Shown here: positions 1 to 64,000 of the stretch, in pieces | How positions within the stretch are numbered: the first letter of the stretch is position 1 | How the letters are laid out: each line of letters starts with the position of its first letter | Virus record (IMG/VR): IMGVR_UViG_3300047548_001271 | Location: 64,001 to 128,000 of that record | Strand: one strand, 5' to 3' | From: a virus | DNA length: 64,000 nt | Translations under genes and position numbers: made by a program | Notes under the pieces: generated by a model | Database searches by the model: none | What the model saw: the letters and a program-made list of their open reading frames with translations, nothing else | What the model was told of the DNA's origin: nothing

Positions 1-263
1 CCATGTTTTCTATCACAGTAGATCTGAGTCATTGACTTGCCACCCGCTGAGCTAGCCAAGCATCCTGGGCGTATTAGAGCGATTACGTCGGAAAGCTCCG
101 AGATAGTTCTTGGTTTGATTTTTTTCACCCAACTCTTACCAAGATAGCTCTCAATCTGAAAACAACCTTTTACTTGTCCATCACAAATCATATCCCAAAC
201 ATCTGGGTCGTTTAGATTACATGTCTGTATATTAAGATCGTCTTCAGCTAAAGCCTTAAACAT
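1..263 (-). CDS. dnaE: DNA polymerase III alpha (DnaE-type), third fragment (finger/C-terminal part), runs off window
   Basis: Not in the ORF track. Manual translation from ATG at 263: MFKALAEDDLNIQTCNLNDPDVWDMICDGQVKGCFQIESYLGKSWVKKIKPRTISELSDVIALIRPG. This matches the DnaE 'D..VW..I..G...G.FQ.ES...KP..I.EL....AL.RPG' segment. Confidence 0.9.
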   Translation of the reverse strand, partial: MFKALAEDDLNIQTCNLNDPDVWDMICDGQVKGCFQIESYLGKSWVKKIKPRTISELSDVIALIRPGCLASSAGGKSMTQIYCDRKH

Positions 264-948
264 TAAAACAACCCTTAAAGTTTTCTTTGGATACTTTATT
301 ACGAATGAATTTCATAGTTCTGCAAAACAATTCGGCGGTCATCATAACGTCGGACATAGCATCGTGTGCAGTTCCTTTAGAATAACCCATGTGACCTCTT
401 ATTAAATTATCCGCACTTAGAGATGAAACTTCTTTATCATTCTCAAAAAAGCTAAACATGAATGGATACATATCAATTACATTGATTATGCTAAACAAAT
501 CTTGTCTATTTTCTTTATTTGATGGTCCATATTTATAAGGTTCTTTACAGCAAATCCTTTCAACAATAGGCATGTCAAAATTTACAATATTATAACCAGT
601 TGCAATTGGTGCTGTAAAATTGCTATTACCAGTATTGAACTGCTTACAATATTCAGTAAAATTTGACCATACCGACTCAAGAGATGGAGCATTTTCTAGC
701 ATCTCTTTAGTCTTTCCATGTTTTTTAACAGCGTCATCTGTTAATGGATCAAGATTCAATTTTTTGCATTTTTCTTCATCAAAAATTGGACGGATCAATG
801 ATTGAAATTCTGTTCCGTGCTTTATCTCTAATTTTCGGCCATGAATAACTACCGCAGCAATTTGAACTGGTTGTGTTGTCGCAGCAAACTTAGAAGTGGT
901 TTCAAAGTCAAAACATATAAAATCTCTATAATTCATTAATCTCTCCAA
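256..948 (-). CDS. DEDDh 3'-5' exonuclease (DnaQ/epsilon-like proofreading subunit)
   Basis: ExoI DFETT, ExoII GYNIVNFD, ExoIII HDAMSD; lies among the dnaE fragments. Confidence 0.88.
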   Translation of the reverse strand: MERLMNYRDFICFDFETTSKFAATTQPVQIAAVVIHGRKLEIKHGTEFQSLIRPIFDEEKCKKLNLDPLTDDAVKKHGKTKEMLENAPSLESVWSNFTEYCKQFNTGNSNFTAPIATGYNIVNFDMPIVERICCKEPYKYGPSNKENRQDLFSIINVIDMYPFMFSFFENDKEVSSLSADNLIRGHMGYSKGTAHDAMSDVMMTAELFCRTMKFIRNKVSKENFKGCFNV

Positions 949-1430
949 TAATTTTCTACTTTAATTTTTTTAGACATTGCGTATTTAACTGTGTAAAATG
1001 TTCCACTTTCTTGTTCTAATGGATTAAGCAAAGCAAAAACCATATCACAGTTATCAACCATAGCTCTATCTCTTTCAGTGAAAGCGGATGGTTTATATTG
1101 ATCATGAAGAACTACAACTTTTTCAGCTTTACCTATTATTTGATTATACTTTTCTTTAGTTGATGTTGGCCAAGCTGATTCTTGACCTTTAAATGGTATA
1201 TAACAATGAATTGGTATTTCAAGTTCAATAGCGACTTCAGCTAGCCAAGTGTCAAATCCAATTGCCATACCTGTGATAATATGACTTATTTGCCCGCTGT
1301 TATAGCCAACATCTAAGTCACAATATAGTCTATTTTTTAGATTTTTCAACCATGGATGGTTATCATTATATTTACAAGGACAATATTTTGGTCTATGCCC
1401 AGTTCCTGCAATTCTATTCATAATCTCCAA
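936..1430 (-). CDS. YspA/DUF1273-like SLOG family protein
   Basis: N-terminal GTGHRP, TGMAIGFD, 'RDRAMVDNCD' and GT..TV.YA motifs. Confidence 0.8.
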   Translation of the reverse strand: MEIMNRIAGTGHRPKYCPCKYNDNHPWLKNLKNRLYCDLDVGYNSGQISHIITGMAIGFDTWLAEVAIELEIPIHCYIPFKGQESAWPTSTKEKYNQIIGKAEKVVVLHDQYKPSAFTERDRAMVDNCDMVFALLNPLEQESGTFYTVKYAMSKKIKVENYWRD

Positions 1431-2262
1431 TTCCTTCGCAAGTCATTTGTATTTTACTTAAAAGAGAAACGCCAAGAATATCAAATTTTGTGCATCCAAT
1501 AGCTTCAAGATCACCCATTTCCATTCCAGCAATTTTAGCATTTCCTCTAGCTTCTTTGATCATTGGGCAGACCTCATTTAGCAAATCTAATGAAATAACT
1601 ACACCAGCGGCGTGTTTACCTTGAGATTTGTATGTTCCTTCCAACCGTATAGCTTGTTCAAAATCTCTCGCATATTCACCTTTCAAAGATCCATCTTCGT
1701 CTATCCAACAATAATCAGACAACTCTTTAGGTGTGTTCTCAAGGGACCACATTAATATTGACGGCCTTTCCATATCTTTCAACTCATCGGAAATTTCAGC
1801 CTCGTCTGGTATATATTTTGTGATTTGGTTCATTTGTTCCGGAGAACATCTATCATTGACTCTTAGAACTTCTTTTAGGATCGATTTGCCTTGAAGCCGA
1901 CCAAACGTAATCATTTGACAAACTCTGTCCGAGCTATACTTATCTCGAAGATATTGAATAACATCTTCTCTAATTTCTGGTGGAAAGTCAACGTCAATGT
2001 CTGGTAAGGAGTAGTTTCCTTTTATAAACTTAACAGGTTTTGTCTTATCTAAATCATCGCATTTTCCACAAACCCATAACACATAACTATTTTTTGAATT
2101 TGATTTTACTTCGACATTTTCTATTATGTGCTTATAGTAGGCAAATCCATTTTTCATTTCTGATATGATATTACATTCTTCAATAAAGAACGGATTGTTC
2201 TCTACTTCTTCAAGTCTATTATCAATAGGTCTTAATCCGTTTTTACTCAATACTGAATTCAT
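1414..2262 (-). CDS. dnaE: DNA polymerase III alpha (DnaE-type), second fragment (catalytic palm)
   Basis: LPDIDVDF catalytic motif, GKHAAGVVIS, KFDILG. Confidence 0.92.
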   Translation of the reverse strand: MNSVLSKNGLRPIDNRLEEVENNPFFIEECNIISEMKNGFAYYKHIIENVEVKSNSKNSYVLWVCGKCDDLDKTKPVKFIKGNYSLPDIDVDFPPEIREDVIQYLRDKYSSDRVCQMITFGRLQGKSILKEVLRVNDRCSPEQMNQITKYIPDEAEISDELKDMERPSILMWSLENTPKELSDYCWIDEDGSLKGEYARDFEQAIRLEGTYKSQGKHAAGVVISLDLLNEVCPMIKEARGNAKIAGMEMGDLEAIGCTKFDILGVSLLSKIQMTCEGIGDYE

Positions 2263-2825
2263 CTATACTCTTTCTAATACTCTTTCTAGTTTCTATAATA
2301 ATATTATAAAATCCGTTTATCAACCAAGATTCTATATACACACCATTGAATTTAGTAAAGAGTGGCAAATCCCATGTTGTTTTCAATAAACCTTCTGATA
2401 TTTGACCCTCTAATTTATTAACTATATTTTTAATCATATTCTTTCTCAAAATCATATTTTTTACTAATAATCATTACAAGCATTCTTTATTATTTCATAA
2501 ATATTACCAAATCTGTGCCTTGATAAAACCGCAAAATATGATCCATGTAAAATACATCGTTTGAGCTGATTATTTCAGCTTCTGAGATTTTATATTTTAA
2601 TTTATAAATTATATTTTTTAATATCATTTGTTACAACTTTAATTAAAGTCTTTTGTGATTTGTTTAGCAATAAATGCTTTGGCATAAATCCCAATAAAGT
2701 TATTGATTCTATATTCATTACGGTTTTTAAGAGAAAATCGATAATAGTTTTCTAAATCGCTATTATTGATTTTGTATTTACCAAAAAAATAATATTCAAT
2801 TATACATTTAGTATAATAATTTAAA

Positions 2826-4055
2826 TCAATTAATTTTTTCATTGTATTCGTACTCATCAAAACTAATCTTATCTCTTGAAAATCTACCACCATTAAAAAA
2901 TCGCTCAAAAAGTAAGCCGTATTCAATTGGATCAACTAGCGTAATCCCTAGTAGATAACAAACTAATGATCCGGCACCGCTGCCTCTTCCAGGTCCAATT
3001 AAATAACCTTTTGATCTAAAGTGGTTAACATAATCTTGTACAATTAAAAAGTAACCAGAAAGACCAGTGTTTGATATAACTCCAAGCTCATATAATACTC
3101 TATTTTTATATTCCTCTTGTTTTTCTGCTGGAATTTTATCTTTGATTAATTTTCTCCATCCAGAACGACAAAGCTCTTTTAGATATTCCTCTTGAGACAT
3201 TCCACTTGGGCAACTAAAGGAAGGAAGTTTTGGGTTTGACAAAATATTGAATTGTGTTATTTTACTAATTAAGTCTGAGAAATTATCTTCGTTAATTGAT
3301 CTAATATAGTAAGAACTATTTCGTATGAACATTAGCAAGTTTGTATTGTTGCTATTCTCTTTTTCTATTTTGTCTTGCAGTCTTTCAAGCGTTGTTTTTA
3401 GCTTAGAGCATAGAATAACTCTATGGTCTATCGAGTCACACCTTTTATTGTAAAAACTAGAAGAAAATGGTATTTTTTTTACATTAGTATTTATTAAGGC
3501 TTCTCTAAGAACTTTTATCGCTAAAAGCGTTGTTGAATCTTGATCATCAATTTCTATGTAATAGTCTTCGCCAAATATATTTTGCATTTCTTGTATTACA
3601 CTGCTAGGATCGGCGATATTGTAGGATTCAACATCTGCAAAGTCAATGGACTCTCCTAAGCAGTGACGAGCTAAGCGACTCCCTAAATAACCATCAACAC
3701 AAACGAAGTTTTGAGGATTTATTAGTGTAATAAGTTCTTCAAATGATATTTTTGCCCCTTTGTCATAATTATCCTCGTCATTACATCTTGATATAACAAC
3801 AAGTAAATTCTTCCAAGCATTAATATTTTTACAGAACAAACAGATAGACGACCCATCCTTTAACACTATCTCTGAGCCAATTATTGGTATTATTTCATTC
3901 TCTTTACAAGCTTTAAGGAATGATATGACGCCGCTGATTGAACCAATATCACAAATACCAGCATGTTTATATCCAAGCTCTTTACATCTCTTTACTATGT
4001 CTTTTGGCTTCTGAGTTGACAATAGTAATGAATAATGAGAATGATTTCTTAGCAT
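2826..4055 (-). CDS. dnaE: DNA polymerase III alpha (DnaE-type), first fragment (PHP domain and start of palm)
   Basis: HSHYSLL PHP start, GYFLIVQDY, GPGRGSGAGSLVCYLLGIT.VDP, LLFERF. Confidence 0.93.
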   Translation of the reverse strand: MLRNHSHYSLLLSTQKPKDIVKRCKELGYKHAGICDIGSISGVISFLKACKENEIIPIIGSEIVLKDGSSICLFCKNINAWKNLLVVISRCNDEDNYDKGAKISFEELITLINPQNFVCVDGYLGSRLARHCLGESIDFADVESYNIADPSSVIQEMQNIFGEDYYIEIDDQDSTTLLAIKVLREALINTNVKKIPFSSSFYNKRCDSIDHRVILCSKLKTTLERLQDKIEKENSNNTNLLMFIRNSSYYIRSINEDNFSDLISKITQFNILSNPKLPSFSCPSGMSQEEYLKELCRSGWRKLIKDKIPAEKQEEYKNRVLYELGVISNTGLSGYFLIVQDYVNHFRSKGYLIGPGRGSGAGSLVCYLLGITLVDPIEYGLLFERFFNGGRFSRDKISFDEYEYNEKIN

Positions 4056-4056
4056 T

Positions 4057-5058
4057 TTAATCCTTCGCTATTCTTCCGCCGCCGTCTTGATATTTTGTAA
4101 TTTTCTTTAAGTCTGCGTATTTTTCTGTGACTTTTTTAATTCCATCTCTTTTTATTTCTTTGTGCATCGCTTGGCATATAGTATCTCCATTTTCTGTCAA
4201 TTCTGAAAAATTGCATAGCTTTGTACATTTGAAATCGGTGTTATTTGCAGAAACTTGCTTAGGTATTTGAACATTTTTTATGTATTCAAATTTTTGTCGA
4301 AGCATTGATTCAGCTTTTATATAATCAGATTCATCAAATGGCAAGTCAAAAACACCACCATCGTTAACATAAAAGATACTAGTATAAAATGAATACTCTG
4401 GATAAAGATTTTTGATCGCATAATAGTATAAAAGTAATTGAGGGTCTTTTTGAAAATCTTCATATTCTTTAATCTTTCCAGTTGCCCAGTCTTTTCTTTT
4501 CCCACTTTTGTAGTCTAATATCTGAAAGTATTTTTCATCCTCTTGTATGATTAGGTCAACTGTGCCTTTGATAGATAAATAACCAGATATTTTTTGTCCA
4601 TTAACTTCATAATCATACTTAGCCCAATCTTGTTTTATTTCTATATCAAAAAATTTTTCAGTAGCAAATACGTTTTGATTTCTTGGGTCGTACATTCCAT
4701 TTTTGTATAATATTGTCTTATATACCCAAGAAATACAAGTCTGCAAATCAGCTTCTGTTAAACCTAAATCTGGCTCTAGCTTGGAATAGTGTTCGAAAGC
4801 TAGCGTCGTAATATACTCGATATCATCGCACTGGGCAAATGTCAAATCCTCTAAATCGTCATTTTTTAGCTTTCTTTTTTTAGTTTTTTGTGCTAATTTT
4901 TTATCGGCTAGGATTTGTAAGGCTCGATGCATGATTGTTCCCATTGTCGCCTTTTTGTTTTGCTTGCCTTTAAAACCCAAAACATATGTGAAAAAATATT
5001 GCATTTCACACATACTAAGCGTGCCAATAGAACTAGATCTTAAATAACATATCATCAT
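4057..5058 (-). CDS. PD-(D/E)XK nuclease (RecB/Cas4-like exonuclease)
   Basis: GT.MH, KGTVDL, ILDYKSG, QLLLY motifs; Cys residues at both ends. Confidence 0.8.
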   Translation of the reverse strand: MMICYLRSSSIGTLSMCEMQYFFTYVLGFKGKQNKKATMGTIMHRALQILADKKLAQKTKKRKLKNDDLEDLTFAQCDDIEYITTLAFEHYSKLEPDLGLTEADLQTCISWVYKTILYKNGMYDPRNQNVFATEKFFDIEIKQDWAKYDYEVNGQKISGYLSIKGTVDLIIQEDEKYFQILDYKSGKRKDWATGKIKEYEDFQKDPQLLLYYYAIKNLYPEYSFYTSIFYVNDGGVFDLPFDESDYIKAESMLRQKFEYIKNVQIPKQVSANNTDFKCTKLCNFSELTENGDTICQAMHKEIKRDGIKKVTEKYADLKKITKYQDGGGRIAKD

Positions 5059-5064
5059 AGTATT

Positions 5065-5934
5065 TTACTTTATTGTTGTTGTGTATCTACCAGTATTTAT
5101 TTTTTGAGTTACTCCGAGCTTGATCATTAATTTCAAAAACTCAGAACATGATTCTTCTATAGATATATTTTGATTGTCAAGTATAAAGTCAAAGCCCTCA
5201 TATCCATCAAGCTCAACCTCGCTGATATGCGAGTCTTCTTTTACTGATCTTGTTAATCGTACAACTTTGCCGCCAGCAGCTTGAATGGCTTTGACTTCAT
5301 TTTCGAATCTACAATCACTAATTACTGCAATTGCCGACCCATCACTATTTATGCGATTTAAACAGTTGTTAATCCATATTGGCCCATATATTTTTCTCAT
5401 GATATTAGTGCCAAAGAACTGCATAAATTCACGAGCTGTCATTGGTCCAGGATCATGAAACGTCATTTTTGAAATCACATCTCTTACATTAGATCCATAG
5501 TGATTTTTCATAACAGCGTTATAAAATTCTGCATCAGTGATAACACCCGGCATATTTTCCCATAGCAAATGTTCTTGAATCTGATTCTTTTGTTCATCAG
5601 TTCCATAAACACATTCTAGTGGAATATTGAATAGGGAAACGCATAATTCTTTTAAAGAATCGGCAAAGCTATAACCTTTTATTAAAGGCCAGATTCTTCT
5701 ACTAGCAAAATCGTAAAAATTATCATTATTTTGATTTAAATCAAGAACACCCATTTGTTCAACTACATCGCCATTATCATCTGACACTGTGCAATTTACA
5801 ATCAAATCTCCAGTAGGAGAAATTTCAAATCTATCAATTATATCATGCCTTTTCATTTCATGGCCGTGTATAAAGTTTGATAATGTTGTTTTGCCACTTT
5901 GTTTGCGGCCAGATAAAGCAATAATTGTTGTCAT
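5065..5934 (-). CDS. deoxynucleoside monophosphate kinase
   Basis: GRKQSGKTT P-loop, SFADSLK, REFMQFFGT, ISDCRFENE, HISE. Confidence 0.85.
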   Translation of the reverse strand: MTTIIALSGRKQSGKTTLSNFIHGHEMKRHDIIDRFEISPTGDLIVNCTVSDDNGDVVEQMGVLDLNQNNDNFYDFASRRIWPLIKGYSFADSLKELCVSLFNIPLECVYGTDEQKNQIQEHLLWENMPGVITDAEFYNAVMKNHYGSNVRDVISKMTFHDPGPMTAREFMQFFGTNIMRKIYGPIWINNCLNRINSDGSAIAVISDCRFENEVKAIQAAGGKVVRLTRSVKEDSHISEVELDGYEGFDFILDNQNISIEESCSEFLKLMIKLGVTQKINTGRYTTTIK

Positions 5935-6977
5935 ATCATTCCTATTAATTTTGGTTTTATAAATTTGTTAACTTCTTCAACTGTCATTTCTCCAACATCT
6001 TTTTTTTGGAGTTCAATATCAATAATATTAAAAAATGAGGACAGTCTTTCTCTTATTTCTTGTCTACATTTTTTCCCAGCTTCATCATTATCCATAATTA
6101 CAATTAGATTTAACGCGCCAGTTCTCTGGAGCATAAATTCTTGAGAATCACTTAAATGACAGCCAAAAATACCGACACAGTTTTTAATGCCAGATTCCCA
6201 TAATCTTAGCACATCACCCTGTCCTTCGACAATGATAATCGAGCCACTTTTTTCAATAAAAGGTAAAGATTTTCCATAATTATAAAGGTGGTTTGATTTA
6301 TTAAATCCTTTTTTGTTAATCCATTTTGATTCTGAATTTGTTACTGTTCGGCCAACACAACCTACTAGATACTTGTCATCATCATCATAAATAGGAAAAA
6401 CAACCCTATTGTAAAAACTAGAACTTGGATCTAAGCATAGACCAATATCAAATTCATCCAATGTTTCTGGTTTAAATCCTCTATTTATATAGAATTGTGA
6501 AGGTATTTTAAGTCTCTTCCTGACATCTGCTTTTGTGAATTTTGTTTTTTCAGGTCTTTTCTGTTTACTCAGCAAATCTAAATAAGAATCTTTTTCATAT
6601 TTGAATGCCTTAGCCTTAACACCTTTCGTGAAACTTTCAAGAAATTTTATTGTTTCAACAAATGTGTGTTTCTTATTTAGTTTTTTATCAAGAAGTAAAT
6701 TAACTAGTGATACTATGTCATGACCTTTGTGTTTGTGACATTGTTTTGTGTTACAAAACCATAAACCATAATGACGACTATCCTCTTCGATATTAATATT
6801 CCATGCTGAAGGATTGTCACCGTTGTGAACTGGGCACGAACCAACTAAAATTTCATCTTGCTCAAAAAAATCATTATAACCAAAGTAATCTAAAAGATCA
6901 AAAATTCTCTTCATCGCCTTCATCTTCAGATTCAGAAGTGCTTGCGTTCGAGAATCCTTTTGATCTTGTTTTTTCAT
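5931..6977 (-). CDS. dnaG: DNA primase (DnaG-type, zinc finger plus TOPRIM)
   Basis: CPVHNGDNPS zinc finger, R.VFPI, VEGQGD, DND.AG. Confidence 0.9.
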   Translation of the reverse strand: MKKQDQKDSRTQALLNLKMKAMKRIFDLLDYFGYNDFFEQDEILVGSCPVHNGDNPSAWNINIEEDSRHYGLWFCNTKQCHKHKGHDIVSLVNLLLDKKLNKKHTFVETIKFLESFTKGVKAKAFKYEKDSYLDLLSKQKRPEKTKFTKADVRKRLKIPSQFYINRGFKPETLDEFDIGLCLDPSSSFYNRVVFPIYDDDDKYLVGCVGRTVTNSESKWINKKGFNKSNHLYNYGKSLPFIEKSGSIIIVEGQGDVLRLWESGIKNCVGIFGCHLSDSQEFMLQRTGALNLIVIMDNDEAGKKCRQEIRERLSSFFNIIDIELQKKDVGEMTVEEVNKFIKPKLIGMI

Positions 6978-8376
6978 TTTTCTTTATCTCTCTAATCAAA
7001 CCTATTTCTCTGATATTTGCTGTAGAGCCATCCATTTGCAAGCAGATGTAACCACCGTCATCAATTCCTGGCCCATGCCTAGCAACAAGCGGAATTAGCT
7101 TACGATTGCCATTTTGCAAGCCATCTTGAGCCCTCTCCTCGTCTGTCTTCGCCTTAAAGATGGAGAATGAGGTACAAAGCCAAATCAGACGGTCAGAGCC
7201 AGATACGGCGTCTGTAGATTCTTTAGTGATACCATCTCTATTAAGCTGGACAAATGATAAGCAAGCACAATCATTCTCAACACAAAAATTATGCAAGCTA
7301 GTTATTTGAAATCCTAACACTTGAAATTCTGCAAGGTTATTACTTATACTCTCAGAAGTCATTAACTTCAAATAATCATAAATAATTAGACAGTCTTTTA
7401 GTTTTCCATTCTCATCATATCCAACATGTTTCATTAGCCATCGCCTAGCAATTGACAATGTCTCTTCAAAAGGTTTTCCAGCAATGCTAATATAATGATA
7501 TGGTATTTTCTTTAGAACTTTTGCGGCGGCAACAACTTTATCTCTGTCCTCAAAGTTTTTTGCAAAACCACCATTCGCAATAGTATTGATTTCAACACCA
7601 CTTAAATTTGCGAGTAATCTATTCCAATGATCTTCAGTGCTCATTTCTGTGTCGAGCATTAACACTGGAATGTTTAATTTGCTAGAAATATGCAATGCAA
7701 TATTATCAGCAATGCAGCTTTTCCCAACTTTTGGTCGAGCGGATATTAGATCAACACACTTTCTTCTAAAACCTCCACCAATAGCAACATCATAAGATGG
7801 ATATCCACTAGGAATTCCTAATGATTTTCCTTTATTATTTTCTACGTGCTCAAGATATTCATCAATCGACTCGCCAATTTTCTTTGGTGCCGATTCATCC
7901 TCTTTAATATATGACAGACAAATATCTTCGATTGGTTTTTCAACTAAAGAAAGAATCTTGTTTATTGTCTCTTCACCGGAAGTCGCGTCTAATGCTCGAT
8001 AAATATCTCTTAACTTATTTTGAATTGTTCGAGAGAATTGCAGTCTTCGTATCTTTTGAGCGTGTTTTCTAACATTCTCTATTTTTATACTTGCTGATAA
8101 AATACCATTTAAATGCTTTAGATTTTCTTTTTCATTGATAAACTCGCCGAGAGATAAGGTTTGTGCTGATGATAATATTGTTGAAAAATCTATCTTTGCG
8201 TTGGTTTTAATTGCATGTTTTATACACGCAAATATTACACGATTCACTTCTAATGTGAATGTGCTCTCCTCAACCAAACCATCAACATCTAGCCATGCAT
8301 CTTCTCCAAACTGACAAACACCAGCAAGAACAGCTCTTTCAGAGGCAATGTTTTGCAAATTAGACTTTGATGTCAT
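6898..8376 (-). CDS. dnaB: replicative DNA helicase DnaB
   Basis: ARPKVGKS Walker A, DTEMS, IYDYLKL, QLNR; start placed at MTSK (8376) to avoid overlap with the upstream ORF. Confidence 0.9.
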   Translation of the reverse strand: MTSKSNLQNIASERAVLAGVCQFGEDAWLDVDGLVEESTFTLEVNRVIFACIKHAIKTNAKIDFSTILSSAQTLSLGEFINEKENLKHLNGILSASIKIENVRKHAQKIRRLQFSRTIQNKLRDIYRALDATSGEETINKILSLVEKPIEDICLSYIKEDESAPKKIGESIDEYLEHVENNKGKSLGIPSGYPSYDVAIGGGFRRKCVDLISARPKVGKSCIADNIALHISSKLNIPVLMLDTEMSTEDHWNRLLANLSGVEINTIANGGFAKNFEDRDKVVAAAKVLKKIPYHYISIAGKPFEETLSIARRWLMKHVGYDENGKLKDCLIIYDYLKLMTSESISNNLAEFQVLGFQITSLHNFCVENDCACLSFVQLNRDGITKESTDAVSGSDRLIWLCTSFSIFKAKTDEERAQDGLQNGNRKLIPLVARHGPGIDDGGYICLQMDGSTANIREIGLIREIKKNEKTRSKGFSNASTSESEDEGDEENF

Positions 8377-8377
8377 A

Positions 8378-8845
8378 TTATTTTCCTGGTATGGATTTTG
8401 AAATACAGCGATCACACACAAAATATTCTCGATTAAAAGCTGGGTTTATATCATGTTCTTTCCCGCATTTTTCACAAACTCTTTTTATGTATTTAAATTT
8501 TGGCCTATTTCTCGGAGTCAGATTAATTTTTGGAGTATCTTTATCTTCTTCCGGATCTATTTTTATTTCGCTTGGATTAAATGTATTAGTTCTTAAATTT
8601 CTTGTGCTAGTTTTAATAATCGAAGTTTCAGTTTTTTTTGAACTAGCTATATAACTATTTGTAGAAGGCTGTTTCTCATCAGGAGGCTCTTTTATAAGTT
8701 TTTGCTTATTGCTCGTTCTTCTCTTTTTAGGTTTTTCCTCTTTTAGTTGAGTAGTATCACTATTTTTTTGAATCAGAGATTCCGCCATAAGTGTAATAAT
8801 TTTTTCTAGTTTTTCAAGCCTAGATGATAAATCTTCTATTTCCAT
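8378..8845 (-). CDS. hypothetical protein with C-terminal zinc ribbon
   Basis: CEKCG...CDRC. Confidence 0.55.
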   Translation of the reverse strand: MEIEDLSSRLEKLEKIITLMAESLIQKNSDTTQLKEEKPKKRRTSNKQKLIKEPPDEKQPSTNSYIASSKKTETSIIKTSTRNLRTNTFNPSEIKIDPEEDKDTPKINLTPRNRPKFKYIKRVCEKCGKEHDINPAFNREYFVCDRCISKSIPGK

Positions 8846-9321
8846 TGTTTAGACCTTCCAAAATCTTGATATATTGAAATCAACCTTCTTAGATCAGAGC
8901 ATGATTGTGCTGATCTATCCTTTAACGAACTCAATCTTATACAACACTTTTCAAGAAGAGTAAGAAAAGAATTGTCTTTTATAATTGCTTGTCTCTTTAC
9001 ATTTGTTGGCATAAATTTATCATAATTACTCCATTGTTTAGAGCATTCTCTGTCAATAACTGCCGAGGCGTAATTAATAATAGAAGAACAATGATCTACT
9101 ATTCTTTGTAGATAGAGGACATAACTAGTCATCAGAGTTGCATAGGCAAAGCACTCTTCTTGTGTAAAAGAAACAATATCTTCATAATTAAATGATATTA
9201 ACTCTTTATATTTTTCATTATAATTACATCTTGGTATATTATTATGATCGGATATTTTTTCGAGCCAATCATTAAATTCACTTAAGTGTGTTGACTCATT
9301 AATAATATCTGTGATTTCCAT
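8836..9321 (-). CDS. hypothetical helical protein (possible recombination mediator)
   Basis: Tightly coupled ORF between recA and dnaB; function is a guess from position. Confidence 0.45.
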   Translation of the reverse strand: MEITDIINESTHLSEFNDWLEKISDHNNIPRCNYNEKYKELISFNYEDIVSFTQEECFAYATLMTSYVLYLQRIVDHCSSIINYASAVIDRECSKQWSNYDKFMPTNVKRQAIIKDNSFLTLLEKCCIRLSSLKDRSAQSCSDLRRLISIYQDFGRSKQWK

Positions 9322-9710
9322 AACTCTCTTTCATTGTATTTTAATTCTATATACATGATATTGTTAAGATCGCACCACTCTTTTTTAATCTTGTCTCTGT
9401 TTTTGTATTTTAAGAAATCTAATTTTGACTTATGAAATAGAGATGTATATTCATAATGTTGTTTTCCGTGAACCTCAACAATAATCATCTTATTTGGCAA
9501 AAAAAAGTCAGCATACAATAAACCCTTCCCGTTCTTTTTAGATCCAGGAAGGGTTACTTCTTCGTAAAATCTTTGATTCGGGAAAATTTCAACAAGTAAT
9601 TCTCTAGCTGATATATGTAATGAAGATTTTCCGCTTCTATGTTTTCTGCTTTTATTTTTTAGATAATTAAACTTGTGAAGTTTTCCATCAAATCCTACAA
9701 CGATCATCAT
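9282..9710 (-). CDS. putative PD-(D/E)XK/Vsr-like endonuclease
   Basis: ADFFLP..IIVEVHGKQH and 'D..K..WC..NNI..IE' pattern. Confidence 0.7.
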   Translation of the reverse strand: MMIVVGFDGKLHKFNYLKNKSRKHRSGKSSLHISARELLVEIFPNQRFYEEVTLPGSKKNGKGLLYADFFLPNKMIIVEVHGKQHYEYTSLFHKSKLDFLKYKNRDKIKKEWCDLNNIMYIELKYNERELWKSQILLMSQHT

Positions 9711-10735
9711 AGTAATTCTTTTACTTTAGACAGAATAATATCAAATACATCTGGTCTTTCCTCAAGGAAGGAATACAATTTTGATTGTCCTTGAAATTTT
9801 GGGGCTTCTTCAAAATCTTTTGTACCAGCCAAAAATGGTATTGAATACCAAGCACCGGCTTTGTCTATTATAGACAATGCTTCTGCTAGTTCAATGACTT
9901 CCTTTTTACTGTCTATTCCTTTCCCGTATCTAAGATACGAGGTGCATTCTGTTCCCGTCGCACCAAGGCTAGACCACGACACTTTCCAATTTACAATTTG
10001 CCCTATCTTTTTCCCACTATCTTCCCAAGGCTCAACCCTCGATATATCCATTCTCGTATCAGATTGAAACTGAATCATCAACCCACCGTCTGGATTTTTC
10101 AGTTTTCCATATCCAGAGGTGTTTGTGATGTAATGTGTGATAAGTAACATTATCAATCTATTACTTGTTACAGTGTGTATATTCTTCTTAACCCAATGTG
10201 TCAGCAATTTTGGTAGTGACGCCCTAATAGTTGCCGACGGATCTTCCTCAAGCTCATTTAATGGCACAAGACATGAGACCGAATCAATTACACAAACAGC
10301 TCCTTTATTTTCCGGTAGAGACATTAATGACTCAAGAACTTTTAGATATTCTTCTGCTGATAATTGTCTTCTTCCTTCTGGAGAATGAATGATTTGTATT
10401 TTTGATAAATCAAAACCTTCTATTCCATTTAGATTGTATTGTTTCAATCGACTTTCAGCATCTAAGTATATTACGGGTCTTCCTTCGTCAATTGCGTTTT
10501 TACATATTTGTAGACACGTGGTACTTTTCCCACTCTTAGGATCTCCACAAAACAAATTCCATGTGCCCTCAGACAACCCACCATTTAATGCTAAATCAAT
10601 ACTAGGGCTAACAGAAAGAGTTCTTAGTTTTTTCTTTTCCGCAATAAGCTCATTACCCTTGCTAATAACTTTTCCAAATTCTTTTTCTATCGCTTTTAAT
10701 GATCCGAGATCTGCTTTTGCTTTTTTATCTTTCAT
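9707..10735 (-). CDS. recA: RecA/UvsX-like recombinase
   Basis: SIDLALNGG, GDPKSGKST, YLDAE, VIDSV, KAGAWY. Confidence 0.9.
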   Translation of the reverse strand: MKDKKAKADLGSLKAIEKEFGKVISKGNELIAEKKKLRTLSVSPSIDLALNGGLSEGTWNLFCGDPKSGKSTTCLQICKNAIDEGRPVIYLDAESRLKQYNLNGIEGFDLSKIQIIHSPEGRRQLSAEEYLKVLESLMSLPENKGAVCVIDSVSCLVPLNELEEDPSATIRASLPKLLTHWVKKNIHTVTSNRLIMLLITHYITNTSGYGKLKNPDGGLMIQFQSDTRMDISRVEPWEDSGKKIGQIVNWKVSWSSLGATGTECTSYLRYGKGIDSKKEVIELAEALSIIDKAGAWYSIPFLAGTKDFEEAPKFQGQSKLYSFLEERPDVFDIILSKVKELL

Positions 10736-11196
10736 AAATCGTGCAACCTATTTCTATTCTTACTAAATGGTTTAATAACATCAACAATCTCTTGCTCTTC
10801 TGTTTTTACTATCTCAAGATCTTTTTTGTTTTTCTCAAACTCTTCTATTATCTTAATAAGTTTCTCATCTTGCAGTTTTATCACGCCGCGAGATCTTTCA
10901 GACTTTAGAGCATTTATTATTGATTGGCCAGAATACTTTTTTAGTAGTCTACTAGCAGCAACGACTTGACCAGTAAATTGACCTTTGTATTTAGGCAAAT
11001 TCCAAAATCGCTCTGGATATCTTCCAGAGTTAAATATTTCAGCTCTTTTTTGGAATAGCAGCTCTACTATATATGAGGACTCTGATACATATCCTTCTCG
11101 ATATATGGATTTATAACTATTTTTTGATTTTTGTGACGTATTCTTGCTGTTTTTTTTCTGTGTTGATTTTTGCATTTTTTCTTGATTCGTCTCCAA
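10732..11196 (-). CDS. hypothetical protein
   Basis: 154-aa ORF within the operon. Confidence 0.55.
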   Translation of the reverse strand: METNQEKMQKSTQKKNSKNTSQKSKNSYKSIYREGYVSESSYIVELLFQKRAEIFNSGRYPERFWNLPKYKGQFTGQVVAASRLLKKYSGQSIINALKSERSRGVIKLQDEKLIKIIEEFEKNKKDLEIVKTEEQEIVDVIKPFSKNRNRLHDL

Positions 11197-11485
11197 TTTG
11201 AGATGATCCAGGCGTCATAACAATCGCACCGTATCGTTTGTTGCGAATAAATAAATCTTCAGCAGTGGCCATTTTCGGAGATCCATCATCAACAACCTTT
11301 TTATTGATTGTTTCTTCTTTTTGAGAAGATAAAGATTCTATTTCTTTTTTAATCAAATCTAATGGAATCTTAGTTGCAACTGATAATTCTTCGGGATCAA
11401 CATCTAAATGATTTGCTATATAAAACTTCTCCACTTTTGTAAGTGTTTTTTTCTTTACTTTTTTTCTAATTGACCCTTTGTTCAT
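11117..11485 (-). CDS. hypothetical protein (possible HTH)
   Basis: 122-aa ORF within the operon. Confidence 0.5.
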   Translation of the reverse strand: MNKGSIRKKVKKKTLTKVEKFYIANHLDVDPEELSVATKIPLDLIKKEIESLSSQKEETINKKVVDDGSPKMATAEDLFIRNKRYGAIVMTPGSSQIGDESRKNAKINTEKKQQEYVTKIKK

Positions 11486-11754
11486 GTCATTAAATTCCTT
11501 GATAAGTTAAAATATGATTCTTGTTTTGTTTTTAAAAATGATATGTACGCATTAAAACATCTTTCACTAACAGACTGCATTCTTGAATTCAATGGGACTT
11601 TATCAGTTGTTGGAAAAATACCCATACAAACTCTAATAAGAAACCGTTGGTTTCCACTCTCAAAGCTTATTTTTTTTGCAAAAAAATTATTTGCTAGATC
11701 ATTTGTGTCTATTATTTCACCATTAAAATTATAATAATCACAATTTTCCTTCAT
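11482..11754 (-). CDS. hypothetical protein
   Basis: 90-aa ORF coupled to neighbours. Confidence 0.5.
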   Translation of the reverse strand: MKENCDYYNFNGEIIDTNDLANNFFAKKISFESGNQRFLIRVCMGIFPTTDKVPLNSRMQSVSERCFNAYISFLKTKQESYFNLSRNLMT

Positions 11755-12079
11755 ATATATACCTATCTTTTTGTTCTGGAGTCATTGATGATATTTTTTT
11801 ATTTAAATCAGACCTCTCTTTATCAAAGAAATTTTTAGCAGTCTCTTTTTTCTTTGCGTCTCTTTCTGAGATTTCTCCAGTTCCAAGTTTTTTTGAATTT
11901 CTGTCAGCTAACTGGCCGATTGTCTTAGCCTCTTGTCTTACAAAGACCATTGGAGAATATATGAGTCTCTCAATAGATAAATTCTTGCAGTGTGGGCACT
12001 TTTTAAGTGGCTTATCTTTTACTGATTGTTCAGTATCAAATTGATGTTCGCAATCATAACATTTGTAAGTATAAATCAT
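11738..12079 (-). CDS. FmdB-family zinc-ribbon protein
   Basis: M.YTYKCYDC.H.F...Q......L..CPHC. Confidence 0.8.
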   Translation of the reverse strand: MIYTYKCYDCEHQFDTEQSVKDKPLKKCPHCKNLSIERLIYSPMVFVRQEAKTIGQLADRNSKKLGTGEISERDAKKKETAKNFFDKERSDLNKKISSMTPEQKDRYIYEGKL

Positions 12080-12777
12080 TCTTCCACAGCCCTCAAAAAT
12101 GTATAAACAAGGTCTCTACGTTGAATATCATCATAGTCGAGTTCGCATATAGCTATTTCTTTAACACCCCTAACTTTATTAATTATAAAGTCTAGTCCAC
12201 TTTTTTTCAAGTCTGTTTGTTTAGTATCTCCATTAATTAAAACTTTTGAATCTTTTCCGATTCTAGTTACAAACATTTTTATTTGTTCAATAGTACAGTT
12301 TTGAGCTTCATCTAAAATCATGATAGAGTTATCGAATGTAAACCCCCTCATCATTTCTAGTGGTTCAAACCTAATTGTTCTATCGTTAACTAGCAATCCG
12401 TAATGTGGTCCTAAAAATTTCTTTAAGTTTTCTTGCATTGGCCCAAGATATGGATTAATTTTATCTGACAATTCTCCAGGTAGAGAACCTACATCTTTTC
12501 CCGTACAAACTAACGGCCTAGTTACTATTACTTGAGAATACTTACCTTCCATAATAAACTTAGAGGCCATTCCAGCAGCAATATAACTTTTACCACAACC
12601 AGCAGGACCAGTGCAAAAAACAATATCATATTCGCTAATACAACTTATATAATCATTTTGATTTGGAGTTTGACCTTGTAGTCTAATTTTAGGTTTTTCA
12701 TGTGAAACCCTTTCTTTTTGTTTTGGTATTACTCTTGACCTTTTAGTTGACTCGACACGTGGCTTTCGTCTAGGCAT
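12076..12777 (-). CDS. phoH: PhoH-family ATPase
   Basis: GPAGCGKS, LPG.L..K..PY, MRGFTF, ILDEAQN, GDTKQTD. Confidence 0.93.
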   Translation of the reverse strand: MPRRKPRVESTKRSRVIPKQKERVSHEKPKIRLQGQTPNQNDYISCISEYDIVFCTGPAGCGKSYIAAGMASKFIMEGKYSQVIVTRPLVCTGKDVGSLPGELSDKINPYLGPMQENLKKFLGPHYGLLVNDRTIRFEPLEMMRGFTFDNSIMILDEAQNCTIEQIKMFVTRIGKDSKVLINGDTKQTDLKKSGLDFIINKVRGVKEIAICELDYDDIQRRDLVYTFLRAVEE

Positions 12778-12778
12778 T

Positions 12779-14479
12779 TTATCCCTCGCAAGATTTGCAT
12801 GATAGTATATTCCTCGCCAGTTCTTGAGCTGGATTGGAACTTCGTTGATAGTAAAATGTCTTTATACCCATTCTCCACCCTTCAATTAAAAGGGAGCTAA
12901 CATCTTTTGGTGATGTATTTGATGGAATCATTAGGTTTAAAGATTGTGACTGATCTATATATTTTTGTCTTTGAGCGGCTTGTATTACAATTTCTTTTTG
13001 AGAAATTTCTCCAAAAGTTTTGAATACATTTTTTTCATCATCAGATAGAAAATCTAAATGCTGAACAGATCCACCTTTAACTAAAATAGATCCCCAAATA
13101 TCTTCTGTATTTTTATCTTTTTCTGTCAACAAAGACTGAAGATATGGGTTTCTATATGTAAAATTGCCCTTAGCTAGTTTTTTAACAAAGTAATTAGAGT
13201 TTAAAGGCTCTATAGACTGTGAAACTTGTCCAAGAATAAATGAGCTAGATGTTGTTGGTGCGACTGCTAATAGAGTTGTATTTCTCTTGCCATAACCTTT
13301 TAAGTAAAAGGGTTCACCAAATAGATTAGCCAATTCTTTTGTTGCGGCATTAGCTTTTTCATTAATTGTTGACCATATTTGACTGTTTAGTAGTTTGGCT
13401 TGCATAGATTCAAATGGAATCATTTTTGATTGTAGCAGCGAATGCCAACCAAGGACACCAGCTCCTAACGCTCTATGGTCTCTAGCAAATCTGTGAGCGT
13501 TAGACATAAAAGGAATGTCTCTGCTTTTTTGAACAAACTCTTCATTCACAGCATCTAAGAAATAGATTAACGTTTCAATAGCATCTGTTTCTTTTATTTC
13601 GTCCCAGTGTAATAAATTTAATGAAGATAGAACACAAACGAATGATTCCATATGATCCGTTGGTAAACAAATTTCAGAGCACAAGTTTGAAGCATGTATT
13701 TTTTTATCTCGATCCTTATAAACTTGTGGTTTGTTTGAATTAACAGTATCTCCAAACATTATATATGGATATCCACTTTCAAATCTCTTTTGAATTATTT
13801 TGGCCCATATAGCTCTTTTAGAAACATCGCCTTCTATCATTTTGTTCATAAAATCATCGCTTATTACAACTCCAAATGAGCTGTCTTGGATTGGGTTTCC
13901 CTCAGAGCGAATTCTGAGAAACTCTTCTATGTCTGGATGATCAACGTTTAGATATGCAGCGAATGAACCTCTCCTAGTAGAGCCTTGACTAACAACATTC
14001 GTTACCGAGTCAAACAATCGCATGAAATGAACTGGTCCGCTAGATTCTCCGCCTACGCTAATTGCAGATCCTCTTGGCCTTAGATCGCCAAAATATGCAG
14101 AAGTTCCACCACCCAATTTAGACATCATACCAGTCTCAGATACAGAGTATAAGATTGATGCCATTTTATCTTGTATGTAAGAACCAAAACAACTAACTGG
14201 TAGACCTTTTTTTGTTCCAAAATTAGTCCAAACGGGGGTTGATAAAGAATAATACCCCTTTGCCATATATCTTTGAAATTTTTCAGAAAAATCATTGATC
14301 TTTATAAGATATGGAATGTGTTCAAGTGGAGTGTTTAACATCTCAGTAGTTAAATTATTACGCAATATACTAGCAGCATTATCTGCAATTTCTTTTATTC
14401 TTTGCTCTACTGGTATATCAAAATAACCTCTTTTTATAAATATTCTAGTATCATCATTTAGCCAATAATAATCTGCCAT
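12779..14479 (-). CDS. nrdA: ribonucleotide reductase class I large subunit
   Basis: PVSCF, SNLCSEI, VAPTTSSS, KTFYY, C-terminal CKSC. Confidence 0.95.
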   Translation of the reverse strand: MADYYWLNDDTRIFIKRGYFDIPVEQRIKEIADNAASILRNNLTTEMLNTPLEHIPYLIKINDFSEKFQRYMAKGYYSLSTPVWTNFGTKKGLPVSCFGSYIQDKMASILYSVSETGMMSKLGGGTSAYFGDLRPRGSAISVGGESSGPVHFMRLFDSVTNVVSQGSTRRGSFAAYLNVDHPDIEEFLRIRSEGNPIQDSSFGVVISDDFMNKMIEGDVSKRAIWAKIIQKRFESGYPYIMFGDTVNSNKPQVYKDRDKKIHASNLCSEICLPTDHMESFVCVLSSLNLLHWDEIKETDAIETLIYFLDAVNEEFVQKSRDIPFMSNAHRFARDHRALGAGVLGWHSLLQSKMIPFESMQAKLLNSQIWSTINEKANAATKELANLFGEPFYLKGYGKRNTTLLAVAPTTSSSFILGQVSQSIEPLNSNYFVKKLAKGNFTYRNPYLQSLLTEKDKNTEDIWGSILVKGGSVQHLDFLSDDEKNVFKTFGEISQKEIVIQAAQRQKYIDQSQSLNLMIPSNTSPKDVSSLLIEGWRMGIKTFYYQRSSNPAQELARNILSCKSCEG

Positions 14480-14488
14480 ATTATACCT

Positions 14489-15463
14489 TTAAAATAAATC
14501 TTCTGGTGAAAAACTTTGATTTTTCTTTGAATACTCAACCGGTCTTGAATGAAAAAAGTCAGACTGATTATTTCCAATTATTTGCTCATTAAACCAAACC
14601 GTTTTTTCTAGTTGGGAATTATCAATATCAAATATTTTATCAAATCCAATTTCATGCAGAGAATCATTCATTCTGTTTTTTATAAAATTCTCAATCAAGA
14701 CTAAATTGAGATGCTCTTGCGAATATCCATTTAATATCCATTCAACTATTTTAAGCTCATGTTTAACAGCATCATTAGCTTCTGATAATATTTTTTGCGT
14801 TAATTCTTCATCAAATAATTCTGGGTATTCTTTTCTTATCGTATTAATTAATTTAATACCAATAATTGCGTGGAGATTTTCTTCTCTCGACGTATATTCA
14901 ATTTGCTTGTTTGTATCTTTAAGCTTATTATGAAACTTGCCGAAGTATGAAATAGTGTAAAATTGTGAAAATAACGCGATATTCTCAACAAACAACGTAA
15001 ATAATATCAATGAATATACAAACTGTTTTTTATTATCAGAATGAAACTTGTGTAAATGCTTTCTCAAATAATTAACTCGACCTTTTATAATATCAAGTTC
15101 TAGGATTTTATCAAACGCATCATTAATCCCAAGCACTTCTAATAGTCGCTCATAAGCATTTCCATGTATAACCTCAGTATTAGCCATGACATAGCCAAGA
15201 TCGTTTATTGATGGATGCGGTAGATTATCTCCAACTTTAGCCCAAAACTTTTTTACAGAAATTTCTAGCTGACCAATAGTTGCTAGTGCTCTAGTTATAA
15301 TTTCTTTTTCTTGGTCGGTAAATGAAACTAAAAAATCTTGTACATCACTAGTAAAACTAAACTCTTTATCAGTCCAAAATCCATTATGCATTGCTTGAAT
15401 AAAATCATTGGTCCATGGATAAAGATTCGGCTTTCTGCTAATTTGCTCGTCAAATATTGTCAT
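14489..15463 (-). CDS. nrdB: ribonucleotide reductase class I small subunit
   Basis: EVIHGNAY, VENIALFSQF, EENLH, DFF...VEY. Confidence 0.95.
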   Translation of the reverse strand: MTIFDEQISRKPNLYPWTNDFIQAMHNGFWTDKEFSFTSDVQDFLVSFTDQEKEIITRALATIGQLEISVKKFWAKVGDNLPHPSINDLGYVMANTEVIHGNAYERLLEVLGINDAFDKILELDIIKGRVNYLRKHLHKFHSDNKKQFVYSLILFTLFVENIALFSQFYTISYFGKFHNKLKDTNKQIEYTSREENLHAIIGIKLINTIRKEYPELFDEELTQKILSEANDAVKHELKIVEWILNGYSQEHLNLVLIENFIKNRMNDSLHEIGFDKIFDIDNSQLEKTVWFNEQIIGNNQSDFFHSRPVEYSKKNQSFSPEDLF

Positions 15464-15509
15464 GTATATCTTTCTTAAATAGACGTAATTATATGCATAT
15501 AATGCATGT

Positions 15510-15537
15510 ATTATATGGTGTTTGAGATAGATGTCAA
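15510..15537 (-). promoter_or_regulatory. sigma70-type promoter upstream of nrdB
   Basis: TTGACA-N16-TATAAT on the minus strand. Confidence 0.75.
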
Positions 15538-15547
15538 CGTGGAAAAA

Positions 15548-16069
15548 TTAAATAATGCCCATCACTGTGATACTATATGAAGCAACACCGGAGGACGTTC
15601 CAGACGTTGACGCAACATTGTGCAGTTGCAATCTATTAGCGGTTGATGTATTTATACCGCCATGCGGGTCATTGTATATGAAGCTAGAATATGGCTTTAT
15701 TAAAAGGTTTCCACTTCCACCATTAAAGAAAGATGTCGCCGCGTTTACGCCAGTAGCTCTTATGTTTAAATCGACACCGCTAGATGTTGATGTGTTTGAG
15801 ATTACAATGGATTTAATTGTCTTAAAAGAAGCGACACCTGTAACGCCAAAATCAACTGAATTATAAGATCCAAAATTAATTGATAGATTAGATCCACTTG
15901 GGATTACTCCTGTTGTTTTTACAACAGAATTAACTTGAAAATTTCCAGTTCCATATGTAAAATCACAAGCATTTTGTGAGTTGTCTGTTTTAGTTGATGC
16001 TTGACTTGTAGATGAGTCACTAATTGTGTATTGAATCTGAGCCAGTGATTTTGCCGATAATACTGTCAT
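15548..16069 (-). CDS. Ser/Thr/Gly-rich beta protein, probably virion-associated
   Basis: Composition only. Confidence 0.5.
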   Translation of the reverse strand: MTVLSAKSLAQIQYTISDSSTSQASTKTDNSQNACDFTYGTGNFQVNSVVKTTGVIPSGSNLSINFGSYNSVDFGVTGVASFKTIKSIVISNTSTSSGVDLNIRATGVNAATSFFNGGSGNLLIKPYSSFIYNDPHGGINTSTANRLQLHNVASTSGTSSGVASYSITVMGII

Positions 16070-16070
16070 A

Positions 16071-16640
16071 TTAATTACCTTGATTAAGTTTTAATATTTC
16101 TGAATAGATAGTTTCCGCAGTTTCATTGCCAAATCGTTTTACAATTTTATTCGACTGAGTATCAACTAAAAGGAAATATGGTATTGTGTCAAAATTGTAT
16201 TTTTCTGCAAGATCTGGTTCTTCATCAATATCATAAGATTCAACTTTAAATCCAGCAGATTCTAGTTTTGGTTTTTCAACTTGATCCCATGATTTGCATG
16301 GAGCACACCACTCAGCAGTAAATTTTACTAAATAATATTTTTGTTGTAGTGAAATAGGTTGAGGATCTGATGTTATTTTCTTGCATTTGCAATTATCACA
16401 TGGACAAGGTGTTTTGTGTCCATCTCCATGTGTTAGTTGTTTTGTCCCATTACACGCACACGCATTCCCATCATCAGGTTTGTCTGGTTGTACAGAGTCT
16501 TCTCCACTTTCTGAATTTACAATGAAGGCAACATATCCTTCAGACTCTTTTTCATCAATAGTTCTATTTGATTGTTGGGTAATAGTAGACGGTAGAAATA
16601 AAACAGCACCAACAAATAATAGTGGCAGAAGATCTTTCAT
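16071..16640 (-). CDS. exported thioredoxin-domain protein with Cys-rich linker
   Basis: Hydrophobic N-terminus, CACNG...CPCDNCKC, FTAEWCAPC, cis-Pro loop TIP. Confidence 0.8.
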   Translation of the reverse strand: MKDLLPLLFVGAVLFLPSTITQQSNRTIDEKESEGYVAFIVNSESGEDSVQPDKPDDGNACACNGTKQLTHGDGHKTPCPCDNCKCKKITSDPQPISLQQKYYLVKFTAEWCAPCKSWDQVEKPKLESAGFKVESYDIDEEPDLAEKYNFDTIPYFLLVDTQSNKIVKRFGNETAETIYSEILKLNQGN

Positions 16641-16651
16641 TTTAAAATCCT

Positions 16652-16882
16652 TTAGTTTTCAGTTTTTTCTTCAACTACACACTCGCCTAAACAACAGCAG
16701 CAGCATGTTTTGCAACAACAATCATCACAAGTATTACATGTATTGCAAGACTCGCACGACTGATTGGAGTTTTTTGGCGCCGTAATATAAACAACAATAC
16801 CCAACAGAGTTAAGCCAATCGCGAATAAAATTGTTTTTTCAATTATTGATTCTATATTCATTTTAGAGCCCTTTAAAACCAA
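16652..16882 (-). CDS. small membrane protein with Cys-rich tail
   Basis: One TM helix followed by CESCNTCNTCDDCCCKTCCCCCLGEC. Confidence 0.55.
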   Translation of the reverse strand: MVLKGSKMNIESIIEKTILFAIGLTLLGIVVYITAPKNSNQSCESCNTCNTCDDCCCKTCCCCCLGECVVEEKTEN

Positions 16883-17085
16883 GAGTTTCAGGAAAATTCA
16901 AAGGTAAAAAACGCAAATAACAAGGTAAATAAAAATAAAATTCTATATAGAAGCGCAATACAATAAGAGTAGTAAATATAAGAAATTTTAAAAAATCAAT
17001 TACTTTATCTGAAAAAGTACGTTCATCAGGCATATACCAAAACAAAGCGACACCAATAAATAATATTGACAGACTATCATTCATT

Positions 17086-19116
17086 TTAAAAAATTCTAGT
17101 ATTAAGTTTTTGAGGTTTGAAACCATTGTAACCAGAGAAAGCCCAACAATCACCGCTTTTTAGAATTCTATTTTCAATTTCTTGGGCATCAACCCAGAAT
17201 GAACCATCTGGTTGATTATGTCTTTTTGGTCCACTATTCCAGACTCCCCAAGAATTTTGAACTAACACTCCAGGTCTTTTATATTCGTCGTCAACGGCAA
17301 TAATGCACATTTGATGCGCCCAATTTCCTTCTGGTTTAGCAAAACCTTCAGAATCTCTCTTGTTAGAAAACCCTTGATTACTAGCAATCGTAACAGCATA
17401 ACCATTTACAATTAAATCTCTAACTTCGTTATATGTTTTTACTTGGGACACAGTTAATACACTATGTTCCTTAGCTATTGGTATTAATTCTGCTGGAACA
17501 CCAACACTTGGCATTCCCCAAGATTTTGCTCGCTGTGCATCATATTTTGATAAATCAATATTTCCATATTTCTGTCTTGCTAAAGCCCCGAATTTACTAA
17601 CATATTCTGCGGCCCACGCACCTAACGATCCATCGTCAGATCCGATTTGCCCCTTGCCAATTTGTACTCTGCTGCCAGCGTAAATATCCTCAGTAGCTGT
17701 CTCAGCAACCCACTCCTCAAACTCTTTATTAAGGAAGATATCTACGGCTTTAATAATATCTACTGCATATGCGGCTCCCATTGATACACAATTGTGAATT
17801 CCATATCCATTGCATATAAACGAATGATCTTCTTCTACTCCTATACAATATACGTATTCAGTTTCAGGTTCAACAATTTCTATTTTACATATTTTTGCAG
17901 CCTTACCATACTTAGTAACTTGCTTTTGGTTTAATTTTAATCCAATCGCTTGTTGTGTTAATACATCTACACCACAGTTAAGATTTAGTGAAAAAGATTC
18001 TTTGCTTTGTTTATACGCTTTTCTTTTTTGAATAGAACAATTTATATTAATTGAGTTTGCTATTTGAAAAAAATCATATATTAAATTTTCTGAAACAGAA
18101 ACTCCAATTTGATTATTATATCCATCACCATCCATCCATCCAGATAAAATCTGTAGTTTATTTTGTTCTGTTGTTATGAGTAAATCTTTATTTAATTTTT
18201 TGTTGTAAACATTACCAGAACATAATTTCTTAAATAGAGAACTGATAAGTAAATTTTGAACTCTTACATATATTATAGATGGTTTTGAAGGAACTGACGT
18301 TATGATGGCGTCAAAATCAAAAACGTCTTTAATATACGATTTTATCTTATTTGCTAACACGACCTCTTTAGAAGATAAGTTAAAGGTTATTCTTCCATTA
18401 TCAATACCGCCCTCTGCCGCATAAATCCCAATTAACCAGCAAAGCTTTTCATCTAAATCAATAAACCTGTTTATTTCTTTACTTGATCCTTTTACTCTTA
18501 TTTTATTAAAAAAAACAGGTTGTGTTCTTAATTTTTTAAAATCAGATTCGCTTGTTATAGATTCACCACATAAATCTTTTAAGTCGTATTTATATTTATT
18601 AATTGAAGGAAGTTTTGGTAATAGAATATAGTCGCCTTCATTTAAAGCGACTATAGGCTTCCATTCTATTTTAGATTTGTCTCCTGATTTACCCCTTCCA
18701 ACATTTGGAAGATACATATATAAATGATCTGGAGTTGACTCTATTGGTTTTTTATAGCCAGAAACGTGTATTCTTACCATGCTTTTATTGTATGGTTTTT
18801 TTATATAGTCTATAACTCTTCTAATGTTTCCATAAGGACTTATTACATATTCTCCTATCTTTATATCTTTTATTTGTTTTTCAGACCCATCCGCCATTCG
18901 AACCATAGCAGATGGATTTTGACAGTCGCCAATACCTTGATTCCTATTAGGAAATGAACCAGCAACTTTCTCTACAATCTGATATAGTAATGCTTTTTTA
19001 CCAGCACCGCTATCCTTAATTGGAGCCCAAACATCATTAAAAACCGGGAAAGGTAATCTATTCATTACCTTTTCAACTAAGTTTGGTTTATTTACCCATC
19101 CAAATTTATTACTCAT
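17086..19116 (-). CDS. papain-like (C1) cysteine peptidase interrupted by an intein
   Basis: Spliced product reads NQGIGD|CVSMGAA (oxyanion Gln, catalytic Cys), WAHQM (His), VQNSWG (Asn). Confidence 0.88.
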   Translation of the reverse strand: MSNKFGWVNKPNLVEKVMNRLPFPVFNDVWAPIKDSGAGKKALLYQIVEKVAGSFPNRNQGIGDCQNPSAMVRMADGSEKQIKDIKIGEYVISPYGNIRRVIDYIKKPYNKSMVRIHVSGYKKPIESTPDHLYMYLPNVGRGKSGDKSKIEWKPIVALNEGDYILLPKLPSINKYKYDLKDLCGESITSESDFKKLRTQPVFFNKIRVKGSSKEINRFIDLDEKLCWLIGIYAAEGGIDNGRITFNLSSKEVVLANKIKSYIKDVFDFDAIITSVPSKPSIIYVRVQNLLISSLFKKLCSGNVYNKKLNKDLLITTEQNKLQILSGWMDGDGYNNQIGVSVSENLIYDFFQIANSININCSIQKRKAYKQSKESFSLNLNCGVDVLTQQAIGLKLNQKQVTKYGKAAKICKIEIVEPETEYVYCIGVEEDHSFICNGYGIHNCVSMGAAYAVDIIKAVDIFLNKEFEEWVAETATEDIYAGSRVQIGKGQIGSDDGSLGAWAAEYVSKFGALARQKYGNIDLSKYDAQRAKSWGMPSVGVPAELIPIAKEHSVLTVSQVKTYNEVRDLIVNGYAVTIASNQGFSNKRDSEGFAKPEGNWAHQMCIIAVDDEYKRPGVLVQNSWGVWNSGPKRHNQPDGSFWVDAQEIENRILKSGDCWAFSGYNGFKPQKLNTRIF
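17791..18924 (-). mobile_element. intein (378 aa) with LAGLIDADG homing endonuclease
   Basis: Block A CQNPSAMVRMADGS, block B STPDH, LIGIYAAEG and LSGWMDGDG motifs, block F VYCIGVEEDHSF, terminal HN followed by +1 Cys. Confidence 0.93.
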
Positions 19117-19540
19117 ATTTTATTGCCATATAAATAGAGTTGAATATGTTATATAACCAAGTTCTGTCTCGTTGTGTTGACAGCTCTCTAGGCTCGTCAT
19201 AACCTTCTTCTATTAGATAATCTGAGATTGCATCCGTAAATCTAGGATATTTATCAACCTCCCACATATATGAGGATTGAACTTTTAATAGTATAGGATA
19301 GAAGTCAGAGCTTTTATTTAATTTTTTTGCGTTCTTAATATAGAGTGCTGAACCGGCTATCTGCTTATAAAAAAGGTCTTGATCTTCTTTATCTAGCTTC
19401 TTAAATTCTACTTGTATTTTTCTTAAAGAACTTGTTAATTCAAAATCTTCATTTTCAGAAGTGTTGTCAACTCTATCATCAACTCCAGGTCGATTACAGC
19501 CAACACAAAATAAAATAGCAAGTATAAATACAAACCTCAT
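19109..19540 (-). CDS. putative lipoprotein
   Basis: Signal peptide ending in lipobox-like CVGC. Confidence 0.6.
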   Translation of the reverse strand: MRFVFILAILFCVGCNRPGVDDRVDNTSENEDFELTSSLRKIQVEFKKLDKEDQDLFYKQIAGSALYIKNAKKLNKSSDFYPILLKVQSSYMWEVDKYPRFTDAISDYLIEEGYDEPRELSTQRDRTWLYNIFNSIYMAIKYE

Positions 19541-19547
19541 AAAATCC

Positions 19548-19937
19548 TCATCTTTTTACTATTAATATGTCAACTAATTTCCTAATGATTTCAGTAAGTT
19601 CTTCAGAATTCAACTCTTTGTTTTTATCTCTTAAAAACTCAATAACATTGTATTTATTTATTAAAATACCACCATCTGGTGAATTATCTTCTTTGTCTGT
19701 TTTCTCTTGGTCAACAAAGAAATAATCAAATTCTTTTTCTTTAGTTGAATTGTTATTTACTAATTTTATAATTGTAGATAGATCAAATCCAGAAGCTAAA
19801 TAATAGATTCCACAAGCAACACAAACACCGATTTTAATCCAGAAGTTGTTGTCCGCTACAAAATCTGGATTATTATACCAATAATAATACTGATAGGCAG
19901 AATATCCAAAAAGAGGTATAGAAAGAGCGCTTTTCAT
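19548..19937 (-). CDS. membrane protein
   Basis: Hydrophobic N-terminal segments. Confidence 0.5.
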   Translation of the reverse strand: MKSALSIPLFGYSAYQYYYWYNNPDFVADNNFWIKIGVCVACGIYYLASGFDLSTIIKLVNNNSTKEKEFDYFFVDQEKTDKEDNSPDGGILINKYNVIEFLRDKNKELNSEELTEIIRKLVDILIVKR

Positions 19938-19946
19938 AAGTCACCA

Positions 19947-20156
19947 TTATTCTTTTGTGTTATCTTTTACCCATGTTATTACAGATTCTAATAGTGTAGA
20001 TATAACTGGAACAACTAGTGGAGCCATTGGCCCTAGATCTAATACTGATAATTTTGTTGAAATAAATGTTAATCCAGCGGCAAGAGAAACCAAGACCGCA
20101 TTTTTAATTACTTTGTTAACTTCTTCTTTATTTACTGATAAATTTTTCGATCCCAT
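19947..20156 (-). CDS. small two-TM holin-like protein
   Basis: 69 aa, two hydrophobic helices, charged ends. Confidence 0.5.
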   Translation of the reverse strand: MGSKNLSVNKEEVNKVIKNAVLVSLAAGLTFISTKLSVLDLGPMAPLVVPVISTLLESVITWVKDNTKE

Positions 20157-20157
20157 C

Positions 20158-30648: not shown

Positions 30649-31185
30649 TTACTTTTCCTCTTGCCATTTTCCTGGAATCCATTTATAGGTTTTAGAACGA
30701 ACAGTTTCCACCCGCACAGGGGCTGGAGTTGTAATAACCGTATCCGCCATAACTTCCGTAATTATAGGACTGTCCACCGTAGTAATTATAGGGCTGCGAA
30801 CCGTAGTAACCGTAACTGGAGCAGTTGCCTGTTGCACAGTTTCCACTAGTGTAGGTTGGTGAACCGTAGTAACCGTAACCGGAGTAGTTACTTGTTGCAT
30901 AGTTTCCACTAGAGTAATAGGCGGGCTGGTTATAATACTCCCTCTGAATACTTTTACGGGTGATCCTACTGTACGGGCGACCATTTGAGGATATGTAGAT
31001 GTTGTTACTGTTGTAACTGGTAGTGTTTGGGTAACTGTTGTAACTGGATAAACAGGCTGGACAGGAACAATTGGGTAAACTTGAGGATTCAGAGAAAAAA
31101 AAACTGGTCTTGACTGATAAAACTGTGCTTGACTAACAGACGCAAAGGCAACTAAACAAAAGAGAAACGCGAATAAGTTCTTCAT
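30649..31185 (-). CDS. secreted Thr/Val/Pro-rich repeat protein
   Basis: Signal peptide ending SQA; internal 21-aa repeat. Confidence 0.7.
   Translation of the reverse strand: MKNLFAFLFCLVAFASVSQAQFYQSRPVFFSLNPQVYPIVPVQPVYPVTTVTQTLPVTTVTTSTYPQMVARTVGSPVKVFRGSIITSPPITLVETMQQVTTPVTVTTVHQPTLVETVQQATAPVTVTTVRSPIITTVDSPIITEVMADTVITTPAPVRVETVRSKTYKWIPGKWQEEK
30798..30914. repeat. 63-bp-period in-frame tandem duplication
   Basis: gaaccgtagtaaccgtaac...gtttccactag at 30798 and 30861. Confidence 0.85.
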
Positions 31186-31257
31186 TTAAAGATCTCCATT
31201 GAATTTTATTATGAAAGTGTCACACAATATGACACGCCCATTATATTATACTCAATA

Positions 31258-31854
31258 TCAACCCCACTGATTAGCCATAGCTTCAGCAACGCCTAAAAAT
31301 GTTTTCGATCTGACTTTTCCTCTTTCTGATCGTTTTACATTTGATGTTTTGTAAAACCAAGCGTCCATACGTTTTCCACTTTTAAAAACAACTGGTGGAT
31401 CTGGTTGTACAATATTAGTTGGTACTAATTTTGGCAAACCCTTTAACCACAAACAAGTTTTCTTCGTTGCTGGAAATCCAAACATATACGGCTCAATGAT
31501 TTGGTCTGGTTTTCGATAAACGTTTGACATAATACCGACTGGATTTTCGATGCATATTTTTGGACATGGGTGATTTGCAAACAGCATGAAAAAATCAATA
31601 CCTTGCTGTTGTCTTCCGTCGGCTCTTTTCTGGGCAAAGTGTGCAGCCCCAGAACTAGCTAAATGAGTGCATGGAGGAAAGGCAATAATCATATCCCAAT
31701 CTTCATTTAAGACTGTATTGACATCGCACTGGAGATGGAATTCGGGAAGGCCGCCAGAACAAGGCTCAATGTCGCATGAAAAAGCCTTGTGACCTTTTTC
31801 CCGAAAAGCTTTACAAACAGCTTGACTTTCCTCACATGCAATTAGTATTTTCAT
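31258..31854 (-). CDS. putative DNA cytosine methyltransferase (short phage type)
   Basis: ILIACEES, AFPPCT, IENPVG, RSKTF.G.AEAMA.QWG. Confidence 0.8.
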   Translation of the reverse strand: MKILIACEESQAVCKAFREKGHKAFSCDIEPCSGGLPEFHLQCDVNTVLNEDWDMIIAFPPCTHLASSGAAHFAQKRADGRQQQGIDFFMLFANHPCPKICIENPVGIMSNVYRKPDQIIEPYMFGFPATKKTCLWLKGLPKLVPTNIVQPDPPVVFKSGKRMDAWFYKTSNVKRSERGKVRSKTFLGVAEAMANQWG

Positions 31855-32906
31855 ATGTTTCTATTTCTTGTTTAATGACATGTTTATAACTAATAAGAAA
31901 AGAGAATAATATTTGAAAAAGTTTATTATTTATATTTATCGGAATATTTTTATCACTTATTGACTTACCAATTGACATAATGGTTTTAGTATAGATTAAA
32001 TTTAATGATTTTTTACTCATTTAATTAACTTTGTTGGATTTGATTTTTTAGTTCTTCCATAATCATTTTACTTTTAAGTGCAAAAGAGACAGGTAATGGA
32101 TCATTAGAAGAAAATCTTCTACGAAGTCTGTTATTATACCCATGCGTTTTATAAACATCATGGTATAAATTATCCCAAATACAATAATAAACAATATACT
32201 CTAGGCCATAAAATTTTTTATTAGTCATTTTCGAACTCTTTGGTTTAACAATAAACAGACCATCCGATAAATTAATTTCTGGATAATTCATGATTTATTA
32301 GCGTTCTTAATTCCCAGCCAAACACACTCGAAAAAATATTCTGCTTAATCATATTGTTATAAATAATTCTCATTATAAAAATGTCAACTAGTTGCTGTGA
32401 CAAATCATATCTTACTTTTATTTGAGCTTTCCATTCAATTGTATTTATCATGATTATTTATCTTTTTTTTTAATTCGAATAAAAATTCATTGGTAATTAA
32501 TCTTTTTATTTTTTTATCATGAAAAACAGATCTTCTGTTAGCATATAGTTCATTTGATCGTAAAACTCCGTGCCAAACAAGTCGGCGTTTAGACATTGTA
32601 ACTTCACATGTGCCAAAATATAAATCTATATTTAATAAATTATATATAATCTGTCTTAAAGACATAAATATCCGCCTAAAACTTGGTATATGTAAGAGAA
32701 TTTAGATTAATGAATATCTCTTCGGATCAGCAAGTCCATTATCAAGCCTGTCAACTGTCGTTATGTAGACGTGGGTGTCATCTTTGCACAAAACCTCATT
32801 CTCTTTTAGTTGTCTATCTCCAGGGTCTATAACCATAGATTTATGACTTCCAAAACGAGACGGAGTTGTAATTGATACTGAATTATCATGTGGTTTTTTC
32901 GCCATT

Positions 32907-33362
32907 TTATTTTCCTTCTAATGAGCAAACAACTACTGGTCTATTCCAGTATTTATTTATAAGTGATACTATTGTATTCCAGTTTCCACCAGCAAGCCCA
33001 GATCCAAACTTTGGACACACAATTAATTCCGATGGATATTGTTTTTGTATTTTTTCTAAGCAAATCTCTAATGCGTGATAGTGTATTGGCGTCTTATTGA
33101 CAACTGAAATCACTCCATTTTGAGCGCACATATTGATAACTTTGATATTTTCACTAACATCAACAGCTAAAATTTCTCCTAGCACTTGATACTCTTTAAG
33201 CATGTGGTATTCCTTTTTAACATTAGGCCACTTATTCATAAGAGCTTTAGCGAAGCCGGAACCAAATTTATCAATATTATTTACTATGTGAGGAATTATA
33301 ACTTTTTGATCTCTGTATAATTCTGCAATCTTTAGGGCATCACCATCTTGGTAGTATATCAT
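32907..33362 (-). CDS. macro domain (ADP-ribose processing) protein
   Basis: GDA, H.VNN...FG.GFA.AL, PKFGSGLAGGNW. Confidence 0.85.
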   Translation of the reverse strand: MIYYQDGDALKIAELYRDQKVIIPHIVNNIDKFGSGFAKALMNKWPNVKKEYHMLKEYQVLGEILAVDVSENIKVINMCAQNGVISVVNKTPIHYHALEICLEKIQKQYPSELIVCPKFGSGLAGGNWNTIVSLINKYWNRPVVVCSLEGK

Positions 33363-33853
33363 TAGAACGGAACCCTGTCAAAAAGATTTGCTTGGACATC
33401 TGCGGGTTTGTAACTCGGACCTTTTACCCACTTGCCATCGGCGTTTCGATGTCCATCAATAAACTTGCTTGCGTTAGATGCATTAACCTCATTTAATACA
33501 GGTTCTAAACTACATCCAAAAATAATAGACGTTCCAGCAACTCCAACCCAAAATAGATCAGCGGCACCATCCATTGCTTCTACAATGTCTGGTTTTTCTT
33601 CGGCGACAAATTTAAAATCGTGAATATTTAAATCGTCATGTCTAAGAAACATTTTTCCACTATCGAAATAGTTTTCGCTTAGGTACAATCTAACTCCACA
33701 CCCTCTAACAATTAGCTCAAGAGCTTCTTCGAGAATTAGTTTAGCCCTCAAAAGAAGTTCTGATTCGCTTGGTGTAGTTAGTGTGTCCGGAGTATTTTGT
33801 CCGGCATTTTTCATAAATTCCACAACTTTATTAACATGATGTACTAAATCCAT
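33362..33853 (-). CDS. MazG-like NTP pyrophosphohydrolase
   Basis: LILEEALE, D..AD, EV..SN.SKF, DGK..KG.SY. Confidence 0.8.
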   Translation of the reverse strand: MDLVHHVNKVVEFMKNAGQNTPDTLTTPSESELLLRAKLILEEALELIVRGCGVRLYLSENYFDSGKMFLRHDDLNIHDFKFVAEEKPDIVEAMDGAADLFWVGVAGTSIIFGCSLEPVLNEVNASNASKFIDGHRNADGKWVKGPSYKPADVQANLFDRVPF

Positions 33854-34159
33854 TTTTATCTCCTTTAATGTTTATGCGTGTTATTATTTAATAGTTCGAT
33901 CATTGTCGCTATAAGCAGTCCAATACCACGGAACCAAACTATATCTAATATGAATGCGACAACTTTAATCATTTAATATGAACTCCAAAAACTCACCAAC
34001 TTTATTGTCATCATAATAAGGGTCTATGTTTTCCGGAACAACAGAGTTTGGATACAAATCTTTGTATGTGTTATAACATACTTGACCCCATCTTTTATCT
34101 TGAGTTTTATTTTTGAATACTTGAGAACAATAGGTTAAAAATTTTACGGCGTCCATAAA

Positions 34160-34522
34160 TTACCTTTTAGGTTTCCATTCGTAGGTTTGAACTGGAACTT
34201 TTTCAACTTCTTCAAAGTCGTATGAGTCACCAGTTATCTCTGCTCCATAGTGACTAGCATAGTACCCATCAATTCTGAAAAATTTAGTCTGTCCTTCGTG
34301 TTCTACGGAAAAAACAGACCAGTATTCAGATCCTTGACCTTCTCCACCATAATGATCAACGAGATCAATTTTAAAACCACACTTTAAAAGCTCTTTATAA
34401 CAAACGCTCCATGTGTTATTATCGTCACAAAAAAGTGATCTGTAATAATCAGTCCAATCAAAATCTTCCAATTCAGAAGTGCATTTTTTAATAGTTTCAA
34501 TTAGTTCTTTTTTCATTTTCAA
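34160..34522 (-). CDS. conserved phage hypothetical protein
   Basis: GGEGQG..Y.SVF...G.Y.S..G motif. Confidence 0.6.
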   Translation of the reverse strand: MKMKKELIETIKKCTSELEDFDWTDYYRSLFCDDNNTWSVCYKELLKCGFKIDLVDHYGGEGQGSEYWSVFSVEHEGQTKFFRIDGYYASHYGAEITGDSYDFEEVEKVPVQTYEWKPKR

Positions 34523-35318
34523 GTTCCTTTTTTAAAACATTTGATTTGAATTTTTCATAAAATTCGTGGTTATGATTTAGTATTTCTTCCCAATTTTCAA
34601 TTGCAAAATCTCTAAACCACCCACTACATAGTGTGGTACAAATCTTTTCAACAGCATCAAGAAAAGCGAATTTTGGTGGGTATTTAGGGTCTTTTAATAA
34701 GAATCTTTCAATAGCAATCACAAAACCTTCTTCTCTAACGCATTTTACTTTGTCTTCATGAGATAGTTCATCCCATTTTGATTTTTTACACCAAACCGTT
34801 TCACTGTTAGATTTTAATCTTTCAAAGATTGGTTTGTCATAATAACAAGTCCAACGATGAAGATCGTCGTGGTCATAAATTCTTGTAACATAATTGTCAA
34901 AAAATTGTTTTTTATTCTGATTTAACTTTGAAGTTCTATCTCCATATTTTTCTTTAGTTTTAGCTGTTAAATCATTTAACAATTCATAGTATTGATCATC
35001 AACATCAACTTGTTTTTTAAGTGTGTGATAATCTCTGATATGTTTATAAAATTTAAGAGGTCTATGTAGATGACTTCTTTTTATCAACATTAGTCCGACT
35101 TGATTGACTATTGTAGCTTCCCCAACTGGTGTGTCAAGCGTTTTTCCAGAAGAATATCGTTCACATACAGTAAAAAGAGGAAGGTCTGTAGGTGAGACAT
35201 CAACTTGTAAAGACGGGTCTGAATTTATATTTTCATCTGTGACAATATCATAGTCATTTTTTGTGTTGTCTTTTTGCGTCCAAAAGTTGAGAGCTTTAGA
35301 GCCGATTAGGTATTTCAT
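34497..35318 (-). CDS. phage protein with nucleotidyltransferase-like N-terminus
   Basis: LIGS.AL...D.D, IKRSH, FF..YV...YDHD.LH, CTTL.SGWFRDFA. Confidence 0.65.
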   Translation of the reverse strand: MKYLIGSKALNFWTQKDNTKNDYDIVTDENINSDPSLQVDVSPTDLPLFTVCERYSSGKTLDTPVGEATIVNQVGLMLIKRSHLHRPLKFYKHIRDYHTLKKQVDVDDQYYELLNDLTAKTKEKYGDRTSKLNQNKKQFFDNYVTRIYDHDDLHRWTCYYDKPIFERLKSNSETVWCKKSKWDELSHEDKVKCVREEGFVIAIERFLLKDPKYPPKFAFLDAVEKICTTLCSGWFRDFAIENWEEILNHNHEFYEKFKSNVLKKELENEKRTN

Positions 35319-35850
35319 CTAAATCTCCATGCATCTACCCTAGTTTTTAATAAAATATTTTCTTTAATAACACCCATAATTCTTAGATTAAGAGTAATTT
35401 TATTAAAAATTTTAGATGAAAAAAAATCAAATCCATAAGCGAGAAATATATCATTATTAAAATTCTCATATAATGATATATAGTTTGGATATTTTTCATG
35501 TGCTATGTTGTAATCCATTTTTAATCTCCTGATCAATTATCACTAAAACAGCAAAGATTTCAGAACAGACTAAACTATGAATACGAAGATTGATTTTATC
35601 AAGTATTTGATATTGTATATTACCTACAATTATATAATGCGATCGCCGTAAACTTTGTAACTCAATAGTCATAATAAAAAACTTCTAACGTTTTAACTCA
35701 GTTTCAATTTCTCCGTAAATTATTAAAAAGTCTAAATTTTTAGATATTATTTTATAAACATCGTCTATAAAAAATTTATTTTTAGATTGGCTTTTAATTT
35801 TGAGAGATATTATAGTTTCTAATTTAATCATCTGTCGATATACAGACCGT

Positions 35851-36180
35851 TCAAGATTGCTCATGAATATTTCCACAAATTAATATTGATTTAAAAAGCT
35901 GGACTCCATCACTACCGCCGGAATAACTAGCATGAATTGACGATTTTATTTCCGCTTTGACAACTATTCTTGTTTTCTGTTTTGGTTTAGCTTGATGTCC
36001 ATCAAACCAAGAATAGCATTCTACAATATCGGCCTCATATATGTCAACCCCTTTTTCATCTTTTAGACCAGTAAAATATTCCATTTGGTAATCATCGCCA
36101 ATGTCTTTTGGTATATCACCTATTTTTTCAATGTAGTAATATTGCCATTTTTTATTGGACCAGATTCTAAATTTTTTCAT
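35851..36180 (-). CDS. YopX-family protein
   Basis: KFR.W, TGLKD.KG.DIYE.DIV, GNIHE. Confidence 0.8.
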   Translation of the reverse strand: MKKFRIWSNKKWQYYYIEKIGDIPKDIGDDYQMEYFTGLKDEKGVDIYEADIVECYSWFDGHQAKPKQKTRIVVKAEIKSSIHASYSGGSDGVQLFKSILICGNIHEQS

Positions 36181-37245
36181 TTTACATCCAAGCTTATAGC
36201 ACGTCGCATCAACGAACAAATAAAACCCATTTTATAATCAAGTATATTCCTTGGATACGGTTGAGATAAAAACATTGCAAAATTACTTGTAAACTTATTT
36301 AACATAATAAATGACTCATCACGAGCATGAACTTGATGAGCAATTTTATTTTTTATATTGTTTGTGTTATATTTAATCATTTTATTTTATTCTACTGTTA
36401 GTGTGTAATATAAATAGTTGTAGGTGGATACCATTATCTAGTTTGTTAACTATAGTATTGGCGATTTTATCATTTAAATCAGTATCAATAAATTTACAAA
36501 AATTGTAGCCCAATGAGATTTCTGATTTAAGCACTGATCTTTGTAGTGCATTATCTATCGAGTCTATCATTATTTAATTCTCTCACTATACTTTTTTTAA
36601 GAAATCTTAGAAGATGGTCGCTTGGTATAATTTTATTTTCGAACTTATATGTAGCTGAGCACTGGATATCCCAATCTAAATATAATATAAAATATGTTTG
36701 TATTATTTTTGTTTTTGATTTACTATGAACGTGTTTAATCATTTATAGTAACACCTTTACGTCGATCATAAAATCTTTCAATATTTAATTCTTTCCATTC
36801 TCCATCGACAAGTTTCCACATAGTACATTCGTTTGGAATTATATGATAACGATACCTATTCGCATGATCCGGAAGCCTATTATCCTCCTTATCTGGATGA
36901 TAAGCAACATAAGCTAAAGAACTCTTAGCGTGTCCAATATTTGAGTAGGTTTTCCACGCCGGTCTTCGAGTTGGAATGTATGTCCCGTAAACGTGTTGTT
37001 TTTCTTTTTTATTATTGTTTGGATTAAACATTAGAATAAATCTCCATCATTGAGAAAATCACCCAAAATACTTCCAGCAACGTCGCCTCCAACTAAAAAG
37101 CCAAGTAATGCATTATCAGTGACCATTGATACGGCAGTGGAGACCGCTAGATTAATAAGATCATCTGATTCATAGGTCTCTCCAGTTACTTTGCAGTAGT
37201 GAGATTGAATTACTGGCATTTTACAATGTTTGCATATGTAATTAT

Positions 37246-37977
37246 TCATAGACCAAACGCCTCCAATGTGTATTTAAATGGGTTTTCTGGTATCTGCTTG
37301 ACCAACTCAACCATTTTAGTCCCTATCTCTCGGATTTCAACTTGAGCCTCGTCTGAAACTCTCAGCTTTACAAAATTATGAAAACATGACATATTCATCA
37401 TCACACTGAGCGTGATTTGAGAGTTGTACGTCTTGAAAAATCTAGCAGATTCTTTTGCTCGCTTGCGACCAAGAACTGGTGCTAAGTCTTTTAGACAATC
37501 GTGATATAGAGCATTACCAAGTTTAGTATACCACTCTAAAACATCCGTCCATGTATTTGGACAGTCTTTTACTGGTCCAGCACTAAAATCAATTGAGTGC
37601 TCATCAAAACCTTGTTTAATTAAGAAATTGAAGAATTCATTTGATGTCGGTATATCTTTCCAATCTTTCGGCAAGCAATATTTATCTTCCTTCAACTCTT
37701 GATACCTGGCACTTTCACCATTGATATTTGCTAGTCGATGTTTAAGTAGATGAATGTGACTAGCCGTGTCACAGGTGATTAGCCATTCTACAGTGCCACG
37801 CTCAAACGGCGTTTTGTGGGGTTTGCCAGTCCCGTTGTTCCATAGCTTATTGACAATTAGGTTTCTGATTTGCTCGTCTGTGCGGCTGTCAACATCAATG
37901 CTCGTGGAGGTCCATGCGGCTCTCGCAATAGCTCTATCGCCACCATACCATCCGATCAGTTCTACCTTATTTTCCAT
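37246..37977 (-). CDS. thyX: flavin-dependent thymidylate synthase
   Basis: H.TPFE, HLLKHR...N.ESARY, NF..LR....AQ.EIR. Confidence 0.88.
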   Translation of the reverse strand: MENKVELIGWYGGDRAIARAAWTSTSIDVDSRTDEQIRNLIVNKLWNNGTGKPHKTPFERGTVEWLITCDTASHIHLLKHRLANINGESARYQELKEDKYCLPKDWKDIPTSNEFFNFLIKQGFDEHSIDFSAGPVKDCPNTWTDVLEWYTKLGNALYHDCLKDLAPVLGRKRAKESARFFKTYNSQITLSVMMNMSCFHNFVKLRVSDEAQVEIREIGTKMVELVKQIPENPFKYTLEAFGL

Positions 37978-39172
37978 TGACTTTCCTTTTTAGTTGAAGT
38001 GTTTGTAATTGTTTTTGTTTTTTGGTGAGGTTGTTTATTACCATATCATATGATTTAGACATAGTAGCCCTCAATTTTTGAAAAGCTTTTTCATCTGACA
38101 TTGTTCTTGGATAATGATAGAATGCACACCCAAAGTCAAGTATTACTGGGCGAGTTTTTGTCCTACATCTATCCACGCCATCTTCTTCAATCCAGCATTT
38201 CAATCGACCATCATCATTTTTAATACGCATACATTTGTAAAACATTATTTAACCCTTACAAGTTTTTATTAATATTCTCAAGACCATTAGCTGACCAAGC
38301 AACTTGAAAAATAAACAAAAGGAAATAAATAACCCAAGCTGCATAATAAGCAACCGCATGTCCAACAAATGTGGCCGTATCAAGATAATTGATAATCAGC
38401 GGCATACAAGCAAACAAAACGACAATTTGAAACGCATTAAATAGAACCATTATAATCTCCTATAGCACGAGTAAAAGTATAATACGAGAACCAAGGGTAA
38501 CTTTTTTCTAATTCAGATTCAAACTTTTCAATATCTAAAATGAGAAGTTCGTAAGAGTTAATTTTTCTTGATACTGTAAAATTAAGTTCTGTTTGTAATA
38601 TATATATTATATTGTTTATTTTAAGCATCTCCACTATTCCTTATCTCTTTATCTGTCATATCCTCGATATCTAGCAATGTTGCCATTGAATTTTCTCTGA
38701 AAAAAAAGCTATATATTTTTGTAGTCAATTTTCTTCTAGTAGCATATGAAGAAATTCGTAGTCTAATAAAATCTTGTATTCTTTGTGGTAATAGCTTCAT
38801 TAATTGCCTTGCTGTGTTTTGTTTTTATTTCATTGAAAAGTGATTCATTATCAAATAATGATATGCTGTTATTAGTTATTCGATGTATTTTACAATCTAT
38901 CGCTCCAGTTTTAACTAGTATTCTATAGCATTTTGTAAATATCAAATTTGTGAAGTAGCTCATTTGTCTCCAAAATAGCTTTTTTGAAACCACCTTTTTT
39001 TAGTTTATTGAATTCATCGCGTAGTGTTAGTTTATTGGATTCAGTGCGTAGTGGCAAATACAACTCATAAGTCTTTTCATGTGCGTTATAAGTTAATTTA
39101 GTGCAAGTTTCATAACACACATTACTATATATTTTACTAACTATATTATTTATTTTAATCATTTATTAGTCC

Positions 39173-39206
39173 AAAAAAAACACGGAGCAGTTTCCCGCTC
39201 CGTGTT
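39173..39206 (-). terminator. intrinsic terminator
   Basis: AACACGGAGC/GCTCCGTGTT stem followed by a U-tract on the minus strand. Confidence 0.8.
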
Positions 39207-39226
39207 AATCTTTCCGATTTATTTAA

Positions 39227-39694
39227 TCAGTCGCGAGCGCGGCGTTCGGCGGCTTGCTCGCTATCCCATTCTCGCTGATACACAATCTGAACACTCTTGA
39301 AACAAGCTGGAATAGTAACATCACCGTGTACGGGATGGGTAATTGTCGCGCCATTTGTCAGCTTAAGAAATGGACCATTCAGACTTAGCTCATTCCATTC
39401 TGATGGAACATACATTTTCACGCCTTCAAGTGATGCAAGACAGTGCTTAGAGCCAATCGTGTTTTCGTTACCTGGCACCAAGTTAAACATCGCTTGGCGT
39501 TCTACATAACCTCGTGGAGGATCTTCATCATCAACCAAGACGATTCCAAAATCACCTTGCCAAACCGCGTCTCCATCGACACACGCTTCGGAAAACGTGT
39601 AAGGTTGACCAGGTGTGATGGTATCATGACGACCATCAGCAATCTGCTTGGCATAAGCAACAATATCAGCAACTTCAACTTCACAATTAACCAT
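39227..39694 (-). CDS. conserved hypothetical protein, partner of the DUF6745-like gene
   Basis: QGD..., H......HP.HG.V.IP.....YQRE pattern. Confidence 0.6.
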   Translation of the reverse strand: MVNCEVEVADIVAYAKQIADGRHDTITPGQPYTFSEACVDGDAVWQGDFGIVLVDDEDPPRGYVERQAMFNLVPGNENTIGSKHCLASLEGVKMYVPSEWNELSLNGPFLKLTNGATITHPVHGDVTIPACFKSVQIVYQREWDSEQAAERRARD

Positions 39695-39708
39695 AATAAA
39701 ACCTTTCT

Positions 39709-40578
39709 TTAAGTACGAGCAATAGTGCGAACTTTACGACGACCAATAACAGAGTTTGAACCAACACCAGACAGCCACTTTTGAGCACCCTCACAAGTCC
39801 TTGTTTCTTCCAGGGTTTGAATACCCTTTACAAACACTCGACCTGTTGGACAAACACAAACTAGTCTACGACCAAATCTATCTGTATCATATAGTGCTTC
39901 AAGAGTTCCTTCAACTTCATTTCTTCGAGAATCAAGTTTAACTGATTTACTTTCAGCAATATATCGTTCCCAACCAAATCTATCAATCATGATCGATTGA
40001 ATATCTGAATTTTGTTCATCATTGATTTGTTTGACTGTGAGCGTTTCGGGTCTCATGACAATTTGTTCAGTGACTTGATTACCACGAATACACCAGATCG
40101 AAAAACCGTCGGAATAACGGATAGCTGGGCCGCTTTCGTTGTGAAGAACGCCGTTCTCAATGTTGATTTGTTCAGGCTTTCGCACTAGATACAAAGTATC
40201 ATCTTTTTGGTAATACATTGAAACGTTAAGTGCTAAAGTAACCAAGTCCTCTAGTCGAGGATCTAGTTCTAGTTTTATTACATCACGAAAATATGTGTAA
40301 TAAGCAAGCCACGAAGCTTCAAAAGAACCAAAACAAGACTGATTAACAAAGTCTGGATCTTTGACTATATTATATATCGCTTTAGGCGAAGGAACTATCT
40401 CGTATTTAGTTGGAGCGTTTTGTTCATTTGCTCCTTCGTAGATATTTTTTACAGCTCTCAAACAAGCTTCTTCGTCAACATTTTGATCCGTTGAACATCC
40501 AATCTTCAACCACTTTTCAATCCAAACCGGCATCATAGCTTCTTGTTCCGGCGTAAGTTCTGTTATTTTTTCCGTCAT
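39709..40578 (-). CDS. DUF6745-like protein
   Basis: I..LTPEQ, LHNESGPAI.YSDG, I..E.N......MI...G..RY, CP.TGR. Confidence 0.7.
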   Translation of the reverse strand: MTEKITELTPEQEAMMPVWIEKWLKIGCSTDQNVDEEACLRAVKNIYEGANEQNAPTKYEIVPSPKAIYNIVKDPDFVNQSCFGSFEASWLAYYTYFRDVIKLELDPRLEDLVTLALNVSMYYQKDDTLYLVRKPEQINIENGVLHNESGPAIRYSDGFSIWCIRGNQVTEQIVMRPETLTVKQINDEQNSDIQSIMIDRFGWERYIAESKSVKLDSRRNEVEGTLEALYDTDRFGRRLVCVCPTGRVFVKGIQTLEETRTCEGAQKWLSGVGSNSVIGRRKVRTIART

Positions 40579-40901
40579 AATTAATTCCTCTAAAAATACA
40601 TTAAAATAGTAAAAGTCAACGCGACTTATCTAAAATTTCATACCCATTATATTGCACGTAAAACGATTTTTCAATTCTGTTTGTTGGACAAACTCTTCCA
40701 TCCTCAAACTTCTGAGACCAAACATTAATCCTGAAACTATTATTCCATATAAAATGTTGATCGACTTTAAGAAAGTAGGGAGTATTTCCAATAAACTCTA
40801 AAAGCCTATCTTCTGGAATTGATGGGTCTGTAATTTCTTCTGGTTCTACTTTCACTATAGGTTTTGGTCGTTTTTTTGCTGTTAGCATGTATTCCTCATA
40901 T

Positions 40902-40929
40902 GTTATATGATGTAGAAAGAATATGTCAA
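40902..40929 (-). promoter_or_regulatory. sigma70-type promoter
   Basis: TTGACA-N16-TATAAC. Confidence 0.6.
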
Positions 40930-41296
40930 TAGAAATCTTATCAATATCAAAGCCACATAAATCTAGTTTTAACTTGATAACGTGATTCGTCCGGCCAGCT
41001 AATAGTTAGTGCTCGATATCTATTTTTTAGTGTATTGTCTTGCTTAATATTGACAGTGTATCCAGCCTTCAAGAGTTCATCAAAAATAAATACCACAGCA
41101 GAAGAATGATAGTCATAAACATCAACAGCAAATGATCTTAGCTTCGCTTCTTCGCATAGTGGATTTTTTAAGATGAAAGAAAGCTTATCTTTAATTACTC
41201 CTGATAACTTGTTTACATCAGTCGAAACTCTTTCGCCGTTTGCTTTTTCGCAAACTTCATACAATTCTTTTGCTTTTATAAACATAAATCTTCCTT

Positions 41297-41902
41297 TTAA
41301 TGATGTCCCTCGTGTTTGACTGGGAGATGCGACGCGATCTCCAAGATCTCAGTCAAATTATAGGGTTTGAAATTGTTTCCGTCAAGTCCAACATCCATAC
41401 TTTTTCCGCCATTGAAAAACCTATCTTCTCTTGAAGAATGACAATGACCGAACAAATGAATCGAACCATCAGCCATTTTATCCCAACTAGCGATTGGGAA
41501 GTGGAATAATACAATGAGTGGTAGACCTCTTTTTTTGAGAACATGGTATGGTGAATAAATATGAAAGCAATCAGACGCTCTTAAATTCGTTCCTTTGATT
41601 TGTGGATTAGATTCATATCCATGTCTATTGTCATGATTTCCTAGAATAAGATGAATTTTTTTACAATTCAGTCTTTTTCTAAAATTATAAATGTTTTCTG
41701 TTCCTCCAAAATTCCAATCTCCAAGACAGAATAGTTCATCATTTTCTCCGACTACATTGTTAATATTGTTGACTATTGTATCATTCATCTGCTCAATAGA
41801 GTCAAAATTTCGCAAACACTTGTCGCCACTCCAAGATGAAACACCTCTTACAATGTTTTTGTGCCCATAATGCGGGTCCGACATAAACCAAATATCACTC
41901 AT
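41297..41902 (-). CDS. calcineurin-like metallophosphoesterase
   Basis: SDPH, LGD, GNHD, HFP, GHCH. Confidence 0.9.
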   Translation of the reverse strand: MSDIWFMSDPHYGHKNIVRGVSSWSGDKCLRNFDSIEQMNDTIVNNINNVVGENDELFCLGDWNFGGTENIYNFRKRLNCKKIHLILGNHDNRHGYESNPQIKGTNLRASDCFHIYSPYHVLKKRGLPLIVLFHFPIASWDKMADGSIHLFGHCHSSREDRFFNGGKSMDVGLDGNNFKPYNLTEILEIASHLPVKHEGHH

Positions 41903-42321
41903 TTTAACCTCATGCTATTTCTAAGAGAATTTTCCATATTTACCAGTTTTTCTTCTGGAACGTTGTGAATATTAGATCCTCCGTGCCAATTTTCAACTGT
42001 CAAAACATAAACTTTATATCCGTTCTCTTCTCCAAGATTTTTATATCGCAGTACATCCTCTGATCTAGTTGAAGTATTTGAGATAATGATTATATGAGTT
42101 TTATCTTCTATCGCCCTTTTTACGCCTTCAAAACACCATTTGTGAGCCTCTCCAAGTTTAGTTGAATCAAATTTATATTCTCCATTTCTTTCAAAGAACA
42201 TATCAGCTTCAATGTGTAGGCGAGTTGAGTATTGATCCTCACAAAGTAGACCCATCAAAGATGTAGCAAGAGATGACTTTCCACACCCAGGAACACCTCG
42301 CAAAATAAACATTTTCGTCAT
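41899..42321 (-). CDS. P-loop kinase (polynucleotide-kinase-like)
   Basis: RGVPGCGKS, EADMFF, AH.WC, SNT, HNVP. Confidence 0.8.
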   Translation of the reverse strand: MTKMFILRGVPGCGKSSLATSLMGLLCEDQYSTRLHIEADMFFERNGEYKFDSTKLGEAHKWCFEGVKRAIEDKTHIIIISNTSTRSEDVLRYKNLGEENGYKVYVLTVENWHGGSNIHNVPEEKLVNMENSLRNSMRLK

Positions 42322-44265
42322 TTTTTATTTCTTTCATTCTCAAACTTTTTTAAAACATCAGCAAAGTCTTTAGAACTGACTTCGATATTATTTTTTCTTA
42401 GATAGTTTTCAACCATTGTGACATATCTATCACCGAACCCAATATCGGGATTTACCCAATCATACTCACAAGCAAGGTGCATCATACCAGCTAATAGTTT
42501 TTTTTCTGTAGGTGTAAGACATATACATGTACTTTTTTTACAATAATGGCAAAATGATCCGTCCATAATAAACCTTTTATTTTAAAAGTTGGATAGTATC
42601 TGCTGTTATAACTTTTATATTTTGAAGAGTTAAGATTTTTTTGTCTAGTTCATTTAAAAATTTAACCCTGGTCGAAACAAATCGCCTAATCCATGCCACT
42701 TCATAATATAAGTGCCAATCTAATTTAGTAATTTCTGTTTTCAAATTCATTTTTAATTCCATTGAATGTTCTTATAAACATCTGAGGTATTGTTCTTTTT
42801 ATATAGAAAAGCGTATCGTCTTTTTTATTACCTTGAATATATTTTAATAATGCATAGTATGTTTCATTTGATCCATATTTTGTCATTTTATCATACATTA
42901 TTAAGTCTAAGCTAAGAATTATTTGAGATATATTCATTGTTAATTTGGTTTTCTAAACTAGTTTCTATAAATATAGAGCTTTCTGTTTGAGCCATAGACG
43001 TAATTATTAATCTATCAATATTCAAAGGTGATAAATCAATATCATCTCCTAGCGACCTTATATAGGTCTCTGCCTCTTCTAATGAATAAGCGACAATCAA
43101 CACTTCTGTTTCTGAATTTTTAAACTTAAAAACTTTTGGTTTTACATGATCATAATATAACATAGCTCAGCCCTTTGTTGATGCTCGACTTTCACATTCA
43201 TCATATAATGTATTATATACCTCAAACTGATACTCATCAATTGATGAGTAAGATTCAAGTAGATCAATGAATATTTTTTTTGCTGATTCGTTATTAATTT
43301 TTTTACAAATTTTTACCTTGTTATTAAAGGCGTTTTCAATTGAAAAATTTTTTATACCAAATATCTGAAAAATAACTTCGAGTTTACATTGAATAAAATA
43401 CTTTTCAAGCTCTGAGTGTTTTTCAGTTTGTTCAAATATAACACCTCTATACATTCTAACTATTTCTTCCGCATTCATCATTAATCTCACAATAAAAACT
43501 TAAGATGAAACTTCCATGTCAATATCTCTATCAAAATGATAGAGACAAGCGAATTTAAATTGACCCGTATATTGATTTTTGTAATTAAGAAATTTTACTT
43601 GGTGTGCTCCTTCCCAGACACCACCAGATCTATCTACTATAGATTTTAATTTCTCTACATCACTTTTAGAATATACAGTTTGTAGTCTTAGTGTAAATCT
43701 AGCTGACTTGTCCGAATCTCGATTATAACAAGCGAGAACATATGTGTTGCCACAATCTTCGCACTCACTCAAATGTTTTTCTAAATCTAGTGGAAGTTCT
43801 GAATTTATAAATTTGAAAATTTCGCTTTTTGGTCTATCACATTCTTGCATAAAACACCCTCAAATCTAGTTCAATTTTTCGTGATTGGTTGTTTTGGTAT
43901 GGTTTCCACTGGCATCATTTCTACAAATATATGAATAAGCAATGCAGTCGCTTCTCTTGTAGGTATATTAGTAAATAAATCATCTTTAAAAGATTCTATT
44001 TTTATATTTGAACTTGTCTCATGTGAAATTTGAGAATTAAAACATTTCCTATGAAGCCTTTTTCTCAAATTTGTATTAATTTTTTCTAATCTTGATTTTT
44101 TGATAATTTGACACCAAATCATTTCACCTATATCAAAATAATTTAATTGTTTAACAGAATTTACCATTAAATCTACGCCAAGCCTCAAATTATAAGAATT
44201 GCCGTAAGAAGCAAATAATGCTTTTTGTGCTTCATATTTTAATTCATCGACAAAAAAGTGTAGTA

Positions 44266-44580
44266 TCATGTATTAATCTCTGCTAAGATACTTTCAGCTA
44301 GTTCTTTAAATCCATCTTCTCTCGTTATCTCATAATGACTGTCTCTACCAACAAATTTATAATATTTTCTTTGTATAATTTCTACCCCATTGAATAGAAC
44401 AATTATGTCGTAGCCTTCTTCATTATGTTTCAATTTTTTTTCAAGACATCGTTTGAAAAGGTTTATCATTGTATCTCTTGATAGATCGTTTTCATAAACA
44501 AAATTTGATCCATAATTTTCCAAACAACAACCATAAGCATAATCAGATGAGTCAGGTTTATAAGCTATAAATGTGTACAT
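44266..44580 (-). CDS. hypothetical protein, tandem paralog 1
   Basis: YTFIAYK...GYDI.VLFNGVEII...EIT..D.FK.LAE.ILAEI shared with neighbour. Confidence 0.65.
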   Translation of the reverse strand: MYTFIAYKPDSSDYAYGCCLENYGSNFVYENDLSRDTMINLFKRCLEKKLKHNEEGYDIIVLFNGVEIIQRKYYKFVGRDSHYEITREDGFKELAESILAEINT

Positions 44581-44588
44581 ATTAACTC

Positions 44589-44882
44589 CTATTTAATTTC
44601 CGCTAAAATAGTTTCTGCTAGTTGTTTAAATTCGTCGTCGTGCGTTATTTCAAAATCACTTCCAAAATCTTTTTTTATAATTTCTACGCCGTTAAATAGA
44701 ACGAATATATCATAGCCGTTTTCGCCATAATTAAATTTCTTCCCACAATAATCCCTTAGCAAATGCACGATTTTATATTTTGATACCGGACTTTTATAGT
44801 AAAAATCTGACATAGAATAAGTTCCAGTATTATAATACTGAAACCAACTAGACGAGCTTTTATAGGCTATGAATGTATACAC
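44589..44882 (-). CDS. hypothetical protein, tandem paralog 2 (probable GTG start)
   Basis: Aligns end to end with 44266..44580; GGAGA Shine-Dalgarno before the GTG. Confidence 0.65.
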   Translation of the reverse strand: MYTFIAYKSSSSWFQYYNTGTYSMSDFYYKSPVSKYKIVHLLRDYCGKKFNYGENGYDIFVLFNGVEIIKKDFGSDFEITHDDEFKQLAETILAEIK

Positions 44883-46860
44883 GTTATCTCCTTTTTGCTT
44901 TAGCTTTTCTTTCTCTATACTTATCCGCATCACCACTAGGATCAAAATTAAAGCAAGGCGGCTTTCGATACTTCTCTTGTCCTTCTTCCATTATTTCGTA
45001 TTTCTGACGCTGAGATACTTCGAGCTGTCTTTTTCTAGCCAATACTTTCTTATACACGTTGGTCATGTAAAGCTGACCAGTTTTACAGCAGTAAAGAGAA
45101 AAAAGTTTAGTCATGATTGAGCCCTTTGCTTTCAGCCTTTAGTTGAAAATACAAACGATAATCGATAGGACGAAAATTGTCGCTTTTAATCTTAATTAAT
45201 TTAAATAAACGTGTTGAAATTCGTTTTTTACTGATCTTTTCCATTATGTCAGAAATTAATAAAATAAAAAAAATCTTTAAATTATTTGAATGCATTGCTA
45301 CTCTTTTAACCAAATACTAAACGTCCATAACATCTACCAGAACAAACAACTCCCCATGATCCACTCTTATAAATCTGATCTTCTGATATTGTTTCGTCGC
45401 ACATGCAGCAATCAACAACCCCAGAAAAGAGTTCATAAATTCCATTGCCTTTTGATGGAAATTGATCTTTTGTTGGATCGAAGATAGATCCGTCTGGTCT
45501 GACAGTCCACCAGTGCTGCATCTGTTTGTTCCAGATTGGACAATAGTAGTAGCCTCTGCATAATACTAGAGAGCTATCATTTTGGCAAGCTAATTCCGAA
45601 TATTCTTTGCATTTTCCTCGAAATTTTAGATAGTCACTCATTATTAGATCTTTCTTGCATTTTTTCTATTTTAAAACCTTGTAAAAAAAACCATGTAATA
45701 ATTTCCTTATTCTGTATTAATTGTTTGTTATTGAGAATTTGAATGTGGACTTTATTCCTGTGTTCATTTTTAACAGAATAACAAATCGCAAGATTATTTT
45801 TACTAAATATTGAAAGGTGAAAGTCTCTAAGCATCATGAATTTTTTCTAGTGCTTCAGCACAATAATCAAATATGCAATAACGAGTAAGATCTGTAACAA
45901 TAAAAAAAGTAATCATTTTATGAAATTTATTATCACCTTTTAAATAATGAGAATCTAAAATCTTACACAAGACTTTGTCAAAAAATATTGAATTAAAAGA
46001 TTTTTTTAGATTATTCATTTTTAAGACCATTCACAATAAAACCTTTAACAAAAAAAGAAGAAACAATATCAATTTTTCGTCCACCGTAATGACAAAATAA
46101 ATTAAATACTTGGAGAGTCCTTTCTCCGCCAATACCTTTGTCAATTTTTGTAAATAAAATATAATAATAAATATTACGCATTTTAAGTTTCATTCACAAG
46201 TTTTTTATACATTAATGAACCAAGAAAAAATTTTAAACCAAATATTTCTAGGCAATAGTTTTCTTTATCTTGATTAATCTCGATTTTTTTTACCAAAGCA
46301 TTATTCCATAAACTAAACAAGTTTGCAGAATTAAGTAGCGATTCATAAGTTAAATTATTGGAGTTTCTATACTCAATAAATTCTTTTGTCTCAAAGCACG
46401 ACCATTCTAAAATGTAATTTTCGTATTCTACTGTAGCGCAAATTTCTGTTGGAAAGTCCACATAGAGCATCGGGGTTATCTTGGTTTGTTCGTTTTGTCC
46501 TTTTTCAACAAAAAGTCTGTACTGTTTTTCAAGATCCCATTTTTCAGTTAGTGTGATGCTTTTAATTTCACCAAAATCGGATATACTATCTATCATTAAT
46601 GCCTCCATAATTATTCCATGGACTACAGCCAAATCTTAGATTTAATCAAAGAGAGCTGATCTAATCTGTGAGTAACTTTCTCTTGTGACAAAATTTTCAC
46701 CATCAATGAATTTAATGTCGCATCCAGTATTATTTCGTTCTCTAATCCACGCAATATTACCCACGTTAATTAGGATTTTTCTTTCTAACTGTCGATAGTC
46801 ACGAGTAAATATAATTTCAGTAACTTCAATAAATTTCATTATAATTTCTTTCTTAAAAAA

Positions 46861-46951
46861 TTAACCGCAGGAGAGAGGTCACTCCAACCCGACCAAAACC
46901 GAACTCTAGGTCGCCCTCTGGCTTATGGTTTTCCTGATTACATGCGGTTAA
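46861..46951. ncRNA. candidate structured RNA/3' element after the RNA ligase gene
   Basis: TTAACCGCA/TGCGGTTAA ends, AGAGG/CCTCT, CGACC/GGTCG, possible AAAACC/GGTTTT pseudoknot. Confidence 0.4.
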
Positions 46952-48231
46952 GAAACTTCTTCCATATCTTGATAGTCGTCAGCTTCCTTAGCAATCCCCT
47001 CCAGAACCTTAAAGAGGAACGATTTGTTCTTGAAAGTCTTCCATTTACTAGAGTCTACGCGAACGCACACTCCTTCTCGCGGATGACGAGGATCAACCAA
47101 GTCAGGTCCGTCAGTAAATCCATCCACCACTTCAAGAAGTTTATCGTAGTCTCCATCGAAAGTCAAGCGAGAAATCTCAGGAACGTATTTGACGCCCCAA
47201 GAATCACATTTCGACTTCACTTGATCCCATGTGAGATCGATAGCCTCGCCATTAGGAAGAACGTAAGCAATACGATAGACGTAGATATCAAAGTCAAGAA
47301 CAGGGAAACCAGTTTCATCGCATTTGCGAGCATCACAGTTATAGGTATAAGTAATCTTATCGCCATACAACTTCTTAACTTCCTTGTCCTTAGTTTTAGA
47401 TGTATCTTGAACTGGCATGATAGGTTTACCATACTCAAAACCAACAACCTCAAAGAAAATTTCCATATGGTCTTCGAGATATGGATATAGCTTTTCAGCC
47501 ACCTTTTCGCGGAAAGACTCAGAGTAATACCCAGTGTCATCTCCACGAAGTGTTACGTTACGAGTCCCATTGTAGAGACGCATAACTTTACGATCTCTCT
47601 TGATTTTGAAGAATTCGAGAACTCTGTCATACCATTTTTCCGGTTTCTCTTCGTAGTTCTTTGCAACTCGCTGAGAAGTTCCGTGCATTTTTAGAGTGAT
47701 GACAAGGTTATCACCAGCTTTGATCGAAGCTAGAGAGTGACGTAGCTGCTCAGTATCCTTATGTTTCGGAAACCAAATGCTCTCACGACAAACCTTAGTA
47801 GAGTTATTGCTTCTAGCTCTAAGAGTCCGAGGAGAAAAGTATTTCTTGCAGATTTCCTTGCCGTTAAATGTGGCGATTTTATCTCCTTCTTTCAGAGAAG
47901 AAGTATCACCAGCGTAATTCAGGTGCGACAGCGGACACCAAAATCCATTAGATTTTAGGCCTCGAACTTTTTGTGCTCGAACCTTACGGTTTTCATCGAA
48001 CATTCCTCCGGCATTAGTTCCGTCCGGATTCTTTCGACGAACGAGATCATTTGCAGCGGCAAATTCTTCGCTAAGCTGTAGATCGCAAGGGAAATACAGA
48101 CCTAGTTCACCATCAGCAGTCTTGTTCGAAACAACAATAGTTTCCCCAAGAACCCAACCAACAGCAAGCGAATGAACTTCTGGATCTGGGTGTGGTGTTA
48201 CTTTAATTCGTGTTACAATGGCTTCGTGCAT
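46948..48231 (-). CDS. RNA ligase (Rnl2/DRB0094-like)
   Basis: N-terminal OB-like 'V.PHP..HSL', HKDTEQL, motif I TLKMHGTS, FEVVG, REGVCVR, K.K. Confidence 0.85.
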   Translation of the reverse strand: MHEAIVTRIKVTPHPDPEVHSLAVGWVLGETIVVSNKTADGELGLYFPCDLQLSEEFAAANDLVRRKNPDGTNAGGMFDENRKVRAQKVRGLKSNGFWCPLSHLNYAGDTSSLKEGDKIATFNGKEICKKYFSPRTLRARSNNSTKVCRESIWFPKHKDTEQLRHSLASIKAGDNLVITLKMHGTSQRVAKNYEEKPEKWYDRVLEFFKIKRDRKVMRLYNGTRNVTLRGDDTGYYSESFREKVAEKLYPYLEDHMEIFFEVVGFEYGKPIMPVQDTSKTKDKEVKKLYGDKITYTYNCDARKCDETGFPVLDFDIYVYRIAYVLPNGEAIDLTWDQVKSKCDSWGVKYVPEISRLTFDGDYDKLLEVVDGFTDGPDLVDPRHPREGVCVRVDSSKWKTFKNKSFLFKVLEGIAKEADDYQDMEEVS

Positions 48232-48254
48232 GTTAGTACCTTTCTATGTGGACT

Positions 48255-48282
48255 ATTGTACTTGATTCTGATTCTCTGTCAA
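48255..48282 (-). promoter_or_regulatory. sigma70-type promoter of the RNA ligase gene
   Basis: TTGACA-N16-TACAAT. Confidence 0.7.
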
Positions 48283-49475
48283 GGCTTTTTTTATACGTGA
48301 TTTTAAATGAATACTAGCATTAACTTGATTTATACGAGAAAAATAAAGACAGTAATAATGGTAATATTTACGAAATAAAACATTGTGCGATTTTTTAAAC
48401 ACATCATTTGCAATGTATTTAATCATTTAATATGATTCTCCGTAAGGAAGGCATATAATATATGCGATTTTAACCCAATATGATGAATTATGTTTTTATA
48501 AAGAAACATATAAGGCGACTTCTTTTTATGTTTCTTCGAGAAAATTATAGTATTATGTATTTTTATATCAACATCATCTATATAATCTTTAATCATACAA
48601 CTCATTCTTTATGTAAAATTCGAAGTGAATGATTGACAATTTTTTACCATTAATCAGTCGTGCAAATAAAGCTAGGCTTTTAGGTCTAACAGAGGATTTA
48701 ATTAAATCAGTTATATATTTGAGTTGCATATTATAATCGCTCCACAGTCATCACATTTAAAACATGTAACAAAGAAGCTAATTTTGTGCGTGTTTTTATG
48801 AGGACATTCAGATTGAATTTTATCTGAAATCTCCCATATTTGATGTTCAAGATCTGAAATCTTTATTCCAAGCTCTTGTCTTTCGTTTTCTAGTTGATGT
48901 AATTGGGTTTGTAATTGCTGTTTTTGCTTTATTAGATTACTCATTTTATTTTTCCACAATTTTTACATTTAAGAACTGGAATTGTATCTAAAGATTGCCA
49001 ATTTATTATGTCTGATTTAACATACTCTTTATGCTTACAATCTTTAGTTTCAGCTTTTAATACATCAGATAGTAAATTTACTTGCTTTTTCTCTGATTCT
49101 GCTAAATCCGCAAGTAATCTATCTCGCTCTCTAGCAAAATGCTGTCGAGTTTTTGCTAGTTCGGATTCAAACTTTTCAAATGGTGTCATCTTCACCTCCA
49201 ATAAATCTGTGTGTTTATGAATGGGTCAAGCATTCGAACTATGTTATCTGGTGTAATAAGCTTGCCAACAATTTGAGTGATTTGTTCATAATGAACAGAA
49301 TAAACTCTTTCTTCATTTGGGCTATAAACTTTAACCCACCGATCCTCATCAGGATTGTATTTTTCTACGACTAACATGACTTGAGGCTCAGCATCATCAA
49401 AAGAAACTTCAACCCAAGTGCTTGGTGTGATAACCAATTTACTCATTTTATTCTCCTGATATTATAAAGGTCGAG

Positions 49476-49506
49476 AAAAAAACCGCCACCAGCGACGGTG
49501 ACGGTT
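49476..49506 (-). terminator. intrinsic terminator
   Basis: AACCGTCACC/GGTGGCGGTT stem plus U-tract after the SPFH gene. Confidence 0.75.
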
Positions 49507-49534
49507 ATTATAATTACGGTTTTAGCTCTGTCAA

Positions 49535-50791
49535 TTACTTTTCTGGAATTTGCAGCAGAAGATCCATATTTCCATTCCCCATGAAGTAGGTCGGGAAACT
49601 ACCATTCCACTTTTCAACCTTCTTAGTTTCTAGTTCTAACCTCTTCAAGCCAAGATACAATTCAGTGTCTTTCTTTGCTTGTTCAGCTTCATACGTCTTC
49701 GCGTCTGCAACGAGTTTGATTGCGTCAGCCTCTCCTTGTTTCTCCGTAAGGATAGCTTTAGCCTTTGCCTCCGCTTCAAGCTGAATACGCTTGTTTTCTT
49801 CAAGCTGGGCTGTTGTTTTCGCAATCGCAATGAAAGATTCTTGTTCGGCGTTAAACACCTCAGCCATCTTTTCTTGAATTTTTGGGTTACGATATACAAA
49901 TCCACCAGTAATTCCTAGATTTGTAATTGTAATACCTCGTAGAGCAAAAAAGTCTGTAATATTTTTTGTTACTTCTCGAATAATTGGAGTGGCTTTAGAT
50001 TTTAGTTCATCCATTGGCTTATCAGTAACGGCGAGACTAAATTCACTCTGTAGTTTTGCTCTAATTTCACTATCAAGAACTGATGCAAGGCTTCCGTTTT
50101 TATATGTTGACAAGAATAGTGCGGCGTCTTCTCGTGATTTGATATATGCAGTACAAGTCCAACCAGTAGAAAATTCAACTTGATCGCTAGTCATTACCCA
50201 AATAGCTTGATCAAACTGCGACGTACCAGACTTTGTATCCGCTGTCCATTCTCGCGTGACCGGTTCAGTTGCAACTCGGATCAATTTAGCAGCATCAATC
50301 CATTCTCCATTCCACCCTTTAAACCAAGCGAATGTATTATATCCTCTGTCAACCCACATTTGAGGAATTTTTACTTGCTGAGAAAGAACCACCTTTTTTT
50401 CGTACTCTTCTGCAGAAATTGCGGCTTGATTTTGAACATCTGCATTGTTGATAATGAACGCCACCTCATTTGGTTCAACCATCTCATATTTGTTCGGCTC
50501 GAAAGGTTTTCGACACCCGCTTATGAAGAACAAGACAACTAAAGGAAAAAGGCTCTTCAGATACTTCAGCTTAGAACGATACGCAGTAATCCACATCAAA
50601 ACAACTCCTACAACAGATAGTGACCAACAAGCAGACCTCACTTGAGAATCAACCATTAACTCGTTGGTTATTGGCTTATTAAACTGATTAATATGTGCTT
50701 CCCTTTTTAGTTGAAGATTAGCACTATCATAAATCGACAACCCCGCAAAAACAAGACTCGTCACGACAACCAGCAAAATAAATTTGTACAT
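49535..50791 (-). CDS. SPFH/band-7 domain membrane protein
   Basis: N-terminal TM helices, GITITNLG, Ala/Glu-rich coiled coil, EKWNG.FP. Confidence 0.8.
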   Translation of the reverse strand: MYKFILLVVVTSLVFAGLSIYDSANLQLKREAHINQFNKPITNELMVDSQVRSACWSLSVVGVVLMWITAYRSKLKYLKSLFPLVVLFFISGCRKPFEPNKYEMVEPNEVAFIINNADVQNQAAISAEEYEKKVVLSQQVKIPQMWVDRGYNTFAWFKGWNGEWIDAAKLIRVATEPVTREWTADTKSGTSQFDQAIWVMTSDQVEFSTGWTCTAYIKSREDAALFLSTYKNGSLASVLDSEIRAKLQSEFSLAVTDKPMDELKSKATPIIREVTKNITDFFALRGITITNLGITGGFVYRNPKIQEKMAEVFNAEQESFIAIAKTTAQLEENKRIQLEAEAKAKAILTEKQGEADAIKLVADAKTYEAEQAKKDTELYLGLKRLELETKKVEKWNGSFPTYFMGNGNMDLLLQIPEK

Positions 50792-51760
50792 AAACTTTTC
50801 CTTTTTAAATAATTTGAATGAATGTACAGTCTTTGCATCCCCAAGAAGTATTATCATCCCATGTATTATTGCTTCCGCATTTTGGACACTTCATTTATAA
50901 GATCCTTTTTATATTAGTCAACTTTAATCCCACTTTTTTCAAGAACTTTCTTAGCTCTTTCAATTTGTTTTTTCTCTGCTAAGGCTTTTCTTTTTTGTTG
51001 AGCCTCTTCTTGTTTTTTAATTTCTTCTTTTTCTTTTTCTTGTTCATCTTGAATGAATTTCTTAATATTCTCAATAAAACCATCAATCGTTTTTTTGCTT
51101 GTAATGTCTTCTAAAATAACTATTTCAGTATTATACTTTGATAAACGTTTTTTACCTTGTGGGCTTTGTAACCATTTAAGTTCCTCTTCCGTTACATCTT
51201 CCCATTCAGATTGTTCATTTGTCTCAAAAAGTTTAGCATTTTGACAAAATGTATAATTACAAGTATCACAGTGTATAATATTGTTATGAACTCTAATCAA
51301 TTTAATTCTTGGCATGGCACACCTCATTTGACATCGTTAAAGCCCAGATCATTAATCCGCGTTTATGGTTGCCGCCACTAACACGAATATAATGACTTGA
51401 TATTTCATTATGTGGATATTCATCTGCATCGCAGAATATTTTTTTACTTGGAACCCACATCATTCCTGAGTCAGTAATATTCAAGAATATACCACTAGTA
51501 TGCTTGTATACTAGCGTGTCTTTATCTTGAGTCCATCCAATACCTGGTTTTAGTTTATTTTTCTTCATTCAATTCACCAGTCATCCATTTTCTCAAATCA
51601 ACAATTAAAAACCAATCTTGGTTAATTTTTTTAGCAATTTCTAAAGCTTGTTCTTCTGTTTCAAAGCATCCTCTCCAATCTTCTGTTCCTGCGGAGTAAC
51701 ACTCGTTATCTGCAGCGATTAGCAGAAATGGTTTATTCATTATAAATTTGCTTTCTCAAG

Positions 51761-52018
51761 TGGACCTGGCCGGATTCGAACCGGCGTCTCAAACTAACTA
51801 TATAACAATTCATTCACACGTTTAGTTGCTGAGCAACGTCCTTAGTTTATACGATAACAATCCACTCTTGGTTGATAGGGTTTGTGGAGACCCCACGCTT
51901 ATGCAGCGAGAGAAACGATGTTTGCTCTTATTTTTTGATTGGCTTTTTACGAGGCCAGCCGATCAACCTCGACGTGCATCATTATACCGCTTCATCTGAT
52001 CGATACCATTACAGGCCC
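51761..52018 (-). ncRNA. ssrA: tmRNA (258 nt, tag ANIVSLAA)
   Basis: GGGCCTG/CAGGTCC-A acceptor with G3.U, T-arm GCCGGTTCGAATCCGGC, PK1 (GAGG..GGCT GGCCTC..AGCC), resume codon GCA, ORF GCA AAC ATC GTT TCT CTC GCT GCA TAA at 51925-51899. Confidence 0.92.
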
Positions 52019-52020
52019 AA

Positions 52021-52107
52021 TGCGAGAAGGTGGGATTCGAACCCACATGTTTAGCCAGTGGCACTTGATTTACAGTCAAGCTCCTTCACCAATTTGGATA
52101 CTCTCGC
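52021..52107 (-). tRNA. tRNA-Tyr(GUA)
   Basis: CTTGA-CTGTAAA-TCAAG; long variable arm. Confidence 0.9.
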
Positions 52108-52360
52108 TAATAAAATCTTCACAAACTATGTACATACAATTAGTTCCTACTTCAATAGAATGCTTTGGAAAATACGGATCTCCATATTTTTTAGATATTT
52201 CATTATTTTTGATAAGACCGGGTGTTTTGCCGTTTTCATCAAAATAAAGTGGAAATGATTCTCTACCAAAACAATCTCTTTGTTTCCAGAAACATTTTTC
52301 ATTTTTACATTCGAATGTTGATGGGCATTGATATGTTGTTTGCATGTTAAATCATTCTAT

Positions 52361-52433
52361 TCTAGGTGGCAAGACTCGAACTTGCAACTTCTTGGCCCCA
52401 AACCAAGCACTCTACCAATTGAGCTACACCCAG
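52361..52433 (-). tRNA. tRNA-Pro(UGG)
   Basis: CTTGG-TTTGGGG-CCAAG. Confidence 0.9.
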
Positions 52434-52443
52434 TTATATATAT

Positions 52444-52471
52444 AGTTTATCACATAAGTGGCGAATGTCAA
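52444..52471 (-). promoter_or_regulatory. sigma70-type promoter for tRNA-Pro/Tyr/tmRNA
   Basis: TTGACA-N16-TAAACT. Confidence 0.65.
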
Positions 52472-52635
52472 GTCATTTTTGATCGATTTGTTTAGTTATA
52501 CAGTTAACAATAAAATTAAACACTCTTGATTGATCTTTTATTGGATATTCAAATGTATCGCAAAAAAATATCCGATGCTCACGTTTTAAATCAAAGCGGC
52601 GGCATATATTTTCATATTCAATAAAATTTATTATG

Positions 52636-53097
52636 TTAGATATCATTTGATGTAAACTTTTCATATTCACTTTCCATCATTAAATAACAAAAAACATTTC
52701 TTCCGTGAGTTAAATATGTATATATCTTTGTTTTTGGATTAAACTCCAACCAAATATCATTCCACGGCCCACGAAATGTTAAAGCCCATGTGTCTGAATG
52801 AGACACCACTCGATGTATATTATTTCTCGGAGTGAATTTTGGCAAGAACGACGCTTTAAAATTTTTATTTTCTCCGGTCAATTTTTCTTCTGTGACTTCT
52901 CCGCTCAAAAACCAAGTAATAGCATTAAATGCGTGTGAGTGGTAATTTTCGCGAGAGCCATTCTTAAAATGAAGAAGTCCAATTGAAAAGAGCTTCTTCC
53001 ATTCTACTAGAAAATATCCAGTAACACCAGACTCAGCACCGCCGTCAAATTTTTTATAAAAGAATCGTGGAAGCCATTTGTGAAGAAATACATTCAT
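52636..53097 (-). CDS. cupin-like phage protein
   Basis: YHSHAF...E...HRV...W.L.F.GP. Confidence 0.6.
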   Translation of the reverse strand: MNVFLHKWLPRFFYKKFDGGAESGVTGYFLVEWKKLFSIGLLHFKNGSRENYHSHAFNAITWFLSGEVTEEKLTGENKNFKASFLPKFTPRNNIHRVVSHSDTWALTFRGPWNDIWLEFNPKTKIYTYLTHGRNVFCYLMMESEYEKFTSNDI

Positions 53098-53378
53098 CTA
53101 CGACCATCCTCTTGCAGTAAAAAGTGTGCTCTATATACTGGCTTTGTAAAACCTAAATATATTTCCCAGTCAGAATATCCATGCTCGACAAATCTATCTT
53201 TTTCTCTTATGTATTCTACTACACGTTTCTCTTTTAGTTGTTCAGAATAAACAACTCTAAATTTTTCAACGTCTGTATGGATTGTTTTTATTTCGTATCT
53301 ATCAAGTTCTTTACGAACGTCATTTCTTATTTGATCTATACAATGTTTATTATTTGGGTGCGTTATTATGTATTGCAT
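53094..53378 (-). CDS. hypothetical protein preceded by a UMACAGCA RNA module
   Basis: 94-aa ORF. Confidence 0.5.
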   Translation of the reverse strand: MQYIITHPNNKHCIDQIRNDVRKELDRYEIKTIHTDVEKFRVVYSEQLKEKRVVEYIREKDRFVEHGYSDWEIYLGFTKPVYRAHFLLQEDGRR

Positions 53379-53383
53379 AAAAA

Positions 53384-53437
53384 GGTCACTTTCTTAGTAT
53401 CGAAACTAAATAATCCATATTAATGCTGTGAGTGACC
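53384..53437 (-). ncRNA. UMACAGCA module, leader copy E
   Basis: GGTCAC-TCACAGCA...TTAGT/ACTAA hairpin-GAAA-GTGACC. Confidence 0.6.
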
Positions 53438-53636
53438 ACATTACTCGCCGTGACGAGTAAAGATCTCTTTCCACACATGGTGGACGAGGCTATCGCTTTA
53501 ACATCTCCATTATGAGAGCCCAATCAAGAAGCATACTAAAAATATGTATAAATCCATAAATATACAAATTATAGTAAGGTTGTTTTCTTAAAATAAAACT
53601 AGAAAAAACATTTATTAGTGTAAACATTATTAGTTC

Positions 53637-54032
53637 CTATTTAAACAACCCAGAAAAAAGACCTTTAACAACCTCTTTAGATTTTTCTCCAACCCATTCA
53701 CCAGCCACGCGAGATTTATTTATATCAGTTTTTTCAACTATTATATCATCTTTTGTAAATTTAATTCCATCTGGACCAGCAGATCTAATCGTCGCCTTGT
53801 CAAAATTGTCAGATTTTTCAAGCTTGTGGTCAACCACATTTCCCCATGGGTCCATTGCTGGTTTATATTCACTATCAGATTTTAGTAGTTTTGCGACCTC
53901 GTTTTCTAGCACTTTCTTTTCTTGTATGCTACTAAAACTAAAACCCCCAATAAATGCAATGATAAGAAAACCAGCCAATACAAAAGTAAAAAACTCGTCT
54001 ATTTGAAGAACACCATCTATAATCTTTTTCAT
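53637..54032 (-). CDS. membrane-anchored protein with GspG-like pseudopilin C-terminal domain
   Basis: TM helix; DPWGN ... IRSAGPDG..FTKDDI. Confidence 0.7.
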   Translation of the reverse strand: MKKIIDGVLQIDEFFTFVLAGFLIIAFIGGFSFSSIQEKKVLENEVAKLLKSDSEYKPAMDPWGNVVDHKLEKSDNFDKATIRSAGPDGIKFTKDDIIVEKTDINKSRVAGEWVGEKSKEVVKGLFSGLFK

Positions 54033-54051
54033 AGAAACCTTTCAAAAAAAA

Positions 54052-54160
54052 TCCGGCAGCTAGGATTCGAACCTAGATCACGATCTTAGAAGTGATAATT
54101 TTAATGCTGTTAGAGATAAAATATCTCGTTTTACGTGTTTTACCGTTAAACTACCGCCGA
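54052..54160 (-). ncRNA. tRNA-shaped RNA with UAACAGCA module in place of the anticodon loop (Y-RNA-like, copy C)
   Basis: Acceptor TCGGCGG/CTGCCGG, D-arm, T-arm CTAGGTTCGAATCCTAG; anticodon region AAAAC-GAGATA/TATCTC-TAACAGCA. Confidence 0.75.
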
Positions 54161-54161
54161 T

Positions 54162-54265
54162 ATGTGTTGCCGGGACTCGAACCCGGATGCTAAAATTTTA
54201 TGCTGTTAGAGATCTTTTCTGTATCTCGTTTTCATATTTTTGCTTTACCATTAAGCTACAACACA
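54162..54265 (-). ncRNA. tRNA-shaped RNA with UAACAGCA module in place of the anticodon loop (Y-RNA-like, copy D)
   Basis: Acceptor TGTGTTG/CAACACA, D-arm GCTT/AAGC, T-arm CCGGGTTCGAGTCCCGG; AAAAC-GAGAT/ATCTC-TAACAGCA. Confidence 0.75.
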
Positions 54266-54270
54266 TTTTT

Positions 54271-55647
54271 TTAAACAATATATCGATCTTTCATGATCGT
54301 CTCTAACATTACTCCTTCTGGTGACAGATCACCAAAAAGTGAAGGAATAATACTTGGAGAATAACCACTAACCAAAGCAACTCCTTTATCAGAAATTTTA
54401 GCTTGGAAGTTTTTATCTCTGCCGTTAACATTCCAGAAAACAACTTGAGGAAGTTTATATCCATGAGACTCGAATTGAGATGTCATAGTTTGATAATTTG
54501 TCCCACGACAAGCAGAATTAAATTCCATGTCAGAGATGATTAGAATTTTACTTGGCATGTCATGGTTTGTCAAGTTGTTTTGTACGGCTTTGTTGAGAAT
54601 CAACTCAAATACTTTTTGTAAGTCAGTGCTCATTCCCCATTCAGCTTGAGAAAGCTGTCTAAGTCGTTGACCAAAGTCACCAGAAAGCTGTTGAAGTTTT
54701 GGATTACTAGAGAAGGTAATAAAACAATCCTTAAAGATTCCAGTATTACGCTGCGAACAGTACATTGCTAATGAAATTGATGCATGAATTGGTCTAAATT
54801 GAGGATCTGAATAACAACCCATGCTACCACTAACATCAGAAACAACCAATACATTTTCATCTGTATAATAATTCGGTAGTGCGTTCCACTGAGCAACAGC
54901 AACTACTGGATTTTTATTATACGATAGCAAAACATCATGAGGGAACAAAACACTAGCATTTATTTTTGCTTCACCAGAAGCTACTTTCGTCATGTATTGA
55001 CCAAATCTTTTTGGATCTCGCTTATTAAAAGACCGAGAATAAATAGACATAGCTTTTGATGGAACAGCAGAATATTTAATTTCTGACCATTGACGAGCAC
55101 TCATCTGTTGTTCAACGACTTTAGTATTTTTTACAATTCTTTGCTTGAGACTAATAATCGAAACATCTAGTTTGGCAGCGACAAGGCCAAGCAAATTTCC
55201 TTCATTGTGTCTTGGTAGCCACTTACAAAGAAGATTATTGTCAATGTTGTCTGCGATAAACTGTGCTGTGTCATCGCATACTGGCATTACCATCCTTTTA
55301 GTAGTTGAGGTGCCCCATAGATCGTCCCATCGACCAATATCTGGAACCCTCTTCATAACTCTGATCTTATCTGCTTTAGGAAGAGATCTGTAAATCAACC
55401 GGAAAAGTCTTCGTTCTCCAGCTCCTCCACGAGGATCTCTCAACCACAGCAAAATTCTGAGTGCGAGATCTGGATTACTGATGTAGGCTTTTTCCCACAA
55501 AAGCAAAACTTCCTTGTCTGGACGGCTTCTCATAGAAGCAATAGTAGAAAACAAATCAACTAAAGGAGAACCAGTAGTTGAATGGGATTCTGCCCCATTA
55601 GCAGTCAGAGAATCATTCGTTTGAAGAGCATTAATCAATTTAGACAT
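54271..55647 (-). CDS. Ro60/TROVE-like protein (DUF2828-type helical domain plus vWA)
   Basis: T.NGA..H.TTG...VDLF, RDPRGG.GER, GRWDDL, KWLPR, Y..VPS.AM, DVSGSM MIDAS, ISDMEFN, FWNV, SGYSP. Confidence 0.85.
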   Translation of the reverse strand: MSKLINALQTNDSLTANGAESHSTTGSPLVDLFSTIASMRSRPDKEVLLLWEKAYISNPDLALRILLWLRDPRGGAGERRLFRLIYRSLPKADKIRVMKRVPDIGRWDDLWGTSTTKRMVMPVCDDTAQFIADNIDNNLLCKWLPRHNEGNLLGLVAAKLDVSIISLKQRIVKNTKVVEQQMSARQWSEIKYSAVPSKAMSIYSRSFNKRDPKRFGQYMTKVASGEAKINASVLFPHDVLLSYNKNPVVAVAQWNALPNYYTDENVLVVSDVSGSMGCYSDPQFRPIHASISLAMYCSQRNTGIFKDCFITFSSNPKLQQLSGDFGQRLRQLSQAEWGMSTDLQKVFELILNKAVQNNLTNHDMPSKILIISDMEFNSACRGTNYQTMTSQFESHGYKLPQVVFWNVNGRDKNFQAKISDKGVALVSGYSPSIIPSLFGDLSPEGVMLETIMKDRYIV

Positions 55648-55665
55648 GGTTTAAATCCTTAAAAA

Positions 55666-55717
55666 TGTCGCATTTCATTCAGGAAAAGTGAATTTTTTTT
55701 ATGTGCTGTTAGCGACA
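55666..55717 (-). ncRNA. UAACAGCA module, leader copy B (5' of the TROVE-like gene)
   Basis: TGTCGC-TAACAGCA...ATTCA/TGAAT hairpin-GAAAT-GCGACA. Confidence 0.7.
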
Positions 55718-55726
55718 ATATGACTA

Positions 55727-56725
55727 CTATTTCATCACCAAAACTCGCTGTTTTGGTATTACATTCCTATTAACGCTTGTACTTTGAATAAACACAATCC
55801 ATTCGCCATGATCTTCCGGTGTAATCTTTACTTCTGAATTCGGAAGATTTAGCAATGTTCTTGCATTATCACCAGTATAAACTTTACCATTCTTTTTGTT
55901 CTGTACGGCAATTTCTTTTTGCGGTTGAACATGTTCATTTTTTACTAGTTCATAAAAAGAATTTCCAAGAACATATTTAGTCCCAAGTTTCTTTTCAACG
56001 AGCGGTTTTATTTGAACCGCTTTTACATCCTCGTTGATGATCACATCATAGCTTCCGTCTTTTACTATGTCAAGCACTTTCGAAACATTTTTTGAAGTCA
56101 CTTCGGAAAGATTAGAGAAAATGCTTCTGGTAGACTTAACTCCGGATTTTCTTGCTGTGAAGAAATTATCCATCGTCTGCTTGAATTTATTACCGACCTC
56201 AACAACGCCTTCTTTTGTTGCATTCCAGATTTCAATATTTCCTTCTGGAATACCAAGATTTTTTAAGGCCATGACGCCCGCTTGATTAGGAACAAAAGCG
56301 GCAACTGTAAAATTATCTGGAAGAGTTTTTAATTGATTGATTAATTCTATCGGTTTTGTTTTTGAGTGGTTTTCTTCTCCATCCGTTATTAGATAAATAA
56401 TGAAAGAGTGATCGCCGTATTTTTGAGGAAGCTCTTTCGCATCATTAATAGCTAGACAAAAAGCATCTCTTAAGGCCGTATTTCCATAAGCTGTGATTTC
56501 TTCAAGTTTTACTGGTCTTGCCACATCAACATCACTAATTACACATTTAACATCAGAAGCAAAAGTATAGAAACTAATTCTAGTCTCTTGTTCTTGTTCA
56601 ATGCTAGACTGCCTCAGATTATCTATTTGTAAATTAAATATATCAGAAGCTGTTTTGATGATTGGAGCCATTGAGCTTGATACGTCCAAGCAAACAAATA
56701 CATGGTTTTTATAAGTATTTTTCAT
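55727..56725 (-). CDS. vWA-domain protein
   Basis: LDVSSSM MIDAS, G.TAL.DA, ITDGEEN.S; C-terminal FYEL.K.E.VQ..K...STS.NR. Confidence 0.88.
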   Translation of the reverse strand: MKNTYKNHVFVCLDVSSSMAPIIKTASDIFNLQIDNLRQSSIEQEQETRISFYTFASDVKCVISDVDVARPVKLEEITAYGNTALRDAFCLAINDAKELPQKYGDHSFIIYLITDGEENHSKTKPIELINQLKTLPDNFTVAAFVPNQAGVMALKNLGIPEGNIEIWNATKEGVVEVGNKFKQTMDNFFTARKSGVKSTRSIFSNLSEVTSKNVSKVLDIVKDGSYDVIINEDVKAVQIKPLVEKKLGTKYVLGNSFYELVKNEHVQPQKEIAVQNKKNGKVYTGDNARTLLNLPNSEVKITPEDHGEWIVFIQSTSVNRNVIPKQRVLVMK

Positions 56726-56746
56726 AAGAGATCCTTAAAAGTTACA

Positions 56747-56800
56747 TGTCGCGTTTTAATCTTTTACCAAAAAAAAGTTATTTTTATGCTGTTAGCGACA
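56747..56800 (-). ncRNA. UAACAGCA module, leader copy A (5' of the vWA gene)
   Basis: TGTCGC-TAACAGCA...CTTTT/AAAAG hairpin-AAAC-GCGACA. Confidence 0.7.
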
Positions 56801-56801
56801 A

Positions 56802-56884
56802 TGGACCGAGTAGGAATCGAACCTACCAACACAAGAATTTAAAATCCGGATTAAAATTCTTATAGACACCAGCTCTGTCGGCCC
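56802..56884 (-). ncRNA. tRNA-like RNA with Ala identity and extended, anticodon-less arm
   Basis: GGGCCGA/TCGGTCC-A (G3.U70, A73), T-arm GTAGGTTCGATTCCTAC, long AU-rich hairpin at the anticodon position. Confidence 0.65.
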
Positions 56885-56891
56885 TTTTTAA

Positions 56892-56965
56892 TGGACAGAA
56901 TAGGAATTGAACCCACCACAGATGCATTGCAAATGCTTCTCGCCACCCTTGGAACATGTCCGCCC
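56892..56965 (-). tRNA. tRNA-Ala(UGC), atypical D-arm
   Basis: GGGCGGA/TCTGTCC-A with G3.U70; loop TTTGCAA. Confidence 0.75.
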
Positions 56966-56972
56966 GTATTAT

Positions 56973-57000
56973 ATTGTATAGTCTATTTGGCGATTGTCAA
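56973..57000 (-). promoter_or_regulatory. sigma70-type promoter heading the tRNA-Ala/vWA/TROVE unit
   Basis: TTGACA-N16-TACAAT, ending 7 nt before tRNA-Ala. Confidence 0.7.
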
Positions 57001-57871
57001 GTGTTTTTTCTTTATTTTCTTCTTCTACTGAATAAACAAGCTTTATTCCGCCACGTCTTTCATTATAATGTCCGTACTCATCATGATATCCTGCTATTCT
57101 CGCAGTGAATTCGTAATTAATTATATTATTTTTCTTTATGAAATCATCAACAGCTTGTTGTAAATCGTTGAATGTTTTATATTTAAACACTTCAATATCA
57201 TTATAATATTCCCAAAACAACCACTTAATAAGAGCCCGTTTAGTTATTTTTTGATCATAAGCCCAATACATTTGGCGAACTTTCATTTTTCATCGCTCCA
57301 ATCAAATTTTGTTTGTCATATTTAGAATAAATAAAATGCTTTATCGATTTAAACTACCTCACATTTAATCTTGTTTTAATTGCTGTTTGTACATAATTTA
57401 AATCAATCCGCACTGCGTAGTCAAAAAGCATTTTATCACAAACTTCTTTACTGACTTGTTTTCGCAAACTATCGAAATTTTTTGCGCATATAAGAGAGCG
57501 AATATAATGTATTGTTAATTGAGTGTCATATATATGTTTATCACAGACATATAAATATAGGCTTAATGGAATGTCTTGTGCTGTTTGTATTATTTCAGAC
57601 ATAATTATTAAATAGCCTTACTACTTTTAGTAGAAAATTTACTTGACAAATATTGATAAACATTTTCTTCTTCTACTTCTTCAAGTATTTCATCAGGATA
57701 AATTATTTCAGTTTCAAAATCTTCTGTGATAACAGTAATGTTGTCAACACTATCTGAATTGTTAAATGAAGATCTAACTCTAATATCTACTATTTTTCCA
57801 AAAGATCTGTTATCACTAACAGTAAAAAGTACCCAAGATCCTATTTTCATATAATAACCTTTCTTAAAAAA

Positions 57872-57945
57872 TGGCTCCACTCGGAGTCGAACCGAGAACA
57901 TCATGTTCCTAAGACATGCGCCTCTGCCAATTGGGCTATGGAGCC
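57872..57945 (-). tRNA. tRNA-Leu(UAG) with short variable loop
   Basis: CATGT-CTTAGGA-ACATG; 74 nt. Confidence 0.85.
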
Positions 57946-58230
57946 GACTGCTGTAATTCATTCATGATTATATAGAAATCATATTCAAAAGGATCAAATA
58001 TTTTTGATGTTTCTATATTATGCCATCCATCTTCTCGTCCCAAGAAAACGCCAATTTCACAAGTGATTTTGTTGGCGTTCATAAATAGAATATAATAAAG
58101 ACCACAACCGCGACCATTTTTATTTCTCTCTATTTGTAGAGATTCTAATTTTAAAATATTTTCAGTTGTAACTTCTTTCAAGCTTTCGTTAAACATACTC
58201 AACTACAACCTCTCGTGTTTAGTTTTAGGT

Positions 58231-58259
58231 ATTATACTAGAAGTCTAAAGATATGTCAA
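58231..58259 (-). promoter_or_regulatory. sigma70-type promoter
   Basis: TTGACA-N17-TATAAT, perfect consensus. Confidence 0.75.
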
Positions 58260-58266
58260 CTGTTAT

Positions 58267-58337
58267 TGCAGTATATCAGAATCGAACTGATGCCCGCTGT
58301 TTGGAAGACAGCCGTGCTACCATTACACCAATACTGC
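58267..58337 (-). tRNA. tRNA-Gly(UCC)
   Basis: GCTGT-CTTCCAA-ACAGC. Confidence 0.9.
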
Positions 58338-58340
58338 TTG

Positions 58341-58560
58341 TGCGAGTTTCTGAGCATGACCGCGTTCGCTATGCTCCCGTTCTGGCTAGTGCTATCTCGC
58401 ATTGCACTAGATCATCCTAGACGCTTTCTTTGCGGGAAAATCTAGGAATCTATTCATCTAATTTCCGGAGTGTCGATATTCTTTATTCTGGTAAAAAGCT
58501 GTTGTGATCATCAAAAACTTTTGTTGGTCCAGAATCAGAGGAACAGAGAGACATTAGATG
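58341..58560 (-). ncRNA. candidate structured RNA(s) between tRNA-Asp and tRNA-Gly
   Basis: Four helical domains and a TGCGAG/CTCGCA loop pairing. Confidence 0.5.
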
Positions 58561-58576
58561 TTTAATAAATCAAAAA

Positions 58577-58647
58577 CGGCTTGTACGAGAATTGAACTCG
58601 TTCCTCCTGTTCGACAGACGGGTGTGCTACCATTGCACCAACAAGCC
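58577..58647 (-). tRNA. tRNA-Asp(GUC)
   Basis: CCCGT-CTGTCGA-ACAGG; G73. Confidence 0.85.
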
Positions 58648-58650
58648 AAG

Positions 58651-58723
58651 GCTACCTGACGAGAATTGAACTCGCGTAAATCCGCGTCACAAGCAGATCC
58701 TGAAACCAACGTCAGACAGGTAG
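58651..58723 (-). tRNA. tRNA-His(GUG)
   Basis: TCTGC-TTGTGAC-GCGGA; C73; no encoded G-1. Confidence 0.75.
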
Positions 58724-58725
58724 AG

Positions 58726-58810
58726 CGGAAGGAAGGGGACTCGAACCCCTAAGACGTTTTACCGCCCAACCGATTTCAAGTCGGTCTCCTCGTCCAGCCG
58801 GACTCCTTCC
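58726..58810 (-). tRNA. tRNA-Ser(UGA)
   Basis: ACCGA-CTTGAAA-TCGGT; long variable arm; G73. Confidence 0.9.
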
Positions 58811-59199
58811 ATTAATCTTCCAGAATTTCATTCAATTTCGCATAATGACTCCTTTATGCATAAGCTTTTCTTTTTGAGCATCTTGCATTCGCCATACATC
58901 TCTTTCTATTAATCGAACTTTTTCTTTGATAGTTTCTAGGTCAATTCGAGTAAATTCTGAATATTCGCGATTACTATCCACATAATTTTTTAATGAATCT
59001 AATTGTGTATAAATGCACTTTCTAAGAGTCCAATCAAATGTTAAATTATTCCATGTACTTTCCATATATCTTGACAATTCATAAAAATCATGAGCATGTC
59101 TTCTGTGAGATTCTTTCAATTCTGAAATCAAAAAATAAACATGAATAAACATAGCACATATCGCAGTTAATACCAAACAAATAAAAACTATTAGAGCGT

Positions 59200-59841
59200 T
59201 CATAAATTTATCCAAGAATTAGTTTTCCAAGAAGTGATTAACCATTCTACATAATCAGCATTGTTTACACCATACCATCCACAAGCAAATGGCGGATGAG
59301 ATTCTACTAAAAGTAGACGACCATCATCTGTTAAACCAAAATCAACAGCACCACAAAATTTATCTGGCCAATTTATATTTAGTTTTGGACCATCAGAATC
59401 TATATAAACTTCATCATCATCGCCGCCTAAATACCAGCCAGATGTTATTTGTTTTCCATTAGCAATGTAGTACCTCCACTCGTTTACGAAGTTCACAACT
59501 TCTGAGCACCAGTATACATCATCTTTTAGCACTGTCAAGTCAGAAACCACAAAAGGTTCAAATTTTTTGAAAGATGTAGCTGACTTAACAAATAATCCTG
59601 GTTTTATTTCATTTTTTGTTCTTAATGTTATATCTCTTCCTAAGAAGTCTTTGAGAAAAGATGGATAAAAATTAATTATTTCTCGTGGTTTTGGTAGAAC
59701 CTGTAGGCAGTAGTCAACAGAACCGACAGCTATTGTATTTGGCTTCGGCTCCTTGCGAAACTCGGCGAGAAAACCATTTTTCAATGATTGAGAATACACC
59801 GCATTAGCTTCTCTACTACCTACAGGCTCTATTGAAAACAT
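59200..59841 (-). CDS. ATP-grasp (R2K/DUF4343-like) protein
   Basis: VGSV.Y, YP..L..FLGR, FVK, SEVV.F..EWRYYI, VDFG, LVE....ACGWYG. Confidence 0.75.
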   Translation of the reverse strand: MFSIEPVGSREANAVYSQSLKNGFLAEFRKEPKPNTIAVGSVDYCLQVLPKPREIINFYPSFLKDFLGRDITLRTKNEIKPGLFVKSATSFKKFEPFVVSDLTVLKDDVYWCSEVVNFVNEWRYYIANGKQITSGWYLGGDDDEVYIDSDGPKLNINWPDKFCGAVDFGLTDDGRLLLVESHPPFACGWYGVNNADYVEWLITSWKTNSWINL

Positions 59842-59852
59842 ATAAATCCTTA

Positions 59853-60764
59853 TTAATGATTGAGTTTGCTACGAACTTCTTGTAATGAATACTCCTTCAG
59901 AATATTAGAATCTCTAAAGATTTCAACAAGTTCGCCTTGAGACTCTTGTTCTGGAGTGCAGTTGTTCACTAGAGATAGTTTACCATCATTCCTTACTACT
60001 GACAATAGTCCTTTTGCAGATTTTTTAGTTCCGTTATCAGTTTTTGGGTCTTTCCAGATTGGTTTTGCTTCGCCATTGATCTGCACCCAAGTCGCCTTAC
60101 ACGCAATACTGAATGTATCACGAGTATTGTACTGGTAAGTATAGCTTCCAACGCCGAATACAACATTAGTTGATGCAAAACCTTTAGCTTCCAATCGCTC
60201 GCAAATTCTCTTACAACGATCAAGAGTTATACTGTCTCCGTAAATCAGACCAATATGAGAATCTAGTTCAATATAACCCTTAGAATTCTGTGTACCACCA
60301 AAAACATCATAAAGTCTTTCTACAGCACCTTCAACTTCTGATTGTGAGACGATTTTACCTTCTGGTGTTACATAGTCACCGTCTATTGTGAGCAAGCACT
60401 CAACACCATCAAATGCCTTCATAACATACGATGCACTATCCAACTTCTTTAAGAGCTTTTTAGTTGTCAACCCACAACTATCAAATGTGTAACCAGTCAA
60501 GATTTTAACTGGGTCTCCGCTGTCAGGTCGGATAACAACCTTCCCATTTCGATTCATGATTTGATCTTTAATCGAAGGAAGAAGATTGTCAATTACAGAC
60601 CAAAAATCCCATGTATCACTTACAATTGATACAATTCCTTCTGGATAAACATCTTGAATTAAACGTAGAAACATGCCTCTTTCATTATAAGACAGAATTT
60701 GTGATTGATATTTTTCAATATCTTGTTTAGTTACTGATCTAGTTCTTGTGATTGGTGTATTCAT
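59853..60764 (-). CDS. NAMPT-like/Namat, C-terminal half
   Basis: IVSIVSDTWD, VIRPDSGDP, IYGDSIT, FGVGS, TRDT, KDPKTD.GTKKSAKG; start placed at MNTP (60764). Confidence 0.9.
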   Translation of the reverse strand: MNTPITRTRSVTKQDIEKYQSQILSYNERGMFLRLIQDVYPEGIVSIVSDTWDFWSVIDNLLPSIKDQIMNRNGKVVIRPDSGDPVKILTGYTFDSCGLTTKKLLKKLDSASYVMKAFDGVECLLTIDGDYVTPEGKIVSQSEVEGAVERLYDVFGGTQNSKGYIELDSHIGLIYGDSITLDRCKRICERLEAKGFASTNVVFGVGSYTYQYNTRDTFSIACKATWVQINGEAKPIWKDPKTDNGTKKSAKGLLSVVRNDGKLSLVNNCTPEQESQGELVEIFRDSNILKEYSLQEVRSKLNH

Positions 60765-60798
60765 ATATAACAGCACTTTCGGAACAATGGAGAATAAA

Positions 60799-61392
60799 AT
60801 GAAGAAATGTGGACATTGCAAAGAATTAAAACCATTAGAATCGTTTTGTAAAAATAAACGATGTAAAGATGGATATCATTATACTTGCAAACAATGCGTT
60901 AATAAATCGTGCTCAACAGAAGAGTACAAAACAAAACGTAAATTGTATTATCATACTTGTGAAAAATATAAACTTAGAAAAATATCACAATCTACTAAAG
61001 TTAGAAAAGTGGAGTATGATAAAATTTATAGAAAAAAGAACGCGGATAAGATAAAAATACAAAAACGTGATTGGGAAAAATTGCATAAAAATGATCCTAT
61101 ATTTAAAATTAAAAGAAACCTAAGAAGAAGAATCAACCATTTAGTTAGGGGTCAAAAATCAGATAAAACTTTTAACTTAATAGGTTGCAACGCCGAAGAA
61201 TTCAAAAAACATATAGAATCTCAGTTTTTAGAAGGAATGTCTTGGGATAACTATGGAGAATGGCACATTGATCATATAGTTGAATGCTTTAGATTTGATT
61301 TAACAGATTTTGAAAATCAAAAAAAATGTTTTCATTATACCAATCAAAGGCCACTATGGAAGAAAGATAATCTTACTAGAAAACGAATTTAG
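60799..61392 (+). CDS. free-standing HNH endonuclease inserted antisense in the NAMPT-like gene
   Basis: N-terminal C..C...C..C zinc finger; LIGC...F..HIE.QF..GMSWDNYG.WHIDH...C...HYTN.RPLW..DN; GGAGA Shine-Dalgarno before ATG 60799. Confidence 0.88.
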   Translation: MKKCGHCKELKPLESFCKNKRCKDGYHYTCKQCVNKSCSTEEYKTKRKLYYHTCEKYKLRKISQSTKVRKVEYDKIYRKKNADKIKIQKRDWEKLHKNDPIFKIKRNLRRRINHLVRGQKSDKTFNLIGCNAEEFKKHIESQFLEGMSWDNYGEWHIDHIVECFRFDLTDFENQKKCFHYTNQRPLWKKDNLTRKRI

Positions 61393-62203
61393 AAAACTCC
61401 CATTCATTAGTTTTTTCATTATAAACTTCTACTATTTCTTTTGGGTTATGCAAAGATCCATGGGCACAACAGACTGCGTGTTCTGTGGCTGGGACGCTCG
61501 CCCCAACAAGCTCATTCTCAACATCAGCTTTATAATATTCTTCAAGAAATTCAATTGCTGTGATAGTGTCAGTCCCAGAAAATGAGAGCAAATGACCAGC
61601 ACCAGAGACAGAACCACTTTCTACAGAAGACATGCCCCTCATTGAGAAATCATGACCTTGCCAATCCACAAACGCCGGATTATCAGAAGTCTTATTCGCG
61701 TAGGAGTCAAGAACCTTTCTGTACTCATGAGCAATAGTTGCAGATGTAATTGCCTGCCAAATTACAGTTTGAGTTAGTGTTTCAACAAAATTTGTCAACC
61801 AGTAAAACTCTGGTTTTGTGTTGACAATTGTCATGAATGGAACACCTACTGGGCAGAGAGTTCCTTCTGGCAAAGCCTTGATTGACAACGGCAAATACTG
61901 GAGATCGTGCAGTGCGGCAATCCTTTCAGCATTCACTGATCCTTTACCAAGAGTATTGTCCATCATCCGCAAAAACTTGTTTACAACAACTTCTTTTGGT
62001 TGACTGAAAAACTCTTTGTCAAATCTATCTACGAGGTATTCTTTCACTAGATATTGAAGACCGAAAACAACAACCTCGTTAACGCCGCTCAACCTCGAAG
62101 ATCGTGGCGTGGTATTTGAGTATACAAACTCAGTTCCTGGTGGATATTGATCTGGGTGGGATTGCTTGTAAAAGTCAGAGATAAACAATGGGAAGTTTTT
62201 CAT
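61376..62203 (-). CDS. NAMPT-like/Namat, N-terminal half
   Basis: DFYK.SH..QYP, FGLQY, HDFSMRG, GHLLSF.GTDT, SVPATEH. Confidence 0.9.
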   Translation of the reverse strand: MKNFPLFISDFYKQSHPDQYPPGTEFVYSNTTPRSSRLSGVNEVVVFGLQYLVKEYLVDRFDKEFFSQPKEVVVNKFLRMMDNTLGKGSVNAERIAALHDLQYLPLSIKALPEGTLCPVGVPFMTIVNTKPEFYWLTNFVETLTQTVIWQAITSATIAHEYRKVLDSYANKTSDNPAFVDWQGHDFSMRGMSSVESGSVSGAGHLLSFSGTDTITAIEFLEEYYKADVENELVGASVPATEHAVCCAHGSLHNPKEIVEVYNEKTNEWEFSKFVF

Positions 62204-63078
62204 TTTGAAATCCTTGAAAGAAAACAGAATTGTTTGGTACGCAAATTGTTCCAGCAGTAGATTGAATTATACCCGGAGTCTAAGACTATGTCAACACCTT
62301 TCGAGAAAATTCCATGGGAAACATAGAGATGAAGAGATTTAAAATTATCAAGTTTTTTAGCCACTTCGATGAATGTACGTCCACCATCGCAAATGTCATC
62401 AACTACAAGAATGTTTTTCCCTTTAGTTGAAACTTCATCAACCGGCTCTATCCCTAGAATATTACCAGTAGATTGATCTCTAACTTTTGAGAAGTGCAAG
62501 CTTTCAACTTGTTTAGCGAACTGCTCGTTTCTTATTTTTAAAAGAGTTTTGTATCTATCCATTGCTCCTTTATCTGGATAAATAACAATATCAATCTTTT
62601 CTTGTTCAATGATATGGTTAATTGTTCCTAGCGGTAGTTCATCTTTAAGTGTTACTCTTGATGTATCAATAAGACCCGAAAGAGCTTTAAAGTTATGCAC
62701 ATCAAAAGTTTTTAAAGAGGAAATTTTATTATTTAAAACATCGCACAATGTTTTTAAAGCAAAGCAACTATCATTTGAAACGCTCTTATCTTGTCTAGCA
62801 TATGGAAAATAGGGAACAGATAAATGTATCTCTGATTTTTCAATTGATTGAATAAGATCTATTAGCTGAAAAAGTTGAAAAACTTCAGCTTCAGATTCAA
62901 ACAACCAATCAACATTAACTTTTGAAGCCTCAATTGTTTGATAAGTATTATAAAACCCTCCGTTTAATATTACTTTTCTTTGCGTTGACTTGAGGATATC
63001 ATCGCTCAAATGCCAAATTTGAGATGTTCCATCTGGAAAAACTGTTGGAGTTACTACATAACCATTAACTAAAAACAT
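62200..63078 (-). CDS. ribose-phosphate pyrophosphokinase-like (Adps candidate)
   Basis: FPDG, PYFPYARQD, DVH, PDKGA, VVDDICDGGRTF, HGIFSKG. Confidence 0.88.
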   Translation of the reverse strand: MFLVNGYVVTPTVFPDGTSQIWHLSDDILKSTQRKVILNGGFYNTYQTIEASKVNVDWLFESEAEVFQLFQLIDLIQSIEKSEIHLSVPYFPYARQDKSVSNDSCFALKTLCDVLNNKISSLKTFDVHNFKALSGLIDTSRVTLKDELPLGTINHIIEQEKIDIVIYPDKGAMDRYKTLLKIRNEQFAKQVESLHFSKVRDQSTGNILGIEPVDEVSTKGKNILVVDDICDGGRTFIEVAKKLDNFKSLHLYVSHGIFSKGVDIVLDSGYNSIYCWNNLRTKQFCFLSRISK

Positions 63079-63336
63079 TTATTTTTTCCTTAAAAAATTC
63101 TTTATCGATGAAAACATTAATCCAAAAAACCAAACAAACGAGGAAAACACTAACACAAAAAACACAACAAATAAGTAAGCTATTAATAAAAATAAGAGCA
63201 AGGCGAAATCAAAATACAGAGGCAAAAATACAATCCAATAAGAAATATCTGTAAACCCAAATATTTTAGCAGTAAACATAATCAAAAAACATGCTATTGG
63301 TATTGAATACGGCATTGATTCTGACTTATTTTTCAT
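63079..63336 (-). CDS. small membrane protein
   Basis: K..G...ISYW.VFLPL and strong hydrophobicity. Confidence 0.6.
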   Translation of the reverse strand: MKNKSESMPYSIPIACFLIMFTAKIFGFTDISYWIVFLPLYFDFALLLFLLIAYLFVVFFVLVFSSFVWFFGLMFSSIKNFLRKK

Positions 63337-63998
63337 AATATTTTTCCATCAAGATCGTTTTTAGGTTGGCCATTTTTTGACCGAAGATTTCCATTAGCAT
63401 CAACCCAAAGATATCTATCCTTTAATCTTAATCTTCCTCCTCGCCAGTTGCCAGAGAGAAGTATATCATCGTTTGGCCCTAATGCAAGTGTATTTTGTGA
63501 ATTTCTCGAAAGCGTCACGTCATCGAAAGACAATACTTGACAACTTAGATCATTAATATGAGATCTTTGCATCCAATTATTATAGTTGTTTTTTGACGAC
63601 CTTTCGTATTCAGCCGCAGCTATCATATAATTGTCGCCGTTAGATCCTAGACTTGGTCCATCAATCCTTTTTTTACTGAATAATCTAGTGTTAAGTATAC
63701 TAGTATTAATACATGATTCACCCAAAAATATATCACATTTATTCGACTCAAAATATCCACTATTTAACATAGTCGCGGTGCATTGTTTAATTTCAAAACC
63801 ATTTAATTCGTTTTTTTCAGCTCCACATGAAATAAAATTACATGCGACTGAGCCGTTAACATAAAATCCAGTCTGATTAAAATTAGCAATACACTGCTCA
63901 AAGGTGTTATTATTTATACGTGGTGGCTCTTTGTCAATATCAACTGTTATGAAAAAAAATCCATATTTTGAGAATGAGCACTTAACATTTTTAAATAT
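63333..63998 (-). CDS. parallel beta-helix (tailspike-like) protein, 5' end outside window
   Basis: Frame stays open to the window end (…IFKNVKCSFSKYGF…NNNTFEQCIANFNQTGFYV…CNFISCGAEKN…); C-terminal LWVDANGNLR.K.G.P..D.DG. Confidence 0.7.
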   Translation of the reverse strand: MFKNVKCSFSKYGFFFITVDIDKEPPRINNNTFEQCIANFNQTGFYVNGSVACNFISCGAEKNELNGFEIKQCTATMLNSGYFESNKCDIFLGESCINTSILNTRLFSKKRIDGPSLGSNGDNYMIAAAEYERSSKNNYNNWMQRSHINDLSCQVLSFDDVTLSRNSQNTLALGPNDDILLSGNWRGGRLRLKDRYLWVDANGNLRSKNGQPKNDLDGKIL

Positions 63999-64000
63999 AG

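What the first reader, a model, noticed from the sequence alone, without database searches (positions are those of the whole stretch)
53384..56884. Ro60/TROVE-like and vWA genes with a five-copy RNA module in two circularly permuted topologies (candidate new RNP system)
Seen: one module (helix, U(A/C)ACAGCA, AU-rich linker, second helix, RAAA(Y), back to first helix) occurs five times on the minus strand within 3.5 kb. Three copies sit in 5' leaders just before start codons: vWA (56747-56800), TROVE-like (55666-55717) and a 94-aa ORF (53384-53437). Two copies are permuted. In these the first helix is capped by a loop and the second helix is the anticodon stem of a full tRNA body (54052-54160, 54162-54265), starting 5 nt after the TROVE-like stop. 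The first helix changes sequence but keeps pairing (TGTCGC/GCGACA, GGTCAC/GTGACC, ATCTC/GAGAT), which argues for RNA structure rather than a DNA site. Established: Ro60/Rsr proteins bind Y RNAs, and bacterial YrlA RNAs mimic tRNA. Inference: the module is the binding site of this Ro-like protein, used in cis on its own mRNAs (autoregulation) and in trans on tRNA-shaped carriers or decoys, perhaps against host tRNA nucleases or in RNA repair.
Basis: partly seen in the sequence, partly recalled or inferred. Interest (0 to 1): 0.95.

Follow-up and report, generated by a model that had tools for sequence, protein, structure and literature searches.

The report
Phage Ro60-like protein and partner RNAs
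This phage encodes a ring-shaped Ro60-like RNA-binding protein, and around its gene lie five copies of a small RNA "handle" that sits beside the same gene in many unrelated phages, so the two probably form an apparently unpublished cousin of the Ro/Y-RNA particle; here two handles are grafted into tRNA-shaped RNAs.

Summary
Five copies of one module lie on the minus strand at the stated coordinates: a closing helix, then U(A/C)ACAGCA, and an A-rich return strand. Three are "open" and end 5-21 nt before start codons. Two are "closed" and sit inside bodies that pass Rfam's tRNA threshold.

The 458-aa protein (DUF2828 + DUF7788) folds like Ro60.

A covariance model built only from other phages finds the module:
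- beside the homologous gene in 29 of 34 metagenomic phage loci and in six of nine cultured phages at E <= 0.003;
- on the gene's strand in all 81 hits;
- with 98.9% pairing and compensatory changes at all 7 helix pairs;
- never in 704 kb of control contigs.

In 23 of 34 loci a copy ends no more than 80 nt before the gene.

No Rfam family reaches threshold. The nearest are YrlA and Dictyostelium Class I RNAs. I found no paper on this RNA family.

My reading is that these are Y-RNA-like partners of the Ro60-like protein (about 0.68), perhaps also a translational operator. Binding, processing and splicing are untested.

Caveats:
- The window's copies are divergent (E 0.013, 0.022 and 0.28).
- The separate vWA gene is linked only in this window.
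- This scan's earlier notes report the same family in many other genomes.

The parts
56973..57000 (-). Sigma-70-like promoter (TTGACA-16-TACAAT, 11 of 12) at the head of the unit
   Evidence: It is a consensus match only; the number of promoter-like sites in the region is not above the shuffles.
56892..56961 (-). Degenerate tRNA-like element (Rfam tRNA 17.4 bits, below threshold)
56803..56884 (-). 82-nt tRNA-like element with acceptor and T arms and an 11-bp 'anticodon' arm. It ends 2 nt before handle copy 1.
56747..56800 (-). Handle copy 1 (open): UGUCGC / UAACAGCA / hairpin / AAAAC / GCGACA. It ends 21 nt before the vWA ATG.
   Evidence: Best window hit of models R1 and R2, which were built from other phages: 22 bits, E 0.013 and 0.008.
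55727..56725 (-). 332-aa vWA protein with a DxSxS MIDAS motif and an uncharacterised C-terminal beta-rich part (phrog_26613)
   Evidence: It is not linked to DUF2828 elsewhere.
55666..55717 (-). Handle copy 2 (open), with the same helix as copy 1 and a cargo hairpin AUUCA-CUUUUCC-UGAAU. It ends 18 nt before the DUF2828 ATG.
   Evidence: (21.1 bits, E 0.022).
54271..55647 (-). 458-aa Ro60-like protein (Pfam DUF2828 + DUF7788; phrog_850 'RNA-binding protein'): a helical repeat ring plus a vWA domain with MIDAS
54162..54265 (-). tRNA-shaped RNA 1: acceptor, D and T arms and a 5-bp anticodon stem AAAAU/AUUUU. The loop is replaced by the closed handle (helix 54227-54223 with 54213-54209, motif 54208-54201).
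   Evidence: (tRNA 52.4 bits).
54052..54160 (-). tRNA-shaped RNA 2: the closed handle (helix 54127-54122 with 54118-54113, motif 54112-54105) is a side arm after position 28. It is followed by an anticodon-arm-like hairpin carrying CUUCUAA.
   Evidence: (tRNA 39.9 bits). The pairing of the anticodon arm is ambiguous.
53637..54032 (-). 131-aa ORF of no known family, starting 19 nt after tRNA-shaped RNA 2
53384..53437 (-). Handle copy 3 (open): GGUCAC / UCACAGCA / hairpin / GAAA / GUGACC. It ends 5 nt before the ATG of the 94-aa ORF.
   Evidence: 16.3 bits, E 0.28; E 4. This is the weakest copy.
53094..53378 (-). 94-aa ORF of unknown function, preceded by handle copy 3

Best explanation
The module is the protein-docking "handle" of a family of Y-RNA-like small RNAs. 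Their partner is the Ro60-like DUF2828 protein encoded here.

The handle has three parts: a 6-9-bp closing helix, the single-stranded ACAGCA(A/U) motif just 3' of the helix's first strand, and an A-rich return strand. Anything can be attached on the far side of this internal loop as cargo.

In this window the cargo takes two forms:
- Three open copies carry a small hairpin. Two of these can be drawn as anticodon-arm look-alikes.
- Two closed copies carry a whole L-shaped tRNA body.

The unit is probably transcribed from the promoter at 57000-56973. tRNA-processing enzymes would then cut it at the tRNA-like elements.

The protein would bind the handles in two ways: in trans on the tRNA-shaped RNAs, and in cis on the copies that abut the ribosome-binding sites of vWA, DUF2828 and the 94-aa ORF, where binding could throttle translation.

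The biological role is most likely tRNA or RNA quality control, or decoy action against host tRNA-targeting defences.

Shown: the RNA structure, its linkage to the gene, the Ro60 fold, and the two topologies.

Inferred: binding, processing, cis regulation and the biological role.
For: Protein:
- Pfam DUF2828 (7.5e-31) and DUF7788 (1.4e-46).
- AlphaFold2 model with pLDDT 82.6 and pTM 0.83.
- Its 13 best PDB matches are all Ro60/TROVE structures over the full length (9kop, 9l5y, 2nvo, 2i91, 1yvp; E 5.6e-10 to 3.3e-5).
- The MIDAS residues D271, S273, S275, T341 and D373 are invariant in 25 homologues.

RNA. Model R1 was built from 15 modules of other phages only.
- It gives 54 hits at E <= 1 in 34 DUF2828 loci. 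All are on the gene strand, none lies inside the gene, and 48 lie within 600 nt of it.
- It gives 27 of 27 hits on the gene strand in nine cultured phages. The hits at E <= 0.003 are in Listeria P100, Aeromonas LAh_8, Staphylococcus SEP9, Bacillus Tsamsa, Campylobacter F336 and Mycobacterium Snenia.
- It gives 0 hits in 704 kb of control viral contigs, each of which contains ATCTCTAACAGCAT.

Covariation:
- 98.9% of cells are paired.
- All 7 pairs show changes on both sides.
- 120 compensatory cells against 34 in shuffles.
- Slid controls pair at 31-45%.
- RNAalifold finds the same helix on an independent MAFFT alignment.

Window copies rank 1, 2 and 6 of all R1 hits in the window.

Link to known Y RNAs:
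- In relatives L013 and L001 the same handle encloses a T arm, a capped acceptor stem and a D arm. This is the YrlA topology.
- Rfam YrlA matches L013 over its full length at 37.7 bits.

Cargo mimicry: 15 of 50 distinct handles carry 7-nt loops with U at position 2 and a purine at position 6 (CUUGUAA, CUUUUAA and others), against 0.46 in shuffles.

Leader position: a copy ends at most 80 nt before the gene in 23 of 34 loci.

Context:
- The gene lies within or beside a tRNA cluster here (with a tmRNA) and in Felix O1, phiSUSP1, F336 and Tsamsa. P100 has two tRNA genes upstream, annotated on the opposite strand.
- RNA ligases lie nearby: PF09414 here at 46948-48231, and RtcB in P100.

Literature:
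- A Thermus phage Ro60 binds two Y-like RNAs encoded upstream of its gene (PMC12135203).
- Gp130 of the E. coli phage Bas63, described as structurally similar to Ro60 and lying directly upstream of that phage's tRNA genes, counters the Ppl defence (PMC11482910).
Against: - No binding, expression or end-mapping data exist.
- The window's handles are divergent. They lack the family's conserved (A)GG...CCUGU termini and score only 22, 21 and 16 bits (E 0.013, 0.022, 0.28). With the larger model R2, copy 3 falls to E 4.
- Similar-scoring, probably chance, hits exist at 535-603(+) and 18012-18072(-).
- No tRNA carrying a closed handle was found in the 34 DUF2828 loci that I screened with ARAGORN, or in the 51 loci of the pattern scan. 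The closed topology therefore rests on two copies with nearly the same helix.
- Nearest-neighbour energies do not favour the cloverleaf-plus-handle folds: -17.9 against an MFE of -23.2, and -16.6 against -28.2 kcal/mol.
- Co-occurrence does not prove that the protein is the ligand.
Confidence: 0.68

Rival explanations
1. The handle is a purely cis-acting leader or processing signal of the DUF2828 operon. It could be an RNase entry or stop site, or an mRNA stabiliser, recognised by a host factor rather than by the Ro60-like protein. Its linkage to the gene would then only reflect its being that gene's own 5' untranslated structure.
For: - A copy lies directly before the DUF2828 start codon in 23 of 34 loci.
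- In the window, copies abut three ribosome-binding sites.
- No binding data exist.
Against: - Many loci have 2-8 tandem copies. Some have copies only downstream of the gene: L003, L005, L027, L028, Staphylococcus SEP9 and Mycobacterium Snenia.
- Copies carry elaborate cargo, namely permuted tRNAs and anticodon-arm mimics. A plain leader does not need this.
- In the window two copies lie inside tRNA bodies downstream of the gene.
Confidence: 0.14
2. The two tRNA-embedded copies are a new kind of short intron or mobile insert. It would be removed to give working tRNAs: Phe-GAA, and an Arg-UCU-like or suppressor tRNA. The Ro60-like protein and the nearby RNA ligase might take part in cutting and rejoining.
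For: - It calls a second tRNA with a 40-nt insert.
- An RNA ligase gene lies about 6 kb away.
- Listeria P100 has RtcB near its DUF2828 gene.
Against: - The insert is the same handle that stands free beside DUF2828 genes in dozens of phages.
- The two inserts sit at different tRNA positions, in the loop and at 28/29.
- The 'GAAAA' of the supposed Phe loop is the handle's own conserved A-rich strand.
- Removal from the second RNA leaves an 8-nt loop or a poor stem.
- No group I intron or other intron family matches the region.
- The acceptor ends (U1-A72 with discriminator U) do not look like tRNA-Phe, judged by reading and from my knowledge of E. coli identity rules.
Confidence: 0.08
3. The repeats act at the DNA level, as a promoter or operator, a recombination site or a homing site, and the pairing is incidental.
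For: Inverted repeats flanking an AT-rich spacer in intergenic DNA can be protein-binding sites.
Against: - All 81 hits outside the window follow the direction of the gene.
- Helix sequences differ freely while pairing is kept at 98.9%.
- Copies occur inside tRNA transcripts.
- The element keeps its strand order when circularly permuted. This is meaningful only for a folded single strand.
Confidence: 0.03

Closest known systems
Ro60 (Rsr) with Y RNAs in bacteria and phages: YrlA/YrlB (Rfam RF02553; Chen et al. 2014, PMC4201824) and Thermus phage phiLo Ro60 with Yrl1/Yrl2 (PMC12135203; PDB 9kop, 9l5y)
   Same: - The protein has a ring-plus-vWA fold.
- The small RNAs are encoded next to the gene on the same strand.
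- A terminal helix has a conserved single-stranded motif just 3' of its first strand.
- The variable far module is often a tRNA mimic. In relatives L013 and L001 it has exactly the YrlA topology.
   Different: - The protein is not found by the TROVE profile; it hits only DUF2828/DUF7788 and has 10-16% identity to solved Ro60s.
- The motif is (U)ACAGCA(A), not GNCGAA or CGAA.
- No RNA here reaches YrlA's threshold (17.8 bits in the window, 37.7 in L013, against 69).
- In this window the tRNA body is not permuted. The RNA ends lie in the acceptor stem and the handle is capped.
- Copies sit directly on ribosome-binding sites.
Class I RNAs of dictyostelid amoebae (Rfam RF01414; Kjellin et al. 2021, PMC7919456)
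   Same: - A short covarying stem joins the 5' and 3' ends.
- A conserved motif (Rfam RF01414 consensus CCUUACAGCAA, an 11-nt motif in the paper's description) follows the 5' strand.
- The middle is variable, and the RNAs begin with G and end in CUGU.
- RF01414 is the only Rfam family that repeatedly hits the phage handles: 8 hits in Aeromonas phage LAh_8 at 18-30 bits, and 2 in L013.
   Different: - All hits are below the threshold of 41.5 bits, and the window's own copies give no hit at E <= 10.
- Class I RNAs are eukaryotic, have their own DUSE promoter, and were reported absent outside Dictyostelia.
- Their known direct binder is an RRM protein.
- I could not test whether Dictyostelium has a DUF2828 protein.
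tRNA genes with short inserts in the anticodon arm (archaeal or eukaryotic bulge-helix-bulge introns; phage and bacterial group I introns in tRNAs)
   Same: An insert of 32-40 nt interrupts the anticodon arm of an otherwise normal cloverleaf. One insert is at or next to the canonical 37/38 site.
   Different: - No intron family matches, and the inserts are too short for group I introns.
- No splicing endonuclease of the archaeal type is known in bacteria or phages (my own knowledge).
- The insert is a free-standing RNA family elsewhere.

Membership tests
Ro60 / TROVE proteins | Helical-repeat ring followed by a vWA domain (overall fold) | tested here: met
   The AlphaFold2 model has pLDDT 82.6. 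Its top 13 Foldseek PDB matches are all Ro60/TROVE over about 500 aligned columns, with TM 0.36-0.58 and E down to 5.6e-10.
Ro60 / TROVE proteins | MIDAS motif (DxSxS ... T ... D) in the vWA domain | tested here: met
   D271, S273, S275, T341 and D373 are invariant in 25 homologues.
Ro60 / TROVE proteins | Match to the Pfam TROVE sequence profile | tested here: not met
   Pfam reports only DUF2828 and DUF7788 at E <= 0.01. phmmer against PDB sequences finds nothing at E <= 1.
Ro60 / TROVE proteins | Binds Y RNA on the outer surface and RNA 3' ends in the central hole | not testable with these tools
   This needs EMSA, CLIP or a solved structure.
YrlA Y RNA (RF02553) | Covariance-model score at or above 69 bits | tested here: not met
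   The window gives one partial hit of 17.8 bits spanning the junction of the two tRNA bodies. Relative L013 gives 37.7 bits over the full length.
YrlA Y RNA (RF02553) | GNCGAAN0-1G motif near the 5' end | tested here: not met
   The motif here is U(A/C)ACAGCA. The YrlA motif definition is taken from PMC4201824.
YrlA Y RNA (RF02553) | Encoded within 4 kb of the Ro gene on the same strand | tested here: met
   All five copies lie within 1.2 kb of the gene on its strand.
ACAGCA-handle RNAs beside DUF2828 genes (family defined here; not in Rfam 15) | Closing helix of 6-9 bp that covaries, followed after 1-3 nt by ACAGCA(A/U), with an A-rich strand before the returning helix strand | tested here: met
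   The window copies are shown. Family covariation is shown.
ACAGCA-handle RNAs beside DUF2828 genes (family defined here; not in Rfam 15) | Significant score with a model built from other phages | tested here: inconclusive
   R1 gives E 0.013, 0.022 and 0.28 (ranks 1, 2 and 6 in the window). R2 gives E 0.008, 0.18 and 4. The closed copies cannot be scored by a linear model.
ACAGCA-handle RNAs beside DUF2828 genes (family defined here; not in Rfam 15) | Conserved termini (A)GG ... CCUGU | tested here: not met
   The window helices are UGUCGC/GCGACA and GGUCAC/GUGACC, followed by UGUA or UUUU.
Dictyostelium Class I RNA (RF01414) | Covariance-model score at or above 41.5 bits | tested here: not met
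   The window gives no hit at E <= 10. Relatives score 16.5-29.6 bits.
tRNA (RF00005) | Covariance-model score at or above 29 bits with acceptor, D and T arms | tested here: met
   54162-54265 scores 52.4 bits and 54052-54160 scores 39.9 bits. G18 G19 and UUCGA are present, by direct reading.
tRNA (RF00005) | 7-nt anticodon loop on a 5-bp stem in the gene as encoded | tested here: not met
   The loop is 39 nt in RNA 1. RNA 2 has a side arm and an 8- or 10-nt loop.
tRNA introns (group I, or bulge-helix-bulge) | Group I core, or two 3-nt bulges around a 4-bp helix at the splice sites | tested here: inconclusive
   No Intron_gpI or other intron hit was found at E <= 10. I saw no bulge-helix-bulge by eye but did not test for it formally.

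The most novel reading that the evidence does not exclude
The phage handle RNAs and the Class I RNAs of Dictyostelium would be one ancient RNA family, whose true partner is the DUF2828-type Ro60-like protein. Pfam lists this protein family in eukaryotes as well as viruses; that is my recollection and was not tested here.

There would then be a second Ro/Y-RNA-type particle spanning phages and eukaryotes.

The natural circular permutation in this window would show that the protein reads only the internal loop plus its closing helix.
Probability: 0.15. Interest if true: 0.92.

Novelty: new variant of a known kind. Interest (0 to 1): 0.8.

Why it matters
Ro60/Y-RNA particles are a classic but still poorly understood RNA-surveillance system.

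- **Scale.** tblastn finds homologues of the protein in 711 of 50,697 phage records, including well-known model and therapy phages such as Felix O1 and Listeria P100. The RNA family beside these genes is absent from Rfam, and I found no description of it in the literature I could search.
- **Annotation.** Recognising the family would explain many "empty" spacers in phage tRNA clusters. It would also correct mis-called gene starts, as in Aeromonas phage LAh_8.
- **Function.** It gives a concrete ligand for a protein reported to counter a bacterial defence in the E. coli phage Bas63 (PMC11482910).
- **This window.** The locus is a useful specimen because it shows the handle in three settings in one operon: on ribosome-binding sites, in an anticodon loop, and as a side arm of an anticodon stem. 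This defines the minimal recognised unit and suggests both cis and trans roles, which can be tested with simple binding and reporter assays.

Tried and rejected
- **Protein-protein test.** Complex prediction of the Ro60-like protein with the 332-aa vWA protein gave no verdict: score 0.00 and no controls run. This is not evidence either way.
- **Whole genome.** No whole genome is held for this window, so I could not count handles genome-wide or list the phage's other tRNAs.
- **Close relatives.** A DNA search of cultured phages found no close relative of the locus.
- **Closed handles elsewhere.**
  - A 14-mer scan of IMG/VR for the closed handle returned only chance or coding matches.
  - A pattern scan of 51 loci, and ARAGORN with introns on the 34 DUF2828 loci, found no other tRNA-embedded handle.
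- **Larger model.** Model R2, built from 54 sequences, did not raise the window copies' scores.
- **Loose chance test.** The loose pattern test was not significant: 4 observed against 3.5 expected.
- **vWA gene as a conserved partner.** Rejected. Its homologues in L044-L047 have no DUF2828 gene or handle within 3 kb.
- **Other neighbouring ORFs.** The 131-, 94-, 105-, 82- and 117-aa ORFs match no Pfam family convincingly and no PHROG family.
- **Ribozyme reading.** Considered because hammerhead and twister ribozymes also occur in permuted forms. No ribozyme family matched at E <= 10.
- **Literature.** Searches for DUF2828, DUF7788, PF11443, Ro-like with phage, and TROVE with Dictyostelium found nothing on the RNA family or on the protein's function.

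Full report
**1. What is in the sequence**

The window is AT-rich (about 33% GC) and almost all its genes are on the minus strand. It carries eight tRNA genes that ARAGORN finds, plus a tmRNA at 51758-52018. It looks like a large phage.

The region of the finding reads as one unit on the minus strand:
- a sigma-70-like promoter (57000-56973, 11 of 12 matches);
- two low-scoring tRNA-like elements (56961-56892 and 56884-56803);
- handle copy 1;
- a 332-aa vWA gene;
- handle copy 2;
- the 458-aa DUF2828 gene;
- two tRNA-shaped RNAs, five nucleotides after the DUF2828 stop and one nucleotide apart;
- a 131-aa ORF;
- handle copy 3;
- a 94-aa ORF.

**2. The two topologies**

In the open copies the order is: helix strand a, U(A/C)ACAGCA, linker, hairpin, A-rich strand (AAAAC, GAAAU or GAAA), helix strand a'.

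In the two tRNA-shaped RNAs the order is: tRNA stem, AAAAC, helix strand, loop, helix strand, UAACAGCA, linker, tRNA stem.

In both forms the ACAGCA strand runs 5' to 3' from the handle helix towards the cargo, and the A-rich strand runs back. They are therefore the same two-helix internal loop, opened at different places.

Rfam's tRNA model accepts both bodies (52.4 and 39.9 bits against a threshold of 29), treating the handle as a 34- or 51-nt insertion. Plain ARAGORN misses both. With introns allowed it calls Phe-GAA with a 32-nt insert and "CUA" with a 40-nt insert.

For the second RNA I prefer a different reading. The handle leaves the anticodon stem after position 28. An arm CG+AUC / GAU+CG then carries A+CUUCUAA, which is an Arg-UCU-like loop. 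The minimum-energy fold instead uses AUCAC/GUGAU with a 10-nt loop, so this detail stays open.

**3. Is it more than chance?**

- The 8-mer is over-represented: 15 occurrences against 4.0 expected. Only five occurrences have the helix context.
- A loose pattern is not above chance.
- A strict pattern, written after the fact, gives 5 against 0.034.
- Inside the window there are only three independent helix sequences.

The case therefore has to be made from other genomes.

**4. Other genomes**

The DUF2828 protein has homologues in 711 phage records: Vibrio KVP40-like phages, Felix O1-like phages, mycobacteriophages (annotated "Ro-like RNA binding protein"), and Listeria, Staphylococcus, Campylobacter, Bacillus and Enterococcus phages. 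I also fetched 34 IMG/VR loci with 33-44% protein identity.

A simple scan showed the same layout just upstream of the gene, with quite different helix sequences.

I built covariance model R1 from 15 such modules, none from the window. Its results were:
- On the 34 loci: 54 hits at E <= 1. All are on the gene strand, none lies inside the gene, 48 lie within 600 nt of it, and 29 of 34 loci have at least one.
- On nine cultured phages: 27 hits, all on the gene strand. Strong hits are two upstream of Listeria P100 gp165 (E 6e-7), ten in Aeromonas LAh_8, three downstream in Staphylococcus SEP9, and others in Bacillus Tsamsa, Campylobacter F336 and Mycobacterium Snenia. Hits are weak in Felix O1, phiSUSP1 and Vibrio nt-1.
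- On 704 kb of unrelated viral contigs that each contain ATCTCTAACAGCAT: no hit at E <= 1 with the same settings.

The helix pairs in 98.9% of cells. All seven pairs have double-sided changes, with 120 compensatory cells against 34 in shuffles. Slid controls pair at 31-45%. RNAalifold recovers the helix from an independent MAFFT alignment.

In the window, R1 ranks copies 1 and 2 first and second (E 0.013 and 0.022) and copy 3 sixth (E 0.28). The window's copies are divergent members. They lack the (A)GG...CCUGU termini conserved elsewhere, and a larger model does not help them.

**5. The protein**

- Pfam gives DUF2828 and DUF7788 and no TROVE match. PHROGs gives phrog_850, "RNA-binding protein". 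PDB sequences give no match.
- An AlphaFold2 model from 25 homologues (pLDDT 82.6, pTM 0.83) finds only Ro60/TROVE structures as its 13 best PDB matches, over the full length. These include the Thermus phage phiLo Ro60, Deinococcus Rsr and Xenopus Ro60 bound to RNA.
- The MIDAS residues are invariant.

It is a Ro60-like protein by fold, but not a member by sequence profile.

**6. Relation to known RNAs**

No Rfam family reaches threshold on any handle.

*YrlA.* In relatives L013 and L001 the same handle encloses a T arm, a capped acceptor stem and a D arm. This is the YrlA layout, and Rfam YrlA aligns to L013 over its full length at 37.7 bits (threshold 69). The handle motif differs from YrlA's GNCGAA and from phiLo's CGAA (PMC4201824, PMC12135203), although it sits at the same place in the RNA.

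*Dictyostelium Class I RNA.* This is the only Rfam model that hits the simple handles repeatedly: two hits in L013 and eight in Aeromonas phage LAh_8, at 16.5-29.6 bits against a threshold of 41.5. The paper describes the same architecture: a G start, a short covarying stem joining the ends, a conserved 11-nt motif next to the 5' strand of the stem (CCUUACAGCAA in the Rfam RF01414 consensus), a variable middle, and a CUGU end. It reports these RNAs as absent outside Dictyostelia (PMC7919456). The window's own copies do not hit this model. I treat this as a striking resemblance, not as shown homology.

**7. Cargo and position**

Among 50 distinct handles, 15 carry a predicted hairpin with a 7-nt loop that has U at position 2 and a purine at position 6. 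Examples are CUUGUAA, CUUUUAA, CUGCUAA and CUUGAAA. Shuffles give 0.46. Many cargoes therefore mimic anticodon arms.

In the window, copies 1 and 2 can be drawn with 5-bp stems and the loops UUUUGGU and CUUUUCC, within 0.3-1.7 kcal/mol of the minimum-energy fold. Copy 3 has a 6-nt loop.

A handle ends at most 80 nt, mostly 8-25 nt, before the DUF2828 gene in 23 of 34 loci. In the window the same arrangement also precedes the vWA gene and the 94-aa ORF. In LAh_8 a handle also ends just before a membrane-protein gene. This conserved position is the main support for a cis role in addition to a trans role.

**8. What is only local**

- The 332-aa vWA protein has an N-terminal vWA fold with DxSxS, but it is not next to DUF2828 in the 34 loci.
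- Its own homologues have no DUF2828 gene or handle nearby.
- I found no other tRNA-embedded closed handle in the loci I fetched.

**9. Mechanism**

Most likely (about 0.68), the handle docks the Ro60-like protein. The RNAs would then be Y-RNA-like adaptors presenting tRNA or anticodon-arm mimics. The tRNA-shaped ones would be cut out by ordinary tRNA-processing enzymes. The copies on ribosome-binding sites could give feedback control.

Several observations point to tRNA surveillance, repair or decoy action against host tRNA-targeting defences:
- the gene's recurrent place within or beside tRNA and tmRNA clusters;
- RNA ligases nearby;
- the report that gp130 of phage Bas63, described there as structurally similar to Ro60 and lying directly upstream of that phage's tRNA genes, counters the Ppl defence (PMC11482910).

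Bas63 is a Felix O1-like phage to my knowledge, so gp130 is probably a DUF2828 homologue. I did not check this here.

The rival explanations are a host-read processing or leader signal (0.14), a new short tRNA intron (0.08) and a DNA-level site (0.03).

**10. Novelty and earlier notes**

I found no paper on the RNA family and no Rfam family for it. It is a new variant of the known Ro/Y-RNA kind.

This scan's earlier, unchecked AI notes report the same ACAGCA handle beside DUF2828 genes in many other genomes. They also report handles inside tRNA anticodon arms and the resemblance to Class I RNAs. This window is therefore a further, divergent instance rather than a first sighting within the scan. 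I reached the linkage, the covariation, the fold and the Class I resemblance independently, before reading those notes.

Noticed in passing
L001:4001-5365, L027:4001-5422, L028:4001-5422: Each of these DUF2828 genes has six in-frame TGA codons. Read as glycine (code 25), two of them restore the invariant RGGAGER motif in L001. These relatives are therefore probably phages of hosts that read TGA as Gly, and they carry handles too.
   Followed up: partly
window 56803-56961 (-): Two low-scoring tRNA-like elements follow the promoter-like site at 57000-56973. One is 82 nt long with an 11-bp 'anticodon' arm. Neither carries a handle, and their role is unknown.
   Followed up: partly
window 46948-48231 (-), 49535-50857 (-), 51758-52018 (-), 59200-59841 (-): The locus is flanked on the low-coordinate side by an RNA ligase (PF09414), a Band_7/SPFH protein and a tmRNA gene (tag ANIVSLAA), and on the other side by an R2K ATP-grasp protein.
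   Followed up: no
L041 (Aeromonas phage LAh_8, NC_048775) 2372-2501: The annotated start of the 'RNA-binding protein' (locus position 2399) overlaps two handle RNAs, whereas the protein alignment starts at 2501. The start codon is probably mis-called.
   Followed up: partly
L036 (Listeria phage P100) 2501-6497: The DUF2828 gene gp165 lies about 1.3 kb upstream of gp160, annotated as a tRNA splicing ligase (RtcB type), and about 0.6 kb upstream of an HD phosphohydrolase (gp162). This is an RNA-repair neighbourhood.
   Followed up: no
L006:1089-1452; L008:6153-6355: A relative also carries a tmRNA (171 bits) about 2.5 kb upstream of its DUF2828 gene. Another has a sub-threshold group I intron match (42 bits against 50) downstream.
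   Followed up: no
window 535-603 (+): A handle-like match (AGGUUCU-UUACAGCAAA...) scores as well as the real copies (E 0.024). It lies antisense inside an ORF and has two broken pairs, so it is probably chance.
   Followed up: no

What the first reader, a model, noticed from the sequence alone, without database searches (positions are those of the whole stretch)
54052..54265. Tandem tRNA bodies with the anticodon loop replaced by a conserved module
Seen: two adjacent RNAs (109 and 104 nt) have intact acceptor, D and T arms with unrelated stem sequences, but share AAAACGAGATA...ATCTCTAACAGCAT at the anticodon position. Neither has a 7-nt anticodon loop or obvious intron hallmarks. Established: in YrlA the RNA ends lie in the Ro-binding stem. 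Inference: here the ends are in a normal acceptor stem, so RNase P/Z and CCA addition could mature them. They would be a non-permuted Y-like class that tRNA scanners would likely call pseudo or intron-containing tRNAs.
Basis: partly seen in the sequence, partly recalled or inferred. Interest (0 to 1): 0.85.

Follow-up and report, generated by a model that had tools for sequence, protein, structure and literature searches.

The report
tRNA-shaped partner RNAs of Ro60-like protein
Two tRNA-shaped RNA genes in a large phage carry, in place of or beside the anticodon loop, the short folded "handle" that accompanies a Ro60-like ring-protein gene in many phages; they are most likely unspliced partner RNAs of that protein, built inside-out compared with known bacterial Y RNAs.

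Summary
Window 54265..54162 and 54160..54052 (minus strand) are two complete tRNA cloverleaves with different stem sequences. Both carry the same module, AAAAC, a 5-6 bp capped helix, then UAACAGCAU, in the anticodon arm.

The gene just upstream (54271-55647) is a DUF2828/DUF7788 protein. Its predicted fold matches Ro60. The same module, un-permuted and with a covarying helix, lies in three mRNA leaders of this window and beside DUF2828 genes in many other phages. Some of those copies enclose a YrlA-like permuted tRNA domain.

I found 24 more tRNA-bodied, capped-handle RNAs in unrelated phage contigs, usually within 1 kb of a Ro60-like gene. Two orthologues of tRNA2 keep the acceptor, T and handle helices through compensatory changes, while their "anticodon" differs.

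There is no bulge-helix-bulge motif and no group I core. Cutting the module out of tRNA2 does not give a normal tRNA.

Best reading (about 0.6): these are non-permuted Y-RNA analogues that dock the Ro60-like protein. Binding, non-splicing and function are inferred, not shown.

I found no published description. This scan has already reported the same RNA-protein system, including this tRNA-bodied form, on other genomes and on this one.

The parts
54162..54265 (-). tRNA1, 104 nt. Acceptor 54265-54259 with 54169-54163; D arm 54256-54242; anticodon stem AAAAU 54240-54236 with AUUUU 54196-54192; T arm 54186-54170; discriminator U 54162. The handle replaces the anticodon loop.
   Evidence: Rfam tRNA 52.4 bits; sequence; arms parsed; fold z = -2.7
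54200..54232 (-). Handle of tRNA1: AAAAC (54232-54228), helix GAGAU (54227-54223) with AUCUC (54213-54209), 9-nt cap, UAACAGCAU (54208-54200)
   Evidence: The capped-handle model R2 gives only 11.6 bits, E 2.5.
54052..54160 (-). tRNA2, 109 nt. Acceptor 54160-54154 with 54059-54053; D arm 54151-54137; CG 54135-54134 pairs with CG 54082-54081; AUC 54096-54094 pairs with GAU 54085-54083 around the 8-nt loop ACUUCUAA 54093-54086; T arm 54076-54060; discriminator A 54052. The handle branches from the 5' strand of the anticodon stem between positions 28 and 29.
   Evidence: Rfam tRNA 39.9 bits. Orthologues L269:4414-4526 and L273:5595-5707 keep 22 of 22 pairs, 8 of them with compensatory changes.
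54104..54132 (-). Handle of tRNA2: AAAAC (54132-54128), helix GAGAUA (54127-54122) with UAUCUC (54118-54113), UUU cap, UAACAGCAU (54112-54104)
   Evidence: Best match in the whole window to model R2, which was built only from other phages' capped handles (18.7 bits, E 0.044)
54044..54051 (-). Run of eight U directly after tRNA2; likely end of the transcription unit
   Evidence: sequence; no other terminator-like site nearby
54271..55647 (-). Ro60-like protein gene (458 aa; Pfam DUF2828 + DUF7788; phrog_850 'RNA-binding protein'). It ends 6 nt before tRNA1.
   Evidence: Model pLDDT 84.9, pTM 0.86. The top 13 PDB fold matches are all Ro60/TROVE.
55660..55718 (-). Un-permuted handle RNA/leader: UGUCGC-UAACAGCAC...AAAU-GCGACA. 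Its 3' strand ends 5 nt before the ribosome-binding site of the Ro60-like gene.
   Evidence: model R1 26.3 bits, E 0.006
55727..56725 (-). 332-aa protein with a weak vWA-domain match (phrog_26613), first gene of the unit
56741..56802 (-). Un-permuted handle RNA/leader ahead of the vWA gene, starting 2 nt after a tRNA-like element
   Evidence: model R1 29.6 bits, E 0.001, best hit in the window
53378..53441 (-). Third un-permuted handle (GGUCAC-UCACAGCAU...GUGACC). It ends 5 nt before the start codon of a 94-aa ORF (53094-53378).
   Evidence: model R1 20.4 bits, E 0.11
56973..57000 (-). Sigma-70-like promoter match (TTGACA-16-TACAAT, 11 of 12) ahead of the whole unit
   Evidence: consensus match only

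Best explanation
The two genes encode stable, unspliced, tRNA-shaped small RNAs that act as partner RNAs (Y-RNA analogues) of the Ro60-like DUF2828 protein encoded just upstream.

The shared module is that protein's docking handle. It is a short helix next to an internal loop formed by UAACAGCA(U/A) on one strand and AAAA(C/U) on the other. In most RNAs of this family the handle helix holds the RNA's 5' and 3' ends and the loop strands lead into a variable 'cargo'. The cargo is an anticodon-stem-loop look-alike or a permuted tRNA domain, as in YrlA.

Here the topology is turned inside out. The handle helix is capped by a loop. The loop strands run into the anticodon stem of a complete tRNA body. 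The ends lie in a normal acceptor stem.

The RNAs are probably transcribed with the vWA and Ro60-like genes from one promoter. RNase P and a 3' tRNA-processing nuclease would cut them out and CCA would be added. They would then carry the ring protein at the anticodon end of an otherwise authentic L-shaped tRNA.

The three leader copies next to ribosome-binding sites or start codons suggest the same protein also controls translation of its own operon.

The likely biological role is tRNA-directed surveillance, protection, decoy or repair during infection, for example against host anticodon nucleases.

Shown: RNA anatomy, conservation, covariation, gene linkage and the protein fold. Inferred: protein-RNA binding, processing, lack of splicing and the role.
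For: (1) Cloverleaf with intact tertiary-contact nucleotides.

(2) The neighbouring protein folds like Ro60. The 13 best PDB matches are Ro60/TROVE, E 2e-9 to 1e-5, aligned over about the full length.

(3) Handles with the same loop strands flank DUF2828 genes in other phages. The helix is 93.8% paired with 7 of 8 pairs changed on both sides, and 0 of 500 shuffles reach the score. A model built from them finds the window's leaders as its top hits.

(4) L013:3749-3862 has the handle around a permuted T-arm/hairpin/D-arm domain that Rfam's YrlA model aligns end to end (37.7 bits).

(5) The capped, tRNA-bodied form recurs. Of 28 candidates in IMG/VR, 24 have a hairpin of at least 5 bp abutting the motif, against 6.3 (maximum 12) in shuffles. 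There are 22 different helices with 4-6 pair types per position.

(6) Linkage. A Ro60-like gene lies in 11 of 17 such loci, mostly within 1 kb, and in 27 of 118 pattern loci, against 0 of 116 control loci.

(7) Orthologues of tRNA2 keep the acceptor, T and handle helices by 8 compensatory changes, while the loop reads ACUUCUAA, CUAUUAA or AUGUUAA.

(8) Relatives show Ser anticodons (GCU, UGA, GGA) on short-variable-arm bodies. One of these phages also has a proper long-arm tRNA-Ser(GCU). Two phages have a normal tRNA-Thr(UGU) beside a handle-bearing one. One 100-kb record has the handle-tRNA as its only tRNA match.

(9) The insertion site varies from the loop to positions 26/27, 28/29 and 29/30, unlike an intron with a fixed splice site.
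Against: There is no expression, end-mapping or binding data.

The handle model built from other phages scores tRNA2 only marginally (E 0.044) and tRNA1 not significantly (E 2.5).

Removing 32 nt from tRNA1 would give a formally acceptable tRNA-Phe(GAA).

Many relatives keep a perfect 7-nt loop with U33 and a purine at 37. One orthologue (L276) has the CUGUUAA loop plus G73, a combination that from my own knowledge of E. coli tRNA identity, not tested here, fits tRNA-Asn. Some handle-bearing tRNAs may therefore still be charged or decode.

In three phages no ordinary tRNA duplicates the handle-tRNA's anticodon.

An RNA ligase gene lies 6 kb away. It could in principle seal a spliced tRNA.
Confidence: 0.6

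Rival explanations
1. Handle-tagged working tRNAs. The RNAs are charged and used in translation with the extra arm in place, at least those of the tRNA2 type. The handle only recruits the Ro60-like protein to shield or escort them.
For: Full tRNA bodies with free acceptor ends. Relatives have canonical 7-nt loops with U33 and R37 (13 of 14 read). L276's orthologue has CUGUUAA plus G73, which from my own knowledge fits tRNA-Asn. Some relatives encode CCA. In G003, G004 and G005 no ordinary tRNA has the same anticodon.
Against: tRNA1 has no anticodon loop, and tRNA2's loop is 8 nt. The anticodon changes among orthologues with the same body. Ser anticodons sit on class-I bodies, and ordinary tRNAs with the same anticodon exist in L018, G007 and G010. 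A 40-nt branch inside the anticodon stem is unlikely to fit the ribosome; this last point is my inference and was not tested.
Confidence: 0.15
2. A new kind of short protein-spliced tRNA intron. The module is cut out by an unknown endonuclease, perhaps guided by the Ro60-like protein. The halves are joined by the phage RNA ligase to give tRNA-Phe(GAA) and an Arg-type tRNA.
For: ARAGORN in intron mode yields Phe(GAA) for tRNA1. An RNA ligase (PF09414, 46948-48231) and a metallophosphoesterase are in the window. No ordinary Phe or Arg(UCU) tRNA is in the window.
Against: There is no bulge-helix-bulge: both single-stranded segments face one another at a single junction. At 32-40 nt with no Rfam group I match, it cannot be self-splicing. 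Excision from tRNA2 leaves an 8-nt loop or a mismatched stem. The same module stands alone in leaders and in free small RNAs where there is nothing to splice. The insertion site is not fixed. No splicing endonuclease was seen among about 36 ORFs checked, which is not an exhaustive survey.
Confidence: 0.1
3. Processing or termination punctuation only. The tRNA bodies serve as RNase P / 3'-nuclease cleavage signals and as a terminator for the operon. The handle is a cis-regulatory copy with no function of its own in these RNAs.
For: The position at the 3' end of the operon, 6 nt after the stop codon, followed by U8. In L275 and L276 tRNA bodies alternate with free handle RNAs, so tRNA processing would release them.
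Against: Plain tRNAs would do this job. Selection keeps the handle helix inside the tRNA bodies across many phages.
Confidence: 0.08
4. Decayed tRNA genes hit by an insertion; the similarity is chance.
For: Default tRNA finders reject them.
Against: All stems are intact, with compensatory evolution in orthologues. The form recurs in unrelated phages with 22 different helices.
Confidence: 0.02

Closest known systems
YrlA-type Y RNAs with Ro60/Rsr in bacteria and mycobacteriophages (Rfam RF02553; Chen et al. 2014, PMC4201824)
   Same: A small RNA encoded next to a Ro60-fold protein, with a tRNA-like D arm and T arm. The protein-binding element is attached at the anticodon-stem side of the tRNA-like domain. 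A related phage RNA (L013:3749-3862) aligns to the YrlA model end to end.
   Different: In YrlA the 5' and 3' ends lie in the Ro-binding stem and the 'acceptor' is a closed hairpin. Here the ends are in a true acceptor stem and the binding element is capped. The handle (helix + UAACAGCA / AAAAY loop) does not resemble the YrlA stem consensus. The protein is DUF2828/DUF7788, not Pfam TROVE. The YrlA model scores only 17.8 bits here, and only across the junction of the two genes.
Un-permuted 'handle' RNAs beside phage DUF2828 genes
   Same: The same loop strands and a covarying helix, the same gene neighbour, and three copies in this window.
   Different: Those RNAs have their ends in the handle helix and carry a small hairpin or a permuted tRNA domain. 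The two RNAs here are the circular permutation, with a whole tRNA as cargo.
Class I RNAs of dictyostelid amoebae (Rfam RF01414; Kjellin et al. 2021, PMC7919456)
   Same: A short terminal stem, then CUUACAGCAA next to the 5' strand of the stem, a variable middle, and a closing strand followed by UG. This is the architecture of the phage handle RNAs. Rfam gives weak matches to L013 (16.6 and 16.5 bits).
   Different: Well below the gathering score of 41.5, and no match in this window at E<=10. They are eukaryotic, are reported as unique to Dictyostelia, and have an RRM protein (Rnp1A) as known binder. This is a resemblance only, and I did not test it further.
Intron-containing tRNAs (archaeal/eukaryal bulge-helix-bulge introns; bacterial and phage group I introns in anticodon loops)
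   Same: Extra sequence in the anticodon arm of an otherwise normal tRNA gene. Intron-aware scanners call them that way.
   Different: No bulge-helix-bulge, no group I core, a variable insertion site, and an inserted module that is an independent unit also found outside tRNAs.

Membership tests
tRNA (Rfam RF00005) | Cloverleaf with acceptor, D and T arms scoring above the family's gathering score | tested here: met
   52.4 and 39.9 bits against 29; 7/7, 4/4 and 5/5 pairs
tRNA (Rfam RF00005) | 5-bp anticodon stem closed by a 7-nt loop with U33 and a purine at 37 | tested here: not met
   tRNA1: 39 nt between the stem strands. tRNA2: stem interrupted by a 41-nt branch, and an 8-nt loop.
tRNA (Rfam RF00005) | Aminoacylation and use in decoding | not testable with these tools
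   Needs acid gels or ribosome association
YrlA / Y RNA (Rfam RF02553) | Match to the family model above its gathering score (69 bits) | tested here: not met
   17.8 bits, model positions 30-81 only, spanning tRNA1's T arm and tRNA2's D arm
YrlA / Y RNA (Rfam RF02553) | 5' and 3' ends paired in the protein-binding stem | tested here: not met
   The ends pair as an acceptor stem and the handle helix is capped
YrlA / Y RNA (Rfam RF02553) | Encoded next to a Ro60 orthologue | tested here: inconclusive
   The neighbour has a Ro60 fold but belongs to Pfam DUF2828/DUF7788, not TROVE. It has no sequence-level match to PDB Ro60.
YrlA / Y RNA (Rfam RF02553) | Bound by the Ro60 protein | not testable with these tools
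   Needs co-purification or gel shift
DUF2828-associated handle RNAs (defined here by models R1 and R2) | Covarying helix flanked by U(A/U)ACAGCA(A/U) on its 3' side and AAAA(Y) on its 5' side | tested here: met
   Direct reading. tRNA2 is the top window hit of R2 (18.7 bits, E 0.044). tRNA1 is weak (11.6 bits, E 2.5). The leaders are hit by R1.
DUF2828-associated handle RNAs (defined here by models R1 and R2) | Location within about 1 kb of a DUF2828 gene | tested here: met
   6 nt and 111 nt downstream of the gene. The same linkage holds in 11 of 17 other loci.
Intron-containing tRNA | Bulge-helix-bulge at the exon-intron borders, or a group I catalytic core | tested here: not met
   Sequence reading. 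No Intron_gpI or other Rfam match. Inserts are 32-41 nt.
Intron-containing tRNA | Excision restores a canonical tRNA | tested here: inconclusive
   tRNA1 yes, giving Phe GAA with loop AUGAAAA. tRNA2 no.
Dictyostelid Class I RNA (Rfam RF01414) | Match above the gathering score (41.5 bits) | tested here: not met
   No match at E<=10 in 53950-57050. 16.6 bits in L013.

The most novel reading that the evidence does not exclude
Phages use a previously undescribed Ro60-like ribonucleoprotein whose RNA partners include complete, CCA-ended tRNA bodies with the ring protein docked at the anticodon arm. The particle senses, decoys or repairs attacks by host anticodon nucleases. The same handle in dictyostelid Class I RNAs would mean this RNA-protein pairing is ancient and crosses domains of life.
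Probability: 0.25. Interest if true: 0.9.

Novelty: new variant of a known kind. Interest (0 to 1): 0.8.

Why it matters
Ro60/Y-RNA particles are known from animals and some bacteria, and their tRNA-like domain has no settled function. Here a very large protein family (over 7,000 relatives at E<=1e-50) with a Ro60 fold travels with its own RNA handle. The handle is grafted onto hairpins, onto permuted tRNA domains and, as in this finding, onto whole tRNAs with free acceptor ends.

This gives a direct, testable link between a Ro60-type ring and authentic tRNA architecture in phage-host conflict. It supplies natural circular permutations for dissecting what the protein recognises. It also warns that "tRNAs with introns" or "pseudo-tRNAs" in phage annotations may be a separate class of RNA.

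Tried and rejected
- The exact 14-mer ATCTCTAACAGCAT in IMG/VR gave 116+ loci, all chance matches on inspection.
- Exact patterns from the module found the window's own contig neither in viral contigs nor in metagenome contigs. No whole genome is held. I therefore could not list all tRNAs of this phage.
- blastn of the locus against GenBank phages gave only two short, irrelevant hits.
- A sequence search of the protein against PDB found nothing. Only the fold search showed Ro60.
- Aligning the two tRNA bodies with ordinary phage tRNA-Phe and tRNA-Arg was uninformative.
- I asked whether handle-tRNAs duplicate or replace ordinary tRNAs of the same anticodon. The result was mixed: duplicates in 3 records, none in 4, and one record with no other tRNA. 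I use it only as weak evidence.
- The first MAFFT alignment of handle RNAs (A2) misaligned two rows and was replaced by A3.
- A promoter reading of the motif was rejected. The motif sits inside covarying RNA helices, and its strand and position relative to the helices are fixed.
- I did not attempt a protein-RNA complex prediction, because the tool takes no RNA.

Full report
**What is there**

On the minus strand, 54265..54162 (tRNA1, 104 nt) and 54160..54052 (tRNA2, 109 nt) are separated by one base. Rfam's tRNA model aligns both from position 1 to 71. The scores are 52.4 and 39.9 bits against a gathering score of 29, with 34 and 51 extra bases at the anticodon arm.

Default ARAGORN reports nine other tRNA/tmRNA genes in the window but not these two. 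In intron mode it calls tRNA1 "Phe(gaa) with a 32-nt intron". It forces tRNA2 into "Pyl(cta) with a 40-nt intron" on a mismatched stem.

Both RNAs have:
- fully paired acceptor, D and T stems with different sequences;
- the usual U8, A14, GG and UUCGA positions;
- folding energies 2.7-2.9 sd below shuffles.

They share AAAAC, a 5-6 bp hairpin (GAGAU(A)/(U)AUCUC) and UAACAGCAU. The 13-mer around the motif occurs exactly twice in 64 kb, both times here.

In tRNA1 the module sits between the strands of a 5-bp anticodon stem (AAAAU/AUUUU), and there is no anticodon loop. In tRNA2 it branches from the 5' strand of the anticodon stem after C27-G28. It is followed by AUC-ACUUCUAA-GAU, an anticodon-like hairpin with an 8-nt loop.

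**Context in the window**

The window is a 33% GC phage-like region, with genes almost all on the minus strand. Its contig is 157 kb.

The ORF ending 6 nt before tRNA1 (54271-55647) matches Pfam DUF7788 and DUF2828, and phrog_850 "RNA-binding protein". An AlphaFold model built on 25 homologues (pLDDT 84.9, pTM 0.86) has Ro60/TROVE structures as its 13 best PDB matches. These include Xenopus, human and Deinococcus Ro60 and the Thermus phage phiLo Ro60. A sequence-only search of PDB finds nothing.

The motif UC(G/A)CU(A/C)ACAGCA(U/C) recurs three more times on the same strand:
- 56802..56741, ahead of a vWA-like gene;
- 55718..55660, ahead of the Ro60-like gene;
- 53441..53378, ahead of a 94-aa ORF.

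In each copy a helix strand directly precedes the motif (UGUCGC or GGUCAC). Its complement lies 40-50 nt downstream, preceded by AAAU/AAAC/GAAA. That complement ends 5-10 nt before the ribosome-binding site or start codon.

A strong sigma-70-like match lies at 57000..56973, and a U8 run follows tRNA2. This suggests one transcription unit: two odd tRNA-like elements, handle, vWA gene, handle, Ro60-like gene, tRNA1, tRNA2.

**The module is a family-wide RNA handle**

I fetched 34 IMG/VR loci encoding relatives of the protein (33-44% identity). Most sit in tRNA/tmRNA clusters.

Upstream or downstream of the gene, one to four copies of the same element occur: helix strand A, U(A/U)ACAGCAA(A/U), a variable middle, AAAA(Y), helix strand B, then often UGUU. 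In an alignment of 14 such elements from other phages:
- the helix is 93.8% paired;
- 7 of 8 pairs change on both sides;
- no shuffle or slid control comes near.

A covariance model built from them (R1) finds the window's two main leaders as its best hits (29.6 and 26.3 bits). The third leader ranks fourth.

The variable middle is often a hairpin with an anticodon-like 7-nt loop. In some cases it is a T arm, hairpin and D arm in permuted order. L013:3749-3862 aligns end to end to Rfam's YrlA model (37.7 bits, below the gathering score of 69).

No Rfam family reaches its threshold on any handle. Rfam's Dictyostelium Class I RNA model gives weak matches (16.6 bits). The resemblance is real at the level of architecture: stem, CUUACAGCAA, variable part, stem, UG. 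It does not amount to membership.

**The capped, tRNA-bodied topology recurs**

In tRNA1 and tRNA2 the order is AAAAC, strand B, cap, strand A, UAACAGCAU. This is a circular permutation of the open handle. The helix is closed at the end that is open in the leaders. The two loop strands run into the tRNA's anticodon stem.

A pattern scan of IMG/VR (ACAGCAW, 10-40 nt, GGTTCRANTCC) gave 28 non-redundant cases, the two window RNAs and L018 included. In each, the motif lies between a D arm and a T arm of a body with a paired acceptor stem. Of these:
- 24 have a hairpin of at least 5 bp ending 1-3 nt before the motif, against 6.3 (maximum 12) in 500 shuffles;
- the 24 carry 22 different helices, with 4-6 standard pair types at every position;
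- in an alignment of 19, the helix is 99.1% paired and all 6 pairs change on both sides.

A model from these 19 (R2) has tRNA2's module as the best hit in the whole window (18.7 bits, E 0.044). tRNA1's module, with its 5-bp helix and 9-nt cap, scores only 11.6 bits.

A Ro60-like gene is present in 11 of 17 of these short loci, mostly within 1 kb. It is present in 27 of 118 pattern loci, but in 0 of 116 control loci of equal total length.

Two sub-types exist:
- The handle replaces the anticodon loop: tRNA1, L180, L185, L227b, L275a and one RNA in L276.
- The handle branches from the 5' strand of the anticodon stem, between positions 26/27 and 29/30, and leaves an anticodon-like hairpin: tRNA2, L018, L155, L210b, L219b, L220, L224, L238, L250, L263.

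**Orthologues**

Proteins about 60% identical to the window's lie on contigs that carry clear orthologues of tRNA2 (L269:4414-4526 and L273:5595-5707). Across the three RNAs, all 22 pairs of the acceptor, D, T and handle helices are kept. Eight pairs change on both sides: five in the acceptor stem, two in the T stem and one in the handle.

The motif there reads ACGCAGCAA. The anticodon-like loop reads CUAUUAA and AUGUUAA, against ACUUCUAA in the window. A further relative (L276) has CUGUUAA with G73. From my own knowledge of E. coli tRNA identity, not tested here, that combination fits tRNA-Asn.

In L275 and L276, free handle RNAs alternate with tRNA-bodied ones downstream of the gene. tRNA processing would therefore release both kinds.

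**Intron or partner RNA?**

Against an intron:
- There is no bulge-helix-bulge, because both single-stranded segments face each other at one junction.
- The inserts are 32-41 nt and match no catalytic intron.
- The insertion site is not fixed.
- Excision from tRNA2 does not give a normal anticodon arm.
- The same module works as a free-standing unit where nothing can be spliced.

Against plain decoding:
- tRNA1 has no anticodon loop.
- Orthologues change the "anticodon".
- Relatives show Ser anticodons on short-arm bodies. One of these phages (G010) also has a proper long-arm tRNA-Ser(GCU).
- L018 and G007 have an ordinary tRNA-Thr(UGU) beside the handle-bearing one.
- The 100-kb record G008 has the handle-tRNA as its only tRNA match.

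For the rivals:
- tRNA1 minus 32 nt would be a formal tRNA-Phe(GAA).
- Most branch-type relatives keep U33 and a purine at 37.
- In three records no ordinary tRNA has the same anticodon.
- An RNA ligase (PF09414, 46948-48231) and a metallophosphoesterase lie in the window. These fit RNA repair as well as they fit splicing.

**Conclusion**

These are Y-RNA-like partners of a Ro60-like protein with a normal tRNA strand order and a free acceptor end. The docking handle is grafted onto the anticodon arm.

I put this at about 0.6. Handle-tagged working tRNAs get about 0.15, a new protein-dependent intron about 0.1, and punctuation only about 0.08.

I found no paper or Rfam family describing the handle, the DUF2828-RNA pairing or the tRNA-bodied form. 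Earlier reports of this same scan describe the system on other genomes and on this genome. I reached the handle, the Ro60 fold and the Class I resemblance before reading them. From them I took only the pointer to the third leader, which I then checked.

Noticed in passing
window 56810-56961 (-): Two odd tRNA-like elements sit between the promoter-like site and the first handle. The first (about 56961..56892) has a weak tRNA match (17.4 bits) with a UUUGCAA loop. The second (56884..56810) has a good acceptor stem with G3-U70 and a T arm, but an 11-bp extended 'anticodon' hairpin and a poor D arm. Neither is called by ARAGORN or by Rfam at threshold.
   Followed up: partly
window 51758-52018 (-): Phage-encoded tmRNA (96.6 bits, tag ANIVSLAA) directly beside tRNA-Tyr. 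Several related DUF2828 loci also carry tmRNA genes (L005, L006, L017, L018, L019, L021).
   Followed up: no
window 46948-48231 (-) and 41297-41902 (-): An RNA ligase (PF09414) and a calcineurin-like phosphoesterase, a possible RNA-repair pair. In L275 an RNA ligase gene lies 2 kb upstream of the Ro60-like gene.
   Followed up: no
window 17086-19116 (-): A 676-aa ORF with intein splicing, Hint and LAGLIDADG matches, next to ribonucleotide reductase genes. It is probably an intein-containing host protein.
   Followed up: no
window 59853-62203: NAMPT/NAPRTase-like matches fall in two separate minus-strand ORFs (59853-60821 and 61376-62203), with a plus-strand ORF (60748-61392) between them. A PRPP-synthetase-like gene follows.
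   Followed up: no
window 44197-44239 (-): Second-best hit of the capped-handle model R2 (16 bits, E 0.2). It has a hairpin followed by UUACGGCAAUU, lies inside or at the end of a 132-aa ORF, and may be chance.
   Followed up: no
L276:4037-4105: A 69-nt tRNA-like element with acceptor, D and T arms but only about 14 nt where the anticodon arm should be. It sits between two free handle RNAs.
   Followed up: no
L001, L027, L028 (about 4001-5420): The Ro60-like reading frame contains in-frame stop codons under code 11. L001 also carries a tRNA with anticodon UCA, so these phages probably use a recoded stop codon.
   Followed up: no
L283 (G006:C1:96705-97057): Capped handles with motif variants UUCAGCAA and ACUGCAA inside tRNA bodies. 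The conserved core may be as short as (C/U)GCAA.
   Followed up: no
L269:2183-2783: ARAGORN in intron mode calls a tRNA-Gln with a 506-nt insert, possibly a group I intron in a tRNA gene. L018:740-967 has an Rfam group I intron match.
   Followed up: no

Follow-up and report, generated by a model that had tools for sequence, protein, structure and literature searches.

The locus at positions 59853-63078 of the window (the whole 64,000-nt stretch of DNA analysed) raises the question of whether a phage counter-defence enzyme can keep its function when its gene is cut in two. Such an enzyme restores the NAD+ that bacterial immunity has destroyed: Adps is an ADP-ribose diphosphokinase acting on ADPR and ATP, and Namat, a nicotinamide ADP-ribose transferase, forms NAD+ from ADPR-PP and nicotinamide and so counters NAD+-depleting defence. 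NARP1 pairs, composed of Adps and Namat, are known in phages Bas63, SPbetaL1 and FADO (Osterman et al., bioRxiv 10.1101/2024.02.11.579819), and structures have been published for Namat (PMC12774641) and for Adps from ICP1 (PMC13586617). We consider it likely that an uncultured aquatic phage carries here an operon for NAD+ reconstitution of the NARP1 type, with one Adps-like and one Namat-like member, that its Namat gene has been fragmented by a mobile homing-endonuclease cassette, and that the two halves reassemble as a two-chain enzyme. The features are as follows.

62200..63078, minus strand: Adps-like (PRPS-fold) gene, 292 aa, the first gene of the NARP1-type pair
61376-62203, minus strand: Namat N-half, whole ORF, 275 aa, ending 33 aa past SVPATEH
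61454..62203, minus strand: N-half core, residues 1-250, equivalent to SPbetaL1 Namat 4-253; AF2 mean pLDDT 88.9
60687..61453, no strand: the whole AT-rich cassette of 767 nt (tail, stop, antisense endonuclease gene, spacer, start, head)
61376..61453, minus strand: N-half tail, residues 251-275, LHNPKEIVEVYNEKTNEWEFSKFVF, plus the stop codon; acidic, predicted beta-hairpin
60799..61392, plus strand: antisense free-standing homing-endonuclease gene, 197 aa, assigned from its phrog_1035 match and motifs
60765..60798, no strand: divergent spacer of 34 nt from the endonuclease ATG to the C-half ATG, containing both ribosome-binding regions
60687..60764, minus strand: C-half head, residues 1-26, MNTPITRTRSVTKQDIEKYQSQILSY; a basic start, then a short helix
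ATG 60764, stop 59853, minus strand: Namat C-half, whole ORF, 303 aa; the 26-aa head, then NERGMFLRLIQDVYPEGIVSIVSD
59853..60686, minus strand: C-half core, residues 27-303, equivalent to SPbetaL1 Namat 254-489; AF2 mean pLDDT 84.8

The initial annotation had described a Prs-like gene overlapping the start of a NAMPT-like gene, and the ORF list gives an overlap of 4 nt between the Adps-like stop codon and the Namat N-half ATG. The Adps-like protein matches phrog_619 (3.6e-54, PHROG) and Pfam Pribosyltran, and it falls below the cut-off of all NCBIfam PRPS models (for example, 89 bits vs 113). Its gene adjoins Namat, and the protein appears to have a PRPS-like fold without being a canonical PRPS. 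Alignment with SPbetaL1 Adps (28% identity over 216 aa, E 2e-15), inspected for the catalytic Lys and the Asp-Asp acceptor motif, brings the K in SKVRD, the DD in VVDDI, the H, and the PD.GA and PY.R.D motifs into register. Because it rests on this 28% identity and on gene adjacency, the Adps assignment is tentative.

Both halves of the second gene have SPbetaL1 Namat (9W5X/9W5W) as their best match, at 3.7e-94 for the N-half and 5.4e-75 for the C-half, and human NAMPT is a far weaker match (~1e-42 and ~1e-19, respectively). Together with a Namat signature in the C-half, this supports the earlier proposal of a NARP1-type pair. In searches of Pfam, PHROG and NCBIfam, the N-half covers positions 14-263 and the C-half positions 254-494 of the 500 in phrog_448. 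We used 9W5X, which is SPbetaL1 Namat, as the reference for mapping the split point and individual residues. N-half residues 7-250 align with 10-253 of 9W5X, and the C-half aligns from its residue 27 with 254 onwards; the split thus falls exactly between residues 253 and 254, with no Namat sequence lost. Namat is ordinarily a single chain of ~490 aa that forms a head-to-tail homodimer, whereas the window encodes ORFs of 275 and 303 aa with an antisense gene between them. The first reading of this DNA had put the break about 33 aa after SVPATEH, the resumption in a new ORF about 26 aa before the next conserved block, and a plus-strand ORF across nearly the whole gap. All of this is confirmed: the distances are 33 and 26 aa, the new ORF starts at ATG 60764, and the plus-strand gene, tail and head together fill all but 34 nt of the insert.

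The cassette is foreign in composition (GC 27.5%, vs 42.1% for the N core and 37.7% for the C core) and lies in a loop 8 residues past the catalytic His. Its endonuclease ORF spans 60748-61392 on the plus strand, with ATG 60799 as the likely start and a GGAGA Shine-Dalgarno sequence 5 nt before it. PHROG places the product in the endonuclease VII family phrog_1035 (1.7e-16) and, more weakly, in the HNH family phrog_2255 (9e-5). The protein contains CxxC...CxxC and WHIDH...NQRPLW...N motifs; in its relatives WH-x-DH...NQRPLW...N and both CxxC pairs are invariant. No HNH match was found in Pfam or NCBIfam, even at E<=10, and a PDB profile search with the endonuclease returned nothing. The label "HNH" given to this gene at the outset is therefore backed by PHROG families and by the H-x-D-H...N...N motif, and not by any Pfam or NCBIfam HNH model. 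A GAAAG motif 12-16 nt upstream of the C-half ATG is Shine-Dalgarno-like but weak, and a promoter scan performed at chance level, so that no promoter could be assigned. Read-through transcription might also be disturbed by an endonuclease gene lying antisense to it.

The same layout of N-half, antisense endonuclease gene and C-half recurs at no fewer than six further phage loci, all divergent (L001, L002/L003, L043, L086, L087 and L088), whose halves are 47-68% identical to those of the window. The endonuclease orthologues at this position (L001, L002, L043, L086, L087, L088) are 50-61% identical to the window's, and in four of six loci the spacer is 22-34 nt long. Split alleles are polyphyletic and interspersed with intact ones. 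A single origin was considered for them and rejected when they were constrained to one clade (p-AU 9e-63).

What do the added peptides contribute? Alignments show that intact Namat has no counterpart of either. The initial annotation had called the tails novel; they are present as quoted, and they belong to a conserved family rather than being unique to this phage. The tail motif V-E-x-x-[FWY]-[ND]-E-x-T-x-x-W is conserved across ~15 protein clusters, and AF2 predicts a hairpin from residues 256-262 and 267-274 (pLDDT ~76-88). The head, modelled in the lone C-half by AF2, is disordered over residues 1-10 and helical over 13-22. Net charge is -2 for the window tail and -1 to -8 across family tails; over the first 14 head residues it is +3 in the window and +1 to +4 across the cassette family. 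These oppositely charged peptides probably act as assembly tags that aid reassembly, and from their charge, their conservation and the Aeh1 analogy we infer that tail and head would contact each other.

A different account of the same two-chain enzyme holds that the tails are neutral baggage, the native interface alone reassembling the halves and the overlap with the endonuclease gene preserving the tails. Extensive interdigitation of the chains in the native fold favours this account, as does phage Aeh1, where tails are essential for the fragmented RNR but are not needed for heterodimer formation (PMC3045599). Tail-coding DNA also overlaps the endonuclease gene by 17-45 nt in five of six loci; in the window the overlap is the last 17 nt, or 5 codons, of the tail (61376-61392). 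The head in turn sits where the endonuclease promoter must be. Since the tail runs into the endonuclease gene at its 3' end and the DNA for the head must contain that gene's upstream signals, part of the conservation could reflect endonuclease constraints. The neutral-baggage account nevertheless fits less well with several observations. The tail motif persists in L086 without any overlap, and in the window the conserved tail core lies outside it. The head motif K-T-R-x-R is retained while its Arg codons vary among AGA, CGA and CGT, which points to selection on the protein. Tails are always acidic and heads always basic, and same-site cuts with other intervening elements (L004, L089) also have acidic tails, accompanied in L089 by a basic head. 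We regard purely neutral tails as unlikely and prefer their role as assembly tags.

We judge it quite improbable that the insertion simply killed Namat, with the halves now decaying or selection acting on the endonuclease alone. Homing endonucleases can disrupt genes, NARP1 would be dispensable where hosts lack NAD+-depleting defences, and the cassette of L043 was recently acquired; since that insertion is recent, L043 alone says nothing about function. Against inactivation stand the residues themselves. We checked 21 NAD+/nicotinamide-contacting Namat residues (SPbetaL1 numbering) in the window and eight split relatives. Asp13, Tyr15, Arg40, Phe189, Ser190, Arg192, Asp215, Ala242 and His245 are present in the N-half, and Arg306, Asp308, Gly360, Asp361, Gly390, Ser391, Tyr396, Thr398, Arg399 and Asp400 in the C-half. 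The substitutions are Ala362 to Ser, in the window and all eight relatives, and Phe392 to Tyr; in addition, Ser190 is Ala in L088, and the truncated C-half of L043 ends before the last three ligand residues. By the halves' own numbering, the catalytic His of PATEH is His242 and the SCL residue is Arg37, both in the N-half core, and the C-half core carries Arg79, Asp81 and Gly176/Asp177.

The residues that define Namat selectivity are likewise retained. In published Namat structures the SCH signature reads GSX-phi1-X-phi2-X-phi3-TRD, its aromatic X residues stacking on adenine (PMC12774641); C-half residues 206-216 (GSYTYQYNTRD) fit it. Arg37 of the N-half aligns with SPbetaL1 Arg40 in the SCL loop (beta1-beta2), whose stacking residue is Arg, Lys or Tyr. 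With Arg37 on the N-half and the SCH motif on the C-half, the selectivity clamp is built from both chains. Mapping onto 9W5W/9W5X extends this to the whole active site, every copy of which depends on residues of both fragments as well as of the partner protomer.

The halves had been described from the outset as looking intact, and a dN/dS check had been proposed for them. In that check, synonymous sites proved saturated in most split-locus pairs (~1.6-2.8 where estimable) at a dN of 0.28-0.56, and all three ORFs (N-half, endonuclease and C-half) remain open across these saturated lineages. Nine split loci with saturated synonymous sites thus keep open halves, the catalytic His and nearly all 21 ligand residues, apart from a few conservative substitutions. 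Each half, modelled by AF2 as a chain alone, gives a confident Namat-like predicted fold, and the split gene keeps its Adps partner, to which it is translationally coupled. Judged from these sequences, two-chain enzyme function of the split Namat is very likely.

Could the two ORFs instead be rejoined in the RNA? Group I introns with homing-endonuclease genes often interrupt phage enzyme genes, and eukaryotic rDNA introns provide known cases in which the endonuclease gene within the intron is antisense. A cryptic self-splicing intron would remove the 767-nt insert, antisense endonuclease gene included, and restore a single normal Namat. However, no group I or II intron matched in Rfam at E<=10 on either strand of 59500-63500, and nothing reached the gathering score in an Rfam intron search of eight related loci. 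The sense-strand RNA is no better folded than shuffled sequence (z = +1.23), and the endonuclease ORF, tail and head leave just 34 nt of the insert. Moreover, the tail and head peptides and the stop and start positions are conserved with synonymous codon changes, a pattern that an intron does not impose. These results uphold the original view that there is no room for a group I/II intron core, and we consider splicing of the RNA very improbable.

Least credible is a split intein, in which tail and head would be intein halves that ligate the fragments by protein trans-splicing: the order of enzyme half, free-standing endonuclease gene and enzyme half is that of the fractured genes with split inteins, and the charged termini recall the electrostatic attraction between split-intein halves (Dassa et al. 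2009, PMC2677866), but tail and head total 51 aa, far short of a ~130-aa Hint domain, Pfam gives no Hint/intein match, and the junctions (...LSY|NER in the window, ...QQI|GEK in L043) lack a terminal His-Asn followed by Cys/Ser/Thr, in keeping with the absence of intein motifs already remarked on. Splicing motifs are absent from the 51 aa of added peptides, and the product must stay two chains.

Evidence that the cassette moves comes from relatives rather than from the window itself. Two patches aside, the split allele L043 and the intact allele L056 are almost identical, differing at 4 of the 4,069 bases compared. One patch (36 mismatches) is separate, ~1 kb upstream. The other comprises 39 and 32 mismatches within 158 nt upstream and 112 nt downstream of the insertion, many at third codon positions. 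With its bounds set by L056, the insertion is a 1080-nt cassette that replaces 27 nt, and the mismatch clusters beside it are co-conversion tracts. The cassette with its flanking tracts, together with polyphyly, indicates that tail, endonuclease gene and head move together. There is an even chance, in our estimate, that endonuclease gene, acidic hairpin tail and basic head form one co-evolved mobile unit that carries a protein-level antidote, in the form of portable assembly tags, in place of an intron or intein, and that it colonises the Namat genes of many unrelated phages and is maintained there with counter-defence spared. The antisense orientation may tie endonuclease expression to that of the counter-defence operon.

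A mechanism can be proposed for the two-chain enzyme and its spread. The cassette gives the upstream fragment its 25-aa acidic beta-hairpin tail and stop codon, and the downstream fragment a ribosome-binding region, a start codon and its 26-aa basic head. From the operon transcript the two fragments would be translated separately and would co-fold into a two-chain Namat protomer, which would then dimerise. With charged tail and head as assembly tags, the insertion would probably be phenotypically neutral, as experiments have demonstrated for Aeh1 NrdA-a/NrdA-b. During co-infection, intact Namat alleles are presumably cleaved by the endonuclease in the strongly conserved stretch that encodes PATEH, and repair would then copy the whole cassette, tails included, into the recipient.

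The locus thus belongs to a family in which the same tails and the same endonuclease gene have entered diverse alleles of one enzyme. Crona et al. 2010 proposed that mobile-element tails may be a general way to neutralise gene fragmentation (PMC3045599). The tail family and a natural allele pair with and without the insertion now make it possible to test such a third route to neutrality beside introns and inteins, as well as where the endonuclease recognises its target and whether small natural tags of opposite charge can serve to reassemble split proteins. Phage counter-defence genes (NARP1) also emerge as targets of selfish elements, and annotation pipelines will miscall split Namat as fragments or pseudogenes, which affects anti-defence surveys.

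As in the NARP1 systems of Bas63, SPbetaL1 and FADO, a Prs-like gene is directly followed by a Nampt-like gene, and SPbetaL1 Namat, the best structural relative, shares the SCH signature, SCL arginine and catalytic core. Unlike in those systems, Namat here is two polypeptides with added tails; C-half residues 92-144 form a ~53-aa well-folded insertion where SPbetaL1 Namat has ~10 residues, and the Adps-like protein is only 28% identical to SPbetaL1 Adps. The fractured genes (PMC2677866) also combine a halved phage enzyme gene with an intervening endonuclease gene, imported control elements and a proposed charge attraction, but the added peptides here are 51 aa long and lack any splicing motif. 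T4 gp39/gp60 topoisomerase, split by mobA and discussed in PMC3045599, is likewise a homing-endonuclease-associated split with tail-like extensions of opposite charge. The enzyme there is another one, translational bypassing also operates in T4 gene 60, and no conserved mobile tail family has been described for it.

The closest precedent is Aeh1 nrdA-a / mobE / nrdA-b, the "genes in pieces" (Friedrich et al. 2007; Crona et al. 2010, PMC3045599). In both cases, a free-standing homing-endonuclease gene cuts an enzyme gene beside its active site into two ORFs for separate translation, with no RNA or protein splicing; the insertion-derived C- and N-terminal tails are AT-rich and of opposite charge, and the enzymes are obligate dimers whose active sites are composite. 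The differences are several. The host gene is a counter-defence enzyme, Namat, instead of RNR; the endonuclease gene is antisense, in convergent overlap with the tail, and is endonuclease VII/His-Me-like; and charge polarity is reversed, the upstream tail being acidic and the downstream head basic. Whereas the Aeh1 tails are a single case without database matches, those described here form a conserved family in many phage lineages, with direct evidence (L043/L056 and polyphyly) that the cassette moves as one. The split Namat adds a new instance to the tailed "genes in pieces" known from Aeh1 nrdA/mobE and usefully extends that case.

We first-hand checked the ORFs of the split region, and the coordinates and quoted peptides of the initial annotation proved exact. 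All of the relevant genes but one, the endonuclease ORF, are carried on the minus strand:

62200-63078, minus strand: Prs-like (Adps-like) gene, 292 aa
61376-62203, minus strand: N-half ORF of the NAMPT-like (Namat-like) gene, 275 aa, ending 33 residues past SVPATEH
60748-61392, plus strand: endonuclease ORF between the halves, likely start ATG 60799, preceded by a GGAGA Shine-Dalgarno sequence
ATG 60764 to end 59853, minus strand: C-half ORF of the NAMPT-like gene, 303 aa

The N-half ATG overlaps the Prs-like stop by 4 nt, in agreement with the overlap and the early stop described previously. Family searches placed the N-half at positions 14-263 and the C-half at 254-494 of phrog_448 (500 positions), and at 4-251 and 240-462 of NCBIfam NF006629 (465 positions); the two placements are concordant. 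Directly 3′ of the C-half lies an R2K-clade ATP-grasp gene (59200-59841, minus strand; Pfam R2K_2, 6.4e-21), whose position is not conserved in the related loci examined. A promoter and terminator scan performed at chance level (18 found versus 18.1 expected). Its sole stand-out was a perfect sigma-70 consensus, TTGACA-17 nt-TATAAT (62266-62294, minus strand), upstream of the N-half, within the 3′ end of the Adps-like gene and ~60 nt 5′ of the N-half start.

Both halves find their best matches among solved structures in 9W5X and 9W5W, which are SPbetaL1 Namat with nicotinamide and with NAD+ (PMC12774641). N-half residues 7-250 aligned to residues 10-253 of the SPbetaL1 Namat chain, and the C-half aligned from its residue 27 onward to the same chain from residue 254. 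Because these alignments abut, the cut is clean, falling between residues 253 and 254 with nothing missing, as expected from the earlier proposal that both halves are intact. The cut site is eight residues past the catalytic His of PATEH, and a close intact relative of 528 aa (P0122) is uninterrupted across this point. What the halves have gained is 25 residues at the end of the N-half (251-275, the tail) and 26 at the start of the C-half (1-26, the head). Separately, the C-half contains an insertion of ~53 aa (residues 92-144; 60333-60491, minus strand) where SPbetaL1 Namat has ~10 residues. AF2 modelled it as a compact element (pLDDT 95-98), and it is common to the intact 528-531-aa homologues, including P0122, and to the related loci L001, L002, L004 and L088, and absent from L086, L087 and L089.

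Several features identify the divided enzyme. The E-values of the N-half and C-half were 3.7e-94 and 5.4e-75 against Namat, versus about 1e-42 and 1e-19 against human NAMPT. Namat is defined by a selectivity clamp of two elements, an SCH motif (GSX-phi-X-phi-X-phi-TRD with aromatic X) and a stacking residue of the SCL loop (Lan et al., PMC12774641). The C-half supplies the first (GSYTYQYNTRD, residues 206-216) and the N-half the second (Arg37, aligned to SPbetaL1 Arg40). The residues contacting NAD+ and nicotinamide, nine in the N-half and twelve in the C-half, are all kept in the window, with Ala362 replaced by Ser and Phe392 by Tyr. These alignments show a predicted active site that is composite, built from both halves, and neither half alone should be capable of activity. 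The Prs-like protein scored below every NCBIfam PRPS cut-off; it shares 28% identity with SPbetaL1 Adps, a verified enzyme, and the catalytic motifs of the two align. Given these properties and the Namat signature, we assign the pair to the NARP1 type, as had been suggested; judged from sequence, the assignment is well supported for the Namat part and reasonable for the Adps part.

Could the divided gene be a pseudogene? Between split lineages dN is 0.28-0.56, and NG86 dS is saturated and not computable for most pairs. The N-half, endonuclease and C-half ORFs are open across the split lineages. The ligand residues are kept in nine split loci; the exceptions are Ser190 to Ala in L088 and three residues lying past the end of a truncated C-half in L043. 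The survival of ORFs and ligand residues through such divergence argues against decay, and we rejected this reading; both halves have evidently been maintained long-term. Confidence was also high in the single-chain AF2 models, with mean pLDDT values of 88.9 (N-half) and 84.8 (C-half).

A cryptic intron would instead restore a continuous message by splicing. No Rfam intron family matched at E≤10 on either strand of 59500-63500, and at the Rfam gathering score the whole window and eight related loci likewise gave no intron match. In the Namat sense, the RNA of the 767-nt insert (60687-61453) has a predicted fold no more stable than that of shuffled sequence (z = +1.23). The insert is also nearly full: the endonuclease ORF takes up 594 nt and tail and head coding 153 nt, the remainder being a 34-nt spacer. 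These data led us to reject an intron, consistent with the first reading of the region. An intein, likewise doubted at the outset, was rejected since the added peptides total 51 aa, have no Hint match and lack intein junction residues.

We next consider the insert as a mobile cassette. On a tree of the N-half core, cut before the tail, the 16 included alleles bearing this tail are dispersed between intact ones; constraining them to a single clade lowers the log-likelihood by 570 units (p-AU 9e-63). A pair of related loci, one split (L043) and one intact (L056), provides a closer view. Outside two patches they differ at 4 of 4,069 compared bases, and L043 has 1080 nt in place of 27 nt of L056. 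Mismatches are concentrated around the insertion: 39 lie within the 158 nt 5′ of it and 32 within the 112 nt 3′ of it, many spaced three bases apart. This pattern reads as the classic signature of homing with flanking exon co-conversion from a diverged donor. Contained in the insertion are the tail with its stop codon, the endonuclease gene in antisense orientation, and the head with its start codon; the tails therefore arrive with the endonuclease gene. Cassette GC content is 27.5% in the window, where the flanks have 42.1% and 37.7%, and 23% in L043, where they have 29-32%. Mobility of the cassette is thus evident from allele comparison and phylogeny in relatives of the window. A separate patch of 36 mismatches in the Adps-like gene (L043 versus L056 positions 3251-3750), ~1 kb upstream of the insertion, suggests that the operon contains another recombination tract. 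Outside PHROGs, assignment of the putative endonuclease to a family is weak; no nuclease family was found for it in Pfam (E≤10) or NCBIfam, and a PDB profile search with the endonuclease alignment gave chance-level matches only.

The added peptides follow recognizable patterns. A protein search confined to C-half residues 1-45 yielded no candidates with enough shared words, and the heads were read from loci and full-length protein matches. About 15 protein clusters share the tail Y-x-x-V-E-E-x-[FW]-[DN]-E-x-T-x-x-W-x-x-x-[RK]-[YF]-[FL], followed by the stop, and heads begin M-x(0-4)-K-T-R-x-R and then form a short helix. Tails have a net charge of -1 to -8 and, within the cassette family, the first 14 head residues one of +1 to +4, showing predicted peptides that are both conserved and of opposite charge. 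In AF2 single-chain models, the window tail forms a beta-hairpin (residues 256-262 and 267-274; pLDDT about 76-88), and in the C-half head residues 1-10 are disordered and 13-22 helical. Conservation appears to act at the protein level, because the Arg codons of K-T-R-x-R differ among loci (AGA, CGA, CGT) and because L086 keeps the tail motif even though tail and endonuclease gene are free of overlap there. In the window, the N-half ORF runs 17 nt into the 3′ end of the endonuclease gene, and the head is encoded where the upstream signals of that gene have to lie; constraint on the two peptides may therefore come in part from the endonuclease gene. Since N-half tblastn alignments ran on into intact genes, we also asked if the tail could be a decayed duplicate of the exon immediately downstream of it. 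This was rejected: against SPbetaL1 248-300, z was -0.9 to 2.6, and 12-439 of 500 shuffles scored as high as the local alignment of the tail.

We propose that each half is translated on its own from the operon transcript, with the N-half coupled to Adps via the 4-nt overlap and the C-half starting at its own weak GAAAG-type site. The two chains would then co-fold. Given that the cut runs through domain B and that the final strands of domain A come from the C-half, the interface between them must be extensive. Two-chain protomers would dimerize in a head-to-tail arrangement, and the tail hairpin and basic head strand may pair or otherwise promote assembly. This last role is suggested by analogy with NrdA-a/NrdA-b, the fragmented RNR of phage Aeh1, in which loss of the tails lowers activity about 2000-fold because dimerization of heterodimers is blocked (PMC3045599).

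Besides many intact homologues of ~480 aa, a protein search with the N-half returned a group of proteins of 268-290 aa that comprise the N-half only. The same layout, with an antisense ORF of ~200 aa between the halves, was seen by contig look-ups and by scanning viral contigs in L001, L002/L003, L043, L086, L087 and L088; identity to the window is 51-68% (N-half), 47-62% (C-half) and 50-61% (endonuclease). Other elements occupy the same loop: in L004/L005 (5001-7235) a same-strand HNH_3 gene overlaps both halves, and in L089 (4001-5925) the 356-nt gap holds a degenerate LAGLIDADG remnant. Together with the cassette loci, these cases mark the loop after PATEH as a recurrent insertion site that tolerates fragmentation. 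In L064, Namat is split at a second site ~200 residues further on. PHROGs likewise includes families composed of halves (phrog_16547, phrog_15800). Against known phages, a 25-kb stretch of the window had no megablast match; known-phage matches are only distant (≤72% identity) and confined to Namat/NAMPT genes.

Elsewhere in the window, the gene for a PolIII-alpha-type DNA polymerase is likewise fragmented (1414-4055, minus strand). ORF 2826-4055 corresponds to phrog_405 positions 47-440 and ends in a short acidic tail (...FDEYEYNEKIN) loosely like that of Namat; ORF 1414-2262 corresponds to positions 441-615, preceded by an unmatched 84-aa N-terminal extension. The pieces are ~560 nt apart, with no intron match in the gap. 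The region of 51758-52107 and 54052-54265 (minus strand) contains a phage-encoded tmRNA (96.6 bits) adjoining tRNA-Tyr, and two over-long tRNA-like matches (104 and 109 nt) missed by ARAGORN.

NARP1 has already been published, and for one RNR gene so has fragmentation by a homing-endonuclease gene in which tails of opposite charge are essential. Crona et al. (PMC3045599) predicted that comparable tails might occur elsewhere unnoticed, and we found no description of a split Namat or NAMPT in the literature searched. In contrast to the RNR case, the fragmented target here is a predicted counter-defence enzyme, with an endonuclease gene that runs antisense and overlaps the tail. A conserved family of tails also spans many phage lineages, and the allele pair and phylogeny show tail, endonuclease gene and head moving as one unit.
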